In this document: in pieces, positions 1-64,000 of the stretch
Layout of the letters: the number at the start of each line of letters is the position of its first letter
Numbering within the stretch: the first letter of the stretch is position 1
Assembly: GCA_014859985.1 (NCBI GenBank)
Contig: JACZKN010000092.1
Coordinates: forward strand, 5,980-69,979
Length of the DNA: 64,000 nucleotides
Direction of reading: 5' to 3'
Origin: Candidatus Krumholzibacteriia bacterium
GTDB taxonomy: Bacteria > Krumholzibacteriota > Krumholzibacteriia > LZORAL124-64-63
Notes under the pieces: model-generated
Seen by the model: the letters and a program-made list of their open reading frames with translations, nothing else
What the model was told of the DNA's origin: nothing
Databases searched by the model: none
Made by a program: the position numbers and the translations under genes

Positions 1-126
1 TCCCGATCGACCCTCGACCGGCCGCGGCCTTTGCGGTAGTGTAGCAAGCTGTACGTCACGACATCTGGCCGCGAGGCAGACCGCAGCTCCGATGTCCGGC
101 TTCCTACCCTAAGAGCGTGCTCCAGC

Positions 127-327
127 ATGGCGGCGAGGAAGTACAAGTGTCCGAGTTGCGGTAGTTGGGCGGCCGTTAGGATCGTCTACGGGCTTCCGAC
201 GCCGGAGACCTGGGATCTGTCCGAGGCCGGCGAGATCGCGCTCGGCGGTTGCTGCCAGGAGATCGGCGCCCCCGACCGGAGGTGCAAGAAGTGCCGGTTC
301 GAATGGAATTCGAGGAACCATGAATAG
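127..327 (+). CDS. small zinc-ribbon protein (66 aa)
   Basis: CPSCGS...CKKCRF two CxxC pairs; overlaps start of next gene by 8 nt (translational coupling). Confidence 0.4.
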   Translation: MAARKYKCPSCGSWAAVRIVYGLPTPETWDLSEAGEIALGGCCQEIGAPDRRCKKCRFEWNSRNHE

Positions 328-1132
328 GCTGAGACTGCTCTCCCTACTTGAAGCTGCGGGTGTCGCTATTGACCGTAACAGCTACAAGATCCACCTCGCC
401 ACGGGAGACGATTTCCCGCCCATCGACGCCTTCTACGCTGGCGCCTTCAAGGAATGGCAGGAGAACCAAGCCAACAGGAACTTCGGCCGAGACATGGTAA
501 TCGGCCTGATCCACCTGGGTGCTGACCGCTGGTTGTTCGCCGGGGTGTATCGGGTCTTGGGATTCCAGCCAGCGGGCGAGCGGTTCAAGTACGAGACTGC
601 GCTCCTAGACGGCCAGGAAGACCTCATCGGCCGCTTGATCGTCCAGCACAAGCGCTCAGCCCGCGCCGCCTACCTGGTCGGCCAACCCGACGGCGGCCCT
701 TTTTACGTGGCCGAGTACCGGGCCCAGCCCATGGCCGTCGAGGATTTCCCGGGGTACAACTCCGTCTCCATCTCCTATTCGAAGCTCGCCCTGATCGTCG
801 CCCAGAACCTCGACACCTGGCGCGGGGCGCTCTCCAATATGAAGGGCGTCTACCTGATCACGGATCTCAACACGGGCAAGCTCTACGTCGGCAGCGCCAC
901 GGGCAATGACGGCCTCTGGCAGCGGTTGTGCGCCTACGCCGCGTCCGGACACGGGGGGAACAAGGATCTCAAACGCGTCCTCGGCGAGCATGGCGCTCGA
1001 TACGTCGAGAACTTCCAGTACTCCCTGCTGGAGGTCGCAGACTCGCGGGCGACTGACGAGTACATCCTGGGCCGGGAGTCGTTCTGGAAGTGCGTGGTGG
1101 CGAGTAGGCAATTCGGCTACAACGCGAACTGA
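320..1132 (+). CDS. GIY-YIG nuclease-domain protein with uncharacterised ~170-aa N-terminal domain
   Basis: C-terminal GVYLITDLNTGKLYVGSA...R..H...E matches the GIY-YIG motif; N-terminal part unrecognised. Confidence 0.55.
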   Translation: MNRLRLLSLLEAAGVAIDRNSYKIHLATGDDFPPIDAFYAGAFKEWQENQANRNFGRDMVIGLIHLGADRWLFAGVYRVLGFQPAGERFKYETALLDGQEDLIGRLIVQHKRSARAAYLVGQPDGGPFYVAEYRAQPMAVEDFPGYNSVSISYSKLALIVAQNLDTWRGALSNMKGVYLITDLNTGKLYVGSATGNDGLWQRLCAYAASGHGGNKDLKRVLGEHGARYVENFQYSLLEVADSRATDEYILGRESFWKCVVASRQFGYNAN

Positions 1133-1324
1133 CCGTCTCCAGGCTCCAGACCTACCTGACGAAGATGGGATGGGCGTCGCCGGGACTTTGGTGGGGGCCA
1201 TTCAGTACAACCCCACGGCCCCCGGAGGTGATTCCGCAGTCTGAATTGATTTTCGTTGAGGGAGCTTCAGCTCCGCGCCGTTAGTGCGGGCTTGCGGACG
1301 GGGTTTTGCGTAGGGGCAGGCAGG

Positions 1325-1981
1325 TTACAGAACGCTCACGTATAGTCCCCGGTATCCTGGACCCGCGCTGAGTATTATATAATCGGATTCGACGCGTAGA
1401 TTGGCACCCGCATCGATTGTCGCCATCTTTCTGCGAATCGCCGGGCCGGCTGCCCGGAGTAGTAAGCTGTGTACAGGCATGGTCGCTGGACGCACGATCA
1501 AATACCAGCGGTGAATTGGTCCCATGTCGCGTTGGACCTTCGCCAGTTCGGTGACAGCCGCTTCAGCCGGAAGCTCCTTGCGTATGTGACGAAAGATGGG
1601 CAAATCATCGACGACAAAATATTGTGCACAAGCCCCCTGAGACGAGAATGATTCAATCGCCTTGCTGCCTTGACGCACGAACCGATATAGCTCGAGCGTC
1701 GGAGGGGCAGATGGAGTGTACTTCACTCCAATTGCCACACGATCCGTCTGCCGAATGGTCTCAATCGCCCATTGGTGGAGGGCCGGCCAGGCAGCTACCG
1801 TAGTCGGAGGCAGCGACAGACCTTGTGCGGCACGGGGCAAGCAGTTGAACCGTATCGACCCGTCCGACCCAAGTCCAAGTTCTAAACCCCATGAGCCCTC
1901 AAGGAGCTGAAGATCCTTAGCGATGGCCACGAACTGGGGGTCGGCCCCAATAGAGGCAAGAGCAGCATCTATACAGTTCAT
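1325..1981 (-). CDS. hypothetical protein, translationally coupled (ATGA overlap) to upstream ATP-grasp ligase
   Basis: 218-aa ORF, no recognisable motifs; start overlaps ATP-grasp stop by 4 nt. Confidence 0.45.
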   Translation of the reverse strand: MNCIDAALASIGADPQFVAIAKDLQLLEGSWGLELGLGSDGSIRFNCLPRAAQGLSLPPTTVAAWPALHQWAIETIRQTDRVAIGVKYTPSAPPTLELYRFVRQGSKAIESFSSQGACAQYFVVDDLPIFRHIRKELPAEAAVTELAKVQRDMGPIHRWYLIVRPATMPVHSLLLRAAGPAIRRKMATIDAGANLRVESDYIILSAGPGYRGLYVSVL

Positions 1982-3012
1982 ACATGCACCGGCGGCGACT
2001 GCAAGATTGTGGCGATTGCGCGGCTAATCGGGAGGCCGGCAAGCTTTTCCGTCCATAGCCACTGTCCGTTTGGGTTCAGATCGAGAAATACAAACTTGCC
2101 GGTGGGCGTCACTGCGAAATCGATGCTCGCGAAATACAGCCCGAGGGATCTGACGAACCGGGTGCATGTCGCCTCCACTTCTTCCGGGAGCGCTATCGCC
2201 CTGTGAGAGACCTCGTCGAAGTTGTACCTCCGATAGTCGTGACGCGTGTCTGGATAGTCCTGTGAATGGATTGCGCACGCGAAGACTTGGTCTCCAACCA
2301 CGGTTGCTCTTACTTCGAATGCCTTAGGAATCCTCTCTTGGACAAGGCATGGTGCGGACTTCCACAAATGGTCGAGGACCAAGTCTTCTTCATTCAGGGG
2401 TTGCGAATATACAGCGTGCCTTCCGGTCGGGTAGTCGATCCATTGACTTCGTTGCAGCTTGAAGATCACGTCTCGGTTGTGATCCTCGTAGAACGCTCGT
2501 GCAAGCGTCACCGATGTCGTGACGAGTGTGTCAGGTATGTTGAACCCAAACCGTGCCGCCAGTTGATACTGGTAGCACTTCCGGTCCAGGGGTTCGTACA
2601 CGTCGCGATCGCACAAAACGAAGCCATCAAAGGCGGTGACAAGCGCCCTGAGGAGTTCGTCACGTTCGGAGACGATGATTCTGTGCTCATCTGAGCTCAC
2701 GCCAGCCGTGGCAGTGTCGGGGTCCTGGATTCTTCGGTGCCATATCGACCGCAAAGCCGTTGACGGTATTACTTCCATTCCAATCTGGATGGACCAACTG
2801 GCGTTTCCGGCTATGTGTTGGAAGCAAGGCTCGTGCTCGAATGGGTACTTGTCCGTATCGATTCGAACGAACGGTGTGCCCTCGTCCTCAAGCCACTCGC
2901 ATACGGCGGTTGCGTGTGGGTCGTCCGAGTAGGTTAGGATGAGAACGGTCAAGCGGGTCTCCCAAGCATACCAAGAAGGTGTTGCGCGGGGAGCATCGTA
3001 CCCGCGGGCCAC
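1978..3012 (-). CDS. ATP-grasp peptide ligase (MdnC/MvdD-like graspetide maturase family)
   Basis: N-terminal LTVLILTYSDDPHATAV..FVRIDTD and C-terminal FVFLDLNPNGQWLW..GLPI fit microviridin-type ATP-grasp ligases. GTG start at 3012 taken from the ORF track. Confidence 0.65.
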   Translation of the reverse strand: MARGYDAPRATPSWYAWETRLTVLILTYSDDPHATAVCEWLEDEGTPFVRIDTDKYPFEHEPCFQHIAGNASWSIQIGMEVIPSTALRSIWHRRIQDPDTATAGVSSDEHRIIVSERDELLRALVTAFDGFVLCDRDVYEPLDRKCYQYQLAARFGFNIPDTLVTTSVTLARAFYEDHNRDVIFKLQRSQWIDYPTGRHAVYSQPLNEEDLVLDHLWKSAPCLVQERIPKAFEVRATVVGDQVFACAIHSQDYPDTRHDYRRYNFDEVSHRAIALPEEVEATCTRFVRSLGLYFASIDFAVTPTGKFVFLDLNPNGQWLWTEKLAGLPISRAIATILQSPPVHV

Positions 3013-3033
3013 GACTTGGCCAAGCCTGACTAG

Positions 3034-3213
3034 CTAGTAGTCGTCGGGCACCCAAACACCGCCGATGGTGCTAGCCGAGGGCCACGTGGCGGCCTGCTCG
3101 CTCCTTGGGATGACGACCGGCGTCGCCTTCCGTCCAGCGAGCGTCTGGGCGGTCTGCTGGACGGCGGGCGGACGATCGGTGGAGCGGTTGGGTTGGGTGT
3201 TGGCGGTGTTCAT
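3034..3213 (-). CDS. candidate precursor peptide (59 aa) for the ATP-grasp ligase: MNTANTQPNRSTDRPPAVQQTAQTLAGRKATPVVIPRSEQAATWPSASTIGGVWVPDDY
   Basis: Hand-translated; absent from ORF track (below 60 aa). ATG at 3213 (minus) preceded by GGGGAGAAcg SD; stop 21 nt upstream of the ATP-grasp start; C-terminus rich in Thr/Ser and Asp (ester donor/acceptor residues). Confidence 0.5.
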   Translation of the reverse strand: MNTANTQPNRSTDRPPAVQQTAQTLAGRKATPVVIPRSEQAATWPSASTIGGVWVPDDY

Positions 3214-3701
3214 CGTTCTCCCCCTAAGTATTCACTTGCGATGAGTTCGCTTGAAGCGTGTGACCATGCGAGCGAGGCGAGTCAATTGAGAAATACGAGC
3301 AAGAAACTGTAGTCCAGAATCACTGGCCTGACCTCTCCCTGCGACAAGCGTTAACCCGCCAACGTGGGAGCAAGGCGGCGGACGAGCGATAGTACCTGCG
3401 AGCAATGCTTGCCCGTGCGAACGATACCAGATTCGACGCCTGTTTTCAAGCAACTTGGCGGTAGGACTTGGCGGTAGGATAGCTGGGTGAGGCCGTGCTA
3501 GCCCCAACTTGACCACAGATCTGCCACCGTGAAGGACTAAGGCGTAGTAGCGTAGATAGTTGCAGCGATATCGGCCGACATCTTGTAGGGGCGACTCATC
3601 GGAGCTAAACAACTATATTAGCTTCACAATTTCGCATTATTCACTGTACAAGTCGGGGCGACCGTGATAGCATACCCCCAGCCAAGAGGAGCTGGCGGCC
3701 C

Positions 3702-3917
3702 ATGCATCTGCGCATTTCCACCAGGAAGAAGGACCGTAAGACCTACCAGTACGTCCAGCTCGTCGAGAGCTTCCGGCGTGACGACGGCGTCCCCAGCCGC
3801 CGGACCGTCGCTAACTTGGGCCGGCTGACCGACCGTGAGATCGCCAACCTGCGCGTTGCCCTGCAGGCGTCGAGGTTGGGGATCACGCTTGAGCTTCCCG
3901 AGAGCGCCGACGATTAG
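3702..3917 (+). pseudogene. IS1634-family transposase N-terminal fragment (remnant)
   Basis: MHLRISTRKKDRKTYQYVQLVESFRRDDGVPSRRTVANLGRL matches the conserved N-terminus of IS1634-type transposases; ORF stops after 71 aa with no continuation; lower-GC scar 3240-3700. Confidence 0.5.
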
Positions 3918-3988
3918 GCCGATGGCATTAGCAGCCGCCGCACTGCAGCCTCAGTTCGGAGGCCCCATGCATTCGACCATCACCCACC

Positions 3989-4162
3989 CTACTTCGCCGC
4001 CGCCGTCTTCACTTTCGGCAGCACCTCGCACCCGTAGTAGCAGCACGCGCCCTTCTTCGCCTTGGGCGTCAGGCCGAGATCCTTGATCGCCTTCTTCACT
4101 TTCGTGTCGGGCAGGCCGAGCTCCTTCGCGATCGCACCGGCGGTCAACAAGTCGTCGGGCAT
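3989..4162 (-). CDS. small hypothetical protein (57 aa) with HTH-like N-terminus and CCYYGC motif
   Basis: Internal ATG at 4162 preceded by GAAGGAGGA SD; AIAKELGLPDTKVKKAIKDLGL helix-like. Confidence 0.35.
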   Translation of the reverse strand: MPDDLLTAGAIAKELGLPDTKVKKAIKDLGLTPKAKKGACCYYGCEVLPKVKTAAAK

Positions 4163-4271
4163 TGGTCGGTCCTCCTTCGCTTGCCATGGGCAGTTGGGTC
4201 CGGGGCTCGTGAGTTCAGGAACCTGGGGACGATAGATCGTAGTCATCTCTCAGCCCGTTGCTGAGGCGCGC

Positions 4272-5177
4272 TCATTTCACCAAGACCATCCTCTTCGTCT
4301 CGCTGTAGTCGCCGAACTCAAGGCGATAAAAGTAGACGCCAGCGGCTACGCGACGGCCCGCCGTATCTCGGCCTCGCCATACGGCTTCGTTGCGCCCCTC
4401 ATTAACGGTCTCGTTGCCGAGTATAACATCTACCAATCGTCCCGCCGCGTCGAACACCGAAAGGCAGACAACCCCCTGCTCAGTCACGTAGAATGGGATC
4501 GTCGTAGAGGGATTGAAGGGATTGGGGAAACACGGGCGAAGCAGGTCCTTCCCGGCGACCTCGCCGAGTTCACCCGCACTCGACAAACCAAGACCGTATG
4601 CCGTCCAGGCAAACCCACAGTAACCCCATGTCTCGTCACCTGTACTCACCATACGCACCCCCACCTGATAGTCGGGGTGTTCCTCTACTAGGCCGGCGGG
4701 AATCGTCAGAAGCAGCGTAGCGGTCATGACGCCGGGCGTCAGCGGATTCGCGTCGAATCGGAACTCCGCGTCCGTATTGATGTCATATCTTGTATCGTAT
4801 ATGAATACGATTTCATTCGGCTCAGTACCCCCGTCACTGACAACGCCAGCTCCGGTGAGCGGGAAAAAGTTACCTGGGCCGGCTCCGGCGCCATAGATCC
4901 TCAATCGTATTGCATTCGAGGTAGCTCCCGTTGGAGATTCGAGCGCAAGCGCCACGAGTACCCTATCAAGGCCGCCGCCACAGCTCCCGACGCAATATGT
5001 CGTACTCTCCCTGGACGGTGCAAACGACCAGAGCGAGAAGCCATTCCCGCCAGAACATCCACCCGTTCGGACCCAATAGTCCGCGGCATTGACTGCCGGC
5101 CCAGACCCCAACACGCCCACCAGAAACAACATGGCAATTCCGAGTGGACGCAAAGTACCTCGCACTTGCCGCAACAT
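4272..5177 (-). CDS. secreted protein with C-terminal FlgD-Ig/T9SS-like sorting domain
   Basis: Signal peptide MLRQVRGTLRPLGIAMLFLVGVLGSGPAVNAA from ATG at 5177; C-terminal CFPNPFNPSTTIPFYV...GVYFYRLEFGDYSETKRMVLVK motif. Confidence 0.55.
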   Translation of the reverse strand: MLRQVRGTLRPLGIAMLFLVGVLGSGPAVNAADYWVRTGGCSGGNGFSLWSFAPSRESTTYCVGSCGGGLDRVLVALALESPTGATSNAIRLRIYGAGAGPGNFFPLTGAGVVSDGGTEPNEIVFIYDTRYDINTDAEFRFDANPLTPGVMTATLLLTIPAGLVEEHPDYQVGVRMVSTGDETWGYCGFAWTAYGLGLSSAGELGEVAGKDLLRPCFPNPFNPSTTIPFYVTEQGVVCLSVFDAAGRLVDVILGNETVNEGRNEAVWRGRDTAGRRVAAGVYFYRLEFGDYSETKRMVLVK

Positions 5178-5852
5178 GAAGCACCCCGCGTATTCAGGAA
5201 AGTATGCCCCCCAGTGGACCAGGGGACCCAAAATGGTCTGCCACAGGGAAAAGGCTATCACAGATGGAGACACGATCACAAGTCGACGGGCACTTTCGCG
5301 GCATTCTCAGGCAACGACCATTCGAGCTCCCGGTTGTCCAATCTCGAGCGCGTGCCGCGGGCGCGACGGTATCGGCTTCGTCCCAGACGCCCCAAACCTC
5401 ACATTCATACCCCCAATAAGACCAGGCCAGCGGCCGGTATATCATTTAGGGGGATGATAGATACAAAGTCGCCCCTACAACGCTCTCGCAAGCGATTGCT
5501 GCCCAACGATTACACGTTTGGTGTGGTCGAGATTCTGACAACTGCTGGGTCTGAGCACCGCACAAAAACACAGACACAGACTGGTTCAGACAAAAACCGA
5601 CGGCCGTTCTGTTAACCGCGGGCGATTCAGACAGGCACGGTTCTCGCCTCCCACCCTCGCAAAACCCTTTGCCCCCGCGTCTTATAGCGACAAAAAAAGC
5701 AGGCGCAATGCACCTGCCCTCGTTTCCCTATTTGAAAAACTTGGCTCCCCAAACGTAACAGTTCTCGACACCGCCGCCGGCCCGGATGGGCCAAGCCCGA
5801 GGTCTGGTTCCGGATCGTCCATATCGCCCAGGAAGGCGCGGATAGGGCACCA

Positions 5853-6311
5853 GTGGCCGCCTACCGCGAACAGACGGTGGAAATCGCCCTGGGGCCCAAG
5901 GGGGCGTTCCAGACCGGGATCGTGGGCGCCCTGAAACGACGGGTGGCGCCTGACCAGACCGTCAACGCCCTGTCGGCCAAGGCCCGGAACCGGAAGCCGC
6001 CCAAGCCTCCCCAGACCCCGAAAGTGGTCGAGCTTCTCAGGACGGCCCAGGAGTGGCGGCGACAGCTCGACGCGGGCGAGGTCACGAACCAGGCCGAAAT
6101 CGCCCGTCGAGAAGGGATCACGCGCGCCCGGGTGACCCAGGTCATGAGTCTGGTACGCCTCGCGCCCGATATCCAGGAATACGTCCTGTCCCTCCCCGAA
6201 ACGGTCCGCCGACCGATAATCACCGAACGCGCTCTGCGGCCCATCGCGCTCCTGGAGACGGCGACCGACCAGAAGACCAGGTTTCAGGAACTCATCTCGG
6301 ACATCTCGTAG
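5853..6311 (+). CDS. DNA-binding protein with ParB/KorB-type HTH
   Basis: EVTNQAEIARREGITRARVTQVMSLVRLAPDIQEYVL resembles the ParB-family HTH; no ParB N-terminal nuclease motif. Confidence 0.4.
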   Translation: MAAYREQTVEIALGPKGAFQTGIVGALKRRVAPDQTVNALSAKARNRKPPKPPQTPKVVELLRTAQEWRRQLDAGEVTNQAEIARREGITRARVTQVMSLVRLAPDIQEYVLSLPETVRRPIITERALRPIALLETATDQKTRFQELISDIS

Positions 6312-6381
6312 AACGCACCCGTGATCAACTGGTGTGCTGAACAGGTTGCACCGCGGCAAATCGTGGGCTATTCTCGCCGAC

Positions 6382-7113
6382 ATGCCAAGATTTGACGACT
6401 TCATCGTATTCGTGGACGAGAGTGGGGACCATTGGATGGCCACCCCGGACCCGAATTACCCGATCTTCGTCCTTGCGTTCTGCCTCTTCAAGAAGAGCGA
6501 CTACTCCCATGTCGCCGTGCCAAAGCTGATCGACTTCAAATTCAAGCACTTCGGACACGACCAGATAGTTCTGCACGAGCGCGAGATCAGGAAATCGAAG
6601 GGTGACTTCAGCATACTCCAAATCGAGTCGGTTCGGGAAGCTTTCCAGCGCGACACAAACCAACTGATAGAAGATTCCCCGTTCACGCTAGTTGCCGGAG
6701 TGATCGACAAGGTCCGACTCCAGAACAACTACGCTACCCCGGAGAACCCGTACCACCTCGCAATGACGTTTGGCCTGGAGCGGATCTACCTTCATCTACA
6801 CAACTTTACGCCAGGAACGGTCTGGTTTGTCTTTGAGGAGCGGGGCAAGAAGGAGGATGCCGATCTGGAGCTGCAATTCCGGCGGGTGTGTGAAACAAAC
6901 GCAACGAGGAATGCGCTTCCGTTCAGAATCCGGTTCGCTTCGAAGGCCTCGAATTCGTGTGGGCTCCAGATCGCTGATCTGCTCGCGCGTCCGATCGGCC
7001 GGCACGTGATGAACCCGACCCAACCGAACAGGGCCTATGAGATCATCGAGCCGAAGTTCAGACGGAATCCACAGGGACGGATTGAAGGCTGGGGGCTCAA
7101 GGAGTTCCCGTAA
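6382..7113 (+). CDS. DUF3800-family protein
   Basis: N-terminal FIVFVDESGD and C-terminal GLQIADLLARPIGRH hallmarks; ATG at 6382. Confidence 0.55.
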   Translation: MPRFDDFIVFVDESGDHWMATPDPNYPIFVLAFCLFKKSDYSHVAVPKLIDFKFKHFGHDQIVLHEREIRKSKGDFSILQIESVREAFQRDTNQLIEDSPFTLVAGVIDKVRLQNNYATPENPYHLAMTFGLERIYLHLHNFTPGTVWFVFEERGKKEDADLELQFRRVCETNATRNALPFRIRFASKASNSCGLQIADLLARPIGRHVMNPTQPNRAYEIIEPKFRRNPQGRIEGWGLKEFP

Positions 7114-7221
7114 AAGCGAAGGGCCCCGACTTTCGCCGAGGCCACAACGCCGACCGAGTATTCCCAGTCCATTTTCACACAGGTTAGGGCTGGCCGGCCC
7201 GGGAGTCAATGGGAAATCGAG

Positions 7222-7953
7222 ATGAAATTGCTAACCGTAGATCAAAACGAGATCGCCACACGGCGGGTGAACGAGGCCATTGAGAAGCGCATAGGCCAGC
7301 TCCGGCTGGACTTGAAAGCCCTGAAGGAAGAGCTGAGTAACCGAGGCCTTCAGCTCGACTCGGGCGTTGCGTATCAGGAGTTCGCTCGACTAGCAGGGAC
7401 CACACTGGATGACCTAATTTGGGGTGCTTGGATGGCCCTACGCGACTTTCTAGGGGAAGTCGATCTCATCGCTCCAACCGGACTCGCCCGCGACGTCCAC
7501 GAGTTTCTTCGCCCGCAGACCGATCAACTTGAGCGTGTCGCCTTGGGGGTCGTCTACGAGAACCTCCACACTCTGAAGGAAGGGAATCCGAAGTACCGTA
7601 ATGAACTCGATCTCGCGCTCAAGAAAGCAATAGGCGATCGCAAACGACAGGTCTGGAACCGCGTCTGTACGGATTCCCGGTTGCTTGAAGAGCGACTAAG
7701 GAAGGAACAGCAAGTAGACGATCGAAGGGAACGACGCGCCGACAGGCGAGCACTCACGACCGCGATCTGGACCGTCGTAGCGACGGTGGTGCTAACAACG
7801 CTTGCCGGCCTTCTATTCAGGCCACGCGGTGAACCGGCTGGAGTCGCTCGACCAGAAAGTATCCAGCAGGTCGAAGTGCTACCAGATACGACATCTGCCG
7901 ATACTGTCGTCCGAGCGCCCTTGGACACAGCGACCGTAGACACGACGCGCTAG
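7222..7953 (+). CDS. coiled-coil protein with C-terminal transmembrane anchor, hypothetical
   Basis: 243 aa; charged helical N-terminal part, TM segment ALTTAIWTVVATVVLTTLAGLLF. Confidence 0.4.
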   Translation: MKLLTVDQNEIATRRVNEAIEKRIGQLRLDLKALKEELSNRGLQLDSGVAYQEFARLAGTTLDDLIWGAWMALRDFLGEVDLIAPTGLARDVHEFLRPQTDQLERVALGVVYENLHTLKEGNPKYRNELDLALKKAIGDRKRQVWNRVCTDSRLLEERLRKEQQVDDRRERRADRRALTTAIWTVVATVVLTTLAGLLFRPRGEPAGVARPESIQQVEVLPDTTSADTVVRAPLDTATVDTTR

Positions 7954-8924
7954 TTCTCCAATAAACGCTTGAGCGACCCGCGAACATCACCGATGTACCT
8001 ACCCGCCGCACCAAGAGCCTGCGACACGAGGATATGCCGTTCGTTCTCCAATTCGCCGACGATGTGGTCGACAAACAGCTGAGGCACTCCAAGATGCCTC
8101 GCTATCTCGTTGGTCTGGCGAAGTCCATCGTTGAGGATCGCGAGGATGACGTTGCGATGGATCTCACTAAAGTTCGGCACATATGCCTCGAAGTAGGTCG
8201 ACCAGCCGTAGTTTGTGACTTGGAAGCTGTCGAGGTTTGGCCCCAATGTAGCGTGAACCTCAACGAGCCCATGGTTCTCTAACACGTCGAGTGTGTCCCG
8301 CAATTCAGCCTCCGGAATGGCCAGGTCCCTGAGGACCAGGCCTGGCTCAACAAGGTACTCGCCTGACTCGACCATGAACTCGCACGAGTACTTGAACACT
8401 GCGCTATCCAGAGAGTTGAGGCCGTAGATGTGGGCAGCGTCCGCGGTCACGTATGCCGGGGGCGGCCCCAGTGGAGGCTTTGGCCGGTGATCGTAGACTG
8501 CGGCAACGATACTCTCGATCGCCTGCGTCGGGTCCTCTAGGTCATCAACCCGCTGCCAGACCGTAGATCGGAGTGGCTCCGGCACGTCGCAACCGTCGAG
8601 AACGACGGGGATGATCCTCGCTCCCTTCTGGATACGGCCAACGACAGCGGCGTTGAGTTCCTCCTTCACCCACGGCTTCGAGACGCTGAACTGCGAGAGT
8701 ACAAGGATCACTGCCGATGCGTTTCGGAGGCCTTCGTTGAAGATCTTATCGACAAGCGAATCGCCTGGAAGGATTTCCCAGAAATCGAGCCATACGTCAA
8801 TACCCCGCTCGCGCAGTTGCTCTGCGAGTCGGAACACGAAACGTTCCTTATCCTCGGAGGCGTGACTCAAGAACACTCTCGGGGCGCGGTCTTTGGTTTC
8901 CATGACACGAATGCTCCTTGTCAC
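7950..8924 (-). CDS. TIR-domain protein with tandem winged-helix-like C-terminal domains
   Basis: RVFLSHASEDKERFV...AVILVLSQFSVSKPWVKEEL is a canonical TIR with the catalytic Glu context; C-terminal repeats LRDLAIPEAELRDTL and LRQTNEIARHLGVPQ look like wHTH. Confidence 0.65.
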   Translation of the reverse strand: MTRSIRVMETKDRAPRVFLSHASEDKERFVFRLAEQLRERGIDVWLDFWEILPGDSLVDKIFNEGLRNASAVILVLSQFSVSKPWVKEELNAAVVGRIQKGARIIPVVLDGCDVPEPLRSTVWQRVDDLEDPTQAIESIVAAVYDHRPKPPLGPPPAYVTADAAHIYGLNSLDSAVFKYSCEFMVESGEYLVEPGLVLRDLAIPEAELRDTLDVLENHGLVEVHATLGPNLDSFQVTNYGWSTYFEAYVPNFSEIHRNVILAILNDGLRQTNEIARHLGVPQLFVDHIVGELENERHILVSQALGAAGRYIGDVRGSLKRLLEN

Positions 8925-9197
8925 CGGGCGGGCACGGGTCCTACTTGCCGATCGTGTCGTAGTTGGGAACGGTGCCGTCCCTGCGATGAACTACGACTCC
9001 ACCGTCGCCCTTCCGTCGGGCGATCTTGTTTGCTGACTGGTCGGCCTCGTGCTGAGGTAGGCGACGGTTTTCCCCCTGGGCTCCATTGTGCTTCCCGCGT
9101 CAACCGACTTTGGGATAAGGCATTACTGGCCGATCGTTGGATCTTTCCGCCATGGTCAGCCCCCTAATCTACAAGTACCTCCCACCGGAAGAGGACA

Positions 9198-11279
9198 CTA
9201 TTGACCAATAGCCAGGTCATCGAGGAACTCGGATGATGGTTCAACGCCGGTAACCAGGAGGTGGTCGCGCGCTCGCGTGCAGGCGACATAGAGTAGATGG
9301 CGTTCGGTGTTGTAGACCTCTTCAAGGTCCGCGTCATCCGCCACCGATTCAATTCGCTCCTGTAACGGCAGCACCTCATCGTCGCAGGCCATCACGGCGA
9401 CAGCTCGGAACTCGAGGCCTTTGGCCAGGTGCATCGTACAGATCGACACGCTCCCCGGCCGAGTGTCGAAGCTCTCCCGTAGCTCCAGGGCTTCAAGACC
9501 GGCGCGCTCCACCGCCGCCCTGGCACGGGGAAACTGCGCCGCAGAGCGCACGAAGATCCCGACCTCGCGCGGCTGCAACCCGTCCTTGCGAAGATCGACC
9601 AGCCAATCCGCGACGGACGCGATCTCATCCGATTCATCATCGAATCGTCGCAGCTCAGGGTTGGCTCCGTTGAACACGGACACCGTTCCGCGTCGGTTCT
9701 CCCGGTTCCCATCCACATCGGCCAATTCGGCTGGCAACAATCGATCTGCCTGTTGGCGGATCTGATGGGACGTGCGGTAGTTGACCCGCAAGGTAGAGGA
9801 GCGCCCACGCACGTCGACACCGAGAGACTTCCAGGAAAACGGCGGTTGGAATATTCGCTGTCCAAGATCGCCGGCGAAGAATAGCCCATCTGGACGACCC
9901 GTTGAAAGCGCAGCCAGAAAGCGTAGCTCGGGGACGCCGATATCCTGTGCCTCGTCCACGACAGCGAAGTCATACGGGCAGCTACTAGCGGCGAGGAGCC
10001 GCTTGGAAACCGCGGCAAACATCATGGCCATGGTGATCTCGCCACGTCTTGCTAGCTCTTGCCACACCCGGTCGAATACCGACCACAGGACCTGCCTCTG
10101 CTGCTCACCAAGTCTGGTCTTTCGCCCCAAGCGGGCAACATCCCGGTAAGTCTCCCATGTGTCCAGTTGCCACGCATCGACGACATCGTTCCATTCCGTC
10201 CACAAGAAGTGATCTGTGAATCGGTGGCCGCCAACGTCACGCGAAGCGCTCTTCAGCATGGCGCGCAACTCGGGCTCATGGACCAATTTCGGTTTGGTCA
10301 CCAAAGCGGCGTGCAGCCGCCGCCCGACCTCGCCGATCGCCAGGACCTCGATCCTTTCGAACAGTCTCGCGTCATTTCCGACCAGACGGCGCAGCTTTAC
10401 ACGAAGTGCGTCTGCCAGAGTGCCGGAAAACGTGGTCAGAAGAACGCGCGCGTTCTCATCTCGCTTTGCAAGGAATGCTGCACGGTGAAGTGCAACGACG
10501 GTCTTTCCTGTACCCGCGGAGCCTGCCACGCGCGCGGGGCCGGTGAACGTCCGCTCGACCAAGGTGCGCTGCGCCGGATGTAGGAATACCGTCCACTTTT
10601 CCCACGGGTAGTCCAGAGCCAGGCGCAGTTCATCGACGTTCGCCATGACCCGGAACCGGCGAAGCGCATCGGGATGCTCAAATGGATCGCCTTGCTCAGT
10701 TGCAGCGACAGGGACAGGTGGCATCCCCCCTGTGGCGATCTCGAGCAAAGCCTCGGCCGCCTCAGCTGGAAGACGGTCTGCGAGCTCGAGAATCGTGTCT
10801 TCTGTCGCTGTACGCACATTGGCTAGCCAATCGACCGGCACGCCATACGACAAGAGCGTGTGGTCATCAAGCGCAGCAAACGGGGTCTTCTGCGGCCGTT
10901 CGGGTTCCTGGGCCTCGATGAATTTGGGGATGACGATCTCTTGGTACGTCTCGCGGATCTCGACAATCTGAGCGGCACCCGTTGTCGGGTGTGCTTCCAG
11001 CTTACGCTTTTCCGCCCACCGATAGGCGTCATCGTGATGCCCGGCAAAGCAGAGCACCAGGCTCGCTGCGGTCTTGTGGACAATCAGACGCAGATCCTTG
11101 CTGACCCGTACCGACCAGAAGTTCTTGTCCTTCGCCTTCTCGAGCTTGTGGAACTGCATGCTCGGGTGTGCCGGATTGACCTGGAGGTCGAATGCCGTCG
11201 TCTTGACGGCCTTCTGCTCGTCACCTGAGAGTCGGCCCAGGCTGGTCGTAAAGGTGTCGGCAATTCGAAACGTAATCAT
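9198..11279 (-). CDS. UvrD/Rep-like SF1 helicase with N-terminal RelE/ParE-fold domain
   Basis: Helicase motifs I GSAGTGKT, II VVDEAQD, VI TMHLAKGLEFRAV; first ~100 aa (...LQVNPAHPSMQFHKL..WSVRVSKDLRLIVHKTAASLVLCFAGHHDDAY) follows the RelE/ParE toxin pattern; start overlaps Mod stop (ATGA). Confidence 0.65.
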   Translation of the reverse strand: MITFRIADTFTTSLGRLSGDEQKAVKTTAFDLQVNPAHPSMQFHKLEKAKDKNFWSVRVSKDLRLIVHKTAASLVLCFAGHHDDAYRWAEKRKLEAHPTTGAAQIVEIRETYQEIVIPKFIEAQEPERPQKTPFAALDDHTLLSYGVPVDWLANVRTATEDTILELADRLPAEAAEALLEIATGGMPPVPVAATEQGDPFEHPDALRRFRVMANVDELRLALDYPWEKWTVFLHPAQRTLVERTFTGPARVAGSAGTGKTVVALHRAAFLAKRDENARVLLTTFSGTLADALRVKLRRLVGNDARLFERIEVLAIGEVGRRLHAALVTKPKLVHEPELRAMLKSASRDVGGHRFTDHFLWTEWNDVVDAWQLDTWETYRDVARLGRKTRLGEQQRQVLWSVFDRVWQELARRGEITMAMMFAAVSKRLLAASSCPYDFAVVDEAQDIGVPELRFLAALSTGRPDGLFFAGDLGQRIFQPPFSWKSLGVDVRGRSSTLRVNYRTSHQIRQQADRLLPAELADVDGNRENRRGTVSVFNGANPELRRFDDESDEIASVADWLVDLRKDGLQPREVGIFVRSAAQFPRARAAVERAGLEALELRESFDTRPGSVSICTMHLAKGLEFRAVAVMACDDEVLPLQERIESVADDADLEEVYNTERHLLYVACTRARDHLLVTGVEPSSEFLDDLAIGQ

Positions 11280-14137
11280 TCGACTCTGAACACCTTCATC
11301 ACCTCGTCACCGAGATGGTTGATCACCTTCACTGCGATTCTGCCACCTGCAGGCTTGTCGAATGGACGCGATGTATCGCTATGCAAACTCTCCCAGGCAT
11401 CCTCGTTGATCTCCGCCTTGAGGGTCGTCTTGAGGCTCTTGTATGGGTCACTCGCGCCGAGAAAGTAGGCGTGGCGAACGAAGAAGCTCTCTCCGTTGTA
11501 GTCGGTGTCGATGAACCAGCATGCGATGCCCTCGGCGCCGTCGCTGCGGACCTCGCCTGTATTCGGGTGGAACACGTCCACGCCGTTGATCCGCACTTTG
11601 ATCTGGCTGTCCTCGGCGTCGTCACTATCGACCGGAAGAACGTCGATATCCGGCTCGCCGAAGATCACGAACAGGTTGCCCTTGCCGGTGTTCTTCAGGT
11701 CGTCGGCCATGTGCAGGTCGGCGTTCATCCGGGCCTTGAGCACCGGGACACGGCCGAGCTTGTCGAACTCCGACGAGTGGGCGTCGTAGTTGAAAGCGCA
11801 CGCGATCAACACGTCGAAGCCCGCATCGCCGGCCTCGCGGGCGGCCAGCACCAGATCCTGGCGGCTGACGGTGCCGAATTCCGGGCCGATGAAGATGCCC
11901 GCTCTACGGGTCTCGTTGCCACCCTTTCCGTCGGAGAACATACCCTCGGCGCAGATGAATGTGCCCGGCCAGCCCTTGATGGAGCTGAAGTTGATCTTGT
12001 CTTCCTTGTGCGCCTGCTGCACGCCTGCCGTCTTGAGGTTGTCCAGGATCATCTCGACGAAGCCATCACCATCTGCCACCGGCTGCGGGCCAGCCTGCTG
12101 CGGATCGATCAGCTCGTCGTTTTCATCCACGTCCATCACGCGGTGTGGGCTGAGCGATTCGACGGTGAATGGCCCGGCCACGCGGACTTTGCTGCGATCC
12201 TCGTAGGGTTTGTCGAAGAGGAACTCGAAGTCGGCCTTGGCAGCGATGGAGGCGTCAATCTTCCGCTGGCGCGCGATGCGAGCCTTCCACCAATCGCTGT
12301 GGAGCTTCTTTGTTGTGTCCGGCCATTTCGTGTCAGCCTCGCGTGGAATCTCCCAATCCTCCCACTTGGTCTTCATCGCGGCGTTCAGCGTCTGGCGTTG
12401 TGGCTCGAGCGCCTCCTGCCACTTCTCCCAAATGACGTCGATCTCGGCATTGTTGGCAATCGACTTGAGAGTAATGTGCGGGACACGCTCGTAAACGAAG
12501 CCGTGGCGGATGTTGCCATAAACTCGTTGGGTGCTCGGTGTTGTATGGGTAAGCTCAGCTTCCTTGAGCTGGCCGTCCATGGAGTCAGCGAGTATGTAGT
12601 AAGGATAACGGGCGCCCATGATGCGAGCGCGAGCAAGAGCTAAGGCCACCCGAGAGGTGTCAATCGTTATCCAGCGGCGGCCCCACTGCTCCGCAATCGC
12701 CGCTGTAGTCCCTGCGCCACAAGTTGGATCCAGAACGAGGTCGCCTGGGTCCGTTGCCATAAGGACGCAGCGTTGAATTACCTTCTCATTGGTCTGCACC
12801 ACATACATTTTGCGGTCGCTTGTGAACCCGGCCACGCCCGTATCTGTCCAGACGTTAGTGCGGGGCATTACGGCGAAGTCGTCAAAGTAACGTTTGTATC
12901 TCAAGCTGTTGCCAACGACCAATAATCGATTTGCCTTGCGCAAGCGGTGCATTCCAACTGTGGAAGTGGACCAGTACCGATGACCGCTCCGAAACTCTTT
13001 GCCGAACGCCGAGATCGGCTCCGAGAGACTTTCGTGTGACGACGTGAGGTCGCTAGCCGCAAACACCCGTACGTTGTCGCTGGGGTCTGGGTCAACAAGG
13101 TCACTCAAACTGAGTCGCTTGGTTTGACCGTCTTGGAGCTCGGCATAGTTGTATCCTTTGGAACCCGTCCCCCCGAGTTCTTTCAATTCGACGGAGTTGC
13201 GATACTTCACGCGCTCAGAATCTTTAGCGTACCAGAGAATTGTGTCATTCACTTGGGGCAAGAGTCCTCGACCTTGGGTGCTAGTCGTGACGTAGTGTAT
13301 GGTGGCGCAACAATTCTCATCGCCGAACACTTCATCAAGTAGCGCCCTCACGCGATGCGTGTGCTCATCGCCGATCTGGACGAAGATCGATCCCGTTTCT
13401 GTCAGCAAGTCACGTGCGACAGTCAGGCGGTCACGGAGGTAGGTTAGGTACGAGTGAATACCATCCCGCCAAGTGTCGCGGAAGGCCTTGACCTGTTCTG
13501 GCTCGCGGGTGATGTGCTCGACGTTGCCGTCCTTGACATCGCGGCTGGTGGTGGACCACTGAAAATTGGAGTTGAACTTGATACCGTACGGCGGGTCGAT
13601 GTAGATGCACTGCACCTGCCCGCGTAGACCTTCGCGTTCGGTCAGGGAGGCCATCACCTGGAGCGAATCGCCCAGGATCATGCGGTTGGTCCAGTTGGCG
13701 TCGTGCTGGTAGAACTCAGTGCGAGCGTTCTCGTTGGGAAGACCGTTGAAATCGGCGAACAGATCGGGAAACAGGCTAGGCGCGGCATTCTCGGCTTCCT
13801 CGTGCTCCTGTTGCTGAGTGCGGCGCATCAGGTCATCGATCAGCACCTTGGGGTGGACCTTCTCCTGGATGTACAGCGGCGGTGCGTAGACGATGAGGTC
13901 CGACCAGTCCTGCTCATCCTTGCCCCGCCAAACAAGCTGCGGATCTAGATCGCGGTTGCGCGCAGATTTCTCCTCGTCCAGCCCGCCCGCACCCCGTTCG
14001 TAGGTTACCTCGATGGGTCGAGCGTGGTGCTCCGGCACGACAGACTCGAGCTCGGCGGTAGGGATATTCTTGCGCGACGCTTCCTCGTGAGTCAGCGTTT
14101 CGACCGTCTTCCGCTTCTTGCTTACTCGCTTCGCCAT
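11276..14137 (-). CDS. mod: Type III-like N6-adenine/N4-cytosine DNA methyltransferase (Mod, beta-class) with long N- and C-terminal extensions
   Basis: Motif IV QCIYIDPPYG precedes motif I LDPTCGAGTTAAIA (beta order); 953 aa; SD AAAGGA before ATG. Confidence 0.7.
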   Translation of the reverse strand: MAKRVSKKRKTVETLTHEEASRKNIPTAELESVVPEHHARPIEVTYERGAGGLDEEKSARNRDLDPQLVWRGKDEQDWSDLIVYAPPLYIQEKVHPKVLIDDLMRRTQQQEHEEAENAAPSLFPDLFADFNGLPNENARTEFYQHDANWTNRMILGDSLQVMASLTEREGLRGQVQCIYIDPPYGIKFNSNFQWSTTSRDVKDGNVEHITREPEQVKAFRDTWRDGIHSYLTYLRDRLTVARDLLTETGSIFVQIGDEHTHRVRALLDEVFGDENCCATIHYVTTSTQGRGLLPQVNDTILWYAKDSERVKYRNSVELKELGGTGSKGYNYAELQDGQTKRLSLSDLVDPDPSDNVRVFAASDLTSSHESLSEPISAFGKEFRSGHRYWSTSTVGMHRLRKANRLLVVGNSLRYKRYFDDFAVMPRTNVWTDTGVAGFTSDRKMYVVQTNEKVIQRCVLMATDPGDLVLDPTCGAGTTAAIAEQWGRRWITIDTSRVALALARARIMGARYPYYILADSMDGQLKEAELTHTTPSTQRVYGNIRHGFVYERVPHITLKSIANNAEIDVIWEKWQEALEPQRQTLNAAMKTKWEDWEIPREADTKWPDTTKKLHSDWWKARIARQRKIDASIAAKADFEFLFDKPYEDRSKVRVAGPFTVESLSPHRVMDVDENDELIDPQQAGPQPVADGDGFVEMILDNLKTAGVQQAHKEDKINFSSIKGWPGTFICAEGMFSDGKGGNETRRAGIFIGPEFGTVSRQDLVLAAREAGDAGFDVLIACAFNYDAHSSEFDKLGRVPVLKARMNADLHMADDLKNTGKGNLFVIFGEPDIDVLPVDSDDAEDSQIKVRINGVDVFHPNTGEVRSDGAEGIACWFIDTDYNGESFFVRHAYFLGASDPYKSLKTTLKAEINEDAWESLHSDTSRPFDKPAGGRIAVKVINHLGDEVMKVFRVE

Positions 14138-14148
14138 TATGAAATCCT

Positions 14149-17100
14149 TTAGGCCGTCTGATTGGTTACGGAGTCGATCATCCTGTTGAACTCGGCCTCG
14201 ACTCTGGCCTCGAAATCGCTGCCGATCTGGTAGACGTCAGCGAACTCTGCAAACGCCCATCGGCCGTAGGTGCCAAGGTTATTCACTCCAGGTACCCAGT
14301 AGACGTCCATCGTAGACTTCTTCTCCTTGGCGTCTTCGCCGCGATATCCCTTGATCTCCACGACCAAGTGTAGCGGATCATCTTCTCCGCGTCCGTCGTC
14401 AACCAGGACGATGAAGTCGGGGATGTACGTTCGCATCTGGGAGCCGAAACGATACGGCACTTCCATCCCGAGGTTGTGATTTTTGACGTACGACCGAACG
14501 CAAGGATGCGCCTCCGCCACGCGGCAGAACTCCGCCTCCCAGTCGCTATCCAGAATGACCCAGTTGATGTGGCAACGTCTGGAATCCGTCTGCCACCGGT
14601 CTCTTTTCGATGTGTTGAAGTTCACAAATGAAGTCGAACCCGTCGGGTTATACGGATCAAGCACGGCCTTGATCGGCCGCTCGCCGATGAGCGAGCGGGT
14701 GATACCGGCTGTGATCCGCTCGCAGGCCATGTCTGCCAATTCCTGGTACATCAGTAATGCCGGGTAGGTGTCCCCTTTGCACTCGAGGCAGCTTTCCAGC
14801 CACTGCTTCGTTATGCGCTTTAGCTGCCCGAATAAATGAAGCTTTGGCTCCTCACCAGGATCTCGCCACTTCGTGTAAAGCAGCCGCTTCGTGACGTGGA
14901 ACAGCAACGTTGAGCGGCGCATGTCCCCAAGGTGCTCGAGGCTCAAATCGACGTCTTCGCCAATGATTCCCGCGTTCTTCGTGATCGATGGGCCAACGAT
15001 ATCGGGCGTCAGTACTAGAACCGAATCGTCGTTGAATTCAGCCGACAGCCTCTCTTCCGGCAACTCCACACGATAGCCATCCACTCGGGGAAAGCGGATC
15101 TCCAAGGAGTCGCGCTCTGGCCGTACAGCTTTGACTTGCACGGTTTCCCGCGGGGGCTGAGGCGGCGCTACTACCGGCTTAGCAGTGAAGTCGAACGGTA
15201 CGCCGAGAACGTCGGCATATTCGACGTTGAAGAGATTCTCTTCGTTCAGGTCATAGGATTGCCTGCGAAGAGCACGGCCGATGACCTGCTCACATAGCAA
15301 CTGCGTGCCGAACGCTCGCACACCCAGAACGTGTGTGACGGTGTTGGCGTCCCAACCCTCGGTCAGCATGGAGACCGACACCACGCAGCGGATCGATTCT
15401 CCCAGACGGTCTGGCTTCCCGACCGTGTTCATCACTTCTCGGAGCAGGTCTTGGTCTGTGAGGTTTTCGGCCTGCCGGAGGTCACCTGTTCGCTCGACGA
15501 TCTCTCGACGAAAGCGATCGATCTCGTCTGAGGCGAGATCTCGGAAATTCTTGTCCAGGGCATCCCCAGATTCGAGTTGTTCGCTGTCGATCAGCAAAGT
15601 CCGTGGGCGACCCAGTGGATTGCCATGGTCGTCAAAGTTTCGAAAGAGCTCCAGCCGGCCATTCTCGAGCGTTGTCGAACCGTCCTCGTTCTCTCTCTGG
15701 AAGCCAGAGATATAGTCGTACACCAGCTTCGAGGTCGAAGTGTTGTTGCAGACGACAATGAAGCATGGCGGGACCTTGATGGATGCCTTCTGCCATAGTT
15801 CGTATGTCTTTTCATAGTGGCCATAGAGGGCTTCAAGTGCTGTCTGCAACTCAACAGGGATGCTGAGTGGGTCAAGCGTCTTCCCTTTGCCGCGCCCCTT
15901 CTTTGGCATCCGCTTCCCGATATGCTCCCAAAGGTTCCGGAACTTCGGCATCTCCTCGCCTGGAATGTTGTCGGCGACCGGAACGCGAGGAAGTTTGACG
16001 ATGCCGCATTCGATGGCATCCATGAGCGAGAAGTCGCACATCGTCCAAGGGAAAAGGGTGCCTTCGGCGTAGCCGGAACCTCGCAGGAAGAACGGGGTCG
16101 CCGATAGATCGAAGACCTGGGCGAGGCCAAGCTTCCGGTTAATGGCTTCCAGACCCGAAATCCACACCCTTGCGGCTTCGTTGTTCTTTTCCGCTTCCTT
16201 GCGGTCGTCCCCCTTGAGGTCTCCCTCGTCATCGTTGACCTGCTTCTCGCGATAGCAGTGATGGCCTTCGTCATTGAGCGCCAAGACGTTTTTCATGCCC
16301 ATCAAGTCGGGCATGACTCGCTGAAGCATCTGCCCTTCCGATTCAAGGGTACTCAACTCCTCGCCACGTCCCTGAAGCAGTGAGCGACCGCCCTTCGACA
16401 GATCCAGCCGTTCCCGCAGCTTGAACGAGTGGAAGTTCGTAATGACGATCTTGGCGCGATCGAGATCGGCCAACATGTCGTTGGGTACGAGTTCGCGACT
16501 CTGGTAGTAGCTGTCGGGATCGTTGGGCAACAAGACGCGTAGGCGGTCACGGATCGTGATTCCCGGTGCGACGACAACGAAACCACGCGTGAACTTCTTG
16601 CTGGTTGGCCTCCGCACTGCGTTGATTGTCTGCCAAGCGATGATCATCGCCATGACCGTGGTCTTCCCTGCACCAGTCGCCAGCTTGAGCGCCAACCGTA
16701 ACAGCTCAGGATTGGCCTGTTCGTTCGCAGCCTTAAGATGATCAACGAGCTGGCGCCCTGTCTTGCCAGACTTCGGCGCGACCTCCCAAAGCCAAATAGC
16801 GGTCTCGACGGCTTCCAACTGGCAGAAAAACGGACGAAAGGAGGCGAACTTATGGTGCCGCCAATGTTGGAGGAGCCGAGCTGTCTCCGGCGTCACCTGC
16901 CATTGACTGGAGTTGGGCAGCGCTCTCCAACGATCGACTTCCCTGCGAACAGCATTGATGATCGGTGTCGGGTCATATTGCTGTTCTTGGGTCGAGAGCC
17001 CTTTGCCCTCATTGAAGACGATCTCTTGCTGCGTCTTCTTCTTGTGCTTCCGAGGCTTGGGAATAGGCGTTATCAGCTGGCAAGGCCGACGACGATCGAC

Positions 17101-17202
17101 AACTTTCTGGGTCGGTTGGCCGTTCTCATCAAGCTCCCAATGACGAATGGGGTAGTCGTATGGAGAATTGAGGATTGGATGCTTGAAGAACTCGTGATCC
17201 AT
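14149..17202 (-). CDS. res: Type III-like restriction endonuclease/helicase subunit (Res)
   Basis: MDHEFFKHPILNSPYDYPIRHWELDENGQPT N-terminus, Walker A LATGAGKT, DEGHH box, C-terminal PD-(D/E)xK-like D...EIKGYRGEDAKEKK. Start moved to internal ATG at 17202 because the track ORF upstream overlaps the HTH gene in another frame. Confidence 0.7.
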   Translation of the reverse strand: MDHEFFKHPILNSPYDYPIRHWELDENGQPTQKVVDRRRPCQLITPIPKPRKHKKKTQQEIVFNEGKGLSTQEQQYDPTPIINAVRREVDRWRALPNSSQWQVTPETARLLQHWRHHKFASFRPFFCQLEAVETAIWLWEVAPKSGKTGRQLVDHLKAANEQANPELLRLALKLATGAGKTTVMAMIIAWQTINAVRRPTSKKFTRGFVVVAPGITIRDRLRVLLPNDPDSYYQSRELVPNDMLADLDRAKIVITNFHSFKLRERLDLSKGGRSLLQGRGEELSTLESEGQMLQRVMPDLMGMKNVLALNDEGHHCYREKQVNDDEGDLKGDDRKEAEKNNEAARVWISGLEAINRKLGLAQVFDLSATPFFLRGSGYAEGTLFPWTMCDFSLMDAIECGIVKLPRVPVADNIPGEEMPKFRNLWEHIGKRMPKKGRGKGKTLDPLSIPVELQTALEALYGHYEKTYELWQKASIKVPPCFIVVCNNTSTSKLVYDYISGFQRENEDGSTTLENGRLELFRNFDDHGNPLGRPRTLLIDSEQLESGDALDKNFRDLASDEIDRFRREIVERTGDLRQAENLTDQDLLREVMNTVGKPDRLGESIRCVVSVSMLTEGWDANTVTHVLGVRAFGTQLLCEQVIGRALRRQSYDLNEENLFNVEYADVLGVPFDFTAKPVVAPPQPPRETVQVKAVRPERDSLEIRFPRVDGYRVELPEERLSAEFNDDSVLVLTPDIVGPSITKNAGIIGEDVDLSLEHLGDMRRSTLLFHVTKRLLYTKWRDPGEEPKLHLFGQLKRITKQWLESCLECKGDTYPALLMYQELADMACERITAGITRSLIGERPIKAVLDPYNPTGSTSFVNFNTSKRDRWQTDSRRCHINWVILDSDWEAEFCRVAEAHPCVRSYVKNHNLGMEVPYRFGSQMRTYIPDFIVLVDDGRGEDDPLHLVVEIKGYRGEDAKEKKSTMDVYWVPGVNNLGTYGRWAFAEFADVYQIGSDFEARVEAEFNRMIDSVTNQTA

Positions 17203-17213
17203 TGGGGGCGTCC

Positions 17214-17435
17214 TTAGGCTTTCTGATTGCGATTCTGACTGAGCCACTTGTCGATCGCAGTTTTGTGGAAACGCCAGTGGCGGCCGATCTTCTGACCGGG
17301 TACGTCCCCCCGGCGCGCCAGGTGATAGAGCGTCGATTTCGGTAGCTTCAGGTATTCGGCCAGCTGGTCGATGGTTAGCACCATATCTCGCGGTTCTTTC
17401 ATCAGTAACACCTCGCCGTGCAAGGCGAAGCGCAT
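17214..17435 (-). CDS. excisionase/AlpA-family HTH DNA-binding protein (possible controller of the R-M operon)
   Basis: LTIDQLAEYLKLPKSTLYHLARRGDVPGQKIGRHWRFHKTAIDKWL; stop 11 nt before Res ATG. Confidence 0.55.
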   Translation of the reverse strand: MRFALHGEVLLMKEPRDMVLTIDQLAEYLKLPKSTLYHLARRGDVPGQKIGRHWRFHKTAIDKWLSQNRNQKA

Positions 17436-17681
17436 TGCACAGTCGGAATGAGTGCAGGAGATAGTAGGCGTCGCTGGCAGTTGCTGTCAATTGTTGTTGG
17501 ATATCAGCCAGCAATGGCCACAGCAAGACGATTAACGCGTTTTACGTCACCGCATTAAGTCAGGAAGATGGAGATAGGGAAGCGCAGACAGAAGGTGATG
17601 GAGGGTCTCCTCTACTCCTCCGGCGCTGCCTCAATCATCTCGGTTGCGGCAGAACGCAGCCCAATCGACTTGGGACACTGC

Positions 17682-18083
17682 CTATTTCTTCTGAAATGTG
17701 CTCACCACTCCCGGAAGGATCTTCTCCGCCGATCGTCCGATCACGTACCCACCAAGACCGATCTCGACGATGTCCCAGAGCTTCAGGACCTCAGCCTCGC
17801 CCAGGTTCGGGGCCGACCACCCGAGCCACCGAGCCACGATCAACCCGACGAAGACCAGCATCGTGATCGGCCGCCAGGTCCGCTGGAGCCAACTCTGGCC
17901 CTGCGCCTCGGCCTTGACGACCTCGGCGGCCGCCCGTTCGATCTCCGAAGTCCGCTCCAGGACGGCCGCCTGCAGCGCCTGCTGCAGTTCGATCCGCTTC
18001 AGTTCCTGCTCCGGGTCCGGGAAGATGCGGTCGGCGACTCCGCCGGCGACCTTCCCCAGAATGCCAAGGATCTCTCCAACCAT
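17682..18083 (-). CDS. holin-like membrane protein
   Basis: 133 aa, membrane segments, immediately downstream of endolysin. Confidence 0.45.
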   Translation of the reverse strand: MVGEILGILGKVAGGVADRIFPDPEQELKRIELQQALQAAVLERTSEIERAAAEVVKAEAQGQSWLQRTWRPITMLVFVGLIVARWLGWSAPNLGEAEVLKLWDIVEIGLGGYVIGRSAEKILPGVVSTFQKK

Positions 18084-18095
18084 TGCTCTCTCCTC

Positions 18096-18590
18096 TCAGG
18101 CATAGGCCCGGTTCAGCCACCCGCCCTGGAACACGATCTGATCCGCGCTTCGGGCCACCCGAAGCCGGTATTCACCGGCGGCCTCAGACCTCAGGGCCGC
18201 CATCAATGCCTTCTGGTCGGCTTGCTCCGCCGCCCCGCAGGTCTCGGTACCCAGAAGCCCGTCGATCACGACCCGCAGACCGCAGGCCTGCAAGGCACGC
18301 TGGAGGCAGGTCACCGCCGTCTTGTTGCCGAGGTTGACGGCCAGATCGAACACCTTGACGGCGATCGCCTCGGGCAGGAACTCGTAGCGATGCCCCCGCC
18401 AGTAGCGCTCCCAGTAGACTTCGATCGCCTGCTCTCGGGTGAGGCTCGCCACGTCCAGGTCCGGGTTCCAACGCTTGGCGATCCCGAACTTGGTCGGCCC
18501 GCCCCGATCGACAGGGTTGTCGGTGTAGGTGTCACCCTCGTGCTCGAGGACTACCTCGATCGCCCGATCAAAGAGTTCTCTGCGGTTCAC
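18096..18590 (-). CDS. endolysin, GH108 lysozyme with PG-binding domain
   Basis: LEHEGDTYTDNPVDRGGPTKFGI and FDLAVNLG...LQRAL..DG..G..T match the GH108/PG_binding_3 pattern. Confidence 0.7.
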   Translation of the reverse strand: MNRRELFDRAIEVVLEHEGDTYTDNPVDRGGPTKFGIAKRWNPDLDVASLTREQAIEVYWERYWRGHRYEFLPEAIAVKVFDLAVNLGNKTAVTCLQRALQACGLRVVIDGLLGTETCGAAEQADQKALMAALRSEAAGEYRLRVARSADQIVFQGGWLNRAYA

Positions 18591-18591
18591 G

Positions 18592-18996
18592 TCAGGCCTC
18601 CCTTCGGGCCAGCTCGAGGCGCAGCGCCCCGAGGATGTCGCACAACCGCTGGCTGCGGTCCTTCATGTCCGTCTCGATCTCCTTCTGGGTCTCGTTGAGC
18701 CGCTCCATCCCGCTGCGGATCTGGATCAGGACCTCATGGACGTCGTCCAGCGAGTGCCGTCCAGGGGCCAGCGGGCAGACGACCTTGAGCTCCTCGAAGG
18801 CGACCTTCGTCCCATTGCTCCCATTGCGCCTCCACAGCTGATTTCGGGCGAGGTCGACGGTCTGGATGGCCAGCTTCACGGCCAGCATCGTCGCCATCAG
18901 CCCGAGCCCGCCAAGCCCCAAGCTGCGCGCTACTTCCAACGTCAGTTCCATCGATTGCCTTTCAGGACTCGAAGCGCCAGTCAAACGGGGGGTCAA
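18592..18996 (-). CDS. hypothetical phage membrane protein (lysis-associated?)
   Basis: TM segment GLGGLGLMATMLAVKLAI; adjacent to endolysin. Confidence 0.3.
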   Translation of the reverse strand: MTPRLTGASSPERQSMELTLEVARSLGLGGLGLMATMLAVKLAIQTVDLARNQLWRRNGSNGTKVAFEELKVVCPLAPGRHSLDDVHEVLIQIRSGMERLNETQKEIETDMKDRSQRLCDILGALRLELARREA

Positions 18997-19450
18997 ACTT
19001 GCTCGGCTGGACGTATGAGGCGATCAGCGTGAACCATGGCACGCTCAGCCAAGCTTGGGTCAGGGCCTGGAGTTCGACTTCGGCGCGGTAGGTCTCCCCG
19101 ACCGTAAGGCTAGGCACGTACACACGGTGGTCCGATGCCGTCGTCCACCCGCTCGTCCCGACGACCACCTCGTCGCTGACTCGGATGATCCGCATCCTCG
19201 CTCTGGCCTCAGTCAAGGGGGCGTTGAGGAAGGCGTACAGGTACGAGTTCGTGCCAGCAGCCGTGAAGGTGGATTGCGACGTGAGGACGAGTAGAACGGG
19301 CTCAGAAGCTACAATCCGCGGGGGCAGGATGACGCCTGTCCCATTCGCCCAACCGCCGTTGTGCACTTCTCCGCCGTACTGGGCCCGGGCAGCCATGGGG
19401 GCCACCGCCACCAGCCAAAGGATGATCACGGTGCAAGATCGAATACGCAT
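18962..19450 (-). CDS. secreted hypothetical protein
   Basis: Signal peptide MRIRSCTVIILWLVAVAPMAARA. Confidence 0.35.
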   Translation of the reverse strand: MRIRSCTVIILWLVAVAPMAARAQYGGEVHNGGWANGTGVILPPRIVASEPVLLVLTSQSTFTAAGTNSYLYAFLNAPLTEARARMRIIRVSDEVVVGTSGWTTASDHRVYVPSLTVGETYRAEVELQALTQAWLSVPWFTLIASYVQPSKFDPPFDWRFES

Positions 19451-19456
19451 TGCAGA

Positions 19457-19834
19457 TCACTCCCACATCATGTCTGCACGGCCATCGCCCGAGAGAAAGG
19501 CTGCGTCCGGGGCATTCGGTTCGAAGATGAAGCGCACGGGCAGACCCTCTCTCAGGGTGAAGACCGAGTCTCCGAGGGCTACCTTCGGTTTGAGTCGCGA
19601 CCAGGTATGCGCCGCGTCGTCGAAGACCCAGAACGACATGGTGACCGTCCCCAGGTCGGGCAACGCATACATGTCGAGGATGTGCGCCTTCTTCGATCCC
19701 ACCGGGCCGGTCCCGTAGAAAGGCACCCAGCCGGTGGCTTCGGCAACCGCACCATCCTGCGCAGCCAGGCCCAGCAGAGGAAGCCACATAGCAGCCACGA
19801 CCAGCAGCACCAAGCAGATGATCTTCGTTCTCAC
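19457..19834 (-). CDS. secreted hypothetical protein
   Basis: Signal peptide MRTKIICLVLLVVAAMWLPLLGLAA. Confidence 0.35.
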   Translation of the reverse strand: MRTKIICLVLLVVAAMWLPLLGLAAQDGAVAEATGWVPFYGTGPVGSKKAHILDMYALPDLGTVTMSFWVFDDAAHTWSRLKPKVALGDSVFTLREGLPVRFIFEPNAPDAAFLSGDGRADMMWE

Positions 19835-19892
19835 GTTCCAACCTCTCCATTCCGCCCCTTATCTGGGGCACCCAGCAGGCCTTGTAGCTCAC

Positions 19893-21401
19893 TCAATGAG
19901 TCGCTGACTCCATTTCCTCGTTCTTCTCTTCCTCATCGCCCTCGGAGTCCTTGGGCTGGTCTTCTGCCGGCTCGTCCGTAGCCACCGTTTCCCCCGAGAT
20001 CGACAGTCCGTACTCCTTGGCTAGCGCCTGCTCCCGGGCCAGTTCGGCGAAGACGTCCTCGATGTCCTCGCCCTTCTCAGCCAGGAACCCGGTCCTTGTC
20101 CCCAGACCGTTCTGGATCGACAGTACGGCGGCCTTGGCTTCCTTCTCGGGATCGATCCACTGCCAGCCACGAGGACGATGGCGGACGGACATGTAGCGGG
20201 AGGGATCGCGAGAGGAGAGCTTCAGGCTGCCCGTTAGCAGCGCCATGCCGAGCCAGGCCGAGTACAGCGGCCGCCGCCACATGTCGATGAAGTCCTGCTG
20301 GATGGAGCGCCAGTCGTCCCGTTCGACCAGCGCGAAGCTGCGCATGGTGGAGTAGCTGACGCCCTCGGCGTCGTTGGCCAGCACGTTGTAGAACACGCTG
20401 AACCCCGAGGCGATCTTCCGGAGCATCTGCTTGATGAACGCCGGGAACTGCGCCGTTGGATGGTCCGGCTCCCAGGCCTTGAACTCGTAGCCATCAGGGA
20501 CAATCTCGAACGTCCCCGGGTTGGCCTCCATGGTGGCAGGCCGTGGATCGCTGGCCAGGTCGCCGGCCAGGGAGTCGGCTCGCTTCTCGAACAGCCCCAT
20601 CTTCGAGGCGCCGATCCGTGCAGCGACGGCCTCCGACTCCTCATAGGCGTTGAGCATGTGCGCCGGGACCATGACCGAGTGGACCCACGTGACGCCTCTG
20701 GTCTGGTTCACGCGATCGGGGTCATAGAGGTGGAGCATCTCCGCAGCCGGGATGAAGTACCGCTCCCGCATCAGGTCAGTACCGACGGAGTCCCAGATCC
20801 AGTAGCCCACCGGTCGCCCGATGGCGTCGATCTCTACGCCCATGCGGATCTCGTTCTGGGAGCCGCGGCGGGGACGGTTGAATGTCTCGTCGATCAGGTC
20901 AGCGTCGATCGCTTGCAAGGCCAGGCCATGGGCATTGCCCTCGAATCCACGCCAGAGGCGGACGAAGGCCTCGCCGTCGCAAGCCACGGTCTTGAGGATC
21001 AGCTTCTCGAAGCGGCGCAACGTGAGCCGGCCGTCGACCGTCACCGGGGCGCTGGCCCAGGCATTCCACGCCTCATCGATGGCGGCGTTGGCCTTCGAGT
21101 CGGGCTGGTCCCCGGCCCAGACCTGGGCCTGGAGCTTGATCCCCATCGGTCCGATGACGTTGGTCACCAGCAGGCGGAAGTAGCGTTTGACGTAGCTGTT
21201 GTTGCGGCCGAGCTCGCGGGCGCGGGCCCGCAGCATGCGGATGTCGCCGCGGACTTCCTCGTCCGCGGACCGGGTCTGGGCGATCCAGTCCAGGAGCAGG
21301 CGGTGGACTCCCGCCCCGTCAAACACGCCGCGCTGACCGCGCAACTCCCGCCAGGCTGAACGAAACGCGCGACCGAGGCGCTTGTGCAGCGGTCGCTTCA
21401 T
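19893..21401 (-). CDS. phage portal protein, lambda (gpB) family
   Basis: ~500 aa; C-terminal region aligns by eye with lambda gpB (G.SY..L..M.S.S..R...W pattern); acidic C-terminal tail. Confidence 0.65.
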   Translation of the reverse strand: MKRPLHKRLGRAFRSAWRELRGQRGVFDGAGVHRLLLDWIAQTRSADEEVRGDIRMLRARARELGRNNSYVKRYFRLLVTNVIGPMGIKLQAQVWAGDQPDSKANAAIDEAWNAWASAPVTVDGRLTLRRFEKLILKTVACDGEAFVRLWRGFEGNAHGLALQAIDADLIDETFNRPRRGSQNEIRMGVEIDAIGRPVGYWIWDSVGTDLMRERYFIPAAEMLHLYDPDRVNQTRGVTWVHSVMVPAHMLNAYEESEAVAARIGASKMGLFEKRADSLAGDLASDPRPATMEANPGTFEIVPDGYEFKAWEPDHPTAQFPAFIKQMLRKIASGFSVFYNVLANDAEGVSYSTMRSFALVERDDWRSIQQDFIDMWRRPLYSAWLGMALLTGSLKLSSRDPSRYMSVRHRPRGWQWIDPEKEAKAAVLSIQNGLGTRTGFLAEKGEDIEDVFAELAREQALAKEYGLSISGETVATDEPAEDQPKDSEGDEEEKNEEMESATH

Positions 21402-22003
21402 CGGTCAAACCCAGGCTTGGTGAACGACACGAGCACCGGTCGCGTGAAGGACCCGGGATTCTTGAGACCCGCCAGGCGGGACTCGAGGCTCGCCAGGAGG
21501 CTCATCGCCTCCTTGATCGGCATCTTGGCGACAACGCGCCCGGCGATCTGGTAGCTCTCCATCCCCGCGGGCAGACGACCCTCGATGTGGGCCCGCAGCA
21601 TCGTGATCGCCCGCTCGATCCACTCCTGCTCGCTGCCTTCGGAGGCCTCGGCCAGATTGGGCAGCACCGTGACGGTGCCGCGACCTACCTCGTAGACCTC
21701 GCCGCCGCTGTTCGAGACCCGCTCGACCCACTTGTACAGTCCCGCGACGAATCCACCCTCGGTATCGGGTGCCTCGATGGTGACGAGGAACTCGTCGCCG
21801 TCGGTAGCCGCTGTCTTCGCGAGCACGCTCGCGCCCGCCAGATGGACCCGGAGCGTCCACCCGGCAGAGGCCGGGTAATCGACCAACCGCCTGCGGTAGC
21901 AGACGGTGGTGCCGGCGGCGAACTGATCGGGGAGATTTGCGAGTTCCTGTGCCATGCGCCCACGGTGCCACCGCTCGCGTAACCCCACCAATCTAAATGA
22001 CAT
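21398..22003 (-). CDS. hypothetical phage protein upstream of portal (start uncertain; ATG 22003 lies inside a palindrome, alternative ATG 21955)
   Basis: 201-aa ORF coupled (ATGA) to portal. Confidence 0.35.
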   Translation of the reverse strand: MSFRLVGLRERWHRGRMAQELANLPDQFAAGTTVCYRRRLVDYPASAGWTLRVHLAGASVLAKTAATDGDEFLVTIEAPDTEGGFVAGLYKWVERVSNSGGEVYEVGRGTVTVLPNLAEASEGSEQEWIERAITMLRAHIEGRLPAGMESYQIAGRVVAKMPIKEAMSLLASLESRLAGLKNPGSFTRPVLVSFTKPGFDR

Positions 22004-22012
22004 TTAGATTGG
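21988..22012. repeat. perfect 25-bp palindrome CCAATCTAAATGACATTTAGATTGG between divergent portal-side and capsid-side genes
   Basis: Read directly; both strands begin ORFs with ATG(A/T)CATTTAGATTGG because of the symmetry. Confidence 0.9.
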
Positions 22013-22024
22013 TCCGGTTTTCGC

Positions 22025-22049
22025 GGATGCATCACTACTGGATGCATGA
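22025..22049 (+). promoter_or_regulatory. direct repeats GGATGCAT(C/G)A x2 (each containing palindromic ATGCAT) overlapping the capsid gene start
   Basis: ggatgcatcactactggatgcatga read directly. Confidence 0.4.
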
Positions 22050-24025
22050 ACACGCAAAGCGCCATCAAGACACGCACCGTCAAGGTGCCACGGATCCAGT
22101 ACCGGGACTTCGAGGTCGAGGTCGAGGCCCGCGCCGGAGACGAAGAAGGCCAGATCCGGCTCTACCCCGTGTCCTTCTCCAGCGAGGCTCCCGTCCGCCG
22201 CTACTCCTGGGACAACTGGGAGGAGTACGACGAGGTCCTGTCCCACAAGGCCAGCGACGTCGACCTCAGCAGGGCCAAGAACGGCCTGCCCCTGATCAAG
22301 TCCCACCAGCGCCTTCTGCACTTCGGCTCGGTCAACGATATCGATCTCGACGAGAAACGCGGCCGCCTTCGCGGCAATGCGAGCTTCTCGTCGATCCCGT
22401 TGGGCCAAGAGCAGGAGACGATGCTCCGCGAGGGGCACATCAAGACCGTCTCGGTGGGCTACCAGGTCCTGTCGATGGAAATGGTCACCAAGGACAAGAA
22501 GTCGGGCCTGGCGACCTACCGCTGCCGCTGGATGCCCTACGAGGTCTCCACCGAACCCATTCCCGCCGACCACAAGGTCGGCTTCGGGCGCACGCGAGGC
22601 GCATCCGAGGTCGACCTGGTCGAGTTCACGATCGAAGAGCCCGCCCCAGAAGGAGAACGAACCATGAGTGTCGAAGCAGGAACCCCGCCCGCCGCGGTCG
22701 AACGGCCCGCCACGGGCACCGAGACCCGAGAAGCGCCGGCGGCGTCCGCGCCGGCACCCAAGGTCACCGAGACCCGGGATCGCGGCGCCGAAGCGGCCGA
22801 GATCATGGACATGGCCCAGGCCCACGGCCTGACCGACAAGGCCTCCGGCTGGATCCGGCAGGGATTCACCCCGGACCAGGTCTCACGTGAGATCCTCAAG
22901 TCCGTCCGTACCCACGGTCCCGGCCAGCCGTCGGCTGAAGCGCTGGCAGCAATGCCGGCCAAGGACAGGAAGCGCTACTCTATCCACCGCGCGATCCGCA
23001 TGCAGGCCGAACTGATGGACGGTAAGCGCAGCCGGTACGACGGGCTCGAGGCCGAGGTCCACGAGGAACTCACCAAGCACCGCACCGGCGCGGACCACGG
23101 CGGCGTGCTGGTGCCGTGGCGTCTGAGCGATGACGACCAGCAGCGCGTCCTGGGCACGACCCAGCCCTCGGGCGGCGCGACCGTGGTCGGCCAGCAGATC
23201 ATGCCCGACATGATCGATCTGCTGCGCAACCGTGCTCTCGTGCTGGTCGCGGGTGCCAAGCTCTATCCGGGCCTGCAGGGTGTGGTCTACTTCAACAAGA
23301 AGACCGGCGCTCCGAGCGTGACCTGGATGGAAGAGAACCCGCCCGCCGACGCCCCCCAGTCCGAGCCCGCGTACGGTTACGTGTCGCTCTCGCCCAAGAC
23401 CCTGATTGGCCAGGTGCAGATCCCCCGGCAGCTGCTGGTGATGTCCTCGATCGACGTCGAGGCCGACATCCGCAGCGACCTGGCGACCGGCCACGGCCTG
23501 GCCCTGGATCTCGGCGCGCTGCACGGCAAGGGCACGGACAAGCAGCCGGTGGGCATCTACGGAGCGGCCGACGTGCAGTCCCACGGCGTGGGCGGCGTGC
23601 CCGACCTGACGGACATCACCACGATGCCTGCCCTGGTCGCGGACAAGAACGCCGACCTCGGGGCGCTGTCCTGGATGACCACCCCGCTGATGGCCGGCGT
23701 GCTCAAGCGCACGCCCCTGGTCACCGGCTACCCGGTCTTCCTGTGGGCCGGCACCTACCGCGAGGGCGAGCTCGGCGGCTACCCCGCCCGCACCACGAAC
23801 CAGATCTCCAAGACCCTGGGGGCCGGCAGCAACGAGCACGGCCTCGTCTTCGGCAACTGGAACGACCTGCTGGTGGGCATGTGGGGCAACGACCTCGAGA
23901 TCGTGGTCGACGTCGTAACCAAGGCCGCCCGCGGCCAGATCCTGATCACCAGCTACTCGATGGCCGACACCGCCGTCCGCCGCGGCGAGTCGTTCGTCAA
24001 GGGCACCGGCGCCCTGCTGTCGTAG
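22046..24025 (+). CDS. prohead protease/scaffold-like N-terminal domain fused to HK97-fold major capsid protein
   Basis: 659 aa; C-terminal half (SGGATVVGQQIMPDMIDLLRNRALVLVAGAKLYPG...) typical of HK97-family MCP; N-terminal ~280 aa resembles HK97-type prohead protease. Confidence 0.65.
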   Translation: MNTQSAIKTRTVKVPRIQYRDFEVEVEARAGDEEGQIRLYPVSFSSEAPVRRYSWDNWEEYDEVLSHKASDVDLSRAKNGLPLIKSHQRLLHFGSVNDIDLDEKRGRLRGNASFSSIPLGQEQETMLREGHIKTVSVGYQVLSMEMVTKDKKSGLATYRCRWMPYEVSTEPIPADHKVGFGRTRGASEVDLVEFTIEEPAPEGERTMSVEAGTPPAAVERPATGTETREAPAASAPAPKVTETRDRGAEAAEIMDMAQAHGLTDKASGWIRQGFTPDQVSREILKSVRTHGPGQPSAEALAAMPAKDRKRYSIHRAIRMQAELMDGKRSRYDGLEAEVHEELTKHRTGADHGGVLVPWRLSDDDQQRVLGTTQPSGGATVVGQQIMPDMIDLLRNRALVLVAGAKLYPGLQGVVYFNKKTGAPSVTWMEENPPADAPQSEPAYGYVSLSPKTLIGQVQIPRQLLVMSSIDVEADIRSDLATGHGLALDLGALHGKGTDKQPVGIYGAADVQSHGVGGVPDLTDITTMPALVADKNADLGALSWMTTPLMAGVLKRTPLVTGYPVFLWAGTYREGELGGYPARTTNQISKTLGAGSNEHGLVFGNWNDLLVGMWGNDLEIVVDVVTKAARGQILITSYSMADTAVRRGESFVKGTGALLS

Positions 24026-24048
24026 CCAGGCACGAAGGGATAGATCGC

Positions 24049-24354
24049 ATGACGGAGCAAGGCACGCTCACCATCGAGGTCACCACCGGTCATTGCCTAG
24101 GAGGCGAAGGCAACGACGTCACCCCCGGCCAGATCCTGGTGGCCCCGAAGGACCTGTCGATCGCGGACGCCCGCAAGAAGGTCCGGATGGGCTACGCCCG
24201 CGTCATCCCGTCCGTGCCCGAGGCGGGTCCGGAGGCTCCCGCGGCCTCCGGGCCCGCCACCATCAGCCACCAAGACCCGGCCCCAGAGGATCGGGACCCA
24301 GATACCCAAGCGCAGACAAAGCGCAAAGGCCGGCCACGAGCCGGCGGGAGGTAA
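24049..24354 (+). CDS. small phage hypothetical protein
   Basis: Internal ATG at 24049 in structural operon. Confidence 0.3.
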   Translation: MTEQGTLTIEVTTGHCLGGEGNDVTPGQILVAPKDLSIADARKKVRMGYARVIPSVPEAGPEAPAASGPATISHQDPAPEDRDPDTQAQTKRKGRPRAGGR

Positions 24355-24358
24355 CCGC

Positions 24359-24748
24359 ATGACCCACCTACTGAACGCCCTGGCCCAGGCCGTGAGCGGG
24401 GAACTCGCTCCGGCCGCCCGGCGGACCACGACTCTGACCGGGACCGGGATCGACGTGCTCGAGTACGAGGGTGTAGCCCTGGTCCTGCTGAACGCGTCGG
24501 CCGGCACCGGGACAAGCCCCACCCTGGACGTGAAGCTCCAGCACTCGGACGACGACTCGACCTACGAGGATGTCACCAGCGGCGCGTTCACCCAGGTCAC
24601 AGATGTGGCTGAGACCGCCGGCGTGCGGGTCATGAAACTGAACGTTTCGGACCTGAAGCGCTACCTGCGGGTGGTCGGCACCATCGCCGGCACCACGCCG
24701 TCGTTCGACTTCGGTGTGGAGTTCGTCGGGATCACGAAGGCGGGCTGA
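24359..24748 (+). CDS. phage structural hypothetical protein
   Basis: Position in head module. Confidence 0.4.
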   Translation: MTHLLNALAQAVSGELAPAARRTTTLTGTGIDVLEYEGVALVLLNASAGTGTSPTLDVKLQHSDDDSTYEDVTSGAFTQVTDVAETAGVRVMKLNVSDLKRYLRVVGTIAGTTPSFDFGVEFVGITKAG

Positions 24749-24751
24749 GCC

Positions 24752-25057
24752 ATGACCCTCGGCGGCTTCGACATCGCCGCGATGCTCGCGGACCTGGCAG
24801 AGGCCGGTGGCACGGTCGAGGTCACTCTCGGCGACACCACCGTCTTCGGTCTGATGGACCGCGAGGCCGTCGAGATCCTCGGCGGGGAGATGCCAGCCAT
24901 CGTCGCCGCCGATGAGATCGTCCATGTGCAGAGCGGGGTGTTGCCGGGCTTGCAGTCCGGAGCCGCCATCACCGTGGGCGGTACCGCCTACAACGTCCTG
25001 AAGGTCCTTCCCTACGGGGACGGGGCCATGGTCCGAGTCGCGTTGAGGACGTCATGA
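24752..25057 (+). CDS. putative head-tail connector protein
   Basis: Position and size; overlaps neighbours by 4 nt. Confidence 0.35.
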   Translation: MTLGGFDIAAMLADLAEAGGTVEVTLGDTTVFGLMDREAVEILGGEMPAIVAADEIVHVQSGVLPGLQSGAAITVGGTAYNVLKVLPYGDGAMVRVALRTS

Positions 25058-25524
25058 GCACGATCCGCGAGCAGATCGTCTCGGCTGCAGTCCTGGCGCT
25101 GACCACGGACGCGCCCGTTGGCGTTCCCGCACCCGTGCGGACGCGCCTGGACTCACCTGGCGCAGACCAACTGCCCGCGCTGACGGTCTACCAGGGCACC
25201 GAGACGGTCGATCCGATGCGGGATGCCAAGACGGGCACAGCAAGCCGTGGCCCCATCGTGAGGCGTTCGGTGCTTCTGAGCGTCGAGGTCCTGACCAAGG
25301 CCGCGGCTGGAGACGAGCCCGACAAGGCCGCTGATCCGATGCTCGCCTGGGCTACGGCTTCGCTGGCAGCAGCCGGCACGTTCGGTGGTCTGGCCAACGG
25401 TCCGGCCGACGAGCTCGGCACGAAGTTCGAGTACGAGCAGGCCGAGACGTCGTTCTGCCGGGCCACCCAGACGTTCCGAGTCGATTACCAGTCCCGCGCC
25501 GATGACGCGGAGAACCTGACCTAA
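25054..25524 (+). CDS. putative head-tail joining/tail completion protein
   Basis: Position. Confidence 0.35.
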   Translation: MSTIREQIVSAAVLALTTDAPVGVPAPVRTRLDSPGADQLPALTVYQGTETVDPMRDAKTGTASRGPIVRRSVLLSVEVLTKAAAGDEPDKAADPMLAWATASLAAAGTFGGLANGPADELGTKFEYEQAETSFCRATQTFRVDYQSRADDAENLT

Positions 25525-25537
25525 GAGGGAGGAAGCC

Positions 25538-26305
25538 ATGCCCGAGGTCGTCAACGGCAACAATATCCTGCTCGGCAGGGGCAAGATCTACTTCGACCGT
25601 TTGAACGCGAGCGGCGTACGCACCGGCGAGCTGTTCCTGGGCAATTGCCCCACGTTCGAGGTCACGCCTACGAGCGAGGACATCAAGAAGTACTCGAGCG
25701 CCGATCGGTCGGCCGACCTGATCGCCTCGGACGTGCTGCGCACCACGCTCGCCATCCGCATCGTAGGCGACGAGTTCTCCAAGGAGAACCTGGCCATGGC
25801 CCTGTTCGGCGACACGGCCACGCTGGCTCAGACAGGCTCGACCGTCACCGCCGAGGAAATCGCTGGCGTCCTGCAGGGCCGGTACTACGCGCTGGCCATG
25901 CGCCAGGTGAGCCTGGTCACGGTGACAGGGACGGGCGGCACCCCCACCTACGACGTGGACGATGACTACAAGGTCGATGCCATCACCGGCCGCATCTACA
26001 TCGTCGAGGGCGGTGCGATCACCGACGACACGGACATCGAGGTGGACTACACCTACGGCACCATCGCCCTGCCGACCGTCCGCGGCATGAACCAGACCTC
26101 GATCAAGGGCTACCTGCGGTTCATCGGCGACCCTGCGCGCGGCCCCAAGTACGAGTGCGAGATCTGGCGGGCGTCGATTCGCGCAGACGGAGCCATCGGG
26201 TTCATCTCCGACGAGTACGCGAGCTTCACCCTGACCGGGGACATCGAGTCCGACGCGTCGAACCACCCGAACGAGCCGCATTACCGGCTGATCAGGATCG
26301 CGTGA
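25538..26305 (+). CDS. putative major tail protein
   Basis: 255 aa immediately upstream of chaperone pair and tape measure. Confidence 0.45.
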   Translation: MPEVVNGNNILLGRGKIYFDRLNASGVRTGELFLGNCPTFEVTPTSEDIKKYSSADRSADLIASDVLRTTLAIRIVGDEFSKENLAMALFGDTATLAQTGSTVTAEEIAGVLQGRYYALAMRQVSLVTVTGTGGTPTYDVDDDYKVDAITGRIYIVEGGAITDDTDIEVDYTYGTIALPTVRGMNQTSIKGYLRFIGDPARGPKYECEIWRASIRADGAIGFISDEYASFTLTGDIESDASNHPNEPHYRLIRIA

Positions 26306-26874
26306 TGACCGAGAAACACACGATCGGCGGCCGCACGTTCCTGCCGCTGCGCGAATCAACCGTCGAGCAGGACTTCCGGTTCTTGGCCCTGATCAATCGG
26401 GCCCGGATCGACGAGGTGGTCATGCAGCCCGGCGAGAGCCCCGAGGCCTTCGCCCGGCGGCTGATGGAGGTGACGATCGAAAGCGGCGCGATCCTGGACC
26501 TTCTCGGGTGCCTCCTGATCCCGGAGGACATCGCACCCCAGGACCGGGACCCCGGGGAGGCCTGGACCCCAGAGGTTGGACGCGAAACCGCCCGGTTCCT
26601 TGGGCAGCTACGGGACCCCAAGGACAAGGCGGAGGTGCGAAGTCTGGTCCTGTCGCTGCTGGTCTCTTTTTTCGAGAGCGGGATCGTCTCTTTGTGGACT
26701 TCGACGACATCCTCCACCGAGGCGATCCCGAACCCCAAGACAGGCCAGGCATCCCCGGCCGGTACGGCCCCTGGACCGAGCTCGTCGGAGAGCTTGCCGC
26801 AGGCGACCACGACCGAGCCGAGCGGATCGTCCGCTGGCCGCTCCGGGTCGCCCTCGCCTCCTACCGCCGGGTGA
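26305..26874 (+). CDS. tail assembly chaperone (G-like), with probable -1 frameshift extension to 27017
   Basis: Gene between major tail and tape measure; overlapping ORF 26508..27017 in the -1 frame runs to the TMP start. Confidence 0.45.
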   Translation: MTEKHTIGGRTFLPLRESTVEQDFRFLALINRARIDEVVMQPGESPEAFARRLMEVTIESGAILDLLGCLLIPEDIAPQDRDPGEAWTPEVGRETARFLGQLRDPKDKAEVRSLVLSLLVSFFESGIVSLWTSTTSSTEAIPNPKTGQASPAGTAPGPSSSESLPQATTTEPSGSSAGRSGSPSPPTAG

Positions 26875-27003
26875 TGAAAGAGCAGGCGCTCGAGGACTAC
26901 CGCCACAGGTTCCTCTGCTGGTGCGTCCTGGCACCGCATAGCGCCAAGGGATCGCGACCGCGGCCGCCGGCCGTGCCCGATATCCTGAGAGGAAGGTCCA
27001 CCG

Positions 27004-29562
27004 ATGGCCACCCCTGATGTGCGAGTCCGGCTATCGGCCGAAGGCGTCGCCGAGGTCGTGGCCTCCCTCAAGAAGGTCCAGGCCGAAAGCCAGAATACCT
27101 CGGCCAAACAGGCGCGCGGGTTCTCGGGTCTGAACCGCGTCCTGGGCTCGACTTCATCGCTTCTCGGCGGCCTCGGAGTCGCTCTCGGAGTGCGCCAGTT
27201 CCAGCAGTGGATCCAGTCTTCGGTGAACGCCGCTGACCAGATCCAGAAACTCGGTCAGAAGGTCGGCGCTTCGACCGAAAACCTCTCTGCCTTGCACCTT
27301 CTGGCCCGGACCTCCGCCTCAAGCCTCGGGGAGATGGGTGCGGCCCTCGCCAAGCAGAACAAGTTCATCGGGGATGTGGCTGAGGGTAACCCGAAGGCCG
27401 TCGCCACCTTTCGCGACTTAGGGCTGACTCTCGATGACTTGAAGGGCAAGGACTCGGTCGAGATCTTCGAGCTCCTGGCTCAGCGGATCACCGCTATGCC
27501 CTCGCCGATCCAGAAGACCAAGACCGCCATGGACATCTTCGGGCGGGCCGGGTCGAACCTCATCCCGACCATGAATGCCCTGGCGGACGAGGGCCTTGGT
27601 GGGGTCATCGAACGAGCCCGCGAACTGGGCGTCCTGATCGACACCCGCCTGGCCGAGTCCGCCCGGCAGATGAACGACGACTTCGAGCTCCTGAAGGCCC
27701 AGAGCGAAGGCCTCGGCACCCGGTTGGCCGCGGGTCTCGTGCCGCAGCTGTCCCAGGCCCTGCAGATCATGAGCGGCGACCTGAAGCAGACCACCGAGGC
27801 CTGGGAGAAGTTCGGCCAGGGCATCGGGCTCGTGCTGAAGTTCATCGTCGCGGTCGTCTCGTCCGCGTTCGACGTGGTGGGCACGGCGCTGTCGTTCGTG
27901 ATGATGCGGATCGATTCGAGCGTCAGGGCGGTCTGGGCATTGCTGCACGGCAATCTCGATGAGGCCAAGGCCTATCTCAAGACCGCGGGCGAAGCGATCA
28001 GCGCCGAGCAGAACGAACTGTTCGACCGCCTGAAGGCCCGGTTCGAACTGACGATCACCACCCCGACCGAGCCCACCGCGCGAGAGGAAGCCCCTGCGGA
28101 GGATTACTCCGAGGACCCGGCCGCGTTGGCCGCCAAACGCGCCCAGGCTCTCCAGATGACCCTCGATCGCGAGCTGGCGCTGGTCAGGTCGATGGGAGCC
28201 CTACGCAACGCCGCCGAGAAGCGGTCTTTCGAGCAGGGCCTCAAGGACGTCCGCTCCTACTACGAGGATCGCCGCCGTGCGGCTGAGGAGGAGTACGCCA
28301 AGGAGATCGCCGTCCTCGAGCAGAAGCGTGCTCTTCTTGACAGCGAAGTCGATCCGAGCCGTCGCCTGCAGGAACAGGGGAAGATCGACGCCGAACTGGC
28401 CAAAGCTCGCGCGACACAGGAAGAGCGCATCGCTGCGTTGCTGTACGAGGAGCGCGAGGCGGTCCAGAAGCTCGCCCAAGAGCGCCTTGGGCTCGAGAAG
28501 ACCCTGCTCGAAGCCCAGGGCCGCCGCCACGAAGCCGCGCTCCTGGGAATCGACGAAGAGATCCGGCGGGCCGATCTGCTGCTCAAGAAGCAGGGCGCAG
28601 CGGACGCCGAGCGCGAGGCCACGCTCGCCCGGCTGCGCAGTTCGATGGAATCCGGGGCCAACTTCGACGAGATCAAGCGCCAGGCCGAAGCCGCGCTGGC
28701 CGACCTGGACGCCACGCGCTCCGAGATCGAAGCCCGCGTCTCGGCGGGCCTGCTGTCCCAGGTCGAGGGCGAGCAGCAGATCCTGGACATCGAAGCCGAG
28801 CGCCTGACGGCCCTGCAGGCTCTCGCGGAGGCACTCGAGCAAACGGCCTGGGCTACCGGGGACCCGGAGAAGATCGCCCAGGCCAGAGGCTTCACCGAAG
28901 CGGTCCGCGACCTCGGGTTCGCGGTCGAGGGTGCCCGCGCTTCGTTCGCCGCCTTCGGCAAGACGGCGCTGGATAGTGGTCGCGACGCCCTGACCGAGTT
29001 CTTCGACACCGGGATCACCGGCGCGAAATCCCTCGGCGATGCCTTCCGAAACTTGGCCCTGTCGATCATCGCCGATCTGAAGCGCATGGCCGCCCAGCTT
29101 CTGGCCACCGCCATCATCAAGAAGATCGCCGGGGTGTTCAGCGGTGGCGGTCAGGTCGGGGGGGCGGATAAGAAAGCCACGGGCGGTGTCCTGGGCGGGC
29201 TCGGCACCGGCACGTCGGATTCCAACCTCGCTTGGTTCTCTCGCGGCGAGTACCTCGTGCGCGCCGCGGTGGTCCGCGAGCCGGGCGTCCTGCGCCACCT
29301 CGACGAACTGAACCGCCGCGGATCACAGGCCTTGGTCCCGACTCCTGTCCTTATCGAATCCCCCGTGCCTCGCTTCGCCGAGGGCGGCCTGGTCGATGGG
29401 CCCGCAGCCACGGACCCGCAGGCCTCCAACGACAGTCAACTGCTGATCGGCCTGGAGGATGGGCTGATCCTCCGCCACCTGGAAAGCCCCGCCGGCCAGC
29501 GCATCCTGGTCAAGGCCATGGCCAAGAACCGCCGCGCGATCCGCTCGGCCCTGGGGACGTGA
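27004..29562 (+). CDS. tail tape measure protein
   Basis: 852 aa, Ala/Glu/Arg/Leu-rich coiled coil, canonical position. Confidence 0.75.
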   Translation: MATPDVRVRLSAEGVAEVVASLKKVQAESQNTSAKQARGFSGLNRVLGSTSSLLGGLGVALGVRQFQQWIQSSVNAADQIQKLGQKVGASTENLSALHLLARTSASSLGEMGAALAKQNKFIGDVAEGNPKAVATFRDLGLTLDDLKGKDSVEIFELLAQRITAMPSPIQKTKTAMDIFGRAGSNLIPTMNALADEGLGGVIERARELGVLIDTRLAESARQMNDDFELLKAQSEGLGTRLAAGLVPQLSQALQIMSGDLKQTTEAWEKFGQGIGLVLKFIVAVVSSAFDVVGTALSFVMMRIDSSVRAVWALLHGNLDEAKAYLKTAGEAISAEQNELFDRLKARFELTITTPTEPTAREEAPAEDYSEDPAALAAKRAQALQMTLDRELALVRSMGALRNAAEKRSFEQGLKDVRSYYEDRRRAAEEEYAKEIAVLEQKRALLDSEVDPSRRLQEQGKIDAELAKARATQEERIAALLYEEREAVQKLAQERLGLEKTLLEAQGRRHEAALLGIDEEIRRADLLLKKQGAADAEREATLARLRSSMESGANFDEIKRQAEAALADLDATRSEIEARVSAGLLSQVEGEQQILDIEAERLTALQALAEALEQTAWATGDPEKIAQARGFTEAVRDLGFAVEGARASFAAFGKTALDSGRDALTEFFDTGITGAKSLGDAFRNLALSIIADLKRMAAQLLATAIIKKIAGVFSGGGQVGGADKKATGGVLGGLGTGTSDSNLAWFSRGEYLVRAAVVREPGVLRHLDELNRRGSQALVPTPVLIESPVPRFAEGGLVDGPAATDPQASNDSQLLIGLEDGLILRHLESPAGQRILVKAMAKNRRAIRSALGT

Positions 29563-29565
29563 GCC

Positions 29566-31203
29566 ATGTTCGCCACCGGAACCGCCACCGACTACAACGA
29601 CCTGGCCGAGCGGCTGAACACCTTCCTGACCGCGAAGGGGTCGGCCTTCGGGCTCACCTATGCAGGGACCGGAGACGGAAGCCTGACTGGCTACTCCGGC
29701 GGTGTGTCGTCTGTCGCTGAGACGTTCACCATCACCGCGACTTCCCCTACGTCCTTCGACGTGGTCGGCACGGTGACCGGATCGATCGGCCCTGCCACCG
29801 TCGGCACCCCGTTCGCCCACACCAACCTGGAGTTCCTGATCACGGCTGGAGCGACCCCCTTCGTTGCCGGTGATCAGTTCGTCCTGTCGACCGCCCCCAA
29901 ATGGACCAGCCTGCGCCGGTCGCGCGGCTGCCGGCTCGAGGCCACCCAGGGCAACGAGGGCGCTTACGCCGTCCAGAACCTGGTCGACGGCAAGCTCAAC
30001 ATCTGGCCGTTCAACATCTCCAGCCTGACGAGCCGCTCCTGGAACATCTACACGACGGTAACGCTGCCCCAAGAGGTGGAGATCACCTTCTTCGAGCCGG
30101 TGACGATCGCCGCCTATGAGCTGACGCTCCACGACACCTCAGGCCAGGCCCCCAACTACTGGGAGATGCAGTACTGGGATGGCGGCGCCTGGGTGGCCCT
30201 CGACACCCAGATGGGGATCATCTTCTACAACGGGATTCCGCAGACCTTCACCATCGCATCGCCGGTGTCCGCGACCCGCTACCGGTGGCACATCACCAGC
30301 CTGCGCTACAGCCAGCTGCACATGGGAACCCTGCGCATGTTCAGGCAGGCGGACGGGGTCGACGCCTGCTTCCACGAGTACGCCTGGAAGGCCCCGGGCA
30401 ATGACGGCAACTCGGAGATCTACGTCGGGATCCACGGCTTCGAGCGGCAGGACGCCGACTATTTCGACTGGGAAATCGTCGGCATGGACGGCTGGCTCTC
30501 CGGGTCCAGCTTCTACCAGCAGGCCGGAATTCAGGGGAACCTCTACCTGCCGCTCTGGAACGCCGCCATCCCCTACTGGTTCGTCTGCGACGGCCGCCAC
30601 GCCGTGGTGATCGCCAAGATCTCCACCCAGTACGAGATCGCGGTCTTCGGCCTGCTCGACCCCTACTACTCCCCGGGCCAGTGGCCCTATCCGCTGGTCC
30701 TGGGCGGATCAATGTCCCACGGGGAGTTCTCCAGCTGGGACGACACCGACTACAGGTGGTCGGTGACGGACAATCGCCACCGTATCCCGACGCATGCCGA
30801 CACGGGCAACGCTCCGGTGGGCAGCGGTGAGCGCGACCCCTGGGACACCCAGCTGCGCGTCCGGAACCTCGATGGCGGCTGGAAGGCCGTCGAGGGAGCG
30901 CAACTCGACGCCATCACCTCCACACCGCAGATCTACCAACACATCATCTGGCCGACGCGGTGCGGCCTGTCCCAGCTCGACCCCGGTCCCGGGGCCACCT
31001 ATGACCTGTGGCCCGTGATGCTCATGCTCGGAGACCTCGGCAACGGCTACAACACGCCGGGCCAGTTGCCGGGCCTGGCCCTGGTCACCGGGCAGGACCT
31101 GAGCGCCGAGACCCTGATCCGCCAGGGCGCGGTCGACTGGATCGTCATCCCCAACGTCTTCCGCAACGACCGCGACGACTTCTGCGCCGTGAGGTTGGAC
31201 TAA
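29566..31203 (+). CDS. tail protein (distal tail/fibre-like)
   Basis: 545 aa after TMP. Confidence 0.45.
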   Translation: MFATGTATDYNDLAERLNTFLTAKGSAFGLTYAGTGDGSLTGYSGGVSSVAETFTITATSPTSFDVVGTVTGSIGPATVGTPFAHTNLEFLITAGATPFVAGDQFVLSTAPKWTSLRRSRGCRLEATQGNEGAYAVQNLVDGKLNIWPFNISSLTSRSWNIYTTVTLPQEVEITFFEPVTIAAYELTLHDTSGQAPNYWEMQYWDGGAWVALDTQMGIIFYNGIPQTFTIASPVSATRYRWHITSLRYSQLHMGTLRMFRQADGVDACFHEYAWKAPGNDGNSEIYVGIHGFERQDADYFDWEIVGMDGWLSGSSFYQQAGIQGNLYLPLWNAAIPYWFVCDGRHAVVIAKISTQYEIAVFGLLDPYYSPGQWPYPLVLGGSMSHGEFSSWDDTDYRWSVTDNRHRIPTHADTGNAPVGSGERDPWDTQLRVRNLDGGWKAVEGAQLDAITSTPQIYQHIIWPTRCGLSQLDPGPGATYDLWPVMLMLGDLGNGYNTPGQLPGLALVTGQDLSAETLIRQGAVDWIVIPNVFRNDRDDFCAVRLD

Positions 31204-32276
31204 TGGCCGCTTCCTACCAGACCGGAATCAGCAGCTCGCCCACGAACCTCCTGCAGACGCTGGTGGCCTGGCTCTCTGCCCAAGGCTGGACCGTGAACCA
31301 GTCCGAACAGGAAGGCACCGGTTGGCGGTCCCACCTGGTGAAGTCCGGCAGCCTGAACCTGAACCTCCGCGCCGCGGAGGACGAACGGCTCTGGACCAGA
31401 GGCATCAGCAGCTACCACGACCTGGGCGATGGCGGCTACGGGATCGGCCTGTACCTGGGAACCGGCTGGGACGGGGAGGAATTCTGGGACGCCCAACCGG
31501 GTGGCCCCATGCGGCCCTACGATCTGACCACGTCCGGCTGCGGCATGAACCTGCCCCAAGGACAGATCTCGGCCTACCACTTCTTCGACGACGGCAACGA
31601 CCACATCACCGTCGTCGTGGAGCGCGCGGCGGGGATCTTCTGCCACATGGGGTGGGGCCCGTCCCTTGAGCGGGCGACCTTGCCCGAACCGTTCCCCTAC
31701 TTCTACGCGAGCTCGAGCACGAAGCTCAACACCGCCGAAACCTCGGATCTGCTCTCCGGTAACCGGCACGGGATCGATCTGACCGCCTTTCCGCCCATGT
31801 CCCACACGGACGAGGACTACTCGACCATGGGCGGGTCGACGGCGCTGACCCATTGCACGGCATTCGTTCGCGTGGACGCCGCGTCCTTCTCTGGCCGCTG
31901 GGTCGGCGACTGCAAGGATGAGAACGAGGGTTACGGCTGGACCGGCCGCCGCATGCGCGACGCCCTGAACAAGTGTCTGGCCGCCCAGGGCGGCATGGAA
32001 GAGGACGAGTACGTCAACTACCAGTACCTGTGGGACGACGGCTCGGGCGGACCCGGGGAGAGGACGCTGCAGAGCGCATTCGGCGGTGCGCTGATGCTCC
32101 CCTTGCACTGCTTCGTGGAGACCGTTCCTCAGGGTCGCTGGGCCCCGATCGGCTATCCGCCCACTGTGTTCTGGACCGAAGCCGTAGGCCACGGCTACAG
32201 CGCTGGCGACATCTACCAGTTGGGCGGCCAGGACTACATGCTGTTCCCGTTCTTCGCCGTCAGGAAGGCCGCCTGA
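31203..32276 (+). CDS. tail protein, paralogue of the C-terminal region of the preceding gene
   Basis: Shared H..VV...A.I..HMGWG / PYWFVCDGRHAVVIAK-type segments; TAATG overlap. Confidence 0.4.
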   Translation: MAASYQTGISSSPTNLLQTLVAWLSAQGWTVNQSEQEGTGWRSHLVKSGSLNLNLRAAEDERLWTRGISSYHDLGDGGYGIGLYLGTGWDGEEFWDAQPGGPMRPYDLTTSGCGMNLPQGQISAYHFFDDGNDHITVVVERAAGIFCHMGWGPSLERATLPEPFPYFYASSSTKLNTAETSDLLSGNRHGIDLTAFPPMSHTDEDYSTMGGSTALTHCTAFVRVDAASFSGRWVGDCKDENEGYGWTGRRMRDALNKCLAAQGGMEEDEYVNYQYLWDDGSGGPGERTLQSAFGGALMLPLHCFVETVPQGRWAPIGYPPTVFWTEAVGHGYSAGDIYQLGGQDYMLFPFFAVRKAA

Positions 32277-33352
32277 TGGCCACCGCGGTCGTTATCCCTG
32301 GTCCGTTGAACCTCATCTCTGGGACCGACTATTCGGTCGATCTGGCGACAGCCGTCCTCGATCCTGTAAGCACGCGTCCTCTGCATGTCGTCGGCATGAA
32401 CGCCGGCGTTCGCACGGTGCTGGCCGATCCGCGCCCTGCGGCATTCCAAAAGGACGGCGGCGTCGCCCCGGTCCATGGCCTCGCGGTGCTCGGCCGCGTC
32501 CATGTGATCCCACGCAGGTTCGACCTCGGCGCGGTGGTATCAGAGCAGGAAGCCGAAGTCGAGGTCTGGAACGCCGACATCTATCGTGCCCAGGTCCTTG
32601 AGGAGATCACCGTTGACGGCCCCACCGGGATCGAGGTCGAGGACCCCATCGGCCTGCCGGCCCACTTCCCCGCCTCCGATTCCCAGGTCTACATGGTCAG
32701 GGCGCTGACCGACGGCGATGCCCTGATCGACAACCTCGTCACCTGGGAGTTCACAGGGCTAGACCCGTTGGGGACCAACCTCCGGGTGCTGGGGTTCCGG
32801 CTGATCCCATTCCCGTTCCCGCCGAACTGGGCGCAGCCCGTGACCGAGACGTTCGGGTTCATGACCGACATCATCGTCTCTTACCGGGGCATGGAGCAGC
32901 GCATCCAGTTGCGCACGGTCCCCGTGGGCACGATCCGCTACGCGACGCTGCTGGATGACCTGCGGGATGCCCAGATGGCTGGCGCGATCCTCTTCGGCAA
33001 CCAAGCTCGGGCGTTTGGTGTCGGCCGTTGGCAATTCCAGACCCGACTGCTGCAGAACGCCAGCGCGGACGACCACGAGGTCTTCTGCGACACGTCCGAC
33101 ATCCCGTTCGAGCCCGGCGGCATGGTCCTGCTGTGGACCGACCCCTACCACTGGGAAGTCCAGACCATCGAGAGCGTTCTTTCGGACCGCGTGGTTCTCA
33201 GCTTCGGGCTCATCCAATCCTGGGCTGCAGGTCCTACCATCGTCCTGCCGATCGTGGTCGGCCGGTTGTCGGCCGAAGAGGGCTTCACCTGGGATTCCCT
33301 GTCGATCGCGTCCACTTCGCTCACCTTCGACGTCGACGGGTTCCGGCCATGA
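32276..33352 (+). CDS. minor tail protein
   Basis: Position; TGATG overlap. Confidence 0.4.
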   Translation: MATAVVIPGPLNLISGTDYSVDLATAVLDPVSTRPLHVVGMNAGVRTVLADPRPAAFQKDGGVAPVHGLAVLGRVHVIPRRFDLGAVVSEQEAEVEVWNADIYRAQVLEEITVDGPTGIEVEDPIGLPAHFPASDSQVYMVRALTDGDALIDNLVTWEFTGLDPLGTNLRVLGFRLIPFPFPPNWAQPVTETFGFMTDIIVSYRGMEQRIQLRTVPVGTIRYATLLDDLRDAQMAGAILFGNQARAFGVGRWQFQTRLLQNASADDHEVFCDTSDIPFEPGGMVLLWTDPYHWEVQTIESVLSDRVVLSFGLIQSWAAGPTIVLPIVVGRLSAEEGFTWDSLSIASTSLTFDVDGFRP

Positions 33353-33969
33353 GTTACCTCGGCTACGACGTCCTCGAGCTCAACTACAACCGCATCGGCG
33401 CGTTCGAGGAGCGGCTGCACCGGAAGTTCACGCTCCTAAACTCGAAGACCGGCCGGCGCGTCGCCGACGAACAGGCACCAGCCCCCGCGGCTTCGCGACC
33501 GTTCACCTGGACCGCCTTTGGCCGTGACGAGATCACAGCTATGCGCACTTTCCTCGACGCCCGCCGAGGCCGCGCGGTGCCGTTCTGGCTGCCCAGCTTC
33601 CAGTGGGACCTCGCCCTGTCCGAGGATGTCTCCCAGAACCAGTCCAGCGCCACCATCTGGTGGATCAGGTACAAGCAGCAGATGTGGGGCACGACCGCGG
33701 CCCGGCGTCACCTGGCGATCTGGTCCCTGGGTGACGGCACCATGGACTACTGCAGGATCGTCGATGCTGTCGATGTGGCGAACTATCAGACCGAAACGCT
33801 CACGCTCGACTCGGTGGCCCAGCGTGAATACTCGCGCACCAAGACGGTGCTGTCGTTCCTGAAGTTCTGCCGCCTGGACGAGGATCGCATCGAGATCTCC
33901 TACCCGAGCCCTCAGGTGGCCGAGGCCACGATCCGGGTCCGTGAACTCCCCCTGGAGGCCCCGCTGTGA
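33349..33969 (+). CDS. minor tail protein
   Basis: ATGA overlap both sides. Confidence 0.4.
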   Translation: MSYLGYDVLELNYNRIGAFEERLHRKFTLLNSKTGRRVADEQAPAPAASRPFTWTAFGRDEITAMRTFLDARRGRAVPFWLPSFQWDLALSEDVSQNQSSATIWWIRYKQQMWGTTAARRHLAIWSLGDGTMDYCRIVDAVDVANYQTETLTLDSVAQREYSRTKTVLSFLKFCRLDEDRIEISYPSPQVAEATIRVRELPLEAPL

Positions 33970-34766
33970 CCTACGACGTCCGCGAAAAGAGCCGGTACCT
34001 GGGCCAGCCCGTCGAGGGCTTCCGGTTCGCCCAAGGCAGCAACCTGTGGCTCTATACGTCGGCGGATCGGGCGATTACGCTGCCCGCTGGAGTGTTCGCG
34101 CCGGAAGCCATCACGCGCAGCGAGCTCGACTTCTCCCAGGAGGACACCGGCGAGACGATCGACCTGACGCTGCCGCGTCCGAGCCCGGTGGCCGCGCTGT
34201 TCATCGGAGACCTGCCATCCACTCCGGTCTGGGTGACGGTCTACCGCGCCCACCGCGGCGAAGAGTCGCTTGCCGTGACGATCTTCAGCGGCAAGGTGAT
34301 CCGCGCCCGCTTCGAGGAATCCGAAGCCATCCTCACCGGGGCGAGCCTGATGGCCATGCTATCCCGCACGGTGCCGATCCTGGCCATGCAGACCCCGTGC
34401 AACCACGTCCTCTACTCGGGAGCGTGCGGCGCTGACCCGGGCGTTTACCGTGATCAGGTTTCCGCCACGTCGGTGACCGGCGCGACCGTCGTCTCCAACG
34501 GGTTCGCTCTGCGCCCTGATCAGTGGTTCCGTGGGGGCCGTCTCGAATCCTCCACCGGCGAGACCCGCTTCATCGTCGACCACCAAGGCGACACCGTCAC
34601 GCTGATCTCCCCGATCCCAGGGCTGTCCTCTCTGGACCAGGTCTGGGCCTACTGGGGCTGCGACCATCTCGAGGCCACCTGCCGCGACAAGTTCAGCAAC
34701 CTGATCAACCACCTGGGCTGGTCGCGCCTGCCGGGCCGGAACCCATTCTCCGGGAGGATCGACTGA
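33966..34766 (+). CDS. gpL-like tail tip protein with C-terminal Cys motif (CNHVLYSGACG...C...C)
   Basis: Four Cys cluster then NLINHLGWSRLPGRNPF tail; immediately before the gpJ-like gene. Confidence 0.45.
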   Translation: MTYDVREKSRYLGQPVEGFRFAQGSNLWLYTSADRAITLPAGVFAPEAITRSELDFSQEDTGETIDLTLPRPSPVAALFIGDLPSTPVWVTVYRAHRGEESLAVTIFSGKVIRARFEESEAILTGASLMAMLSRTVPILAMQTPCNHVLYSGACGADPGVYRDQVSATSVTGATVVSNGFALRPDQWFRGGRLESSTGETRFIVDHQGDTVTLISPIPGLSSLDQVWAYWGCDHLEATCRDKFSNLINHLGWSRLPGRNPFSGRID

Positions 34767-37216
34767 TGGCCTTCTGGATCATGGCCCTGGTCTACATCGT
34801 CGGCACGGTGCTCTACGAAGTCCTTCGCCCCAAGCCGAAGTTCGACGCTCCGACACCGTCGAGCCTGGGCGACTTCCAGTTCCCGACGATCGGCGAGGGC
34901 CGGACCATTCCCGTCGTCTGGGGGACCTGCAAGCTCTCCGGACCCATGGTGACCTGGTACGGCGATCTGCGCATCCAGGCCATCAAGGAGAAGGTCAAGA
35001 CCGGGCTGTTCTCCTCAAAGGAAATCACCACCGGCTACAAGTACTACCTCGGCATCCAGCTGGTACTATGCAGTGGTGAGATCGACGAGGTCCTGCAGAT
35101 CCGGTTCGACGACAGGCGGCCTTCTGCAGGCTACGCCCACGTTCCGGATCTCACCCAGATCAGCATCAACGCCCCTGGCTTCTTCGGCGGCGAGGACTCC
35201 GAAGGCGGCGTCAAAGGCAGCGTCTACGTCTACCGCGGGACTCCCACCCAGCCGGCGGACTCCTACCTCGAGGCCCGTATCGGGGAGAGCCTGCCCGCCT
35301 GGCGAAGGGTCTGCTACGCCGTATTCCGGCGCGTCTACGTGGGGACGAGCCCCTACATCAAGGCCGTCTCGTTCGTCGTCCGGCGCTGCCCCAATGGCCT
35401 CGGTCTCACCGGCGGAGCCCACAACATCGATGGCGACGCCAATCCCGCAGCCATGATCTACGACATCCTGATCTCGCCGTCTTCGGAGAACGGTCTCGGG
35501 TTGCCGGTGGGGTTTCTGGATGTTGCCGCGTTTCGCTCGGTTGGACAGACGCTGGCCGACGAAGGCCTCGGACTTTCCATGCTCCAGGATCGCGGCACAA
35601 CAGCGAAGGACCTCGTCCTTGAGATCCTGCGCCACGTCGACGGCGTCATGTACGTGGAACCGGCGTCCGGCCTTCTGACGATCCGCCTGGTCCGGTACGA
35701 CTACGATCCCGAGGCGATCCCGGTGCTCGATGCGGACTCGTGCACGGTAAAGTCGTTTGCCCGGCCGTCGTGGGGTGACCTCAAGAACACCGTGCGAATC
35801 GGCTACGTCAGCCGTGACGCCGGGTTCATCGAGAAGACCGCCCAGGCCCAGGACCTCGCTGGGATCGAGGTGCAAGGCGGCGAGGTCTCACTCCAGGATC
35901 TCACCCTTCGTGGGCTCTCGAATGCGACGTCTGCCCAGCAGGCCGCAGCCCGTGCCCTGGCGGCTCTGGCCTATCCGCTGGCTACGATCACCATCGAGGC
36001 TGACCGCTCGGCTTGGGCGTTCCGGCCCGGGGCGGTATTCAAACTCGTCTGGGACCCGCTGGGGATTGCCGGTATGGCTTGCCGGGTGGTCCGTGTGGGG
36101 ACTGGCCGCCTCGACTCCGGGAAGATCGAGATCGAAGCCATGGAGGATATCTTCGCCGTGGACTGGACTGGCTACTCGACTCCGCCAGCGTCCGGTTGGG
36201 AAGACCCTTCCGGTGACGTCCCGGCACTGACCGACCAAGTTGCCCTGGCCGCACCCTATGAGGCGGTGAAGGATTACGGAAGCCTAGGTGCCGATGTGCA
36301 ACTGGCCATCACGCTCGCCGCTGCTGGGGTGACCGGGGTCTCCCTCGGATACCGGGCCTATGTGGCTGACGGCGCGGGCGGCTGGGCGCCACCGGTCGAT
36401 ATCCCGTTCTTCACTCCATCAGGGGTTCTCAGCACTGCGATCGACGAACTCACGAGCGAGATCGTCGTCGCCTCGGGTCTGGACACCGACCTCGTCGAGT
36501 CGGTCAGCGCGCCCGACTTTTCCCTCGGGGTGAGCGTCGCATGGGTGGCCCATGAGGGGGTGGAGGAGTTCATCGCGTTCCAGAACGTAGTGCAGGGCGA
36601 GAGCAACATCACGCTTCAGGTCATCGCGCGGGGGTGCCTCGATACTGCGCCGACTGCATTCTCGGCCGGGACGCGGGTGTGGTTCATCTCCTACGGCAAC
36701 CAGATCGTGAACATCCGCGGGCCGGTGCCTCCGACCATCAACGTCTACAACGACATCCGATTTCAGGCCTACAACAACCAGAGCGAGTTTCCGTTCACGT
36801 CGTGCCCGACATCGCAAGTCGTGGCGACCACGCCAGCGCGGTCAGTAAAGGTCTATTGCCCTACCGACCTGCGCTTCAACGGAGAGAGCTACCCGGCGTC
36901 CATCACGGGCGAACTGACAGTATCCTGGTCGCACCGGAATCGGCTCGGGACCTGGAGCTATGTCGACTCCGGCAAGACGACGTCATCCGAGCCGGGCACA
37001 GAATACGACGTCCTGGTCTACGGGGAGCTCGGCACGCTGGTTCACACCGAGTCGGGATTGACGGGCACGTCCTGGACCTACCTCGAGGCGACGGAGATCG
37101 CGGAGTCGGGGCTCGCGCGACTCAACGACCATCTGCGGGTGATCATTCGGACATACGGGGCGGGACGGACTCATGAGGCGATTCGCGAGATCGAGTGGAA
37201 TGTTGAACGTAACTGA
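34766..37216 (+). CDS. tail tip/host-specificity protein (gpJ-like)
   Basis: 897 aa, last gene of tail module. Confidence 0.55.
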   Translation: MAFWIMALVYIVGTVLYEVLRPKPKFDAPTPSSLGDFQFPTIGEGRTIPVVWGTCKLSGPMVTWYGDLRIQAIKEKVKTGLFSSKEITTGYKYYLGIQLVLCSGEIDEVLQIRFDDRRPSAGYAHVPDLTQISINAPGFFGGEDSEGGVKGSVYVYRGTPTQPADSYLEARIGESLPAWRRVCYAVFRRVYVGTSPYIKAVSFVVRRCPNGLGLTGGAHNIDGDANPAAMIYDILISPSSENGLGLPVGFLDVAAFRSVGQTLADEGLGLSMLQDRGTTAKDLVLEILRHVDGVMYVEPASGLLTIRLVRYDYDPEAIPVLDADSCTVKSFARPSWGDLKNTVRIGYVSRDAGFIEKTAQAQDLAGIEVQGGEVSLQDLTLRGLSNATSAQQAAARALAALAYPLATITIEADRSAWAFRPGAVFKLVWDPLGIAGMACRVVRVGTGRLDSGKIEIEAMEDIFAVDWTGYSTPPASGWEDPSGDVPALTDQVALAAPYEAVKDYGSLGADVQLAITLAAAGVTGVSLGYRAYVADGAGGWAPPVDIPFFTPSGVLSTAIDELTSEIVVASGLDTDLVESVSAPDFSLGVSVAWVAHEGVEEFIAFQNVVQGESNITLQVIARGCLDTAPTAFSAGTRVWFISYGNQIVNIRGPVPPTINVYNDIRFQAYNNQSEFPFTSCPTSQVVATTPARSVKVYCPTDLRFNGESYPASITGELTVSWSHRNRLGTWSYVDSGKTTSSEPGTEYDVLVYGELGTLVHTESGLTGTSWTYLEATEIAESGLARLNDHLRVIIRTYGAGRTHEAIREIEWNVERN

Positions 37217-37315
37217 TCAATGGAGATTGGGAACTAATATTGCCCGGCGATGTCCAAGCGGCCGTAACTGTTCGGAAAGACGAGCTTGCGAATTATAAGA
37301 CAGAAGGTATCTTGA

Positions 37316-37666
37316 TTGCCTATGGGCATTATGAAAACAGTTCTGATTGCGACTCTCTGGTCGCTCCTCCTGGCGCCGACGGCATGCCTTGCCGGCGCTC
37401 TGGACCATTTCTGCCCTTCCTGTCCAGAGACACCCTGCGAACACGAAGTTCATTGTTCGAGTGACCCCTGCAACATCACCGTGGTCCCCCTGCCCGACAG
37501 CCGGTGCAAAGGTGATTTGTCTTTGGACATAGATGCCAGCGTCCACGCTCTCGTCGAATTCGGCGGAATCGCCTCGACGCCTGGTGACGCTGCGCCCTTT
37601 GTGGCTGACCCGTGCGTCTCGCTTCCGCTGCCCCTGCCCTCCGGCTTTCCGCCTCTCCGCTGCTAG
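37316..37666 (+). CDS. small Cys/His-rich secreted protein (possible periplasmic metal-binding)
   Basis: Signal peptide MKTVLIATLWSLLLAPTACLAGA; CPSCPETPCEHEVHCSSDPC; TTG start in track, ATG at 37322/37331 also possible. Confidence 0.4.
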   Translation: MPMGIMKTVLIATLWSLLLAPTACLAGALDHFCPSCPETPCEHEVHCSSDPCNITVVPLPDSRCKGDLSLDIDASVHALVEFGGIASTPGDAAPFVADPCVSLPLPLPSGFPPLRC

Positions 37667-37759
37667 CCTCACCGCTGAAGACAACCCTGGATGATTCGTC
37701 GGGCCGATTCGTCGTGCCACGTCTTTAGGCTGCGCTGATCTCGGAAAAGGATTCAAACC

Positions 37760-39094
37760 ATGAAACTGCTTGGGCGCTTTCGCCTCGGGCAAGCGTTGGC
37801 GATCGTGACATTGCTGGTCACGCCGGTGTTCGCCGATGCCTCGCCACCCGACACCACCGCCATTCACCCTGTCCCCGTCCCGGAGATTACGGACGGCGAG
37901 GATATCACCGCGGTTCAGGCCGGTGCGCTGGCCTTGACCCGTAGCCCTCGCCTGGCGGTTTACGATTTCGAACGCAGGATTCGGGATGCGCGCACTCTCC
38001 AGGCCGCCTTGCGCCCCAACCCGGAACTCGCTTTCGAAGTGGAGAACTTCGCGGGATCCGGTGACCTGTCGGGCTTCGGCGGTTCCGAACTCACCCTTTC
38101 GGTGGCCCAGCTGTTCGAGCTTGGCGGCAAGAGGTCCAATCGTCGAGAAGTCGCCCGCTTCGAACGCAAACTGGCGACCTGGGACTACGAAGCTGTCCGT
38201 CTTGAGGTCCTCAGCGATGTGTCACGGGCCTTCGTCGAGGTAGTCGCCGCTCAACTGCGGATCGCGCTCGCGGATGACCTGATCGAGACTGCCAAGCAGG
38301 ACCTCGTCGCCGTCGGCCGGCGTGTCGAGGCCGGAGCAGCTTCGCCGATCGAACGGACGCGTGCCCGGATCGCCCTGGCCACCGCGGAAATGGACCGCGA
38401 AACCGTGGCACTCGCACTGACTGCCGCCCGGGTCCGGTTGGCGACGACATGGGGTTCCGACCAGCCGAAATACGGCCGCGCCGTGGGCGACCTCGAACAG
38501 GTCGCACCGCCCCCGACGGCGTCAATGTTGGAGCAACGCCTGACAACGAACCCCGACATCGCACGCTGGGCGACCGAGCAATCCCTGCGCGAGGCATCCC
38601 TGAATCTGGAGCGTTCCCTGGGGAAGATCGACCTCGTCGCCTCTGGCGGATTCAGGCGTCTTGAGGAATCCGGAGACAACGCCTTCGTGGCCGGAATCGC
38701 GATTCCGCTGCCGGTTGCCAACCGGAATCAGGGGAACGTCCAGGCCGCCGCTCTCGAACTGGCCAAGGTCGAGAAGGAACGTCTGGCAGCAACCAGTACC
38801 GCGCAGGCGGCGCTGGCATCGGCGTACGCTGACCTCTCTGCCGCCTTCAAGGCCGCAACCACGCTCAGAGAAGAAATCCTACCGGCCGCCGAGGAAGCCA
38901 TGGCGACCGCCGAGAGTGCCTACCTGAAAGGCCTCTTCAACTTCACCGATGTTTTAGCTGTCCGCACGACCTATCTCGATCTGCGGGAGCGTCATATCGC
39001 GTCCCTCGCCAGCTACCACATTGCCCTCGCCGAGCTCGAGCGCGTCGTCGCCGGGCCTCTGAGTCAGGTCGAGAACAACCAGGAGCGTCCGTAA
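37760..39094 (+). CDS. czcC: outer-membrane efflux protein (CzcC/TolC family)
   Basis: Signal peptide; OMF-family repeats; first gene of HME-RND operon. Confidence 0.7.
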   Translation: MKLLGRFRLGQALAIVTLLVTPVFADASPPDTTAIHPVPVPEITDGEDITAVQAGALALTRSPRLAVYDFERRIRDARTLQAALRPNPELAFEVENFAGSGDLSGFGGSELTLSVAQLFELGGKRSNRREVARFERKLATWDYEAVRLEVLSDVSRAFVEVVAAQLRIALADDLIETAKQDLVAVGRRVEAGAASPIERTRARIALATAEMDRETVALALTAARVRLATTWGSDQPKYGRAVGDLEQVAPPPTASMLEQRLTTNPDIARWATEQSLREASLNLERSLGKIDLVASGGFRRLEESGDNAFVAGIAIPLPVANRNQGNVQAAALELAKVEKERLAATSTAQAALASAYADLSAAFKAATTLREEILPAAEEAMATAESAYLKGLFNFTDVLAVRTTYLDLRERHIASLASYHIALAELERVVAGPLSQVENNQERP

Positions 39095-39095
39095 C

Positions 39096-40082
39096 ATGAA
39101 ACCGACGAGCTTTCCCATCCTAGAACGCAGGTTCGTGAATCAGGCCGCACTTGTTCTGCTGGCCCTCTCCCTGGCGATGCCGCAACTGTCCGCTCTGGCG
39201 CAGGAACCGGGTCACGAGGCCCACGGCGACGAACAGGGGCACGACGAAGAAGGACACGAGGAGATCGTGAGTCTCAGCGCCGAAGAGATGCGTGAATTCG
39301 GCATCGTCGTCGCCGAAGCCGGCTACGCCACCCTCACGAGCAGCGTCGACCTACCCGGTGAGATCCAGACCAACGACAACATGCTCGCCCACATCGTCCC
39401 ACGCTTTTCCGGCATCGTGACCGACGTGCGTGCTCAAATCGGCGACAAAGTCGCGGCTGGTCAGGTTCTCGCCGTAATCGAAAGCGACGAGAGTCTGTCT
39501 CCCTACGAGGTCAAGACCCTCATCGCCGGCACGGTCATCGCCAAGCACATTACGCTTGGCGAGGCGATCTCGCGGGAGCATGCCGCCTTCGTCGTCGCTG
39601 ATCTCAGCTCCGTCTGGGCGGACATCACGGTCTATCAGCGGGACATCAGCACAGTGGCAGTCGGCCAGGATGTCCAGATCTCCGGGGGACACGCCCACCC
39701 GGCCGTGACCGGCGCGATCTCCTATGTCGCTCCTGTCATCGACGAGGAAACCAGAACCGCCTTGGCGAGGGTCATTCTGCCCAATCCGGGAGGCACCTGG
39801 CGTCCCGGCACGTTCATCACGGCCCGAATCCTCCTCGAAAGCTTCGTCGTGCCCGTCGCCATCCCGCGGACGGCGCTACAGCACTTCGAAGATCAGGACG
39901 TCGTCTTCGTTCAGACCCCGGAAGGCTTCATGCCCAGACCCGTGACCGTCGGACGGTCGGATGAGAACACGCTCGAGATCGTCTCGGGCCTCGCAGCCGG
40001 TGAAAACTACGTATCCCAGGGTGGGTTCACGCTCAAGGCGGAACTCGGCAAGGGATCCTTCGGCGGCGGTCACGCGCACTGA
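39096..40082 (+). CDS. czcB: RND periplasmic adaptor (CzcB/HlyD family) with His-rich N-terminus
   Basis: EPGHEAHGDEQGHDEEGHEE metal-binding stretch; MFP fold segments. Confidence 0.7.
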   Translation: MKPTSFPILERRFVNQAALVLLALSLAMPQLSALAQEPGHEAHGDEQGHDEEGHEEIVSLSAEEMREFGIVVAEAGYATLTSSVDLPGEIQTNDNMLAHIVPRFSGIVTDVRAQIGDKVAAGQVLAVIESDESLSPYEVKTLIAGTVIAKHITLGEAISREHAAFVVADLSSVWADITVYQRDISTVAVGQDVQISGGHAHPAVTGAISYVAPVIDEETRTALARVILPNPGGTWRPGTFITARILLESFVVPVAIPRTALQHFEDQDVVFVQTPEGFMPRPVTVGRSDENTLEIVSGLAAGENYVSQGGFTLKAELGKGSFGGGHAH

Positions 40083-40096
40083 TTGGAGATGACGCC

Positions 40097-43000
40097 ATGC
40101 TCGAACGAATGATCGAATTCGGCCTGAAGAACCGCCTGTTGGTGCTCATCATCGCACTGATAGTGATGGGTGCCGGCTATGCCGGCTACACGCGCCTGCC
40201 GGTCGACGCCTTCCCGGACGTCTCGCCCAATCTCGTCCAGGTCTTCACGGTGACCGAGGGCCTCGCGCCCGAGGAGATCGAGAAGTACGTCACCTTCCCC
40301 GTCGAAGCCGCCATGACAGGTCTGCCGGGCACCGCCAAGGTCCGGTCGGTGTCCAACTTCGGATTGTCCGTGGTCAACGTCTACTTCCGCGACGATGTGA
40401 ACATCTACTTCGCCCGGCAGCTCGTCGGCGAACGCCTGCAGGAAGCCCGAGAACAGATCCCCGAAGGATTCGGCGACCCCCAGATGGGCCCGATCTCCAC
40501 CGGCATGGGGCTCGTCCTCTTCTACTACCTGGAGGATACTACCGGCGAGTACTCGCTTGAGGATCTGCGCACGATCCAGGATTGGCTGATCAAGTTCCAC
40601 CTGCAGACCGTGCCCGGGGTCACCGAGGTTCTCGGCATCGGGGGCTTCGAGAAACAGTACCAGATCAGGATCCGACCCGAGCAGCTCCTGCGCTACGACG
40701 TCACCCTGGACGATGTGATCGCTTGCGTGCGCTCCAACAACCTCAACGTCGGCGCGCAGTTCATCGAGAAGAACTCCGAAGAGTTCATCGTCCGTTCCGT
40801 CGGGCTGGCGACCGGCATGGAGGATCTCAGCTCGATCGTCGTCAAGACCGTCGACGGGACCCCCATCTTCCTGTCCGATCTAGCGGAGATCGGATCCGGC
40901 GGCGCGATTCGTCGCGGACTGCAGACCCGCAACGGCACCGGAGAGGTGGTTTCCGGACAGGTGGTCAAGCTCTTCGGCGCCAACTCGTCCACCGTGATCG
41001 GCCGTGTCGAGTCCAAGCTCGAGGAGATCAACAAGATCCTGCCCGATGGGGTACGCATCGTTCCCTACTACGAGCAGAAATCGCTCGTCGAGGCCGCCGT
41101 CAAGACCGTGATCAACGCGCTATTGCAGGGTGTCGTTTTGGTGACGATCGTCCTGCTTGTCTTCATGGGCGGTCTGCGCCCGAGCATCGTGGTCGCCCTC
41201 TCGCTGCCGTTCTCGGTGCTCTTCGCGTTCCTGCTGATGGAACGCTTCGGCGTCTCGGCCAACCTCATGTCGCTCGGCGGCCTGGCGATCGCAATCGGGA
41301 TGATGGTCGACGGTACCATCGTCATGGTGGAGAACATCGACCGCCGGTTGCGGATCGCACCGCCGGACATGACCCGTCTGCGGACCATCTCGCTCGCCTG
41401 CGCGGAGGTCGGCCGTCCCATCCTGTTCGCTATCACCATCATCATTCTCGTCTTCGTGCCCCTGTTCACGCTCCAGGGCGTCGAGGGGAAAACCTTCCGG
41501 CCGCTGGCCTACACCGTGACCATGGCCATGCTGGGATCGCTCATCTTCGCCCTGCTTCTGGCGCCGACCCTGAGCAGCCTCCTGATGCGGGTCCGCCGGC
41601 GCGATGACTCCGACGGTGACGGTGAAGCCCTGGTGGTACGCTGGCTCTTGAAACCGTATCGGCCCGTCGTCCAGTTCTTCGTCCGGCGTAGCTGGGCGGC
41701 CATCGCAATCGCGGTGGTTCTGATGGTGGCCGGCGCAGCGGTGGTTCCTCGCCTCGGTTCGGAGTTCACGCCCAAGCTGCGCGAGGGGACCATCGTCGCC
41801 CGTCTGACGATGGCGCCCTCGATCTCGCTGACCGAGAGCCAGCGGACGGCGCAGATCGTCGAGCGGCGCCTGATGGCGATTCCCGAGGTCCGGGAGGTCG
41901 TTACCCGCATCGGCCGCGGTGAGGTCGGGGCACACACCGATCCCATCAACAGCGCCGAGATGTACGTGATCCTCCGTCCTGAATCCGAGTGGCGCGTCGC
42001 CGGAGGCCAGGAAGCCATCGAGGACGTCATCCGCGACGAGGTCGGCAACGTGCCCGGCGTCCTGGTCAACCTGACCCAGCCCATCGAGATGACGGTGGAT
42101 GAACTCCTGGAGGGCGTCCGCGCCGAGCTCGCCGTGAAGATCTTCGGCGACGATCTCGACGTCCTCAAGGAACGCGCGGCGGAGATCGCGGCCGTCGTCG
42201 GCTCCGTTCCCGGCGCCGCCGACGTCCAGGTCGACCAGGTCAGCGGCGCTCCCCAGCTGCTCCTGCGTATCGACCGGAAGGCGATCGCCCGCTACGGGAT
42301 CAACGTCGACGAGGTCCAGGGAGTCATCCGGGCCGCGGTGGGCGGCGAGGTCGCCGGACAGATCTACGAGGGGATCCGTCGCTTCGACATCCTGGTCCGT
42401 TTCGTCCCCGAGGCTCGCCAGACCGCCGAGAGCATCGGCCACATCCTCATCACCGCCCCGGACGGGGCCCGGGTGCCGCTGGACCAACTGGCCTCCATCG
42501 AGGAGATCGTCGGACCCCGGCAGATCACCCGCGAGGACAACCAGCGGTTCATCTCCGTGCAGTGCAACGTCGTCGATCGCGACATCGGCTCGTTCGTCGC
42601 CGACGCACAGGACGCGATCGATGCCTCGGTCGAACTGCCGCCGGGTTACCTCGTGACCTGGGGCGGACAGTTCCGCCTGCAGCAGGAAGCGAACCGCCGC
42701 TTCGCCGTGGTTATTCCGGCGACGCTGTTGCTGGTCTTCCTCCTGCTGTTCGGCAACTTCGGTTCGATCCGCAACTCCATCCTGATCCTGCTGAACATCC
42801 CGCTGGCCCTGGTCGGCGGCGTGGTCGCGCTGTGGCTGACGGGCCAAAACCTTTCGGTCCCGGCATCAGTAGGCTTCATCGCCCTGTTCGGCATCGCCCT
42901 GGAGAACGGCATGGTGCTGGTGACCTACCTCAACCAGCTGCTGCGCGACGGGCTACCCGTCGCCGAGGCCTCCATCCAGGGCGCGTGCCAGCGCCTGCGC

Positions 43001-43195
43001 CCGGTCCTGATGACCGCGATCACCACGGCGCTCGGTCTGTTTCCGCTGCTCTTCTCGCACGGAACCGGCAGCGAGGTCCAGCGTCCGCTGGCCACCGTTG
43101 TCGTCGGAGGCCTGGTAACATCCACGATTCTCACCCTGCTCGTGATCCCGGCCTTCTACAAGTGGTTTGCGGTCAAGGTTGAGCACGAGGTCTAA
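40097..43195 (+). CDS. czcA: heavy-metal efflux RND permease (CzcA/CusA family)
   Basis: 1032 aa, 12-TM RND architecture, HME-type sequence throughout. Confidence 0.8.
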   Translation: MLERMIEFGLKNRLLVLIIALIVMGAGYAGYTRLPVDAFPDVSPNLVQVFTVTEGLAPEEIEKYVTFPVEAAMTGLPGTAKVRSVSNFGLSVVNVYFRDDVNIYFARQLVGERLQEAREQIPEGFGDPQMGPISTGMGLVLFYYLEDTTGEYSLEDLRTIQDWLIKFHLQTVPGVTEVLGIGGFEKQYQIRIRPEQLLRYDVTLDDVIACVRSNNLNVGAQFIEKNSEEFIVRSVGLATGMEDLSSIVVKTVDGTPIFLSDLAEIGSGGAIRRGLQTRNGTGEVVSGQVVKLFGANSSTVIGRVESKLEEINKILPDGVRIVPYYEQKSLVEAAVKTVINALLQGVVLVTIVLLVFMGGLRPSIVVALSLPFSVLFAFLLMERFGVSANLMSLGGLAIAIGMMVDGTIVMVENIDRRLRIAPPDMTRLRTISLACAEVGRPILFAITIIILVFVPLFTLQGVEGKTFRPLAYTVTMAMLGSLIFALLLAPTLSSLLMRVRRRDDSDGDGEALVVRWLLKPYRPVVQFFVRRSWAAIAIAVVLMVAGAAVVPRLGSEFTPKLREGTIVARLTMAPSISLTESQRTAQIVERRLMAIPEVREVVTRIGRGEVGAHTDPINSAEMYVILRPESEWRVAGGQEAIEDVIRDEVGNVPGVLVNLTQPIEMTVDELLEGVRAELAVKIFGDDLDVLKERAAEIAAVVGSVPGAADVQVDQVSGAPQLLLRIDRKAIARYGINVDEVQGVIRAAVGGEVAGQIYEGIRRFDILVRFVPEARQTAESIGHILITAPDGARVPLDQLASIEEIVGPRQITREDNQRFISVQCNVVDRDIGSFVADAQDAIDASVELPPGYLVTWGGQFRLQQEANRRFAVVIPATLLLVFLLLFGNFGSIRNSILILLNIPLALVGGVVALWLTGQNLSVPASVGFIALFGIALENGMVLVTYLNQLLRDGLPVAEASIQGACQRLRPVLMTAITTALGLFPLLFSHGTGSEVQRPLATVVVGGLVTSTILTLLVIPAFYKWFAVKVEHEV

Positions 43196-43214
43196 GCCAT
43201 GAAGGAGAGCAGTC

Positions 43215-43553
43215 ATGAAGGAGATCAAAGCCTACATCCAGACGCACAAGCTGGCGGACGTCACCTCGGCGCTCCATCGCATCGAGGGGGTGACGGGGAT
43301 GAGCATCGTGGACTGCCGCGGCTTTGGTGCGGGCTGGGCCGGCACGGAACACGCGTCCGACTCCGAAACGTTCAGCTATCGAAAAGGCGTGAAGATCGAG
43401 GTATTCTGCCGGGATGACCTCGCCGCGGACATCATGGCAGCAATCGAGCAGGCGGCACACACCGGTTTGAAGGGGGATGGGAAGATTTACGTCGCGGACA
43501 TTTCGCACGCGGTTCGTATCAGCACCGGCGAGACCGGTGAAGCTGCCGTGTGA
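43215..43553 (+). CDS. P-II (GlnB)-like small regulatory protein associated with metal efflux operons
   Basis: MKEIKAYIQTHKLADVTSALHRIEGVTGMSIVDCRGFG, PII-like fold signature. Confidence 0.55.
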   Translation: MKEIKAYIQTHKLADVTSALHRIEGVTGMSIVDCRGFGAGWAGTEHASDSETFSYRKGVKIEVFCRDDLAADIMAAIEQAAHTGLKGDGKIYVADISHAVRISTGETGEAAV

Positions 43554-43583
43554 GACCGTCCGCGACGAGAAAGGGCCGCCACC

Positions 43584-44489
43584 ATGGGACACGGACATTC
43601 GCATCACCCGGACCCTGAACAGACCGGAGACCGTCGACTGCTTGCCGCCATCGTTGTCAACGTCCTGCTGACCGGCGCTCAGGTGGTCGGCGGGGTCATC
43701 TCGGGCAGCCTGTCCCTGGTGGCGGACGCCTTGCACAACCTGAACGACGCCGCGTCTCTTGGTATCGCCCTGATTGCGCGTCGAATTGCGCGTCGGCCGG
43801 CAGACAAGGTTCGCACCTTCGGCTACCGGAAAGCCGAGGTGATCGGTGCCCTGATCAACACGACGACGCTGATCATTGTCGGCCTTTACCTCGTCTATGA
43901 AGCGGTCGCCCGCTTCCTGCAGCCCGAGCCCATCGACGGGTGGATCGTTGTCATCGTCGCGAGCTTCGCTCTTGTCGTGGATCTCGCCACTGCCCTGATG
44001 ACCTTCTCGATGGCCAAAGAGAACATCAACATCAAGGCCGCCTTCGTCCACAACGTCGCGGACGCCCTCGGATCGCTCGTCGTCATCTGCGTCGGCATCG
44101 TGGTCCTGGCGTTTCAATGGTACGTCGCCGATCTCATCGCGACCCTCCTCCTGGCCGGCTACATCCTGTTTCAGGGATATCGGCTGATGGCGGAGTCGGT
44201 CCGCATCCTGATGGACAGCGTCCCGGCCGACCTGGATCGCGATGGCATCGCAGCCCGGATGGCGGCCGTTCCCGGGGTCCACGACGTGCATCATGTCCAC
44301 ATCTGGCAGATCGATGAGCACCACCGCGCGCTCGAGGCCCACATCGTTGCCCAGGCAGGTCCCGAGGATGCCGAGGCGATCAAGCGAGCGCTGAAGGAAC
44401 TGCTTCGCCAGGAATTCGCGATCGCTCACACCACTCTCGAGTTTGAGTCGCGTGGGGTATGCGACAACGAAAGTGGACCATGCGCCTGA
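43584..44489 (+). CDS. czcD: cation diffusion facilitator (CzcD-like)
   Basis: N-terminal His-rich MGHGHSHHPD, six TM, CDF signature SLVADALHNLNDA. Confidence 0.75.
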   Translation: MGHGHSHHPDPEQTGDRRLLAAIVVNVLLTGAQVVGGVISGSLSLVADALHNLNDAASLGIALIARRIARRPADKVRTFGYRKAEVIGALINTTTLIIVGLYLVYEAVARFLQPEPIDGWIVVIVASFALVVDLATALMTFSMAKENINIKAAFVHNVADALGSLVVICVGIVVLAFQWYVADLIATLLLAGYILFQGYRLMAESVRILMDSVPADLDRDGIAARMAAVPGVHDVHHVHIWQIDEHHRALEAHIVAQAGPEDAEAIKRALKELLRQEFAIAHTTLEFESRGVCDNESGPCA

Positions 44490-44774
44490 GGGTCCACGTC
44501 GGTCCCGCCGCCCATCGTCTCCGCAAGACTACCTTCTGAGCTGGACCTGACCGGCACGCTCTGCCCGCACGGATCGTCGTTGTACTCAACAATTTGTCGT
44601 TGCCTGACTGCGATGTCCCCAAAATCCGTGGTCACCCCCCCTTTTACCAGCAGGAGCCCACGTGGTCGGCGACGTATCGACGTGCCGGGCGAGATCCGAC
44701 ACATCTGCTTGCCGCGGGGTAGGTAACCGAGAGAGGCAGGCCCGCCCACGCGCGGCCACAGGTTAGGCGCAGGA

Positions 44775-45083
44775 GTGACGATGTTCCGCAACGAGGCGCT
44801 TGAACGAGGCAGGTTCAAGCGCGTCCCCGATCGCTGGCAGACCGAGTTCGGCCGCTGGGTGGCCGACTTCGGTGTGCCCCGCATCGTCGCTGGCCTGGCC
44901 CAAGACCCTGACCTCCGCGTCACCAACCAGGCTGTCTACGAGTGGCTCCAGGGCCACGCCCCTCACCCGGCCCGCGCCATGGCCCTCGTCGAGATGTCCC
45001 GGGGGCGCCTCACCCTCGAGGTCATCTACGAGCACAGCCGACAGGTCAAGCAGTCCGAAGGCGAAACCGGAGGACCGCGATGA
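44775..45083 (+). CDS. hypothetical protein, possible HTH regulator
   Basis: 102 aa; PRIVAGLAQDPDLRVTNQAVYEWL helix-turn-helix-like. Confidence 0.3.
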   Translation: MTMFRNEALERGRFKRVPDRWQTEFGRWVADFGVPRIVAGLAQDPDLRVTNQAVYEWLQGHAPHPARAMALVEMSRGRLTLEVIYEHSRQVKQSEGETGGPR

Positions 45084-45745
45084 GGATCGACCTGAAGATC
45101 GACTCCGCCCCGCTGGTCTTGCGCCTGCAGAACGGCCAGCGCCGCCTGGCCTACGCCGTCGTCAACGCCATCAACAACACGGCGAAACGCATCCAGGCCG
45201 TCGAACGTCGGCGCGTCGAGGAAGAGTTCACGATCCGCAAGAAGGAGTTCATCCGGCGCCAGGCCGCCGTCATCAAGCCATTTGCCAACGTGAAGCAAGG
45301 TCGGCCCTACGCCGAGATCGGGGTGGGCCAGAAGCCCCGCCTCCTTCTCTCCGCCTTCGAGCGCGGAGCCGAACGCAAGCCGTTCACGCAGGGTGCTCGG
45401 CGCGTGGCCGAGCCCGTGGTCGGCGGGCCCGCGCGTCCGCGGTTCACGCAGCCCGTCCCACCCGAACTGCGGATCAGGAAGCTGCGCTTCGACCGCACCA
45501 AGACGGGCCGTCGCCGCGTCGGTGTCACCCGCACCAAGACCTACCTCGTCCCCGAGGTCGGGATCTTCCAGCGCATCGGTCCCGCAGCCACGCGCCTCGT
45601 CTACGCCTTCACCCGTGGCAAGAAGCTCGAGCCCCGTCTGCGGTTCGTCGCCACGGCCAAGAAGGAGTCCGACCGCTGGTTCCGCGAGGAGATGGAGCAG
45701 GAAGTCCTGGGCGCCATCGCCCGGGCGAAGGGACGGGGCCTGTGA
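45080..45745 (+). CDS. hypothetical phage protein
   Basis: 221 aa, basic; ATGA overlap. Confidence 0.35.
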   Translation: MRIDLKIDSAPLVLRLQNGQRRLAYAVVNAINNTAKRIQAVERRRVEEEFTIRKKEFIRRQAAVIKPFANVKQGRPYAEIGVGQKPRLLLSAFERGAERKPFTQGARRVAEPVVGGPARPRFTQPVPPELRIRKLRFDRTKTGRRRVGVTRTKTYLVPEVGIFQRIGPAATRLVYAFTRGKKLEPRLRFVATAKKESDRWFREEMEQEVLGAIARAKGRGL

Positions 45746-45873
45746 ACCCGAGAAGCCAGCACGCTCTGCTACGTCGGCGGAGCGCCACAACCATAACTGA
45801 CGATGCCATAGGTACTTCCGGCGCTATCCACCGCGGGTGCCGGCGACCTCGGCCCTCGTAGCGTGGGAGAGTC

Positions 45874-47370
45874 ATGAAACGAGTTTCCACCGATACCAAG
45901 TGTTCCAGTTCCGCCGAGTCCAAGAAGGCCGCAAACGCGCCAGAAACGGCCTCTACGGGCGATTCCGCGCGTTCCGAGTCTCCTGTGATCCTGCCCGGAA
46001 AACTGGAACACTGGAACATCGACCGGCTCCGCCCCTACGAGCGGAACCCGCGCACGCACAGCCCCGAGCAGATCACCAAGATCGCCGCCAGCCTCCTCGA
46101 GTTCGGCTGGACCAACCCGATCCTGGTCGACGGCGAGGCGGGCATCATCGCGGGTCATGGCCGGCTCCTGGCCGCCCGCGAGCTGGACATGACCACGGTC
46201 CCGGTGATTGAACTCACCCACCTGACCGAGGCCCAGAAGCGAGCCTACGTCATCGCCGACAATCGGCTTGCCCTGGACGCCGGCTGGGACGAGGACCTGC
46301 TGGCCGAGGAACTGAAGGCCCTCGAGGACCTCGACTTCAACCTCGAGCTGACCGGCTTTGATCTGGACGAGCTGCACGACCTCCTGGACGACGAGACCGT
46401 CGAGGATGCCCCGGCCCCGGAGCCTCCCGAGGAACCCACCAGCCGGCAGGGCGACCTGTGGGTCCTGGGCAACCACCGCCTGTTGTGCGGCGACAGCTGC
46501 GATCCCGCGTCGGTCGACCGTCTGCTCGGTGGCCAGAAGATCCACCTCGTGAACACCGACCCGCCGTACAACGTGAAGGTCGAACCGCGATCCAACAACG
46601 CCATCGCCGCCGGCTTGTCCAGCTTCCCGCCGTCCACCAAAAGCGCCGTCGAGGCCTCCGATTCCCGCGGCATGCACCATCAGGGATTCGACCTCGCCCG
46701 GCACAAGACCAAATCCAAACCGACCGGCAAGATGCGCCCCAAGGACCGCCCTCTGGCCAACGACTTCGTCTCGGACGAGGCCTTCGACGAGATGCTCCTG
46801 GCCTGGTTCGGGAACATCGCCCGCGTGCTGCAGCCGGGGTGCTCGTTCTACATCTGGGGCGGCTACGCCAACTGCGCCAACTATCCCCCGGTCCTGAAGG
46901 CCTGCGGTCTGTACTTCAGCCAGGCGGTCATTTGGGTGAAAGAGCACCCCGTGCTCACCCGCAAGGACTACATGGGCAACCACGAGTGGGCGTTCTATGG
47001 CTGGCGTGAAGGGGCAGGGCACAAGTTCTACGGGCCGACCAATGCCGTCGATGTCTGGGCGGTCAAGAAGGTCAACCCCCAGAGCATGGTCCACCTGACC
47101 GAGAAGCCGGTCGAACTGGCCGTACGCGCTATCCAGTACTCGTCGAAGCCCGGTCAGAACGTGCTCGACCTGTTCGGCGGCAGCGGTTCGACCCTGATCG
47201 GTGCCGAGCAGACCGGCCGGCATGCGTTCCTCATGGAACTCGATCCCGCCTACACCGACGTGATCGTGATGCGCTGGCAGGAGGCCACCGGCCAGAAGGC
47301 CACGCTCGACGGCGACGGCCGGACGTTTGACGAGATCGCTGCCGACCGCAGGGCCGACCGGGATGAGTAG
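45874..47370 (+). CDS. ParB-like nuclease domain fused to DNA methyltransferase
   Basis: N-terminal ParB-N (ILVDGEAGIIAGHGRLLAAREL); C-terminal MTase motifs VNTDPPYN and LDLFGGSGST. Confidence 0.7.
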   Translation: MKRVSTDTKCSSSAESKKAANAPETASTGDSARSESPVILPGKLEHWNIDRLRPYERNPRTHSPEQITKIAASLLEFGWTNPILVDGEAGIIAGHGRLLAARELDMTTVPVIELTHLTEAQKRAYVIADNRLALDAGWDEDLLAEELKALEDLDFNLELTGFDLDELHDLLDDETVEDAPAPEPPEEPTSRQGDLWVLGNHRLLCGDSCDPASVDRLLGGQKIHLVNTDPPYNVKVEPRSNNAIAAGLSSFPPSTKSAVEASDSRGMHHQGFDLARHKTKSKPTGKMRPKDRPLANDFVSDEAFDEMLLAWFGNIARVLQPGCSFYIWGGYANCANYPPVLKACGLYFSQAVIWVKEHPVLTRKDYMGNHEWAFYGWREGAGHKFYGPTNAVDVWAVKKVNPQSMVHLTEKPVELAVRAIQYSSKPGQNVLDLFGGSGSTLIGAEQTGRHAFLMELDPAYTDVIVMRWQEATGQKATLDGDGRTFDEIAADRRADRDE

Positions 47371-47373
47371 GCG

Positions 47374-47937
47374 GTGGCCAGGGGAGCAAAGAAGGAGCTG
47401 ATCTCGCAGCGCGAGTACGCCCGCAGGCGCGGCTTGACCCACGTCGCGGTTCAGCGTGCCGTGAAGGCAGGCCGGATCTCGACCGTGAATGGGAAGATCG
47501 ACCCTGCGCTCGCCGACCAGCAGTGGCAGGAGAACACCGACCAGAGCAAGCCCCGCAATCGGATCACCGGTAACCCCAAGCAGACCAAGGCACCAGGTGA
47601 ACCATCTGAACCCATGGACATGGGCGGAGCCGATGAAATCGTCGGAGGCTCGTCGACGGCCACCGGATATGCCAAGGCCCGCGCCGCTCGCGAGCTCTAC
47701 CAGGCGCAGCTGGCGAAGCTCGAGTTGGACCGCAAGCGCGGCACCCTCGTGCGCGCCGACGAGGTGCGTCTCGGCGCATTCAACATGGCCCGCAAGGCCC
47801 GCGATCAGTTGATCGCCTTGCCCGAGCGCCTGGCCTCCGTCCTAGCTGCTACAGAGGAGCCCGCCGAGGTCCAGCGCATCCTCGAGGAAGAGATCGAGCG
47901 GATCTGCCAGGAGATCGCGGATGCAGAACGGCCGTGA
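47374..47937 (+). CDS. terminase small subunit
   Basis: HTH ISQREYARRRGLTHVAVQRAVKAGRI; precedes TerL. Confidence 0.55.
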   Translation: MARGAKKELISQREYARRRGLTHVAVQRAVKAGRISTVNGKIDPALADQQWQENTDQSKPRNRITGNPKQTKAPGEPSEPMDMGGADEIVGGSSTATGYAKARAARELYQAQLAKLELDRKRGTLVRADEVRLGAFNMARKARDQLIALPERLASVLAATEEPAEVQRILEEEIERICQEIADAERP

Positions 47938-49771
47938 CACGTATGAGACCGCCTACCGGGCGGGCTGGCGGCCGGAGCCGCGGCTGACGGTCAGCGAGTG
48001 GGCCGACGAGCACCGCGTGCTGGGCAACCGCTCGGGCCATGCCGCGGTGCACTGGCACACCGACACGACGCCGTACCTGCGCGAGATCATGGACGCTCTG
48101 GGCCCACGGTCTCCGGCCCGCCGGGTCGTGTTCATGAAGGGTTCGCAGCTTGGCGGCACCGAGGCGGGCAACAACTGGCTCGGGTACGTGATGCACCACG
48201 CGCCCGGGCCGATCCTCGTCTTGCGCCCCACCGTGGACGAGGCCCGGCGGTTCAGCCGGCAGCGCCTCGATCCCATGATCGCCACCACGCCCGTGCTCCA
48301 CGAGCTGGTCCGCGAGGCGCGGTCCCGCGACGGCGGCAACAGCCTCCTGATCAAGGAGTTCCCCGGCGGGGTCCTATTCCTGACCGGCTCGAACTCCGCG
48401 ACCGGCGTCAAGTCGATGCCGATCCGCTGGCTCTTCTGCGACGAGATCGACGAGTACCCAGGCGATGTCGACGGGCAGGGCGACCCGATCTCGCTAGCTG
48501 AGAAGCGCACCACCGGCCCCCTCTACTCGCGCCGCAAGGTGTTCCTGGTCTCGACGCCCACGGTCAAGGGCATCTCACGGATCGAGCGGGAGTTCCTCGC
48601 GTCGGACCAGCGGCGGTACTTCGTCCCCTGCCCCGAGTGCGGCCACTTCGACTGGATGCGGTGGGAGAACATCCGATGGCGTGACGACGACCCCAAGACC
48701 GCCGCCATGGCCTGCGTCCACTGCGGCGTCCTGATCGAGGAGCGCTTCAAGCCCCAGATGCTCAATCAGGGGCAATGGCGCCCCACCGCGAAGGGCAACG
48801 GCGAGACGATCGGGTTCCATCTGTCCAGCCTCTACTCGCCGCTGGGCTGGCTGCCATGGTCGGCCACCGTCGCTGAATTCGTGGAGTCCAAAGAGAACCC
48901 ACTCCGGCTGAAGAACTGGGTCAACAGCGTGTTGGGCGAGACCTGGGAAGAACGCGGCGAGACCGTCGACCCGGACAGTCTGCTGGCCCGGGCGGAGCGG
49001 TACGAGGCCGAGGTGTCCACTGGCGTGGGTGTGCTCGTGGCCGCGGTCGACGTGCAGGGTGACCGCCTCGAGTGCGCCGTGAAGGGGTACGGCGCCGCTG
49101 AGGAGTCCTGGCTTGTCGCCTTCTCCCAGTTCCACGGCGATCCGGGGCGCGACCAGGTCTGGCTCGACCTCGACCGCTTCTTGCGAACCGAGTTTGCCCA
49201 CGAGAGCGGCCAGAAGGTCCCGATCTCCTGCGTCGCCGTCGACAGCGGCGGTCATCACTCCGAGCAGGTCTACCGGTTCTGCCGCGCCCGGATCGACCGG
49301 CGAGTGTTCGCCGTTCGTGGTGGCTCCGAACGGGGCAAGCCGCTCGTGGGCCGCCCGTCCGATCACAACCGCTACCGGGCGAAGCTGTTCACCCTCTGCG
49401 TCGACACCGGCAAAGAGATCGTCTACTCGCGGCTGCGCATCGGGTCACCCGGACCCGGCTACTGCCACCTGCCCGAGTGGATCGACGAGGAGTACATCGC
49501 CCAGCTTACCGCCGAGAAGGCCATCCGCAAATGGATCAAGAACCGCGGCACGGTGCGCGAGTGGGTCAAGACCCGCGATCGCAACGAGGCCCTCGACCTC
49601 GAGGTCTACTGCCTGGCCGCCCTCCACATCCTGGGACCCGCCTTCGTGAAGTCCTTGCCCGAGCGCGCAGCGGCCCTGGCCAATCTGCGCGAGGTGCCTG
49701 TCGCGGCCGAGCCGGAGCCGAGCATGCCTTTGCGGCGCCCCCGGGGGTGGATCGATGGCTGGCGAGGGTAG
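47921..49771 (+). CDS. terminase large subunit, lambda gpA family
   Basis: 616 aa; GpA-type N-terminal ATPase (LTVSEWADEHRVL...TPYLREIMDAL) and C-terminal nuclease. Confidence 0.7.
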   Translation: MQNGRDTYETAYRAGWRPEPRLTVSEWADEHRVLGNRSGHAAVHWHTDTTPYLREIMDALGPRSPARRVVFMKGSQLGGTEAGNNWLGYVMHHAPGPILVLRPTVDEARRFSRQRLDPMIATTPVLHELVREARSRDGGNSLLIKEFPGGVLFLTGSNSATGVKSMPIRWLFCDEIDEYPGDVDGQGDPISLAEKRTTGPLYSRRKVFLVSTPTVKGISRIEREFLASDQRRYFVPCPECGHFDWMRWENIRWRDDDPKTAAMACVHCGVLIEERFKPQMLNQGQWRPTAKGNGETIGFHLSSLYSPLGWLPWSATVAEFVESKENPLRLKNWVNSVLGETWEERGETVDPDSLLARAERYEAEVSTGVGVLVAAVDVQGDRLECAVKGYGAAEESWLVAFSQFHGDPGRDQVWLDLDRFLRTEFAHESGQKVPISCVAVDSGGHHSEQVYRFCRARIDRRVFAVRGGSERGKPLVGRPSDHNRYRAKLFTLCVDTGKEIVYSRLRIGSPGPGYCHLPEWIDEEYIAQLTAEKAIRKWIKNRGTVREWVKTRDRNEALDLEVYCLAALHILGPAFVKSLPERAAALANLREVPVAAEPEPSMPLRRPRGWIDGWRG

Positions 49772-49848
49772 CCGGGGCCGATCCCGGCCGGGAGGTGGCC
49801 TTCAGAAACGCCAGATTCTGGCCCCATTCCGCCAATCCGCGCGCGGCC

Positions 49849-49872
49849 ATAATGCACTGCGAATAATGCACT
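49849..49872 (+). repeat. direct repeat ATAATGCACT x2 (14-bp period) in AT-rich patch after terminase
   Basis: cataatgcactgcgaataatgcactt read directly. Confidence 0.5.
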
Positions 49873-49963
49873 TAACGGTCGATTCGCCTTCCCATTCGGC
49901 CGCGAAAGCTCGTCACTGTCAGTGCGACGGGCACGGGGCCCGGCGCCCCGAAAGGAGCTCATC

Positions 49964-50230
49964 ATGACGGTCAACGAGATGATCGAACGCCTGCAGGAGG
50001 CCGCCGACGACGGGTTCGGCGAGTGCGAGGTGCGCCTCGCCTTCCAGCCCAGTTGGCCCCTGCAATTCACCGTCGCCGGGATCGCCACGCCGGACGACGA
50101 GTCCCGCGCCCAAGGCAAACCCGACGAAGAACCCGATGACGCCGCCTCGGTGGTCTACCTCGTCGAAGGCGGCCACCCCGATGACGACTCCCCCTACGCG
50201 CCGGCCTGGGCCTTCGCCGCGGCACAGTGA
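49964..50230 (+). CDS. small hypothetical protein
   Basis: AAAGGAG SD before ATG. Confidence 0.4.
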   Translation: MTVNEMIERLQEAADDGFGECEVRLAFQPSWPLQFTVAGIATPDDESRAQGKPDEEPDDAASVVYLVEGGHPDDDSPYAPAWAFAAAQ

Positions 50231-50243
50231 GGAGGTCGGCCCC

Positions 50244-50456
50244 ATGGCACCCAAAAACGATCGACCCGCCCGGCTCCGCTTCAGCGACGGGATGGAATTC
50301 GACCTCAGCGGCGACCTGCGGGTCGTCCACCGGCGCGACGGCTGGTACGTCGTCGGCCGGGGGATGCTCATCCCCGTCGCCGATCGCGAAGAAGGTAATC
50401 GCACGGTCGCGCAGATGACGAACGAAGGAGGCAGCGACGATGCGCTACGGACCTGA
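50244..50456 (+). CDS. small hypothetical protein
   Basis: GAGGAGG SD. Confidence 0.4.
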   Translation: MAPKNDRPARLRFSDGMEFDLSGDLRVVHRRDGWYVVGRGMLIPVADREEGNRTVAQMTNEGGSDDALRT

Positions 50457-50766
50457 TGACAAGTTCTGGGTCGTGGTCGACCCGAAGCCCCACAGCACGC
50501 TCGAGGACCTCGTGTTCGAGGCCTCGTTGCGCGACCTCGATCTGCAATTCAAAGGCGGACTGCAGATCGACGAGAACCCGACCCTGTTCACCGACCGGCA
50601 GGAGGCGCGCCTCGAGGCCTACGGACGGCTGACCGCCATGCGGGCCAGCCAGGCCATCCTGCGCGCCGGCCGCGAGAACCCGAACACCAGGATCGACCGC
50701 GTCGAGGTCTACGGCGCGGACGGAGAGTTGGTGTTCGCGGCGGACATTCCGCGGGAGGTCGACTGA
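50440..50766 (+). CDS. hypothetical protein
   Basis: GAAGGAGG SD. Confidence 0.4.
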   Translation: MRYGPDDKFWVVVDPKPHSTLEDLVFEASLRDLDLQFKGGLQIDENPTLFTDRQEARLEAYGRLTAMRASQAILRAGRENPNTRIDRVEVYGADGELVFAADIPREVD

Positions 50767-50767
50767 C

Positions 50768-51019
50768 ATGGCAAAGACCGCGACACCCCGGTTCGGCCTG
50801 AAGGCCCATCAAGTGTTCTGGAACGAGCGGGGCAGCATCGTCTGCGCCTGCTGCCACATCCCGTACCCCGGGTCCGACACCTGGATCTGGGAGCGGTGGG
50901 AAGAGATCACGCCCGCTGACATGGCGGAGATCGACCGCCAGGGCGGGCGCGTGGCGTGCGAGGGCTGCGGCAAGGAGCCCAGCCGGATCGTGCGTCTGGA
51001 CCCGAGCGAGAGGAACTGA
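50768..51019 (+). CDS. small Cys-rich (zinc-finger-like) protein
   Basis: CACC...C..C and CEGCG motifs. Confidence 0.4.
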   Translation: MAKTATPRFGLKAHQVFWNERGSIVCACCHIPYPGSDTWIWERWEEITPADMAEIDRQGGRVACEGCGKEPSRIVRLDPSERN

Positions 51020-51022
51020 ACC

Positions 51023-51283
51023 ATGGCCAAGACCACCAAGAAGACCACCCGGGCCCGCAAGCCCGCCGCCGAGAAGCCGGCCGCCGAGGCCAAGACCAAG
51101 GCCCCGCGCGAAGAGCTCTGCGTGTTCGCGTTCCGGCTGACCGAGGCCGAGCGCGACGCCATCCACAAGGCCGCCGGGCCGGCGAAGGCCTCGAAGTTTG
51201 CACGCAGCCTGCTGGTGGCCGCCGCGACGAAGGACGAGGCGGCGGTTCGGGCGATCATGAAGGAGGTCGTATCCGAAGCCTAG
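51023..51283 (+). CDS. small ribbon-helix-helix-like DNA-binding protein
   Basis: Basic N-tail then CVFAFRLTEAERDAIHKAA strand-helix pattern. Confidence 0.35.
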   Translation: MAKTTKKTTRARKPAAEKPAAEAKTKAPREELCVFAFRLTEAERDAIHKAAGPAKASKFARSLLVAAATKDEAAVRAIMKEVVSEA

Positions 51284-51311
51284 CTCGCTGGAACCCGTTC
51301 TGAACCGACGA

Positions 51312-51331
51312 CCTCTCGGCGAGCCGAGGGG
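51312..51331. terminator. hairpin CCTCTCGGC-GA-GCCGAGGGG between convergent gene sets (bidirectional terminator candidate)
   Basis: 9-bp stem with one mismatch, followed by TCTTCGG. Confidence 0.4.
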
Positions 51332-51341
51332 TCTTCGGCAT

Positions 51342-51659
51342 TCATGTCGACTCCTCCGCCGACTTGCCCCCACTCTCATGCTCCCCGTTCACGAGCGCAC
51401 GGATCTGCCCGAGGATCGCTGCCTCAAACTGCCCGGCAGTCTCACGATCGATCGGGTGATGCAGCGGGTGAGGTCGGCCATTGGTCGCGAGCTTTCGCGG
51501 GTAGGTCAGGAACAGGTGGCCGGTCGGGTCGCGGCGGATGGCGATGTCATTGAGCAGGACGCCGCCGTAGCGGCAGGAGGCGAAGGCGACCAGGCCGCTG
51601 GTAGCGTCGGGGGCCAGGCGGATCCGGACTTCGGCGATCAAGTTCTCGGCGCTCTTCAT
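51342..51659 (-). CDS. spoVG: SpoVG-family nucleic-acid-binding protein
   Basis: EVRIRL..LVAFASCRYGGVLLNDIAIRRDPTGHLFLTYPRK....HPLHHPIDRETAGQFEAAIL matches the SpoVG pattern (DVRLR..AFASIT.D..FVVHDIRVIEG.NGLFVAMPSR...HPIN..TR..I). Confidence 0.65.
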   Translation of the reverse strand: MKSAENLIAEVRIRLAPDATSGLVAFASCRYGGVLLNDIAIRRDPTGHLFLTYPRKLATNGRPHPLHHPIDRETAGQFEAAILGQIRALVNGEHESGGKSAEEST

Positions 51660-51842
51660 GACGTGACGACCTCCGGGTCAGTGACCTGAATGAGCGGATC
51701 CTCGGATTGGCTGCGTCGGTCCCGCCAGGCTCGGGCCCGGCATGCGTCCGAACAGAACCTCTTCGGTTGTCCGCGTCGCGTGTTCTGGGGTTCGAACTCC
51801 CGCCCGCACAGGCCGCAGAACGAAATCAGAGGCCCCGGCATT
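51656..51842 (-). CDS. small zinc-ribbon protein (CGLCG...FCSDACRARAWRDRR)
   Basis: Internal ATG at 51842; the longer track ORF runs through the iteron repeats and is unlikely to be coding. Confidence 0.4.
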
Positions 51843-52023
51843 CCGTTCGTTTCGGTTTCAGGTGCCTGGATACCTCCTGGCCTCTCCGCTTCGCTCAGAG
51901 CGCCTCCTGGACAGCCGTCCTCGTGCAGCGACTGTACCGCCAGAGAATCGCCGCCGGCGTGGCCGGAACTACCTTCACCCCGCCTATACGCGCGCACGCT
52001 GAAAACGGGGGGTATTTCCGTGA

Positions 52024-52195
52024 GGGGGGAAGATGGGGAAGGAAGGGAAGGAAGTAGAAGAGAGTGTGTCTTATAACGAGTTACATACCGAGCATTCTTC
52101 ACCTTCGTTCACCTTCCTTCACCCCGAAATCGACCTTCGAAGAGGCTTCCTTCACCTTCGTTCACCTTTCTTCACTGCTTCCTTCACCCTTCCCC
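52024..52195. repeat. iteron-like repeat field: (GGAAG)n tract then >=7 copies of TTCAC(C/T) in two 27-bp units TTCACCTTCGTTCACCTT(C/T)CTTCAC; candidate phage replication origin
   Basis: Read directly; located at the 3' end/downstream of the primase gene. Confidence 0.55.
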
Positions 52196-54379
52196 CTTCG
52201 CCGAGCCTGACGATGATCCAGCCAGACGGTAGATCCGACCTGTCCGGCCGGAAGTCGCCTGTACCTGGACGACGATGTCGCCTCGCTGCTCGAGCGTGGT
52301 CACCAGACCGGAGAAGCTCTTGGCGTCGGTCTTCATCCGCTTCAGCAACACGCCATGGGGCAGCGCCCGGTCCGGAGCGGCACGCAGCTTCTGAAGGAAC
52401 CGCAGGCACTCGGCATGGAACGGATTGTCCGCGACATGGGATTGGGCCATGAACAACATCCGCTTGGTCTGGTGCAGGATGAGGCGGCTGGCCCAGGACG
52501 CGGCCGTCTTGCCGATCTCGGGTCGCTCGTGGTTCTCGCTCACGGCGTAGATCAGCGCGAGTTTGCGGGCGTGCTCGCTGACTCTGCCCCAGACGGTCGT
52601 CCCTACGCTGTCGTCGGCCGCCTCCGCCCTGGCATACTCAGCCTCGGCTTCGAGCCTGGTCTCGACCAGGACGTCCGTCGCCTCGTCGGTGTGCGGAACG
52701 ACACGCGGCACGGGATGCCAGTTCTCGAGGTTTCCGGTGCCGGCCCTGAAGTCCGCCCACCACTGCGCCGTCTCGAGCACGCGCTCCGGCATCGGAAGCA
52801 GCCGCGGTTCCCGCCCGGTCGAGCGGCTGCCGCACTCCAGAACGATCATCCGGGCGAAGAATCCGTTCGTCAGCATCCGCTCCGACAGCGCCTCGTAGTA
52901 GTGGTTCGGTATCGCCGTGCCGAAGACCACCAAGCAGGGCTGGTCGATGGCCCCAGGCGCGTCTCGGCCTGCCTTGCGGCGCATCGGGAAGATCGAGTTG
53001 GCCGACGAGTACATGGTCAGGAGCGTTTCCATGATGCTCTCGTACCGGGCGTCGCGCGCCTTGTTGATCGACTGGAGCATGCCGTCGATCTCGTCGGTCT
53101 GGAAAAGCATGGCCGGCTCGGTGAACAGCGCATCCTGCAGGCCCTCGCCCGAGGCGAACCGCCCGCCGATCTGACCGGACATGCCGAGCGTGTGCAGGAT
53201 CTCGGCGTTGATCTTGCGCGGGCGGTCCTTACCCGCAGACGAGTGGGCAAGGCCGAGGATGTAGACGTTCGTCCTGTTGTCGCCGGGGTCACGCACCTTG
53301 CGCCCTGCGAGCGTGGCCAGCAGCGCCAGCGCGCCGGCGAAGGCCATGGAGCTGTTCGGATACGGAGCCGTCTCCAGGCAGTAGTCCATGACCTCGGAGA
53401 CGAAGCCGGGGATACGGAGGAGTTCGACCGGCAGCGGGCCGGGATCTGGCATCTCGGGCACGCTATCCTCGGGCTCGGTCGCCCCGGGATTGTCCTGCCG
53501 CCAGTGGTCTTCCACCACGGCGACGGCGACCTGGTCGGGCTCGTACCGGGCGATGCTGGTCGCGATCCGCTGGACCTCCCGGTCCTTCAGCGGCGGGCTG
53601 CAGCGGTCGAGATTGGCCCGGACCAGGGCGGCCAGGATCTCCTCCTGGCTCATCCCCACCCGGCGCATGGCCCCGCCCAGTCGCGCCAGCGTGGCGTTCC
53701 GGTGCCCGGCTGGTATATCGTTGCCACCGGCGGCCGCCGGTGCGCACGGGGGCGCCGCGGGCGCGCCCTGGGCCGCAACCGGCCGTTCCTCAGCGGGCCC
53801 GCCTGGCTCCTTGGCAAAGAGGTCCGCGCCACCTTCGACCCGGGATCCAAGCCACGCGGGGGCTTTGGGCTGATCGGCCAGTCCCACCTCGAGCGCCCGG
53901 ACCCACTGATACGGCTTGCCGCCCACCACCGAGGGCGGCAGGACGATGTAGCCGCCGTTGGCCCTGGTGTCGACTTTCGGAGCGAGCCGACCGGCGGTGC
54001 TGCTCCAGCTCTTGCCCGCCGGCTGCCGGAAGATGTAGTGCCGGCCGCCGCGAGGCGTCATGGAGAGCGGGCAGTCCCCGAGGCCTTCCAGGTCGTCGCC
54101 GGGCCACGGATTGTCCGCCCCGTCGACGTCCACGACCAAGAGGCCGGCGGTCGGCATGCCGATGTTCGCATCCGGTCGAGCCGTCCACCAGGCCTCGATC
54201 TGGCCGGCGTCCGTGGTGGCGTCAAGGAACCCGTGCGGCGTCGCGGGGGCCTTCCCGCCCGGCACGCACGGAAAGACCGGGTACCCGAGTTCCGCATACC
54301 TCAACGCTGCCTGCAGTAATGTCGTCCCGGTCTCGGTCATAGACACCCGATCGCGGTCAGAAGGGTAGGTCATCGTCAT
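52184..54379 (-). CDS. bifunctional DNA primase/polymerase (PrimPol domain) with large C-terminal region
   Basis: LGYPVFPCVPGGKAPATPHGFLDATTD...LVVDVD prim-pol N-terminal signature. Confidence 0.65.
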   Translation of the reverse strand: MTMTYPSDRDRVSMTETGTTLLQAALRYAELGYPVFPCVPGGKAPATPHGFLDATTDAGQIEAWWTARPDANIGMPTAGLLVVDVDGADNPWPGDDLEGLGDCPLSMTPRGGRHYIFRQPAGKSWSSTAGRLAPKVDTRANGGYIVLPPSVVGGKPYQWVRALEVGLADQPKAPAWLGSRVEGGADLFAKEPGGPAEERPVAAQGAPAAPPCAPAAAGGNDIPAGHRNATLARLGGAMRRVGMSQEEILAALVRANLDRCSPPLKDREVQRIATSIARYEPDQVAVAVVEDHWRQDNPGATEPEDSVPEMPDPGPLPVELLRIPGFVSEVMDYCLETAPYPNSSMAFAGALALLATLAGRKVRDPGDNRTNVYILGLAHSSAGKDRPRKINAEILHTLGMSGQIGGRFASGEGLQDALFTEPAMLFQTDEIDGMLQSINKARDARYESIMETLLTMYSSANSIFPMRRKAGRDAPGAIDQPCLVVFGTAIPNHYYEALSERMLTNGFFARMIVLECGSRSTGREPRLLPMPERVLETAQWWADFRAGTGNLENWHPVPRVVPHTDEATDVLVETRLEAEAEYARAEAADDSVGTTVWGRVSEHARKLALIYAVSENHERPEIGKTAASWASRLILHQTKRMLFMAQSHVADNPFHAECLRFLQKLRAAPDRALPHGVLLKRMKTDAKSFSGLVTTLEQRGDIVVQVQATSGRTGRIYRLAGSSSGSAKGEG

Positions 54380-56078
54380 CGTGCGGGTTGTATGCCCGCA
54401 CGCCGCCCTCGATCATCGCGCCCACCGGCTCGAGGTCATCGTCCATCCCGGGCTCCCGCCATGGCGGACGATCGCCCAGCTCGTAGCCCACGATCTGCGG
54501 GAACTGCTCCCCGACCACCGTTCGCACGGTGATGGTGCCGGTCTCGCAGAGGGCTCCGTCCTGGGCCAGGGCCGCGGCCTCGGCCGCCGTCGGCGGCACC
54601 GGAGCGTTCGACCGCTTCCGCCACCACGACTCGGCCTTGTGGCGAGCCCAGCCGCCGTGCTCGAAGCAGATCCATTCGCTGTAGTACTGGTGGAACCCAA
54701 CCTCGTACTCGACCCGCAGCGTCTTGGGCGCATCCTCCGGCGCGCCCTTCTTCGTGTGGACGCTGAAGAACACCTCGCGGACCTCGTGGACCGACGTCGT
54801 GACCTCACCCGACAGGATGCCCTCGGTGGACGCTGTGGCGTCGTGCTGTTGCCGTTCCGGCGGTGGGAACTCGTAGCCGCAGTCAGGGCACACCGTATAG
54901 CCGGTGGCGATCAAGCTCCTGCACACGGGGCACTGCTTGGCCGGCGCCTCGCCGCCCATGCGGTGGTGGACCTCCCGGACCCGGATGGCGTCGACCGGCC
55001 CGTGCCGCAGCACGTTGCCGCCGAAGTCCAGGACCAGACAGTTCTCCTTCCCCTCGCACAGACGGAAGCCCCGGCCGACCATCTGGTAGTAGAGGCCCGG
55101 GGACAGCGTCGGCCGCATCATGGCCACGCAGTCGATGTTCGGGGCGTCGAACCCCGTGGTGAGAACGTTGACGTTGACCAGGTACTTGATCCGGCCCTCT
55201 TTGAACTGAGCCAGGACCCGGTCGCGCTCCTCGCTCGCCGTCTCGCCGAACACCGTGGCCACGGGCTCGCTCGTCATCCGGCCCAGCACCGCGGCGACGT
55301 GCTCCGCGTGCCGGATACCGGAGGTGAACACGAGCACCGACCGGCGCACCTGCGCCTGCTCGACGATCTCCCGACAGGCCGACTCCACGAGCTCGTCGGT
55401 GTCCATCAGATCCTCGGCCTCACTGGCGATGAACTCGCCCGCGCGCACGTGCAGACTCGAGGTGTCCAGCGGCTGCGCCGCGCCCTTGGTCACCAGGGGG
55501 CAGAGGTAGCCCTGGACGATCAGCTCCTTCACACCGATCTCGTAGCAGACCTCGTTCAGGACGTTGCCCGGCTCACAGATCATCCCGCTCTTCATCCGGA
55601 ACGGCGTCGCGGTCAGGCCGATCACCCGCAAGTGCGGGTTCACCTTCCTGGCGTCGTCGAGGAACGTCCGGTACATCCCATCCCCATCGGGCGGGATCAT
55701 GTGGGCCTCGTCGATGATCACCAGGTCGAACGCGTCGAGCTCGCAGGCCCGCTTGTACACCGACTGGATGCCCGCGATGATAATCGGGTGCTCGGTGTCG
55801 CGGCTCTTCAGGCCGGCCGAGTAGATCCCCGTCTTCATCCACATCTCGGGCGCCACGACCTGGATCTTCTCCAGCGCCTGCTCGAGTAACTCCTTCACGT
55901 GAGCCAGGATCAAGACTCGGCCGTTCCACCGGCCCACCGCGTCCCGGCAGACCGTGGCCATGACCGGCGTCTTGCCCCCGCCGGTGGGGATCACCACGCA
56001 GGGATTGTCTTCCCGGTCCCGCAGATGCTGATAGATCGCGTCCACCGCCTCCTGCTGATAGGGCCTCAGTTCAAGCAT
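54357..56078 (-). CDS. SF2 DEAD/DEAH-box DNA helicase with zinc ribbon
   Basis: VIPTGGGKT, DLVIIDEAH, GLTATP, QMVGRGFR; CPVCR..CPDCG. Confidence 0.65.
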   Translation of the reverse strand: MLELRPYQQEAVDAIYQHLRDREDNPCVVIPTGGGKTPVMATVCRDAVGRWNGRVLILAHVKELLEQALEKIQVVAPEMWMKTGIYSAGLKSRDTEHPIIIAGIQSVYKRACELDAFDLVIIDEAHMIPPDGDGMYRTFLDDARKVNPHLRVIGLTATPFRMKSGMICEPGNVLNEVCYEIGVKELIVQGYLCPLVTKGAAQPLDTSSLHVRAGEFIASEAEDLMDTDELVESACREIVEQAQVRRSVLVFTSGIRHAEHVAAVLGRMTSEPVATVFGETASEERDRVLAQFKEGRIKYLVNVNVLTTGFDAPNIDCVAMMRPTLSPGLYYQMVGRGFRLCEGKENCLVLDFGGNVLRHGPVDAIRVREVHHRMGGEAPAKQCPVCRSLIATGYTVCPDCGYEFPPPERQQHDATASTEGILSGEVTTSVHEVREVFFSVHTKKGAPEDAPKTLRVEYEVGFHQYYSEWICFEHGGWARHKAESWWRKRSNAPVPPTAAEAAALAQDGALCETGTITVRTVVGEQFPQIVGYELGDRPPWREPGMDDDLEPVGAMIEGGVRAYNPHDDDDLPF

Positions 56079-56424
56079 CGACGATCTCCTCCAGGCGCAC
56101 GAGGGTGCGGCCGCCGCGGACCGACCCGCGCATCTCGATGTTCAGTTTCTTGATCTGGCTGTCGTCCGTGTACAGGCCGCCGTGCTGCAGAGCGTCTAGG
56201 AGCGCCTTCTGCACGTTGTCGATGTCCCTGCGCTGCCGGTCCGGCGGATAGACCTCGATCTCCAGATGCAGGGGCCCGTCCAGGCTCCCGATCCCGAGGC
56301 CGGCGAGGATGGCGCAGACCCGCTCGCGGAACCTGCGCCCCTCGCGGCTGATGAGCGTCCGGGGCCCGACCCGCCGGTAGTAGTGGTTCACCGACGGAGG
56401 GAACGGGAGCTCGACCTCGATCAT
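56071..56424 (-). CDS. rusA: RusA-family Holliday junction resolvase
   Basis: MIEVELPFPPSVNHYY start; ATGA coupling to upstream gene. Confidence 0.6.
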   Translation of the reverse strand: MIEVELPFPPSVNHYYRRVGPRTLISREGRRFRERVCAILAGLGIGSLDGPLHLEIEVYPPDRQRRDIDNVQKALLDALQHGGLYTDDSQIKKLNIEMRGSVRGGRTLVRLEEIVDA

Positions 56425-56876
56425 CGCCGGGCCCAGGGCGGCGTGCTCGAGGTCTCCTGCTGAGGCACACCCGCGGCGGCGTCTTTGCGCGCGTAGCCGC
56501 GGATCTCGTTGACCACGTCGCCCGTGTCGTCGCGCTTCTTGCACTTGACCGTGATCTGCAGGGGCAGGTTGTGCAGTTCGACCGAGTCCTTGGGCTGCAG
56601 CACGCCGACCGCCCGGCAGATCGCCGACAGTTCGCCCTGGGCGATCTGGACCGCCTGGCGGTTCGGGTTGTCCAGGTTGAGCCGCGCCCAGAGCATCCGG
56701 TTCTTGAACTCGCCGTCAATCACCTGGAACGTCAGCTCGAGGAAGTGGCCCGTGCCGCTCTTGGTCGGCTTCATCTGCGATTCGGTGATGACGGTGAGGT
56801 ACTTGCCCGCGGGCAGCGGCTCGAAATCGGTCGCGGGGTCGACGGTCGCGGCATCGAAGCCGTTGAGGTTCGCCAT
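56421..56876 (-). CDS. DUF669-family phage protein
   Basis: MANLNGFDAATVDPATDFEPLPAGKYLTVITESQMKPTKSG..FLELTFQVIDGEFKNR; start taken from internal ATG at 56876. Confidence 0.5.
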   Translation of the reverse strand: MANLNGFDAATVDPATDFEPLPAGKYLTVITESQMKPTKSGTGHFLELTFQVIDGEFKNRMLWARLNLDNPNRQAVQIAQGELSAICRAVGVLQPKDSVELHNLPLQITVKCKKRDDTGDVVNEIRGYARKDAAAGVPQQETSSTPPWARR

Positions 56877-56878
56877 GG

Positions 56879-57679
56879 TTACTTCGCTCCTTTGGTCTTG
56901 CCGCCCTGGGGCGCGCTCACAGGTTCGGGGTGGATGTGCTGGGCGTAGACGTTCCAGTCCAGCGGCATCTCTTCGGGAAGGGCGAGGCGGTTTTTGGCCA
57001 CGTGGGCGGGGCGCTCGACCGTGCGCAGCACGCGCTCGCCGGTGCCGATGCCCTGGTTGCGCTTGCGGTCGAAGCCCTCGTCGGTCTGCTTGGTGAAGAC
57101 CTTGAACGTGGCGAACATGACCTCGTCGCACCACTCCTGCAGAACCTGGGAAGCCAGGCGGTGCAGGCGCGGCACGTAGCGGTCGTAGGACTCGGTCTCG
57201 GGGTTCTCGAAGCGTTCGATGCGGGCGTGGGCGATCAGGATCGTCGTCATGCCCTTCTCGCTGCGCAGCGCCGACAGGCCCTCGATGAACTCGCGCCACT
57301 GCGTCAGGGCGAACACGTAGCCCTTGGCGTAGCCGATGTCCTCGATGCTCTCGACGTTGCGCCGACGGCACACGTCGGCCCAGATGAGCCGCTCCAACCA
57401 GTCCAGCGAGTCGATCACGACAGTTCGATAGGAGTGCTCGTCGGTGTAGAGCTCCGACAGGGCCTGCATGGCCTGATCGAACGTCGTGGTGACGGGGAAC
57501 TTGGCGCAGTCGATCTCGCCAAGGCCGTCCTCGGTCTGGATGAACACCGGGTTGGGCGCGTAGCTGGCGAAGGTCGACTTCCCAATGCCGTGGGTGCCGT
57601 AGAGCATCACCCGCCTGGGCGCCGGACTTCGTCCGCTGATGACTTGCTGCAAGAGTTTCACGGTAGTCTCTCCTTCCAT
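56879..57679 (-). CDS. Sak4-like RecA-family ATPase (AAA_24)
   Basis: Walker A MLYGTHGIGKST, VVIDSLDWLERL, ILIAHA. Confidence 0.6.
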   Translation of the reverse strand: MEGETTVKLLQQVISGRSPAPRRVMLYGTHGIGKSTFASYAPNPVFIQTEDGLGEIDCAKFPVTTTFDQAMQALSELYTDEHSYRTVVIDSLDWLERLIWADVCRRRNVESIEDIGYAKGYVFALTQWREFIEGLSALRSEKGMTTILIAHARIERFENPETESYDRYVPRLHRLASQVLQEWCDEVMFATFKVFTKQTDEGFDRKRNQGIGTGERVLRTVERPAHVAKNRLALPEEMPLDWNVYAQHIHPEPVSAPQGGKTKGAK

Positions 57680-57769
57680 TGCAGGTTGGTGGGGAAGCGG
57701 GCGGACCTAGGGAGTCCCGACGCGCTCGGGCGACAGCGCGTCACGCCATTCCGCCCGATTCCGCCTGTG

Positions 57770-58618
57770 TCAGATCAGATCGAAAGTCCGGATTTCCTCG
57801 TAGCCGCTGAGCCACTCGTCCTTCTCGCGGCACGCGATCAGGCGCGCGATGCTCTCCTCGTTCTCCTTCTCGGCGAGGCCGAGGACCTCCTCGCTCATGC
57901 GCCAGACGCCGGTGCGCAGCGGCTCGCGCTTCTCGACGGCGATCATGTAGACGGGGAGCCGCTCGCCGGTGAGAGCGGCGGCCAGAGACCGGTAGAAGGC
58001 GAGCTGGTAGACGTAGCCGTAGCTGCGCGCGTCCATCTGGAGCCAGTCGAGGTTGTCGCAGGTCTTCAGGTCGACGATGCCGCGCTCGGGGTTCAGCCAG
58101 TCCAGACGCGACTGGCACGGCACGCCGCAGTACTCGGCGCGGATTACGCCCTCGGCGACGCCGTCGGCCAGCAACGCCGCGGCATGTTGGTGGGCTCGCA
58201 CCGACGCGTTCAGGCTCTCGATCAGGGCCGCCTGATCGTCGTCGAGCACGGGCTTGCCCTTCGCCTCCGCCCAATCCTGGAAGGCCTTTGTGCGGCTACC
58301 GAACGACTGGCCGGTCTTGGGGTTGATCGGGCCGCCAAACGCGTAGGCCTGCTCGTAGGCCTCGCGGCCCTCGAGGATCAGGACGTGGGCGGCGCGGCCG
58401 AGGACGTACGCCGGGCGGTCCTCGTCCAGGACCAGTCCGAGCTCCTTCTTGTGGAAGAGCAGCGCATTGCGCCGGAACTCGGCTAGCAGATGGCTGGAGA
58501 GGTACTTGCCGGCCTGGGCGTGGTACACCCCTGCCGGCTCGCGGATCAGGAAGCCCAGGTCTTCGACGAGTGCGTCCCCGTCCTTCCGGCGCTTACGAAA
58601 CACATCCGGGATGCTCAT
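57770..58618 (-). CDS. PD-(D/E)xK family nuclease (RecB/Cas4-like exonuclease)
   Basis: RGIVDLKTCDN...YGYVYQLAFY core. Confidence 0.5.
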   Translation of the reverse strand: MSIPDVFRKRRKDGDALVEDLGFLIREPAGVYHAQAGKYLSSHLLAEFRRNALLFHKKELGLVLDEDRPAYVLGRAAHVLILEGREAYEQAYAFGGPINPKTGQSFGSRTKAFQDWAEAKGKPVLDDDQAALIESLNASVRAHQHAAALLADGVAEGVIRAEYCGVPCQSRLDWLNPERGIVDLKTCDNLDWLQMDARSYGYVYQLAFYRSLAAALTGERLPVYMIAVEKREPLRTGVWRMSEEVLGLAEKENEESIARLIACREKDEWLSGYEEIRTFDLI

Positions 58619-58809
58619 GCGTTGGACTCCTTCACTGGCGCCGCAGCACCTGCGGTTGGGCGTTTGCGCGTTTCGATCCGACCTGGACCGGGATCACGTT
58701 TGAGGTAGCTGACGATCAAGTCCGCGACGGCATGGACCACGGCGTCGGTGTCCTTCTCAGATAGCTCGCGGCAGTGCCGGCGGATCTCGAATCGCGTGGA
58801 GGGCGCCAC
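58615..58809 (-). CDS. small hypothetical protein
   Basis: 64-aa ORF coupled to the nuclease gene. Confidence 0.3.
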   Translation of the reverse strand: MAPSTRFEIRRHCRELSEKDTDAVVHAVADLIVSYLKRDPGPGRIETRKRPTAGAAAPVKESNA

Positions 58810-58811
58810 GG

Positions 58812-59078
58812 CTACGCCCTCCTCAGCGACAGCAGGAAGTCCTCGATCGCCGGGTGCGGTTTGAGATTCCGTCGCTGCACGACTGACGCGGACTCTTCAT
58901 CGAGCTCGCGGTCATCGAGGCGGCGGAGGAACTTCCCGCGGAGCACGTCGAGGCTCTTCACCAGTCGCCACACCAGGTCGTCGTCGACCTTGTGGACCGC
59001 GACGAGACCGCCGATGAGCAGGGCTTCTTCCTCGAACAGGTCCGTGATCAGTTCACGGGCTTCGGCTTTGGTGATCAT
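58812..59078 (-). CDS. hypothetical protein downstream of sigma factor
   Basis: ATG at 59078 with GAGGAG SD. Confidence 0.35.
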   Translation of the reverse strand: MITKAEARELITDLFEEEALLIGGLVAVHKVDDDLVWRLVKSLDVLRGKFLRRLDDRELDEESASVVQRRNLKPHPAIEDFLLSLRRA

Positions 59079-59170
59079 GGGCTCCTCGCTTCCCGGGACC
59101 CGATGTTCCATGCGTCCCTGATGGACAAAGGGGGGGCGAGGCCCGGAAGTGGGGACATGCCGCGGCGGTG

Positions 59171-59935
59171 TCACGGCATCTCCTTCTCATGGCTTCGGAT
59201 AGCTGCCTCGGCCCTTTGCCGGCGCTTCTTCGCGGCCTCGGTCTTGAGCCCCGCATCGCGCGCGTACTCCGAGATCGACTGACCGTAGAGGCGAGTGCCG
59301 ACCAGGAGGAGGAAGTCGGCCTCAGTGATTCGGCCGGCGTCGAGATGCGCCTGGAGTCGCGCCAACTCCCGCCGGTGCATGTCGCGGAGATCAACCCAGT
59401 CGGGATCAACTCCATCGATGGTCCCGGCCAGGTTCGACAATTCTTCCGGGTCGGTTGCGATCTCCCTCTCAGCGTGGATCCAGTCACGCCGGTAGTCATC
59501 GTGCAGGCGATGGATCGTAGTGTTGTAGATCCATTGCACGAGGCGGTCGCGCCTGCGCGCGAGATCAATCCGGCACACCGATTGGTGAAAGGCCCAGTAG
59601 ATCCGTTGCCAGAGTTCGTCCGGCTCGTCCATGTCCCAGGGCCGCTTCCTGAAGTGTATCGAGCCAAGCCCTGGCCAAAACACTGCGAGGAGGATCGCCC
59701 GCCATCGGGGATCTCCGTCCGCTTCATGGGCCGCAAGAATCGGCCGCAGGGCCTCGTCCTTGCTCGGATCATCAGATGTTCCTTGGCGCATGAACGCCAG
59801 CACATCCGCCCACGTGGTGAACTGCTGCAGGAACGGCGCGTGATCCTGGAGATTGATGAGAAGATTCTTGTACTCTTCGGTTTCGAGTTGCCGTGCGAGT
59901 CGCGCACGATCCCGATTTCTCGAGACGCTTACCAT
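59171..59935 (-). CDS. sigma-70 family (ECF-like) sigma factor
   Basis: Region-2-like DELWQRIYWAFHQSV...VQWIYNTTIHRLHDDYRR and region-4-like HTH GQSISEYARDAGLKTEAAKKRRQRA. Confidence 0.5.
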   Translation of the reverse strand: MVSVSRNRDRARLARQLETEEYKNLLINLQDHAPFLQQFTTWADVLAFMRQGTSDDPSKDEALRPILAAHEADGDPRWRAILLAVFWPGLGSIHFRKRPWDMDEPDELWQRIYWAFHQSVCRIDLARRRDRLVQWIYNTTIHRLHDDYRRDWIHAEREIATDPEELSNLAGTIDGVDPDWVDLRDMHRRELARLQAHLDAGRITEADFLLLVGTRLYGQSISEYARDAGLKTEAAKKRRQRAEAAIRSHEKEMP

Positions 59936-60041
59936 GACGCCTGGCCTTACTGGCCGGGCGTCTGGCGCCTCCTATTGGCCGATCAGGGCGTCGTGCGCCT
60001 CGATGACAAATGGATCTACTCGCGACGTTTGCAGCGTCGCT

Positions 60042-60257
60042 CTACGGAGTCGTGCTCTTTCTACCTTGATCGTGTCGCTCGTTTAATGTGCGGCAGTTCC
60101 GACACACGCACGCTACCGGGAGACCAACGAGATACTCGTGGCCGCGAGCGAAGCGGATGTGCAACCGATCACCCCGCGATACAGCGAGGAGTCTTCCGCA
60201 GTTCGCGCATCGCCAATCGTCTGAGCCGGCGTCGCCCGCTCGGCATTTCGCGGCCAT
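60042..60257 (-). CDS. small zinc-finger protein (Com-like)
   Basis: CANCGRLLA...HIRF...CVCRNCRTLN; start at internal ATG 60257. Confidence 0.3.
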   Translation of the reverse strand: MAAKCRAGDAGSDDWRCANCGRLLAVSRGDRLHIRFARGHEYLVGLPVACVCRNCRTLNERHDQGRKSTTP

Positions 60258-60502
60258 CACTGCTGATCCCCCGCGCTCTGGGTCTCGTTGTCGGCCCTCC
60301 TGATGTTGTCTGGGCATTGAGTGGCATACCTGACGAAGCGCCCACAGCGCCGGCACGTCACTCGGATGTGGCGAGTGTTGTTGGCAAACGTCTGCCAAGT
60401 CATGAGGAGGCTCTGACTGCAGCACTGGGGACAGGTGATGGGCTTTGACTCAGTTGACGGCGTCGCGCTGCGCGGCCGCTGAAGGGGCCTGAAGTTGGGC
60501 AT
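60257..60502 (-). CDS. small Cys4 zinc-ribbon protein
   Basis: CPQCCS...CRRCGRFVRYA. Confidence 0.35.
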   Translation of the reverse strand: MPNFRPLQRPRSATPSTESKPITCPQCCSQSLLMTWQTFANNTRHIRVTCRRCGRFVRYATQCPDNIRRADNETQSAGDQQ

Positions 60503-60652
60503 CGGGTGCTCCTTGCTCGTGAGTATCCTGAGGAGCAGCCCGTGGCCCTATGTCCGCGATGGAGACCCAATGGAAACGCCCCCGGTTCTCGGGGGCGCGT
60601 CGACTGGCATCTGCCGGTACGCTGCGCCCTCTACAGAGCAGGCGCGACGCAC

Positions 60653-60682
60653 CGCGTAGCAGGTGCTACTTTTCGCGTAGCA
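60653..60682. promoter_or_regulatory. operator-like site: CGCGTAGCA direct repeat (21-bp spacing) with inverted repeat TAGCAGGTGCTA
   Basis: Read directly in the intergenic region between the QueC-like gene and the Zn-finger genes; TTGACT hexamer just downstream. Confidence 0.4.
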
Positions 60683-60695
60683 ATTGTTGACTACC

Positions 60696-62729
60696 TCAAA
60701 TTATCCACTCCACTCGCTCGCGCGGCTCATAGCACGGCTTCCAGCCGCAGTTTAGCGTCGGACGCGTCAGGTGTTCTGCGAGTCGCTTGTCGTACTTCCC
60801 GATCTCGGTGCGGGTGCGGCGAATGGCTGCCAGCACCGCCTTCCGGACCCGATCTCGGTCATCGGATTGTTTTCGTAGTCGCCCATGGAGCCCCTGGTCC
60901 CGCTTGATGTGCTCCATCAGGTCTTCCATCTCGACTCGAATTTGCTCCTCGGCATCCGAATCCTGCCGCTCCGCGGCGTCCTCCGACTGGTCTCTGAGCT
61001 GCTCGTAGCGAGCACGATAGGCCGCCATCGCCTGTTCGTCCGAGCCCTCGCCCGCGTCCCCGAGTAGGTATTCCTGCGATCTCCGTGCGACTCGCGCAGC
61101 GAGGTCCTCAACCGATATGCCTGTCCCTTGATTCTCTAGAAGCACATGTATGTAGGCGGCACCTTTACTTGGCAGCAGGATGAACTCCTGCCCACCTGCG
61201 TACCGCACCTCCCATACCTGGCCTTTCCTTCGGAAGGTGAATTCGGGGCACTCCTTGTCGCTCGCAGCTGCCCCCCCAGCACCTGCACCGGCCTCGCTTC
61301 CAGCCGCTCCCGAATCGCACACTAAGCGAAGCAAGCAAGACGCGGGCAGGGTTCGTTCTCGAATCTCCTTCGCATGCTTCGCGATCGCGCTGTCCACAAC
61401 GCTTGTGACCTGCTGTGCATGCTTCCTGTACAACTCATAGATCTTCACAGCGGTCGCGTCGGCCGAACCGTCGATGTGTCGTAACACGCGACTGATCTCC
61501 CCGAAGCGCGAGAAGAAGTCCAGTGGAACCATCCGCCCAACATCGTTCGCAGTTTCCACGTAGGAGCCCAGAAGTGTGCGCGTCTCGTCTTCGTCTCGAC
61601 CATCGACCAACAGCTTGACCTTGTATCCTTCCTCCGGATCTAGTGCTTCGGCACCTGCCGCGAGCACAGCAAAGCGACGGTCGATGCACTGGGAACACGC
61701 TCCGCAGTGTGGATGCAGGTTTGTCATCTCCCAGGTGTGAGTACAACTCGTCGAGAACCGGATCATATCTCCACAGCCAGCGGAGACTATCCCTCCGACG
61801 ACTTCCGCCTTGGTCTTCCATAGAAACGGATTCTCGACATCGAACCTTCGATCAGCCACCAGCGAGAGGATCTCTGCGTATCCGTTCATCACCTGCGGAT
61901 GCGTGGTTCTTGTCGCTCTTGCCCCTACAATTTGGGCCGATGGCGGGAAGTTGAAACTGATGACCCCGTTCTCATAGAATCGAATCCGAGCAAGCCCCAG
62001 CATCTGCGCAACGGTAGCGCCGAGGGCCATGTACAAGAACGACCGACTTCGCTGCGTGTACTCCCTGCCAAGCACCTTGCTCTTGTTGATGGTCACAGGG
62101 ACGAACATCGGGTCCAATGCGGACCGCTCAGTTAGCTCCCTGGTGAGCTTCCTGTATCGCCGAACGAGTTTCTTGCTTGGCTGGTGGGTGATAAGAGCGA
62201 TTCGACGTTTGTCTACCACGCCCTCCTGAACCGCACCGCCCAGTGAATCGAGTCCTCCTGAGAAGAGTACGACCTCCTCGACCCGATCGGGTCCGTCGTT
62301 CTGCCCGGTGAAGAGGTACTCCTGGACCGGCGGACCATCGGTCAGTTTCATGAATTCGAACTCGTATTCGTCTTCGGAGAGGAAACCCAGCGTGGTTAGA
62401 AGTGCCGTCCTGACCTTCTTACTGGACCACAGGTCCGGTTCTCGAACCGGAATCCTGAAGAACAGCCGCCGCCGCCAATCTGCACCAAGGTTGTTCACGC
62501 CGTCACCGCCCCGAGTGACAGCCTGATCTGCGCAGTACACGTAGGTGGCGATCTCCAAGAGATCCACGAAGGCAGATGGAACATTGTCCATCATGGCCTT
62601 GCTGATCGCGCCAATCTCGAGCTTTACGTTCGCATGTCGACCCCAGAGGCGGAGGCGCAGCGGTTTCCCAGCAACCGGGAGTGCCTTATCGGAGACGCTA
62701 CCGCAGATGATGGCTCTCTCATTTGCCAT
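60696..62729 (-). CDS. multidomain QueC-like PP-loop ATPase (N-terminal unknown domain, QueC-like core, Ala/Gly linker, C-terminal wHTH-like plus acidic coiled-coil)
   Basis: VLFSGGLDS PP-loop; SCTHTW...HPHCGACSQCIDRR aligns with the QueC zinc site TCYNG...GCGECPAC; start could be 62756 or 62729 (MANER). Confidence 0.6.
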   Translation of the reverse strand: MANERAIICGSVSDKALPVAGKPLRLRLWGRHANVKLEIGAISKAMMDNVPSAFVDLLEIATYVYCADQAVTRGGDGVNNLGADWRRRLFFRIPVREPDLWSSKKVRTALLTTLGFLSEDEYEFEFMKLTDGPPVQEYLFTGQNDGPDRVEEVVLFSGGLDSLGGAVQEGVVDKRRIALITHQPSKKLVRRYRKLTRELTERSALDPMFVPVTINKSKVLGREYTQRSRSFLYMALGATVAQMLGLARIRFYENGVISFNFPPSAQIVGARATRTTHPQVMNGYAEILSLVADRRFDVENPFLWKTKAEVVGGIVSAGCGDMIRFSTSCTHTWEMTNLHPHCGACSQCIDRRFAVLAAGAEALDPEEGYKVKLLVDGRDEDETRTLLGSYVETANDVGRMVPLDFFSRFGEISRVLRHIDGSADATAVKIYELYRKHAQQVTSVVDSAIAKHAKEIRERTLPASCLLRLVCDSGAAGSEAGAGAGGAAASDKECPEFTFRRKGQVWEVRYAGGQEFILLPSKGAAYIHVLLENQGTGISVEDLAARVARRSQEYLLGDAGEGSDEQAMAAYRARYEQLRDQSEDAAERQDSDAEEQIRVEMEDLMEHIKRDQGLHGRLRKQSDDRDRVRKAVLAAIRRTRTEIGKYDKRLAEHLTRPTLNCGWKPCYEPRERVEWII

Positions 62730-63504
62730 CGGGCCGCGCCCCCTCTTTGAGTTCATCGGAGAGCTTCTTCATCGCGACGTGCGCGAACCCAGATGCATCC
62801 TTCCGCGAGATCCCTTTCTTTTCCCAGTTGGTCTTCGAGAACCAGCCGCCGGAAAAGTCTTCGACGATCTTAGATGCTTCCTGGCAATGGCGTCCGAGCG
62901 CTTTCGAGAATCCGGCTTGCTGAGCCAGGGTTGCGAAGCGCCTGTCTTCGCCAACATGGAGGGTCATTGCTCGACTGAGGAAGTAGTCGAGGTACCTCTC
63001 AGTCAGGCGTGCGAAGAATTGGCGGGCGAAGACGCTGAACTGGCGGTTGGTCCCCAACTGCCGAAGCTCACGCTGAACATCGGCTGCGGTCGTTCCGAAG
63101 AGGCTCTGAGTCCTCTCACCGAGTACCCGGGTCAGCGTCTCGGTCGCAGACATCTCTGCCATTTCACCGAGGTCCGTACGACCACCGTTCTTAGAGAGAC
63201 GACGGTCCACCGCATCGGCGAAAGCACCGACCAGCTCCATTAAAGTCGGGGCATCGCGGACGTCGATCCCCGCCGCACGGAGTGATCCGGCGTAGTCATC
63301 TGATCGCGCCGCGAGTGGAAGCTGGGTCAGGAGCCAGATCGTCTCAACCAGGCCTTTATCGTCACTGGCGAGTTTCAGACCTCGCTCGGCCGCCGAGATT
63401 GTGGCGTTGGCGACCTGCGCGGTGCCTGCGCCTCCTTCGATAAGCCCAACAACCTGCTGCCACCGTCTCGTGCGCGGAAGCTCACCGAGGCGCAAGTGCC
63501 CCAT
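62719..63504 (-). CDS. hypothetical partner protein beginning Met-Gly, coupled to the QueC-like gene
   Basis: GAGG SD 7 nt before ATG at 63504; overlaps downstream gene by 11-38 nt. Confidence 0.5.
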   Translation of the reverse strand: MGHLRLGELPRTRRWQQVVGLIEGGAGTAQVANATISAAERGLKLASDDKGLVETIWLLTQLPLAARSDDYAGSLRAAGIDVRDAPTLMELVGAFADAVDRRLSKNGGRTDLGEMAEMSATETLTRVLGERTQSLFGTTAADVQRELRQLGTNRQFSVFARQFFARLTERYLDYFLSRAMTLHVGEDRRFATLAQQAGFSKALGRHCQEASKIVEDFSGGWFSKTNWEKKGISRKDASGFAHVAMKKLSDELKEGARPDGK

Positions 63505-63771
63505 GCTCTTACCTCACATCGTCAGAACGGAGTTGTGGCTTCGCCAATTATCGGCTGGGACCGGCTCCACCTGAAGCGGAAATGCCCTCGCCCGGTCCCG
63601 CTCAATTCCACGGAGATGTCCCCACGGGCCGTACTCGCCCCCCCTTTCTCTTTCGAGGAGGCGCGTGTCGGAGTCCGCGTGATTGCCTTGATGCAGGGGG
63701 CGTTCAGAGGTAGGACTGAATGTGGCCGTGTCTCCCCAACTCACATGATCACAGGAGGTTGCGTTCACCAC

Positions 63772-64000
63772 ATGCCTGCAAAACGAGAATCCCTAACCCG
63801 GGTCGCCTTCTACACCCGGATCTCCACAGACGAGGACCACCAGAAGTACTCGCTCGGTGCCCAATCCGAGCGCCTCGAGGCCTTTTGCAAGGCCCAGTGG
63901 GGCGACGACTGGCGGCTCCACAAGGTCTACCGCGACACCGAGAGCGGAACCCACATGAACCGCCCCGGCCTCGAGGAGATGCTCTTTGATGCCGAGTCGG
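63772..64000 (+). CDS. serine recombinase (probable prophage integrase), 5' part only
   Basis: RVAFYTRISTDEDHQ...RPGLEEML catalytic-domain signature; truncated by window end. Confidence 0.65.
   Translation, partial: MPAKRESLTRVAFYTRISTDEDHQKYSLGAQSERLEAFCKAQWGDDWRLHKVYRDTESGTHMNRPGLEEMLFDAES

Follow-up and report, generated by a model that had tools for sequence, protein, structure and literature searches.

In a prophage carried on a 64-kb stretch of DNA (GCA_014859985.1, contig JACZKN010000092.1, 5,980-69,979, forward strand; hereafter the window), two late operons run away from each other, and the spacer between them holds a perfect palindrome, CCAATCTAAATGACATTTAGATTGG (21988-22012). We asked what this palindrome does. 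The first-pass annotation had left three options, a recombination crossover of the invertase type, an operator shared by the two operons or the mark of a rearrangement breakpoint, and had raised the possibility of a misassembly.

The leftward operon reads gpW-like gene, portal gene, three genes of unassigned function, endolysin and holin, the two lysis genes also matching phrog_315 and phrog_3427, and the rightward operon reads protease-capsid, tail, TerS and TerL (Table 1). Because the two operons together hold every recognizable late gene, the spacer heads all late genes. The description of the portal-side and capsid-side operons as divergent was correct, although the gene next to the spacer is the gpW-like gene and not the portal gene. 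The separation of portal, on the minus strand, from terminase also held up, with TerL 26 kb away on the plus strand, and the non-collinear packaging-portal-capsid order proved to be real, though the whole lineage shares it as a fixed trait and it is not peculiar to this prophage; in viral contig 3300033170_000464, for example, TerL and the capsid gene are on one strand, TerL following 20.7 kb downstream. The relatives share the divergent layout, whereas in cultured distant relatives such as VP882 the order is collinear (TerS-TerL-gpW-like gene-portal-capsid). A nucleotide search of cultured phages gave no match, and the cultured relatives found at the protein level, which are collinear, are just ~30% identical.

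Table 1. Features of the divergent late junction and of the operons on either side of it, in window coordinates.
Feature	Position	Strand	Remarks
Spacer between divergent late operons, 90 bp (putative bidirectional control region)	21956..22045	.	start codons 21955 (-), 22046 (+)
27-bp perfect palindrome (putative dyad operator)	21987..22013	.	family core CCAATCTAAAT-N3-ATTTAGATTGG
TTGGTC, -35-like hexamer of putative rightward promoter	22009..22014	+	outer right arm plus 2 nt
TTGGTG, -35-like hexamer of putative leftward promoter	21986..21991	-	mirrors right-hand element
TGGCACCGT, putative extended -10-like element TGnCAnnnT	21962..21970	-	-15 to -7 from gpW-like ATG
CACTACT, -10-like element of putative rightward promoter	22033..22039	+	C, A, A, T at least 90% conserved
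Direct repeat GGATGCATCA (22025-22034)...GGATGCATGA (22040-22049)	22025..22049	+	second copy contains capsid ATG 22046
gpW-like head-tail joining gene, 185 aa, first of leftward operon	21398..21955	-	phrog_5774, E 2.7e-24
Portal protein, lambda family	19893..21401	-	PF05136, E 6e-85; phrog_21, E 5e-100
Remainder of leftward late operon	17682..19834	-	third-codon-position G+C (GC3) gene calls
125-aa, 162-aa and 134-aa proteins, function unassigned	within 17682..19834	-	GC3 gene calls
Endolysin	18096-18590	-	GH108 plus PG_binding_3
3TM holin	17682-18083	-	GTA_holin_3TM
Prohead protease-major capsid fusion, first of rightward operon	22046..24025	+	PF04586 plus PF05065; phrog_617, E 4e-81
Head-tail and tail genes of rightward operon (Bbp16-like, head-tail attachment, tail terminator, major tail protein, tape measure, distal tail proteins)	24359..37216	+	
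ParB-methyltransferase, TerS and TerL, far end of rightward strand	45874..49771	+	phrog_498, phrog_57, phrog_15
ParB-methyltransferase	45874-47370	+	
TerS	47374-47937	+	
TerL	47921-49771	+	

The palindrome occupies the exact middle of the spacer, its center at 22000 being 45 nt from the ATG at 21955 and 46 nt from that at 22046. The junction had been given as 42 bp, a figure that rested on an ATG at 22003, within the palindrome. We moved the gpW-like start from 22003 to 21955, which gives the 90-bp spacer, because the protein aligns from ATG 21955 in every relative, most of its database homologues are 183-186 aa long and the PHROG profile begins at residue 24 of the long form; the correction removes a spurious 376-aa open reading frame (ORF). 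The distance from dyad center to ATG, 44-45 nt on the gpW-like side and 45-46 nt on the capsid side, is fixed in nearly all relatives, and spacings of 44-46 nt persist in lineages whose operators differ. Not every lineage has this symmetric, putatively leaderless arrangement, since the capsid start of the L025/L170/L172 lineage lies ~90-100 nt from the dyad center.

The 25-bp palindrome first reported was confirmed and extends to 27 bp, with 13-bp arms flanking a single central A. It is the longest perfect hairpin-type palindrome of the window, compared with maximum arms of 8-12 bp in 30 first-order Markov simulations, and no second copy of the half-site occurs in the window at up to two mismatches, chance-level matches aside. 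Across 42 distinct sites, the positions at distances 2-13 from the dyad center show 93-100% Watson-Crick symmetry, several pair types are seen at distances 3-8 and 13, and compensatory double changes are present. What is conserved at this two-fold site is the symmetry itself and not sequence alone, and, judged from these comparisons, the symmetry of the palindrome is itself under selection. Dyad symmetry is lost beyond distance 17 and is at background level by distance 18, and a hairpin longer than 13 bp was therefore rejected. The ATGCAT direct repeats noted alongside the palindrome do exist, but relatives conserve them poorly (GGATGAATCA...GGGTGCATG is one example), and the second copy is merely the capsid start-codon region.

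The same divergent layout, with a dyad at the same position, was found in ~75 related contigs (51 distinct spacers), assembled independently from many metagenomes and metagenome-assembled genomes; their host is probably Candidatus Eisenbacteria. This recurrence, with the palindrome conserved, favors a shared operator and argues against both a breakpoint specific to this genome and a misassembly. The sole points in favor of an artefact or a scar peculiar to this genome are the unusual gene order and the very short spacer, and the comparative data refute it, leaving it a negligible probability: on this evidence the palindrome is not a rearrangement scar or an assembly error. Across 43 distinct type-A spacers, the 27 bp of the palindrome have a pairwise identity of 98.8% and the remaining spacer one of 69%, indicating that the palindrome is under purifying selection. 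A search of 2.9 million viral contigs and 241 million metagenome records for its exact pattern matched 20 and 34 of them, respectively, and all matches sit at the divergent late junction, bar two unrelated AT-rich ones. In distant relatives other dyads, perfect or nearly so, stand at this position, again with N3 at the center, reached via symmetric double changes (CCAAGTCCGAT-GAC-ATCGGACTTGG, CGCCAAGACAAAT-CAG-ATTTGTCTTGGCG and ATTCCAGT-AAC-ACTGGAAT), and five or more operator types strictly preserve the N3 between the arms. Specificity that shifts inside a fixed frame is typical of phage-encoded regulators and their operators. One more distant relative, L164, has no clear dyad. Scans of viral contigs with the capsid proteins of L054 and L025 mostly recovered contigs already found. 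The prophage family is common in metagenomes and probably resides in an uncultivated phylum, Candidatus Eisenbacteria.

Promoter-like elements recur on both sides of the dyad. A TTG at distances 9-11 from the center is present in every operator type, the leftward hexamer that is TTGGTG here is TTGGTC in most relatives, and the rightward TTGGTC would fall at -37 to -32 if transcription begins at the ATG. On the gpW-like side, T-15, G-14, C-12, A-11, C-9, G-8 and T-7 are each at least 90% conserved among 48 distinct spacers. CA stands at distances 33-34 from the center on both sides, and a TCAC motif follows TTGG by ~19 nt even in the L025/L170/L172 lineage; elsewhere in the window, TTGG-N18-20-TCAC gave nine matches versus 4.6 expected, none of them informative. 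The -10-like elements match TATAAT poorly and no sigma-70 consensus promoter was found in 21700-22300, though these may not be the consensus of the probable host phylum; to judge by their sequences, both late promoters look weak. Several other assignments were rejected. TAGATT, present in each arm, was dismissed as a -10 element, as the L025, L168 and L054 operators lack it; a sigma-54 reading of TGGCAC-N5-GCGCA on the gpW-like side fails because many relatives have TGTCAC, without GG, and because the start point would land within the gene; and neither Bacteroidetes-type -33/-7 motifs nor a PvdS-like TAAAT-N16-CGT gave a consistent fit by inspection.

In relatives with the usual 44-46-nt spacing, no Shine-Dalgarno tetramer lies within 20 nt of either first gene, and the start codon on either side is ATG in all of the 48 spacers. 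Among internal genes, a strong Shine-Dalgarno motif precedes the majority, and GTG or TTG is the start codon of several. Two relatives whose capsid ATG is at +91 or +97 do carry a Shine-Dalgarno sequence, GAGGGAG or GGAGGGAG. An invariant ATG, no Shine-Dalgarno motif and promoter elements at a fixed distance from the ATG, together with the Shine-Dalgarno sequences of the long-leader relatives, suggest that both first-gene transcripts are leaderless.

With moderate confidence, we read the palindrome as the shared operator of two back-to-back late promoters, served by a phage-encoded dimeric regulator that is probably an activator. A phage-encoded protein is predicted to bind the dyad as a dimer, and one site would govern both the leftward (gpW-like, portal, lysis) and the rightward (protease-capsid, tail, TerS, TerL) operons. 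Both transcripts would start at, or within 2 nt of, their own ATG and be leaderless, with start points placed from spacing alone; the dyad center would lie at about -45 of both promoters, with the outer TTG of each arm at the position of the -35 hexamer, and specificity for the regulator would reside in the variable inner bases. We consider activation the likelier sign, with a single dimer contacting RNA polymerase to its left and to its right. Among the small phage ORFs, searches against Pfam, PHROG and PDB sequences gave no match to HTH, RHH, Ogr/Delta or Mor/C proteins, and PDB sequence searches of four small ORFs returned nothing. Two small C4 ORFs (60041-60502), picked up with a regular expression for Ogr-like zinc fingers, have no family match and no viral-contig relatives, and one of them, with CX2C-X22-CX2C (60257-60502), is probably outside the prophage. 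A SpoVG-like ORF (51342-51659) was rejected as a conserved regulator, being found in just four related loci.

Four relatives (L053, L056, L057 and L058) hold unrelated cargo between the two operons: two lipoprotein-like ORFs in L053, two ORFs of unassigned function in L056, an SRA-HNH endonuclease in L057 and decayed cargo in L058. In the first three, each operon keeps its own palindrome copy at the usual distance, the second copy being complete or slightly degenerate, while the capsid side of L058 keeps just the proximal half-site. The duplicated stretch stops at the palindrome borders, and within the duplicated copies the arm distal to the operon served is the more degenerate, with 3 mismatched or missing bases in proximal arms versus 16 in distal ones. 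L056 and L058 are frameshifted, decaying prophages. Because the sequence around the site is common to L053, L056 and L058, the palindrome may have been duplicated on just one or two occasions, and the cargo may later have been exchanged by ordinary homologous recombination. The inserts with duplicated operators mark a site where these phages acquire defense and other cargo genes.

A protein covering distances up to 13 would cover both -35-like hexamers, so that a repressor fits equally well: a phage repressor dimer bound to the dyad in the lysogen could shut off both late promoters by occluding their -35 regions. The dyad extends over the two -35-like TTG elements (distances 9-14), its position, conservation and co-variation suit a repressor as well as an activator, and the operator site is single-copy. 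However, the promoters are without good consensus hexamers and so look activator-dependent rather than strong and repressed, and no CI/Cro-like protein was found among the ORFs scanned. Temperate phages usually silence late genes by not producing an activator or antiterminator, which also counts against a repressor, and we consider one unlikely. It is improbable, too, that no dimer is involved, with each arm serving as its own side's core promoter element for a phage-specific sigma factor or polymerase or a monomeric factor, and the palindrome arising merely from two such promoters abutting back to back. One arm per promoter fits the decay of distal arms in the duplicated copies slightly better than an obligate dimer site does, and it suits the lone proximal half in L058 and the universal TTG; but the degenerate copies in L056 and L058 come from decaying prophages, and the strict N3 spacing and the symmetric co-variation at distances 2-8, at ~-38 to -44 and upstream of any -35, are at odds with it. 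Nor is there an additional single-arm copy elsewhere in the prophage, and profile searches detected no phage sigma factor or RNA polymerase.

The cargo insertions bear on whether the palindrome is instead a recombination site, an invertase crossover or a hairpin/cruciform cassette-insertion site, with the divergent order as its product. Unrelated cargo lies exactly at the site with palindrome copies flanking it, the duplicated stretch ends at the palindrome borders, and the gene order differs from that of the collinear cultured relatives. Yet neither the window nor long related contigs contain a second copy, the ORFs scanned across the window show no recombinase, resolvase or integrase domain, the flanks are inverted in 0 of ~75 relatives, and the shared flanks of three of the four cargo carriers may reflect few duplications and later homologous exchange. 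A recombination site is very improbable; its invertase form, with no partner copy, no recombinase and no inverted flanks, was rejected, as were the breakpoint and misassembly readings, and the idea survives weakly as a cargo-insertion site with the palindrome duplicated. That one dimer at the single 27-bp dyad activates both mirror-image leaderless promoters while the palindrome is also a cargo hot spot, hairpin or cruciform processing restoring a full operator on each side of an insert, seems distinctly doubtful; were it true, the whole late program of a 42-kb phage from an uncultivated phylum would depend on one site. There is very little probability, less than for a recombination site, that the palindrome acts as a nucleic-acid hairpin, be it as a terminator, as an RNA structure in a 5'-UTR or as an origin of replication or packaging. 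Folding does predict a stable hairpin (RNA -35.6 kcal/mol, z -4.8; DNA -16.8 kcal/mol, z -7.8), and compensatory changes maintain its pairing. But the stem is A+T-rich, the flanking genes diverge and there is no T-run, unlike an intrinsic terminator, and a scan of 21700-22300 called no terminator-like site. The non-complementary variants are C/T, G/G, T/T and similar, with G:T in just one of ~20, so that a wobble signature is missing, and an invariant CCAA and AT around a variable core are unexpected for a plain stem. The palindrome would be untranscribed if the transcripts are leaderless, no Rfam family reached the gathering threshold (a chance mir-278 match scored 17 bits against a 55-bit threshold), and TerS and the presumed cos/pac region are 25 kb off.

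A shared operator would provide a concrete, testable control point for the complete late program (head, tail, packaging, lysis) of a prophage family whose probable host phylum, Candidatus Eisenbacteria, has no known promoter or regulator. The operator series, with its constant frame and varied inner bases, could together with complete genomes reveal the cognate regulator, and the fixed 45-nt geometry without a Shine-Dalgarno motif predicts leaderless transcription in this group.

No new kind of system is revealed by this locus, which shares features with several known ones. The sites of Hin, Gin and Cin (hix, gix) occur as two inverted copies around an invertible segment, beside a serine recombinase gene and an enhancer; our palindrome resembles them as a phage-borne site of ~26 bp with an asymmetric center, but inverted copy pair, invertible segment, recombinase gene and enhancer are all absent here. 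Arbiol et al. (2010) are said to have described promoter/stem-loop cassettes (PeSL) on either side of shuffled genes in T4-type phages. Here, too, variable cargo at a hot spot is enclosed by repeats of a regulatory motif, although PeSL are a genome-wide family of early promoters and ours is a putative late operator duplicated at one locus in four relatives. Class II activation at divergent promoters by one symmetric dimer is familiar from CRP/FNR-type proteins and, for PRM, from lambda cI at OR2, and in each case one dimer beside the -35 could in principle contact polymerase on either face. Those proteins, global regulators of the host or immunity repressors, each have many sites, whereas here there is a single site per genome and specificity shifts between phage lineages. 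Mor and C of phage Mu are dimeric activators with a dyad centered at -43.5 of middle and late promoters that lack a -35 match. The putative activator site described here likewise abuts or overlaps the -35 of weak late promoters at a similar distance from the start point, but the Mu sites serve one promoter each and are unrelated in sequence to the palindrome, and no Mor/C family protein was detected.

In P2, PP drives the portal gene Q and the terminase gene P, while PO drives the scaffold gene O, the capsid gene N and further genes, both activated by Ogr/Delta/B, with a dyad centered at ~-55. Our locus has the same overall plan, portal-side and capsid-side late operons diverging from a short control region with a dyad-symmetric site. 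It differs in its dyad, CCAATCTAAAT-N3-ATTTAGATTGG as opposed to TGT-N12-ACA (TGT is absent from the spacer, 21956-22045), centered at a predicted ~-45 rather than ~-55. TerL is missing from the portal side, the head genes resemble those of lambda/HK97-VP882 rather than those of P2, both first genes appear leaderless, and no ORF scanned in the window matched the Ogr/Delta zinc finger (C4) activators. The divergent P2 promoters PP and PO have an Ogr dyad, and in the Stenotrophomonas phage Smp131 the predicted PP' and PO' are one 18-bp site read both ways (PMC3931495). As in Smp131, one dyad is assigned to both promoters here. The likeness that we propose is that, as in the P2 family, a small phage protein may switch the late genes.

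The 90-bp spacer (21956-22045) heads two divergent operons which, on the gene map (see table), jointly contain every recognisable late gene. Past the portal gene, the leftward operon was delineated with third-codon-position G+C (GC3), Pfam and PHROGs. A 376-aa ORF on the plus strand there was rejected as spurious, being an antisense frame that overlies the holin, the endolysin and a 134-aa gene, its seeming conservation in relatives arising because the true genes occupy the opposite strand.

Features of the prophage and its flanks (window positions) and inserts in related prophages (positions in each locus)
Feature	Position	Strand	Remark
MvdD-type ATP-grasp protein (RiPP-like); T9SS C-terminal sorting-domain protein	1978-3012 and 4272-5279	minus	host-like flank
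Res-like helicase/endonuclease, N6/N4 DNA methylase, UvrD-like helicase, TIR-domain protein	7950-17526	minus	past holin
376-aa ORF	17568-18698	plus	rejected
3TM holin	17682-18083	minus	
GH108 endolysin	18096-18590	minus	
Three genes without known function		minus	between portal and lysis genes
Portal, lambda-family	19893-21401	minus	downstream of gpW-like gene
gpW-like head-tail joining protein		minus	adjoins spacer; phrog_5774
Palindrome	21987-22013		27 bp
Prohead protease-major capsid fusion	22046-24025	plus	
Head-tail and tail genes	up to ~37.2 kb	plus	
Metal-efflux cargo block	37760-44489	plus	between tail genes and ParB-methyltransferase/TerS
Outer-membrane efflux protein	37760-39094	plus	
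HlyD/CusB-type fusion protein	39096-40082	plus	
1032-aa protein	40097-43195	plus	phrog_7301 match, full length
P-II-like protein	43215-43553	plus	
Cation-diffusion facilitator	43584-44489	plus	
ParB-methyltransferase, TerS, TerL	ending 49771	plus	then a few small genes
Early replication genes (prim-pol, helicase, RusA, SSB, AAA_24, PDDEXK)	~58.6 to 51.3 kb	minus	
SpoVG-like ORF	51342-51659	minus	distal end of early operon
C4 zinc-ribbon ORFs	60041-60502	minus	
686-aa protein	60696-62756	minus	QueC-like stretch; lower-G+C flank
L057 insert: SRA-HNH endonuclease	2423-3112	capsid-sense	
L053 insert: two small lipoprotein-like ORFs	8641-9815	capsid-sense	
L056 insert: two unknown ORFs	8276-9858	capsid-sense	
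L058 insert: decayed sequence	9076-9990	capsid-sense	

The perfect palindrome reported by the first-pass annotation, CCAATCTAAATGACATTTAGATTGG (21988-22012), is present and grows by one base per side to 27 bp, its two 13-bp arms flanking a central A (22000). No perfect hairpin-type palindrome in the window is longer, and the longest arms in 30 first-order Markov simulations of the window were 8-12 bases. The annotated direct repeats are also there, as the decamers GGATGCATCA (22025-22034) and GGATGCATGA (22040-22049). The 42-bp length first given to the junction rests on an ATG at 22003, inside the palindrome, and had to be revised: alignments of the gpW-like protein begin at ATG 21955 in all relatives, its homologues are mostly 183-186 aa long (n = 160 database homologues), and the PHROG profile starts at residue 24 of the long form, all of which place the start at 21955 and give the 90-bp spacer. 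The dyad centre thus lies 45 nt and 46 nt from the two ATGs.

Capsid-based searches recovered 25 viral contigs and 15 genome or MAG contigs spanning the junction, gpW-like homologues added 5 more distant contigs, and an exact DNA pattern search found 20 viral and 34 metagenome stretches. The relatives' MAGs probably come from Candidatus Eisenbacteria and neighbouring lineages of the Fibrobacteres-Chlorobi-Bacteroidetes (FCB) group, and the host-like flank of the window, with its T9SS sorting-domain and MvdD-type ATP-grasp proteins, is consistent with an FCB-group host. In this comparison, which the first-pass annotation had proposed, the divergent layout was identical in every related contig reaching the junction; in a 40.6-kb viral contig, TerL lies on the capsid gene's strand, 20.7 kb downstream. 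Cultured phages share only ~30% capsid protein identity and are collinear, VP882 running TerS-TerL-head-tail joining-portal-capsid. The non-collinear order is therefore real and a fixed character of the lineage, rather than the genome-specific breakpoint or misassembly that had been considered.

Among 43 distinct spacers with the window's operator type (type A), pairwise identity was 98.8% in the 27-bp palindrome versus 69% in the remaining spacer. Of the metagenome pattern matches, 32/34 were located at this junction; the other two were discarded as chance occurrences of an A8-hairpin-T8 that separates convergent genes in an unrelated A+T-rich genome (L201 1034-1058 and L203 93-117, with the same 25-mer, a TTA/TAA centre and a terminator-like, A8/T8-flanked hairpin). 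Across 42 distinct sites, Watson-Crick symmetry was 93-100% at distances 2-13 from the centre, 45-79% at 14-17 and at background farther out. Positions 3-8 and 13 carry more than one complementary pair type and have therefore undergone compensatory double changes. The non-complementary variants show no G:T enrichment, and hence no RNA wobble signature. In distant relatives this place is taken by other dyads that keep the three-base centre: CCAACCTAAAT/ATTTAGTTTGG, CCAAGCTAAAT-CAG-ATTTATCTTGG, CGCCAAGACAAAT-CAG-ATTTGTCTTGGCG, CCAAGTCCGAT-GAC-ATCGGACTTGG, TCAACTAAAAT-TAG-ATTTTACTTGT and ATTCCAGT-AAC-ACTGGAAT. The outer CCAA/TTGG and inner AT are near-invariant, and the bases in between vary symmetrically, which is the pattern that a dimeric protein co-evolving with its operator would produce. 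Given what is generally known of phage regulators, the shifting operator specificity points to a regulator encoded by the phage, not the host.

In four relatives the two operons are separated by inserts of 0.8-1.9 kb. In all four, a full palindrome keeps its normal spacing to the gpW-like gene, and a second copy lies 46 nt from the capsid ATG, complete in L057 and slightly degenerate in L053 and L056; L058 keeps only the proximal half on the capsid side. Since a copy stays with each operon, there is strong evidence that both require the element in cis. L053, L056 and L058 have flanking sequence in common, and a single duplication event, or two, may therefore account for the copies. One Candidatus Eisenbacteria MAG contig (CAVSKL010000003.1) holds both L053 and L056, ~58 kb apart, one apparently intact and one frameshifted, each with cargo at the palindrome.

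The dyad centre lies 44-45 nt from the gpW-like ATG and 45-46 nt from the capsid ATG in nearly all relatives, including lineages with unrelated operator sequences, and this symmetric geometry suggests leaderless transcripts. No GGAG, GAGG, AGGA or GGGA tetramer occurs within 20 nt upstream of either first gene in any relative, and both first genes start with ATG in 48/48; internal phage genes mostly have strong Shine-Dalgarno motifs, and several begin with GTG or TTG. One lineage, with its capsid ATG 91-97 nt from the centre, does have a canonical motif there, GAGGGAG or GGAGGGAG. We infer that both transcripts normally begin at or beside the ATG. If so, both promoters would have the dyad centre at about -45, the TTG found universally at distances 9-11 would fall at the -35 position (TTGGTC), and the gpW-like side's TGnCAnnnT, at least 90% conserved, would occupy -15 to -7, like an extended -10. 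A CA stands at distances 33-34 on both sides. A standard sigma-70 scan, whose consensus may not be that of the host phylum, found no promoter, and the promoters therefore look weak.

The palindrome is clearly real and functional. Among the functions first proposed, a recombination site is not supported, with no second half-site copy in the 64-kb window except chance-level two-mismatch matches; invertase site, terminator and Rfam family were all rejected on their defining features. A shared operator is supported by the conserved dyad, its co-variation and its fixed position between divergent operons. In the best-supported reading, the palindrome would serve two back-to-back late promoters from one site, occupied by a dimer of a putative phage-encoded regulator. 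We favour an activator, because late genes require a positive switch, the core promoters look weak, and the dyad is centred upstream of the two -35 positions. The main alternative is a repressor dimer masking both -35 regions. Next after it comes an arrangement in which each arm serves one promoter and no dimer is shared; this fits the insert-bearing prophages, whose arms have 3 mismatched or missing bases proximal to the served operon versus 16 distal, but two of those four prophages are frameshifted.

In the search for the regulator of the favoured shared operator, the small ORFs matched no HTH, RHH, Ogr/Delta or Mor/C family by Pfam, PHROGs or PDB sequence comparison. The two small C4 zinc-ribbon ORFs have no family match and no viral-contig relatives; one has CPQC-X22-CRRC, an Ogr-like spacing without a Pfam match, and its neighbour is Com-like (CANC...CRNC). 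Both are probably just beyond the right end of the prophage, which comparison with a viral contig places near 60.0 kb. The SpoVG-like ORF, scoring below the Pfam threshold, is unlikely to be the conserved late regulator, since no more than 4 related loci contain it.

The efflux block, whose 1032-aa protein is presumed from context and size to be an RND pump, looks like heavy-metal-type cargo within the late-strand region. The lysis end is a variable restriction/defence cargo spot: nucleotide homology with relatives begins abruptly at ~17500, and two related prophages have different DNA methylase genes at the corresponding place (L045 2912-5062, L052 3340-4434). The 686-aa protein may be QatC-like and part of a defence system.

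The closest precedent is the P2 family. Its PQ operon (terminase, portal) and ONML operon (scaffold, capsid, others) are transcribed divergently from the promoters PP and PO, each bearing the Ogr-dependent dyad TGT-N12-ACA; for Smp131, a single 18-bp site is predicted as both PP' and PO' (PMC3931495). Unlike P2, our prophage has a palindrome without TGT-N12-ACA, no Ogr/Delta protein detected among the phage ORFs searched, a lambda/HK97-like head module, and TerL at the far end of the capsid-side operon. Like PP/PO, its palindrome stands between divergent portal-side and capsid-side late operons and would work similarly, yet it is not a member of that family. The element belongs to a known kind, in an uncultivated phage family.

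Follow-up and report, generated by a model that had tools for sequence, protein, structure and literature searches.

A czc-type metal efflux cassette in a hypervariable slot of a temperate prophage: probable lysogenic-conversion cargo

A six-gene metal export cassette

Positions 37322-44489 of the window (the whole 64,000-nucleotide stretch of DNA analyzed here) hold six co-directional, closely packed + strand genes that form a heavy-metal export cassette. These genes and a promoter-like block ahead of them are as follows.

37286..37313, + strand: promoter-like TTGCGA-N16-TATCTT block, separated by 8 nt from the small-gene ATG
37322..37666, + strand: small secreted Cys/His protein of 114 amino acids, the cassette leader gene, with an ATG start
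37760..39094, + strand: outer-membrane factor (OMF), CzcC/TolC-like (PF02321 OEP, E = 2e-39)
39096..40082, + strand: His-rich periplasmic adaptor, CzcB-like MFP (HlyD_D23, E = 2e-33)
40097..43195, + strand: HME-RND inner-membrane pump (ACR_tran end to end; TIGR00914)
43215..43553, + strand: PII-like protein, PII-NG type (PF00543, E = 8e-18)
43584..44489, + strand: CDF transporter, ZitB/CzcD-like (Cation_efflux and ZT_dimer; TIGR01297)

All six open reading frames are intact and have full-length domain matches. A previous sequence-only reading had described an OMF, a His-rich MFP, a CzcA-type pump, a PII-like protein, and a CDF transporter preceded by a small Cys/His-rich gene; each is present on the + strand essentially where it had been placed, with the small gene beginning at the ATG at 37322 and the earlier position 37316 being an upstream TTG. 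The OMF (OEP), MFP (HlyD_D23/TIGR01730), and RND (ACR_tran) genes are adjacent and co-directional, as in tripartite RND systems. From the OMF gene on, the genes are separated by 1 to 30 nt (1 nt between OMF and MFP, 14 nt between MFP and RND), and the arrangement is therefore operon-like. The small gene lies 93 nt ahead of the OMF gene and begins 105 nt past the end of the phage tail-tip gene (34766-37216).

The motif TTGCGr-N16/17-TAtCnT is kept upstream of the small gene in the window and in four other loci (L073, L072, L105, and L006), and the block travels with the cassette in both phage and nonphage settings. We infer that the block at 37286-37313 is the cassette's own promoter; a strict sigma-70 scan did not pick it up upstream of the small gene. 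There is no metal-responsive regulator within the cassette, and the Caulobacter czr and ncz operons likewise lack one (PMC3637150).

Family assignment of the efflux proteins

The pump scored 1,094.6 bits against the CusA/CzcA (HME-RND) model TIGR00914, for which the cutoff is 701.45, and scored under the cutoffs of the multidrug RND models. Its best matches among solved structures, both full length, were ZneA of ZneCAB (PDB 4K0E, 704 bits) and CusA of CusCBA (PDB 3K07, 640 bits). The TM4 motif of the pump is AIGMMVDGTIVMVEN, an AIG-DGT-VEN pattern, whereas that of CzcA from Cupriavidus metallidurans pMOL30 is DFGIIIDGAVVIVEN and that of CusA is AVGAMVDAAIVMIEN (AVG-DAA-IEN). Members of the HME1 and HME2 subgroups (CzcA, CnrA, NccA) carry the TM4 signature DFG-X3-DGA-X3-VEN (PMC3637150), and we rejected an HME1/HME2 assignment on this mismatch. 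The TM4 motif also differs from that of CusA; because it is neither the HME1/2 nor the CusA motif, the substrate of the pump, valency included, is left unsettled. Furthermore, the periplasmic porter segment is closer to ZneA while the TM4 segment is closer to CusA, which makes the substrate class ambiguous. CusA-type Cu(I)/Ag(I) pumps (HME4) have a periplasmic methionine triad, M573, M623, and M672 in CusA.

The adaptor contains 12 histidines, with an N-terminal run, HEAHGDEQGHDEEGHEE, and a C-terminal GGGHAH. It passed the general RND_mfp model TIGR01730 (110.8 bits; cutoff, 94.9) and fell short of the CzcB/NccB subfamily model TIGR00999 (146 bits; cutoff, 319.3). For the OMF, the best NCBIfam match was IhpA, at 236 bits, under the equivalog cutoff. 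The CDF transporter passed TIGR01297 (245.5 bits; cutoff, 82.35), has HxxxD pairs in TM2 and TM5 (HNLND and HNVAD) and a His-rich N terminus, and did not qualify as a ZitB equivalog (197 versus 408).

In its core order of small secreted protein, OMF, adaptor, HME-RND, and CDF, the cassette resembles czcNICBADRSE of pMOL30 (NC_007971; PMC10127602), and its proteins are 32% (CzcC), 41% (CzcB), 41.5% (CzcA), and 35% (CzcD) identical to their pMOL30 counterparts. Unlike the pMOL30 system, it lacks CzcN, CzcRS, and CzcE, has a PII-like gene inserted between the pump and CDF genes, encodes a leader protein that is not CzcI homologous, has AIG-DGT-VEN rather than DFG-DGA-VEN in TM4, and is carried by a prophage rather than a megaplasmid.

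The PII-like protein and the small secreted protein

Both of these proteins had been described as poorly understood accessories. In the PII-like protein, the B-loop AHTGLxGDGKIY is conserved, while the T-loop is variable, reads GAGWAGTEHASDSETFSY, and lacks Tyr51. We took a canonical PII protein to be one with a GlnB/GlnK equivalog score and a T-loop containing Tyr51 and the RQKG motif; with 74 and 70 bits against cutoffs of 202 and 181, this protein is not a canonical GlnB/GlnK. Its PF00543 fold is encoded within a czc-type efflux cluster, the context of PII-NG genes, which are linked to czc (PMC7726332). Matched by fold and gene context, it fits this published czc-linked class. Among the 80 RND homologues nearest to the pump, on nonphage contigs, about half are followed directly by a PII gene; far from being an oddity, the gene regularly accompanies operons of this kind. 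The Geobacter sulfurreducens PII-NG-czcABC operon (GSU2134-2137), as given in PMC7726332 citing Sant'Anna et al. (2009), also has a PII-family gene inside a czc RND operon, with a noncanonical T-loop and the nucleotide-binding B-loop kept. The PII gene comes first in the Geobacter operon, whereas here it lies downstream of the pump gene and the carrier is a phage.

The small protein has 9 cysteines, 4 histidines, and a hydrophobic N terminus within its 114 amino acids. Pfam and NCBIfam profile searches gave no match for it, and to that extent the previous description stands, but it belongs to a sizeable, efflux-linked family without a name, with at least 289 clusters/representatives at E ≤ 1e-3. 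Residues C22, H29, C31, E42, C45, D48, P49, C50, P111, and L112 are invariant in this family. The OMF gene was directly downstream in 10 of the 10 contexts examined, all of them CzcB-type efflux operons, and the RND gene was present wherever the contig extended far enough; contigs devoid of phage genes also have the family together with the efflux operon. Homology to CzcI was ruled out by hhalign of a 30-sequence family profile against pMOL30 CzcI (probability, 0.45%; E = 0.13). The two proteins have in common only their position, their length (114 versus 115 amino acids), and an N-terminal hydrophobic segment. Structure prediction for the small protein gave no usable model (pLDDT, 44).

The surrounding prophage

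The phage features of the window are as follows.

17703..64000, no strand: visible extent of the prophage, from the left border of family-wide homology at 17703 and continuing past the window's right end
19893..21401, - strand: portal protein, lambda family (PF05136, E = 6e-85), divergent from the capsid gene
22046..24025, + strand: prohead protease-major capsid fusion (Phage_capsid and Peptidase_S78)
27004..29562, + strand: tape-measure protein (Tape_meas_lam_C)
34766..37216, + strand: tail-tip/host-specificity protein (Phage-tail_3)
37217..44690, no strand: hypervariable cargo slot, here with the czc-type cassette and with unrelated contents in related loci
44696..44728, + strand: promoter-like motif CCGACACATC-N-GGGGTAGGTAACC, the right slot border, where inter-locus homology resumes
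44787..45083, + strand: Cro/YdaS-like protein of 98 amino acids, the first gene of an operon leading to the terminase genes
45080..45745, + strand: conserved phage protein of 221 amino acids (phrog_1924, E = 3.5e-12)
45874..47370, + strand: ParB-domain DNA methyltransferase (N6_N4_Mtase and ParB_N)
47374..47937, + strand: terminase small subunit TerS (phrog_57, E = 1e-33)
47921..49771, + strand: terminase large subunit TerL (GpA_ATPase and GpA_nuclease)
63772..64000, + strand: large serine recombinase (integrase), N terminus, cut by the window end (from the translation)

As had been proposed, the cassette sits between the tail-tip gene and the packaging genes; three conserved phage genes intervene between the CDF gene and TerS/TerL. 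On the left, homology with 13 related loci ceases at 17703-17721, and on the right, homology to relatives picks up again at 63639-64000. A rebuilt 40.6-kb IMG/VR viral contig is collinear with 17703-60003 and departs from the window solely at the cargo slot and at a smaller spot, 18930-19915. The portal gene orientation is kept in 25 loci, the Cro/YdaS-like gene is conserved in 21 aligned loci (its P22_Cro and YdaS matches are weak, E = 0.064, below the threshold), and the 221-amino-acid protein is 74 to 95% identical across 24 loci. The full-length orthologue of the integrase in L089 (513 amino acids) matches the TP901-1 integrase and YokA in the PDB. The element also holds primase-polymerase, helicase, and RusA genes, so that terminase, portal, capsid, tail, replication, and integrase genes, the gene set of a temperate tailed phage, occur in one collinear element. 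Because of the synteny in relatives and the collinear viral contig, the flanking phage genes belong to one prophage, of temperate siphovirus type. Relatives are embedded in contigs of 4.7 Mb, 1.04 Mb, and 0.9 Mb. The host is known from MAG labels only, and these are mutually inconsistent.

The cargo slot and its contents

About 45 related loci were in the set, and 24 of them show both slot borders. In all 24, the tail-tip gene is followed in order by the variable slot, the Cro-like gene, and the 221-amino-acid gene, and the ParB-methyltransferase, TerS, and TerL genes follow wherever a related locus reaches them. The tail-tip gene is 77 to 100% identical in 44 loci, and inter-locus homology stops at its stop codon. 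As judged from where homology ends and restarts, the slot is shown to extend from the stop codon of the tail-tip gene (37216) to the conserved promoter region of the Cro-like gene (~44696). Its length ranges from about 1.6 to more than 9 kb among related loci (1.65 to 9.0 kb in the 24), with about 19 distinct contents among the 24. This is the pattern of a phage accessory hotspot, with conserved genes on both sides of one fixed site and contents that are unrelated from one related phage to the next. We looked for inverted or direct repeats in the slot flanks and found none.

Relatives carry in this slot four nonorthologous HME-RND pumps, all over the TIGR00914 cutoff and only 38 to 45% identical to the window pump, whose homologues on metagenome contigs without phage genes reach 64 to 83% identity. 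The slots of L008 and L018 add a P1B-type (ZntA-like) ATPase, and that of L036 contains a further CDF gene and an RND fragment. This one slot has taken up metal-efflux sets on at least four independent occasions. As for conservation of the cargo in related prophages, which had been suggested as a check, the same cassette type occupies the slot in L006 (68 to 83% nucleotide identity) and in L002, and other relatives have unrelated or nonorthologous contents there. Other slot cargo is often defense related (MkoA-like, HerA plus methylase, PDC-S33, capP/RmrA-like).

The locus L002 is 99 to 100% identical to the window from ~34800 to ~44000 and 83 to 93% identical elsewhere in the backbone. The transferred block, the tail-tip gene plus czc, is 9 kb and moved recently between two phage backbones. 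In the alignments, the cassette is shown as exchanged among backbones by homologous recombination via the conserved flanks, the exchange running through the tail-tip gene on one side and inside the CDF gene on the other.

Cargo, passenger, or artifact

We consider the cassette to be, in all probability, a self-contained czc-type divalent-cation efflux operon that a single temperate prophage of siphovirus type carries in a hypervariable slot as lysogenic-conversion cargo. In a lysogen, transcription of the cassette would start at its own promoter, immediately ahead of the small gene, and would not depend on the late operons, which are silent. Zn/Co/Cd-type cations would be moved from the cytoplasm into the periplasm by the CDF transporter, and the trimeric RND pump, with the His-rich adaptor and the outer-membrane channel, would then expel them across the outer membrane, driven by the proton gradient. 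A cytoplasmic PII-NG trimer may tune transport by adenylate or metal status. CzcI modulates the CzcCBA pump (PMC10127602), and the small Cys/His protein, its positional analogue, may be a periplasmic metal-binding modulator or pump chaperone. The host would gain metal tolerance, and the prophage would gain a fitter host.

The cassette could instead be a neutral or decaying passenger without benefit to host or phage, as the lack of a dedicated regulator and the slot's tolerance of any content might suggest. We regard this as unlikely. The six intact, full-length reading frames and the repeated capture of metal-efflux sets speak against it. Between the window and L006, the RND, CDF, and OMF genes had dN/dS values of 0.10, 0.11, and 0.24, respectively, at a dS of 0.85 to 1.19, and by this comparison of two phage-resident copies the cassette is under purifying selection.

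A chance insertion by a transposon or integron, rather than cargo managed by the phage, is very improbable. Metal-resistance operons often move on transposons, and in the nearest annotated plasmid relative, an IS110 element adjoins the operon; however, genes for a transposase, integrase, or recombinase are absent from the slot, and a search there for terminal inverted repeats and target duplications found none. Exchange by homologous recombination, together with remnants of the tail gene 3' end that adjoin the cargo in L036 and L073, also argues against this origin. We give equally little credence to the idea that the cassette mainly serves the phage, for example, with the OMF altering receptor availability or excluding superinfecting phages. 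This would explain the linkage to the tail-tip gene, with which czc was transferred jointly, and slot cargo in relatives is often defensive. Simple physical linkage accounts for the cotransfer, though, the complete pump and CDF set and the ZntA-like ATPase in relatives point to metal export, and nothing in the analysis supports the OMF as a phage receptor.

The sequence-only reading named as its refutation two separate degraded phage remnants around an ordinary chromosomal czc locus. The OMF-MFP-RND-PII cassette type is indeed common on contigs without phage genes, up to 450 kb long, and IMG/VR enters the two sides as separate viral records (3300015370_001130 and _001131). These records end exactly at slot gene boundaries, which has the look of provirus trimming, not biology. 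In 24 loci, the two sides adjoin each other in an unchanged order regardless of slot content, a single 40.6-kb viral contig covers both, a serine integrase gene begins at 63772, and all structural and replication reading frames are intact, so that the refutation fails and the remnant explanation is scarcely credible. An assembly chimera of phage and host contigs is just as implausible: the data come entirely from metagenome assemblies and multicopy phage families favor misassembly, but the tail-czc-phage junctions recur in Logan assembly L001 (100% identical) and GenBank MAG contig JAHJTW010000022.1 (L002), a cassette of this type also fills the slot of L006, and both cassette borders coincide exactly with the end and restart of inter-relative homology. 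With three independent assemblies (window, Logan, and GenBank MAG), the junctions are genuine.

Returning to the cassette as prophage cargo, phage-borne metal resistance had been put forward as notable. The category was already reported: Paracoccus prophages and soil viral contigs carry ZntA, ZitB, ArsB, and AcrAB-type efflux as metal-resistance cargo, and Co/Zn/Cd RND genes are known from one viral contig (PMC6536676; PMC8240259). The window shares with those cases a temperate phage with such cargo; unlike them, it has a complete six-gene tripartite set with conserved phage modules on both sides, a slot that captured four different HME-RND sets, and hosts from uncultured, nonproteobacterial lineages. 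Known phage cargo hotspots likewise combine a fixed position, conserved phage flanks, and fast exchange of unrelated cargo, including defense genes. The present slot differs from them in its phage family, in its location between the tail-tip and Cro-like genes, and in holding, besides defense systems, large transport operons that reach at least 9 kb.

A metal-efflux cassette between the tail-tip and packaging genes

The sequence-only reading had described heavy-metal efflux genes here, and the analysis confirmed six plus-strand genes (the czc cassette) within 37322-44489, five of them with Pfam or NCBIfam matches. From 5' to 3', these are as follows.

37322-37666, plus strand: small protein of 114 amino acids with a hydrophobic N terminus, 9 Cys, and 4 His; no Pfam or NCBIfam match
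Next, plus strand: outer-membrane factor (OMF); OEP, E = 2e-39
Next, plus strand: membrane-fusion protein (MFP); HlyD_D23; HEAHGDEQGHDEEGHEE stands as a run near the N terminus and GGGHAH near the C terminus
Next, plus strand: RND pump of 1032 amino acids; ACR_tran from end to end, and TIGR00914 (CusA/CzcA family) at 1094.6 bits against a cut-off of 701
Next, plus strand: PII-family protein of 112 amino acids
Last, plus strand: CDF transporter of 301 amino acids with a His-rich N terminus and HxxxD motifs in TM2 and TM5

The small gene starts 105 nt after the end of the tail-tip gene (Phage-tail_3, 34766-37216), and from the OMF gene onward the intergenic gaps are 1 to 30 nt. On the 3' side of the cassette lie a 98-amino-acid Cro-like gene, a conserved 221-amino-acid gene, and a ParB-methylase gene, followed by TerS and TerL. 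The earlier placement of the cassette between tail tip and packaging genes is therefore right in substance, except that three phage genes separate it from TerS and TerL. Two minus-strand ORFs that seemed conserved (43173-44429 and 44426-44926, the "C0" cluster) were rejected as genes, since alignment showed that they shadow the plus-strand Cro-like gene in two frames and that their translations are rich in Arg, Gly, and Pro.

Linkage of the two flanks

Reports of phage-borne resistance operons in metagenomic data often meet with doubt, since viral contigs are prone to contamination by host DNA. Using the tail-tip protein as the query, we collected 44 related loci (45 to 100% identity) from genome and viral collections. 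The gene order was constant in all 24 loci that include both sides: tail-tip gene, a variable stretch of 1.65 to 9.0 kb (here called the slot), Cro-like gene, 221-amino-acid gene, ParB-methylase, TerS, and TerL. On the left, the loci cease to be homologous at the tail-tip stop codon; on the right, homology restarts at the conserved motif CCGACACATC...GGGGTAGRTAACC, about 60 to 90 nt 5' of the Cro-like gene. Furthermore, a 40.6-kb IMG/VR contig that we reassembled from three overlapping loci is collinear with window positions 17703-60003 at 85 to 94% identity, save for 18930-19915 and the slot, where it has a 2.4-kb Na+/H+ exchanger module in place of czc.

Given this constant order in 24 loci and the collinearity of both sides with a single contig, we rejected the reading in which two phage remnants flank a chromosomal czc locus. 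The czc junctions are also present in a Logan assembly (L001) and in a GenBank metagenome-assembled genome (MAG; L002), which argues against two remnants and also disposes of an assembly chimera. Thus, the interpretation of these genes as phage cargo is supported, the alternative of two separate elements having come out negative, and the cassette is very probably genuine cargo of one prophage. With conserved phage modules bracketing the cargo in many relatives, this is a well-supported case of a complete tripartite metal-efflux system on a temperate phage, and the example comes from poorly known environmental lineages.

The element encodes a lambda-type portal, connector, protease-capsid fusion, and tape measure, as well as a primase-polymerase, a helicase, and RusA. 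A large serine recombinase (integrase) gene begins at 63772 and is cut by the window end at 64000, so the prophage continues past the window; a full-length orthologue (locus L089, 1-1542) matches TP901-1 and SPbeta-type integrases. Relatives of the prophage sit within contigs that measure 4.7, 1.04, and 0.9 Mb. The cassette has neither a transposase nor terminal repeats at its edges, the repeat search having found short chance matches only, and no tRNA genes lie within the window. Near-identical DNA was absent from the phage and plasmid collections searched.

Two further features of the prophage family were observed. The minus-strand portal and connector genes (19893-22046) diverge from the protease-capsid gene, 42 bp away, and TerS, TerL, and the W-like gene are about 25 kb distant from them; this unusual layout is kept in 25 of 25 related loci. 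Two other spots are variable, 18930-19915 and about 60220-63640; the latter adjoins the integrase gene and in the window encodes a 686-amino-acid QueC-like protein (phrog_1550).

Two consecutive IMG/VR entries from one metagenome, 3300015370_001130 and _001131 (L075 and L042), stop exactly at the two slot borders (window equivalents 44781 and 37216) and so omit the slot contents, and several others stop 3 to 34 nt past the tail-tip stop codon. An apparent cause is provirus trimming that removes large host-like cargo and thereby splits the phage in two, and surveys based on trimmed proviruses may undercount such cargo.

Metal resistance had been singled out as a notable phage cargo. The category itself has already been reported, in that Paracoccus prophages carry ZntA, ZitB, and ArsB (PMC6536676) and Co/Zn/Cd RND genes are present on a soil viral contig (PMC8240259), but the present case is unusually well bracketed. 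Variable cargo hotspots are likewise known in P2 and P4 (PMC9122126). The present case adds three things: one slot that captured HME-RND systems repeatedly, a cassette whose transfer from phage to phage is documented, and the definition of a leader-protein family.

Recurrent capture of metal cassettes in one slot

The slot is a cargo hotspot, with unrelated contents in other relatives. These include a subtilase/beta-helix protein; proteins that bear a sorting signal for type IX secretion (T9SS); a radical-SAM enzyme accompanied by a binding protein; a RelA/SpoT-like protein (PADLOC PDC-S33); an MkoA-like helicase; HerA with a methylase; an IrrE/M78 peptidase (capP/RmrA-like); and a YaaC-like protein. 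Conservation of the metal cargo in related prophages, a point raised by the sequence-only reading, was found: the window-type cassette is carried by the window, L001, L002, and L006, and three further metal cassettes occupy this position but are encoded on the opposite strand.

L004: CDF, RND, MFP, OMF; leader ORF at 10163-10585
L017: RND with the canonical DFGLIVDGAVIIVEN motif, PII, MFP, OMF, EamA; leader ORF at 18968-19381
L008 and L018: ZntA-like P1B ATPase, PII, RND, MFP, OMF; leader ORF at 21196-21615 in L008

The RND pumps of these cassettes all score above the TIGR00914 cut-off (801 to 1594 bits), and the ZntA-like ATPase scores above that of TIGR01525. An additional CDF and an RND fragment lie in the slot of L036. 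The other slot pumps are just 38 to 45% identical to the window pump, whereas homologues on metagenome contigs without phage genes reach 64 to 83%; the cassettes were therefore captured independently. Such repeated capture of different metal pumps suggests that selection for metal tolerance via phages is strong and recurrent.

Each of the three other cassettes starts with an ORF of 137 to 140 amino acids that has a hydrophobic N terminus and His- or Cys-rich stretches. These ORFs had no Pfam match and, by hhalign, no homology to the window small-protein family, so the resemblance is compositional and positional only. Two of them end in VLRC or VLRL, recalling the PPLRC end of the window protein.

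Transfer and maintenance of the cassette

The window and L002 are 99 to 100% identical from about 34800 (the tail-tip gene start) to about 44000 (mid-CDF) and 83 to 93% identical on both sides of this block. This contrast implies that a 9-kb block of tail-tip and czc genes moved recently between two backbones by homologous recombination and, because the right breakpoint falls inside the CDF gene, that both parents had czc. In comparison with the more distant L006, dS was 0.85 to 1.19 for the cassette and 0.72 for the tail tip, and dN/dS was 0.10 for the RND gene, 0.11 for the CDF gene, and 0.24 for the OMF gene. These values indicate long residence of the cassette under purifying selection rather than decay. 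Short remnants of the tail-tip 3' end also lie inside the slot beside metal-efflux cargo in L073 (972-1020) and L036 (13264-13371) and resemble scars left when cargo was exchanged by recombination through the tail-tip gene.

Predicted substrate, regulation, and PII-like protein

The cassette parallels czcI-C-B-A-D of pMOL30 in gene order, with protein identities of 32% (CzcC), 41% (CzcB), 41.5% (CzcA), and 35% (CzcD). Among solved structures, ZneA (704 bits) and CusA (640 bits) were closest to the window pump, and ZneA was the better match for the porter segment. Of the putative ZneA metal-site residues, D602, E610, and D658 are kept (as D615, E621, and E669), and D654 and E136 are lost (to M665 and L139), a mixed outcome that played no part in predicting the substrate. 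The TM4 motif of the window pump, AIG-DGT-VEN, differs both from that of CusA (AVG-DAA-IEN) and from the HME1/2 signature DFG-DGA-VEN (PMC3637150). Divalent cations are the suggested substrate, on the evidence of the His-rich adaptor, of a ZitB-like CDF that has HD-HD sites, and of partners resembling IhpA/IhpB (NCBIfam matches). The lysogen probably gains metal efflux from the cassette by the proposed mechanism.

There is no regulator gene within the cassette, which is not unusual (PMC3637150). A block of the form TTGCGr-N16/17-TAtCnT ends about 8 nt 5' of the small-gene ATG and travels with the cassette in phage and nonphage contexts; this is the cassette's own putative promoter. A strict scan for the sigma-70 consensus yielded no promoters, and its terminator hits did not exceed background. 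An Rfam search of the window and slot returned no RNA element and thus no metal riboswitch.

The PII-like protein keeps the PII body and the B-loop AHTGLxGDGKIY, is without Tyr51 and the RQKG T-loop motif, and scores under the GlnB/GlnK equivalog cut-offs. Its gene lies directly 3' of the RND gene in about half of the 80 nearest RND homologues, and the T-loop differs in sequence and length among 42 RND-linked PII homologues. The protein fits PII-NG, a published group that is found clustered with czc genes (PMC7726332), and this match qualifies its earlier description as poorly understood.

A family of small Cys/His leader proteins

A word-indexed search with the small protein gave only 8 clusters; an exhaustive profile search gave 289 representatives (E <= 1e-3). 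Nearly all listed members have 108 to 117 amino acids, and every member whose source name was looked up is labeled "hypothetical." Invariant positions are C22, H29, C31, E42, C45, D48, P49, C50, P111, and L112; C39 and H41 are near-invariant, and a C-terminal LPL[LI]C is usual. The resulting motif is H-x-C...C-x-HE-xx-C-xx-DPC. An AlphaFold2 model from 8 sequences had a pLDDT of 44 and a pTM of 0.18, values too low for the model to be of use.

In 10 of 10 independent contexts (the window, L006, L072, L073, L105, and five distant members on contigs without phage genes), the small gene is directly 5' of and codirectional with the OMF gene of an efflux operon. CzcB-type adaptor and RND genes come next wherever the contig reaches, and two of these operons are near MerR-type regulators, metal ATPases, or MerT/CopZ genes. 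The accessory previously called poorly understood is indeed uncharacterized but now belongs to a defined family with strict synteny. CzcI, which quenches CzcCBA (PMC10127602), has the same operon position without a sequence relationship, as no homology between it and the family was found. The small flanking "hypothetical" genes at the same positions on a Defluviicoccus plasmid were also unrelated to the window protein. We hypothesize that the small protein is an uncharacterized periplasmic partner of this operon type, CzcI-like in position and hypothetical in function. It is a defined experimental target and a candidate for a missing periplasmic component of many HME-RND operons.

A broader reading makes the phage family, which is widespread in uncultured bacteria, a dedicated heavy-metal-efflux shuttle and the leader family a new, unnamed class of periplasmic Cys/His metal-binding HME-RND partners. 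It draws on the capture of at least four unrelated HME-RND cassettes in the slot and on the movement of whole cassettes between backbones with the tail-tip gene; we regard it as tentative and, taken as a whole, rather doubtful. Under that broader reading, the leader protein may do the job of Cupriavidus CzcI while being unrelated to it.

Host range and neighboring DNA

Where MAGs bear the phage family on long contigs, their labels include Eiseniibacteriota and Krumholzibacteriota; where the contigs are short, several other phyla appear. Labels among L002-L022 also include Fibrobacteraceae, Verrucomicrobia, Planctomycetota, Thioalkalivibrio, Desulfocapsa, and Spirochaetaceae, with 77 to 93% tail-protein identity and two MAGs that have three copies each. 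This mixture could reflect misbinning, polylysogeny, or an unusually broad host range. The type IX secretion sorting domains in neighboring cargo and in the left flank of the window hint at a Fibrobacterota-Chlorobiota-Bacteroidota (FCB) host.

The 51,972-bp IMG/VR contig 3300010429_002739 (L039, L083, and L051) starts and ends inside the structural module and is not a simple circle. About 23 kb, including a different serine recombinase, lie between the right part of one copy and the left border of the copy that follows; the contig is either two neighboring related prophages or an assembly broken at repeats.

Two minus-strand genes in the left flank of the window (1978-3012 and 4272-5279) encode an MvdD-type ATP-grasp protein and a protein bearing a type IX secretion sorting domain. 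A defense-type island (7950-17526, minus strand) adjoins the left prophage border at 17703. It encodes a TIR-domain protein (PADLOC PDC-S66/bSEFIR-like), a UvrD-like helicase, a 953-amino-acid N6/N4 methylase, and a 1125-amino-acid ResIII/endonuclease protein, and its GC content is 58.6%, compared with 66% for the phage.

Follow-up and report, generated by a model that had tools for sequence, protein, structure and literature searches.

What a SpoVG-type protein does at the end of a phage replication operon, beside a zinc ribbon, a primase, and a set of origin-like repeats, is the question raised by a 64,000-nucleotide stretch of a contig from Candidatus Krumholzibacteriia bacterium (GenBank assembly GCA_014859985.1, contig JACZKN010000092.1), hereafter called the window. 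SpoVG is widespread and pleiotropic, and whether it acts as a DNA-binding or an RNA-binding factor is debated. An earlier note, made from the sequence alone, had described here a clear SpoVG homologue coupled to a zinc-ribbon protein in the early module of a prophage, and had suggested host regulatory takeover or replication control. Two overlapping minus-strand ORFs do occupy positions 51342–51842, exactly where they had been placed (Table 1), and the surroundings are indeed prophage-like. A block at 18–60 kb has a GC content of 62–68% against 57–61% in its flanks and encodes lysis proteins (a holin and a GH108 lysin), a lambda-type portal, a protease-capsid fusion, a tape measure protein, a ParB-methylase, and the terminase subunits TerS and a GpA-type TerL. 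As this TerL is at most 48% identical to those of cultured phages, the phage is remote from them. Its leftward early operon encodes a DUF3799 exonuclease, a Sak4/AAA_24 protein (Sak4-type annealase), DUF669, RusA, a DEAD helicase, and a PrimPol-PriCT_1-DUF3987 primase, followed by origin-like iterons, the zinc ribbon, and the SpoVG-like gene, with which the operon ends. The position of the pair just downstream of the primase and the iterons was thus confirmed.

Table 1. Features of the SpoVG-like locus (positions within the 64,000-nucleotide window)
Feature	Position	Strand	Description
GC-rich hairpin	51301..51344		between the convergent SpoVG-like gene and 86-aa gene (51023-51283); candidate bidirectional terminator
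SpoVG-like ORF	51342..51659	-	105 aa; GC3 0.84; closes leftward early/replication operon
FCS-type four-cysteine zinc-ribbon ORF	51656..51841	-	61 aa; MPGPLISFCGLCG...FCSDACRARAWR
Conserved 10-nt leader AACGAACGGA	51842..51851	-	directly 5' of ribbon ATG
Inverted CTTCC/GGAAG tract	52017-52059		inverted repeats I1, I2, I4, I5, I7, I8
AT-richer spacer	52060-52093		between inverted tract and iterons
Iteron array	52094..52187	-	seven GTGAA(G/C)(G/A)A(A/T) units in two clusters, 10-12 nt spacing
PrimPol-PriCT_1-DUF3987 primase/helicase	52184..54379	-	731 aa; probable iteron-binding initiator

The SpoVG-like protein begins MKSAENLIAEVRIRL, and the GC3 of its ORF is usual for coding regions in this window of 63.5% GC. 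Its start overlaps the stop of the zinc-ribbon gene as ATGA and is preceded by GGAGGT 9 nt upstream; the ORF is translationally coupled to the ribbon gene, as had been claimed. Both small ORFs are real genes and not chance ORFs, because homologues were found for each (119 clusters for the SpoVG-like protein and ten for the ribbon). The hairpin beyond the end of the SpoVG-like gene has a predicted folding energy of -23.7 kcal/mol (z = -2.4) and no U tract. It was absent from the output of a consensus terminator scan, in which the sole terminator-like site lay within the 86-aa gene (51101–51116). A sigma-70 promoter scan detected none near the SpoVG-like gene, and a search of 49–54 kb with Rfam gave no RNA family, the one sub-threshold miRNA match being a chance match.

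Membership of the 105-aa protein in the SpoVG family was examined with HMMs of the whole family, of the cellular orthologues, and of the mobile-element homologues themselves. The Pfam HMM PF04026 matched the window protein at 21.0 bits (E = 3.7e-4), which is below the gathering score of 29.6 bits, and the alignment spans the whole domain and is no fragment (residues 8–84 on profile positions 3–78 of 82). The NCBIfam equivalog model for the septation regulator SpoVG (NF009749) gave 18.2 bits against a cut-off of 108. Used as a single sequence in phmmer, the protein retrieved B. subtilis SpoVG (2ia9) from the PDB with E = 0.002. Homologues in the 119 clusters, at 63–96% identity, mostly carry precomputed PF04026 matches, and all 36 aligned family members match this HMM over their full length at E ≤ 0.01 (best 3.1e-7). 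A profile built from the family retrieves each of the solved SpoVG structures, of which there are three; for 2ia9, profile positions 11–96 align to residues 3–87 (E = 1.4e-5). An exhaustive profile search returned 588 representative clusters at E ≤ 1e-3, of which the tight clade accounts for only one or two. The clade is tied to the PF04026 family via intermediates in sequence space, because more distant relatives exceed the Pfam cut-off (P0130 with 39.9 bits and P0140 with 36.5 bits). An AF2 model (pLDDT 73) predicts four strands and a C-terminal helix, and the second BFVD fold match of the window protein is the SpoVG-like protein of the phage phiCP7R. The case for SpoVG-fold homology is carried by the family profiles, by the retained DNA-binding residues, and by the best fold matches. 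At about 20% identity to the solved SpoVGs, the protein is best regarded as divergent within the SpoVG fold or superfamily, and it is no orthologue of the septation regulator of cells. The outcome that the earlier note had named as refuting, a lack of any match to PF04026, did not occur, but its "clear SpoVG" is an overstatement, with scores below the Pfam cut-off and far below the NCBIfam one.

The comparison with canonical SpoVG (B. subtilis, S. aureus, L. monocytogenes, and B. burgdorferi; structures 2ia9, 2i9x, and 2i9z) extends to length, the window protein likewise having about 100 residues, to the predicted order of secondary structure (four strands with a hairpin, then the C-terminal helix), to a basic doublet (PRK in place of PSKR), and to a His-Pro pair; the window protein is expected to bind nucleic acid. 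P54-R55-K56 is invariant in the 36 aligned sequences, and R55-K56 align with K50-R51 of S. aureus and R53-R54 of B. burgdorferi, the basic doublets essential for DNA binding by SpoVG (PMC3688583). Also invariant is P69, which aligns with B. subtilis Pro63 (PMC3362512); the His of the pre-helix His-Pro pair (H67 or H68) is conserved in at least 90% of the 36 sequences, and the PRK and HP of the window protein align with the PSKR and HP of 2ia9 and 2i9x. The SpoVG-like protein thus retains the residues that canonical SpoVG requires for nucleic-acid binding, which in the canonical proteins extends to ssDNA and RNA besides dsDNA (PMC11086051). There are differences as well. The first residues of the C-terminal helix set sequence specificity in canonical SpoVG and are hypervariable there, whereas in the clade of the window protein the helix start is nearly invariant (D71, T74, A75, and F78). 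Canonical spoVG also lies in a chromosomal context, whereas the genes described here lie in the replication modules of phages and integrative elements.

The preceding ORF encodes an FCS-type ribbon with the full four-ligand signature (C9-x2-C12 ... F29-C30-S31-x2-C34), as the earlier note had recognized. Matches to the zinc-finger families FCS (PF06467, 15.5 bits, cut-off 22.4), FCS_1 (PF21319, 14.9 bits, cut-off 26.6), and FLZ (13.5 bits, cut-off 23.4) are weak, with E values of 0.015–0.05 for the zf-FCS families, and all fall below the cut-offs. The best PHROG is phrog_2308 (E = 3.8e-7), other PHROGs of the ribbon type being 16925, 15471, 1271, and 8643. The C-x2-C ... F-C-S-x2-C-R motif is shared with FCS/TRASH zinc fingers, and in PHROGs the FCS module is also embedded in HNH endonucleases of phages and in a primase/polymerase family; the window ribbon differs in being a free-standing protein of 61 residues that matches the Pfam models below their cut-offs. 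Its homologues are 54–90% identical, and the eight intact ones (P0120–P0128) all retain the four cysteines and keep the core RRGxPK(R/K)FCSDACRARAWR. The ribbon homologue in locus L020 has an in-frame insertion of 18 nt (six codons). Automatic gene callers often miss the ribbon gene, which is uncalled in L001–L006.

The 10-nt leader AACGAACGGA is identical in the window, L020, L038, L041, and L042, and the sequence further upstream is unrelated in distant loci; the leader thus marks the ATG at 51841 as the true start of the ribbon. A GTG-started version of 148 residues in the ORF list was rejected as an over-extension because its codon-position substitutions against L020 (9/9/9) follow a non-coding pattern, because its upstream part covers the iteron block, and because conservation in distant relatives is limited to the 10 nt that precede the ATG. 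Within the ribbon itself the corresponding substitutions are 5/4/7, a count too thin to decide alone.

Upstream of the ribbon, the primase was confirmed by matches to Prim-Pol (E = 4e-40), PriCT_1 (5e-16), DUF3987 (6e-10), and phrog_3022 (2e-65). The array runs up to the primase gene, whose stop codon is overlapped by the last unit. GTGAASRAA occurs six times as an exact match in the whole window, each time within 52104–52187; 1.1 occurrences are expected, and none of 100 shuffles reached six. The GTTCACC core may resemble the type I repeats of phage P4, whose alpha protein is also a self-loading primase-helicase. Together, the inverted tract, the AT-richer spacer, and the iterons form an origin-like block, in which the sequence features of iteron origins are present: at least three direct repeats at helical-turn spacing, an AT-richer segment, and an adjoining putative initiator gene. 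The block at 51961–52200 is 90–97% identical in L020, against 60% in the neighbouring variable stretch (51931–51960). With the iteron origins of the self-loading primase-helicases of mobile genetic elements (MGEs), such as SCC Cch2 and SaPI Rep, the block shares short, helically spaced direct repeats, an adjoining AT-richer stretch, and a location directly downstream of the primase-helicase gene (PMC7581432). SCC Cch2 reads the repeats beside its own gene (PMC7581432), and by analogy the most likely binder of the window iterons is the primase-helicase.

The genomic context of homologous loci was then compared. The members of the clade, at 63–96% identity, come so far from Eisenbacteria/Krumholzibacteria-type genomes, where they belong to phages or integrative elements, the record titles naming metagenome-assembled genomes labelled Eisenbacteria, Krumholzibacteria, and relatives. 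The close homologues examined all lie in phage or integrative-element contexts, and none in a context like that of chromosomal spoVG. The order primase, iterons, ribbon, SpoVG-like gene is common to a group of near-identical phages (L001–L006, L012–L015, and L019) and to L020. About 20 cassettes are of a second kind, in which a DUF3987 helicase gene overlaps at its end with the SpoVG-like gene, and the latter is followed by a gene for a small helical protein (60–99 aa) and then by a large serine recombinase; these cassettes adjoin host divIC-eno, are compact at about 6 kb, have no visible late genes, and lack the zinc ribbon. Elsewhere the SpoVG-like gene follows an MCM-like helicase (L038–L041), AEP primases (L016, with two SpoVG-like copies, and L018, with a degenerate tandem copy), or a DnaB-like helicase (L046), the proteins of L038–L041 and L046 being distant relatives at about 40% identity or found by profile search only. 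The clade and its distant relatives thus sit directly after five types of replicase (PrimPol-DUF3987, DUF3987, MCM-like, AEP, and DnaB-like). Between loci the SpoVG-like proteins are 53–94% identical, whereas the neighbouring replicases are 23–30% identical or undetectably related.

In L038–L041 the pair recurs in swapped order, the SpoVG-like gene before the ribbon, next to the same convergent 86-aa gene. Because the pair recurs there in the opposite order, the partnership, although lineage-limited, is argued to be real, and the ribbon can be regarded as a lineage-specific partner of the SpoVG-like protein. The loci L042/L043 belong to the same genus as the window phage (primase 76% and TerL 89% identical), yet the SpoVG-like gene is absent and the ribbon is disrupted twice; the slot is taken by two membrane/lipoprotein-like genes with a 140-nt direct repeat on either side. 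With a sister phage lacking an intact pair, the pair is therefore dispensable. One protein, P0154, fuses a helicase with SpoVG and might have served as Rosetta-stone evidence; it was discounted because neither of the two DUF3987 proteins tested is matched by its N-terminal part and because the assembly is frameshift-prone, with fragmented genes.

The iterons, when scanned across L001–L037, track the primase and not the SpoVG-like gene. The motif occurs only in loci with a window-type primase and is absent from about 20 other loci whose SpoVG-like gene is 60–87% identical. The zinc ribbon co-occurs with the iterons in 13 loci. Inspection of the upstream sequence of L038–L041 showed no obvious array of this kind, and when four recombinase cassettes were checked upstream for iteron-like repeats of other kinds, nothing convincing emerged.

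Several known systems bear on the interpretation. SpoVG-like genes have been reported previously in Clostridium perfringens podoviruses (PMC3362512) and in gut phages (PMC10294663). The SpoVG-family proteins of these podoviruses (phiCP7R, phiZP2, phiCPV4, CPS2, and the CPQ series) and of gut phage contigs are also about 100 residues long. The podoviral proteins differ in giving no tblastn match to the window protein and in lacking the Pro conserved here, and the podoviruses themselves, small lytic phages of Firmicutes that resemble phi29 and replicate by protein priming, are unlike the window phage. A wider survey of 50,697 GenBank phage records gave 38 records matched by a canonical SpoVG query; the window protein and the ribbon found nothing there by tblastn. 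The SpoVG-like protein matched no PHROGs family, and neither small protein was matched by PADLOC. The window protein is a very divergent addition to the SpoVG family from an unstudied host lineage, which is an annotation-level result.

In layout, the loci resemble SCCmec, where a primase/helicase operon includes a small co-transcribed protein (LP1413 with Cch, or MP with CCPol and Cch2) and is followed by one or more serine recombinases. The small SCCmec proteins are ssDNA-binding proteins or primase cofactors, and the origin lies just downstream of the helicase gene (PMC7581432). The likeness is an analogy of layout only: LP1413 and MP are unrelated to each other, and the window phage has no large serine recombinase, nor does the window encode a homologue of the small helical protein found 3' of SpoVG-like genes elsewhere.

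On this evidence we tentatively favour, at somewhat below an even chance, the view that the SpoVG-like protein binds nucleic acid and assists element replication as a dispensable accessory. It would act as a small cofactor for ssDNA, RNA, or structured DNA beside the self-loading primase-helicase, much as LP1413 and MP do in SCCmec operons, and would contact nucleic acid with its basic hairpin (R55-K56) and with the conserved first residues of the C-terminal helix. Its target would be shared by all of these elements or by their hosts; the element-specific iterons would be read by the primase-helicase and would not be its target, and the ribbon and the SpoVG-like protein would be helpful as a pair without being essential. 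Replication control would accordingly be the better half of what the earlier note had suggested, the clade and its relatives following five unrelated helicase/primase types. Two observations temper this. Adjacency to replicases could reflect a position at the operon end and not function, and the dispensability seen in L042/L043 suits an accessory or a moron as well as it suits a cofactor.

A role in development, as a switch for late genes or in the tuning of lysis-lysogeny or excision, at the transcriptional or post-transcriptional level, is a serious rival, although we consider it rather unlikely. Canonical SpoVGs are site-specific DNA- or RNA-binding regulators (PMC3688583; see also PMC4959528), and temperate phages typically encode late regulators such as Ltr and RinA at the close of the early module (PMC13123087). 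The near-invariant specificity helix would fit one shared operator or RNA target, and control of integration or excision is conceivable at the roughly 20 loci where the gene lies just upstream of the helical protein and the serine recombinase. However, repeat-based checks revealed no non-coding motif shared near the gene across loci, and in the window the gene is convergent with the packaging operon and not upstream of it, with no sigma-70-like promoter detected nearby. The replication accessory is favoured over a late-gene regulator because the gene is kept in compact cassettes without visible late genes, which leave it no obvious regulatory target. A moron unrelated to replication, such as an anti-defence or superinfection-exclusion factor with a SpoVG-like fold, would suit the variable slot, which in L042/L043 holds the membrane/lipoprotein-like genes; it is improbable, as strong conservation and a fixed position after the replicase across diverse elements are unusual for morons, and PADLOC gave no match.

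The two readings closest to the original suggestions fare worse. That the phage protein competes with or replaces host SpoVG on host targets draws on the proposal that phage spoVG genes manipulate sporulation or host regulation (PMC10294663), and conservation across differing replicases could reflect a conserved host target. We found no positive evidence for such a takeover and regard it as very improbable: the identity of about 20% to solved SpoVGs and the failed equivalog model (18 vs 108 bits) describe a clade of mobile elements, in which every close homologue examined resides, and not a captured copy of host spoVG. Recognition of the GTGAA(G/C)GAA iterons by the SpoVG-like protein, alone or with the ribbon, in helping to open the origin is the least likely of all, despite the adjoining array and the ability of SpoVG family members to bind specific dsDNA. 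The adjacent iterons, which the earlier note had put forward for a DNA-binding assay, occur at none of the roughly 20 other SpoVG-like loci, although the specificity helix is the same there, and L038–L041 keep the pair with an MCM replicase and no obvious array; moreover, self-loading MGE helicases bind the iterons beside their own genes (PMC7581432). From its co-occurrence with the iterons, the ribbon would be the better candidate for such a role than the SpoVG-like protein.

Returning to the replication accessory, a bolder form of it is that the SpoVG fold was recruited as a portable replication cofactor, swapped between phages and SCC-like cassettes and serving at least five unrelated helicase/primase types; this we regard as possible but doubtful. 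Such a cofactor might contact a common component of the host replisome or a generic DNA or RNA structure, because the SpoVG-like protein is more conserved than any of its replicase partners. A literature search found no report of a link between these SpoVG-like proteins and replication modules, and that link modestly extends present knowledge of phage SpoVG-like genes. The comparison also flags compact cassettes of primase-helicase, SpoVG-like protein, and serine recombinase, with a layout like that of replicative SCC elements, in the poorly known phyla Eisenbacteria and Krumholzibacteria. Because the clade keeps the binding residues, is fixed beside replicases, and is more conserved than they are, these mobile elements offer a simpler setting for learning what the SpoVG fold does with nucleic acid. 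If the portable-cofactor proposal is true, it would give the SpoVG family its first defined biochemical role in DNA replication.

The slot that holds the SpoVG-like gene and its FCS-type zinc-ribbon neighbor is variable among related loci. In a sister phage of the same genus (L042, at 5990–7960, and likewise at L043), genes for membrane- or lipoprotein-like products of 261 and 78 aa stand in place of the ribbon/SpoVG-like pair, bounded by a 140-nt direct repeat that corresponds to the 5' end of the ribbon gene; both copies of the ribbon gene are truncated. Paralogous SpoVG-like genes are present at L016 and L018. One of the L016 copies carries a 68-aa N-terminal extension and immediately follows the primase, and the tandem copy at L018 encodes a degenerate 96-aa protein that is missing the hairpin and has no Pfam match. 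The product of L045 designated P0154 combines a 300-aa helicase-like region with a C-terminal SpoVG domain (PF04026, 39.5 bits); as the adjoining L045 genes appear fragmented, an artefactual frameshift, and not a genuine fusion, may account for P0154.

A small gene is always encoded convergently to the SpoVG-like/ribbon pair, including in the phages where the pair lies beside an MCM-like helicase (L041, 1056–1337). Its product had no match in Pfam, PHROG, or NCBIfam, and by eye it looks like a ribbon-helix-helix/MobC-like protein. The core of the iterons at window positions 52094–52187 (GTTCACC/CTTCACC) appears to resemble TGTTCACC, the type I repeats to which the phage P4 alpha protein binds.

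Coordinates of features in the window and at homologous loci
Feature	Location	Strand	Remarks
P0154	L045 6001–7209		402 aa
SpoVG-like copies (n = 2)	L016 3336–3824 and 5992–6279
SpoVG-like region with tandem copy	L018 5959–6566
Convergent gene	Window 51023–51283	+	86 aa, CVFAFRLTEAERDAIHKAAG...ASKF
TIR-domain protein	Window 7950–8924
GajB/UvrD-like helicase	Window 9198–11279
Type III methyltransferase	Window 11276–14137		PADLOC MTase_III, 1390 bits
ResIII-type enzyme	Window 14149–17526
Portal region	Window 19893–21401	−
phrog_7301 protein	Within window 40097–44489		1032 aa; between tail and packaging genes
Cation-efflux gene	Window 43584–44489		Between tail and packaging genes
Terminase region	Window 47374–49771	+
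Protein with weak QueC-like segment	Window 60696–62756	−	686 aa; E about 1e-5

The module order of the prophage is unusual: 26 kb separate the portal gene from the terminase genes, which lie on the other strand. Part of this order (packaging genes, ion-transporter gene, and tail-fibre gene) is kept in L001. What looks like a defence island (7950–17526), made up of the genes listed above from the TIR-domain protein to the ResIII-type enzyme, lies within the lower-GC flank, and the protein with the QueC-like segment is encoded just beyond the high-GC prophage block. Neither an integrase nor a tRNA gene was found in the 64-kb window.

SpoVG-like genes also occur in compact cassettes (L007–L011 and L021–L037; e.g., L007 5250–10441) that encode, in order, a 339-aa protein, a DUF3987 helicase, the SpoVG-like protein, a helical protein of 60–99 aa with a LAxLLAxAYLRLL-type motif, and a large serine recombinase. 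The insertion site adjoins divIC-eno in Eisenbacteria/Krumholzibacteria MAGs, and the layout is similar to that of replicative SCCmec ccr complexes. Because their ORFs are still intact at identities down to about 57%, these cassettes look functional.
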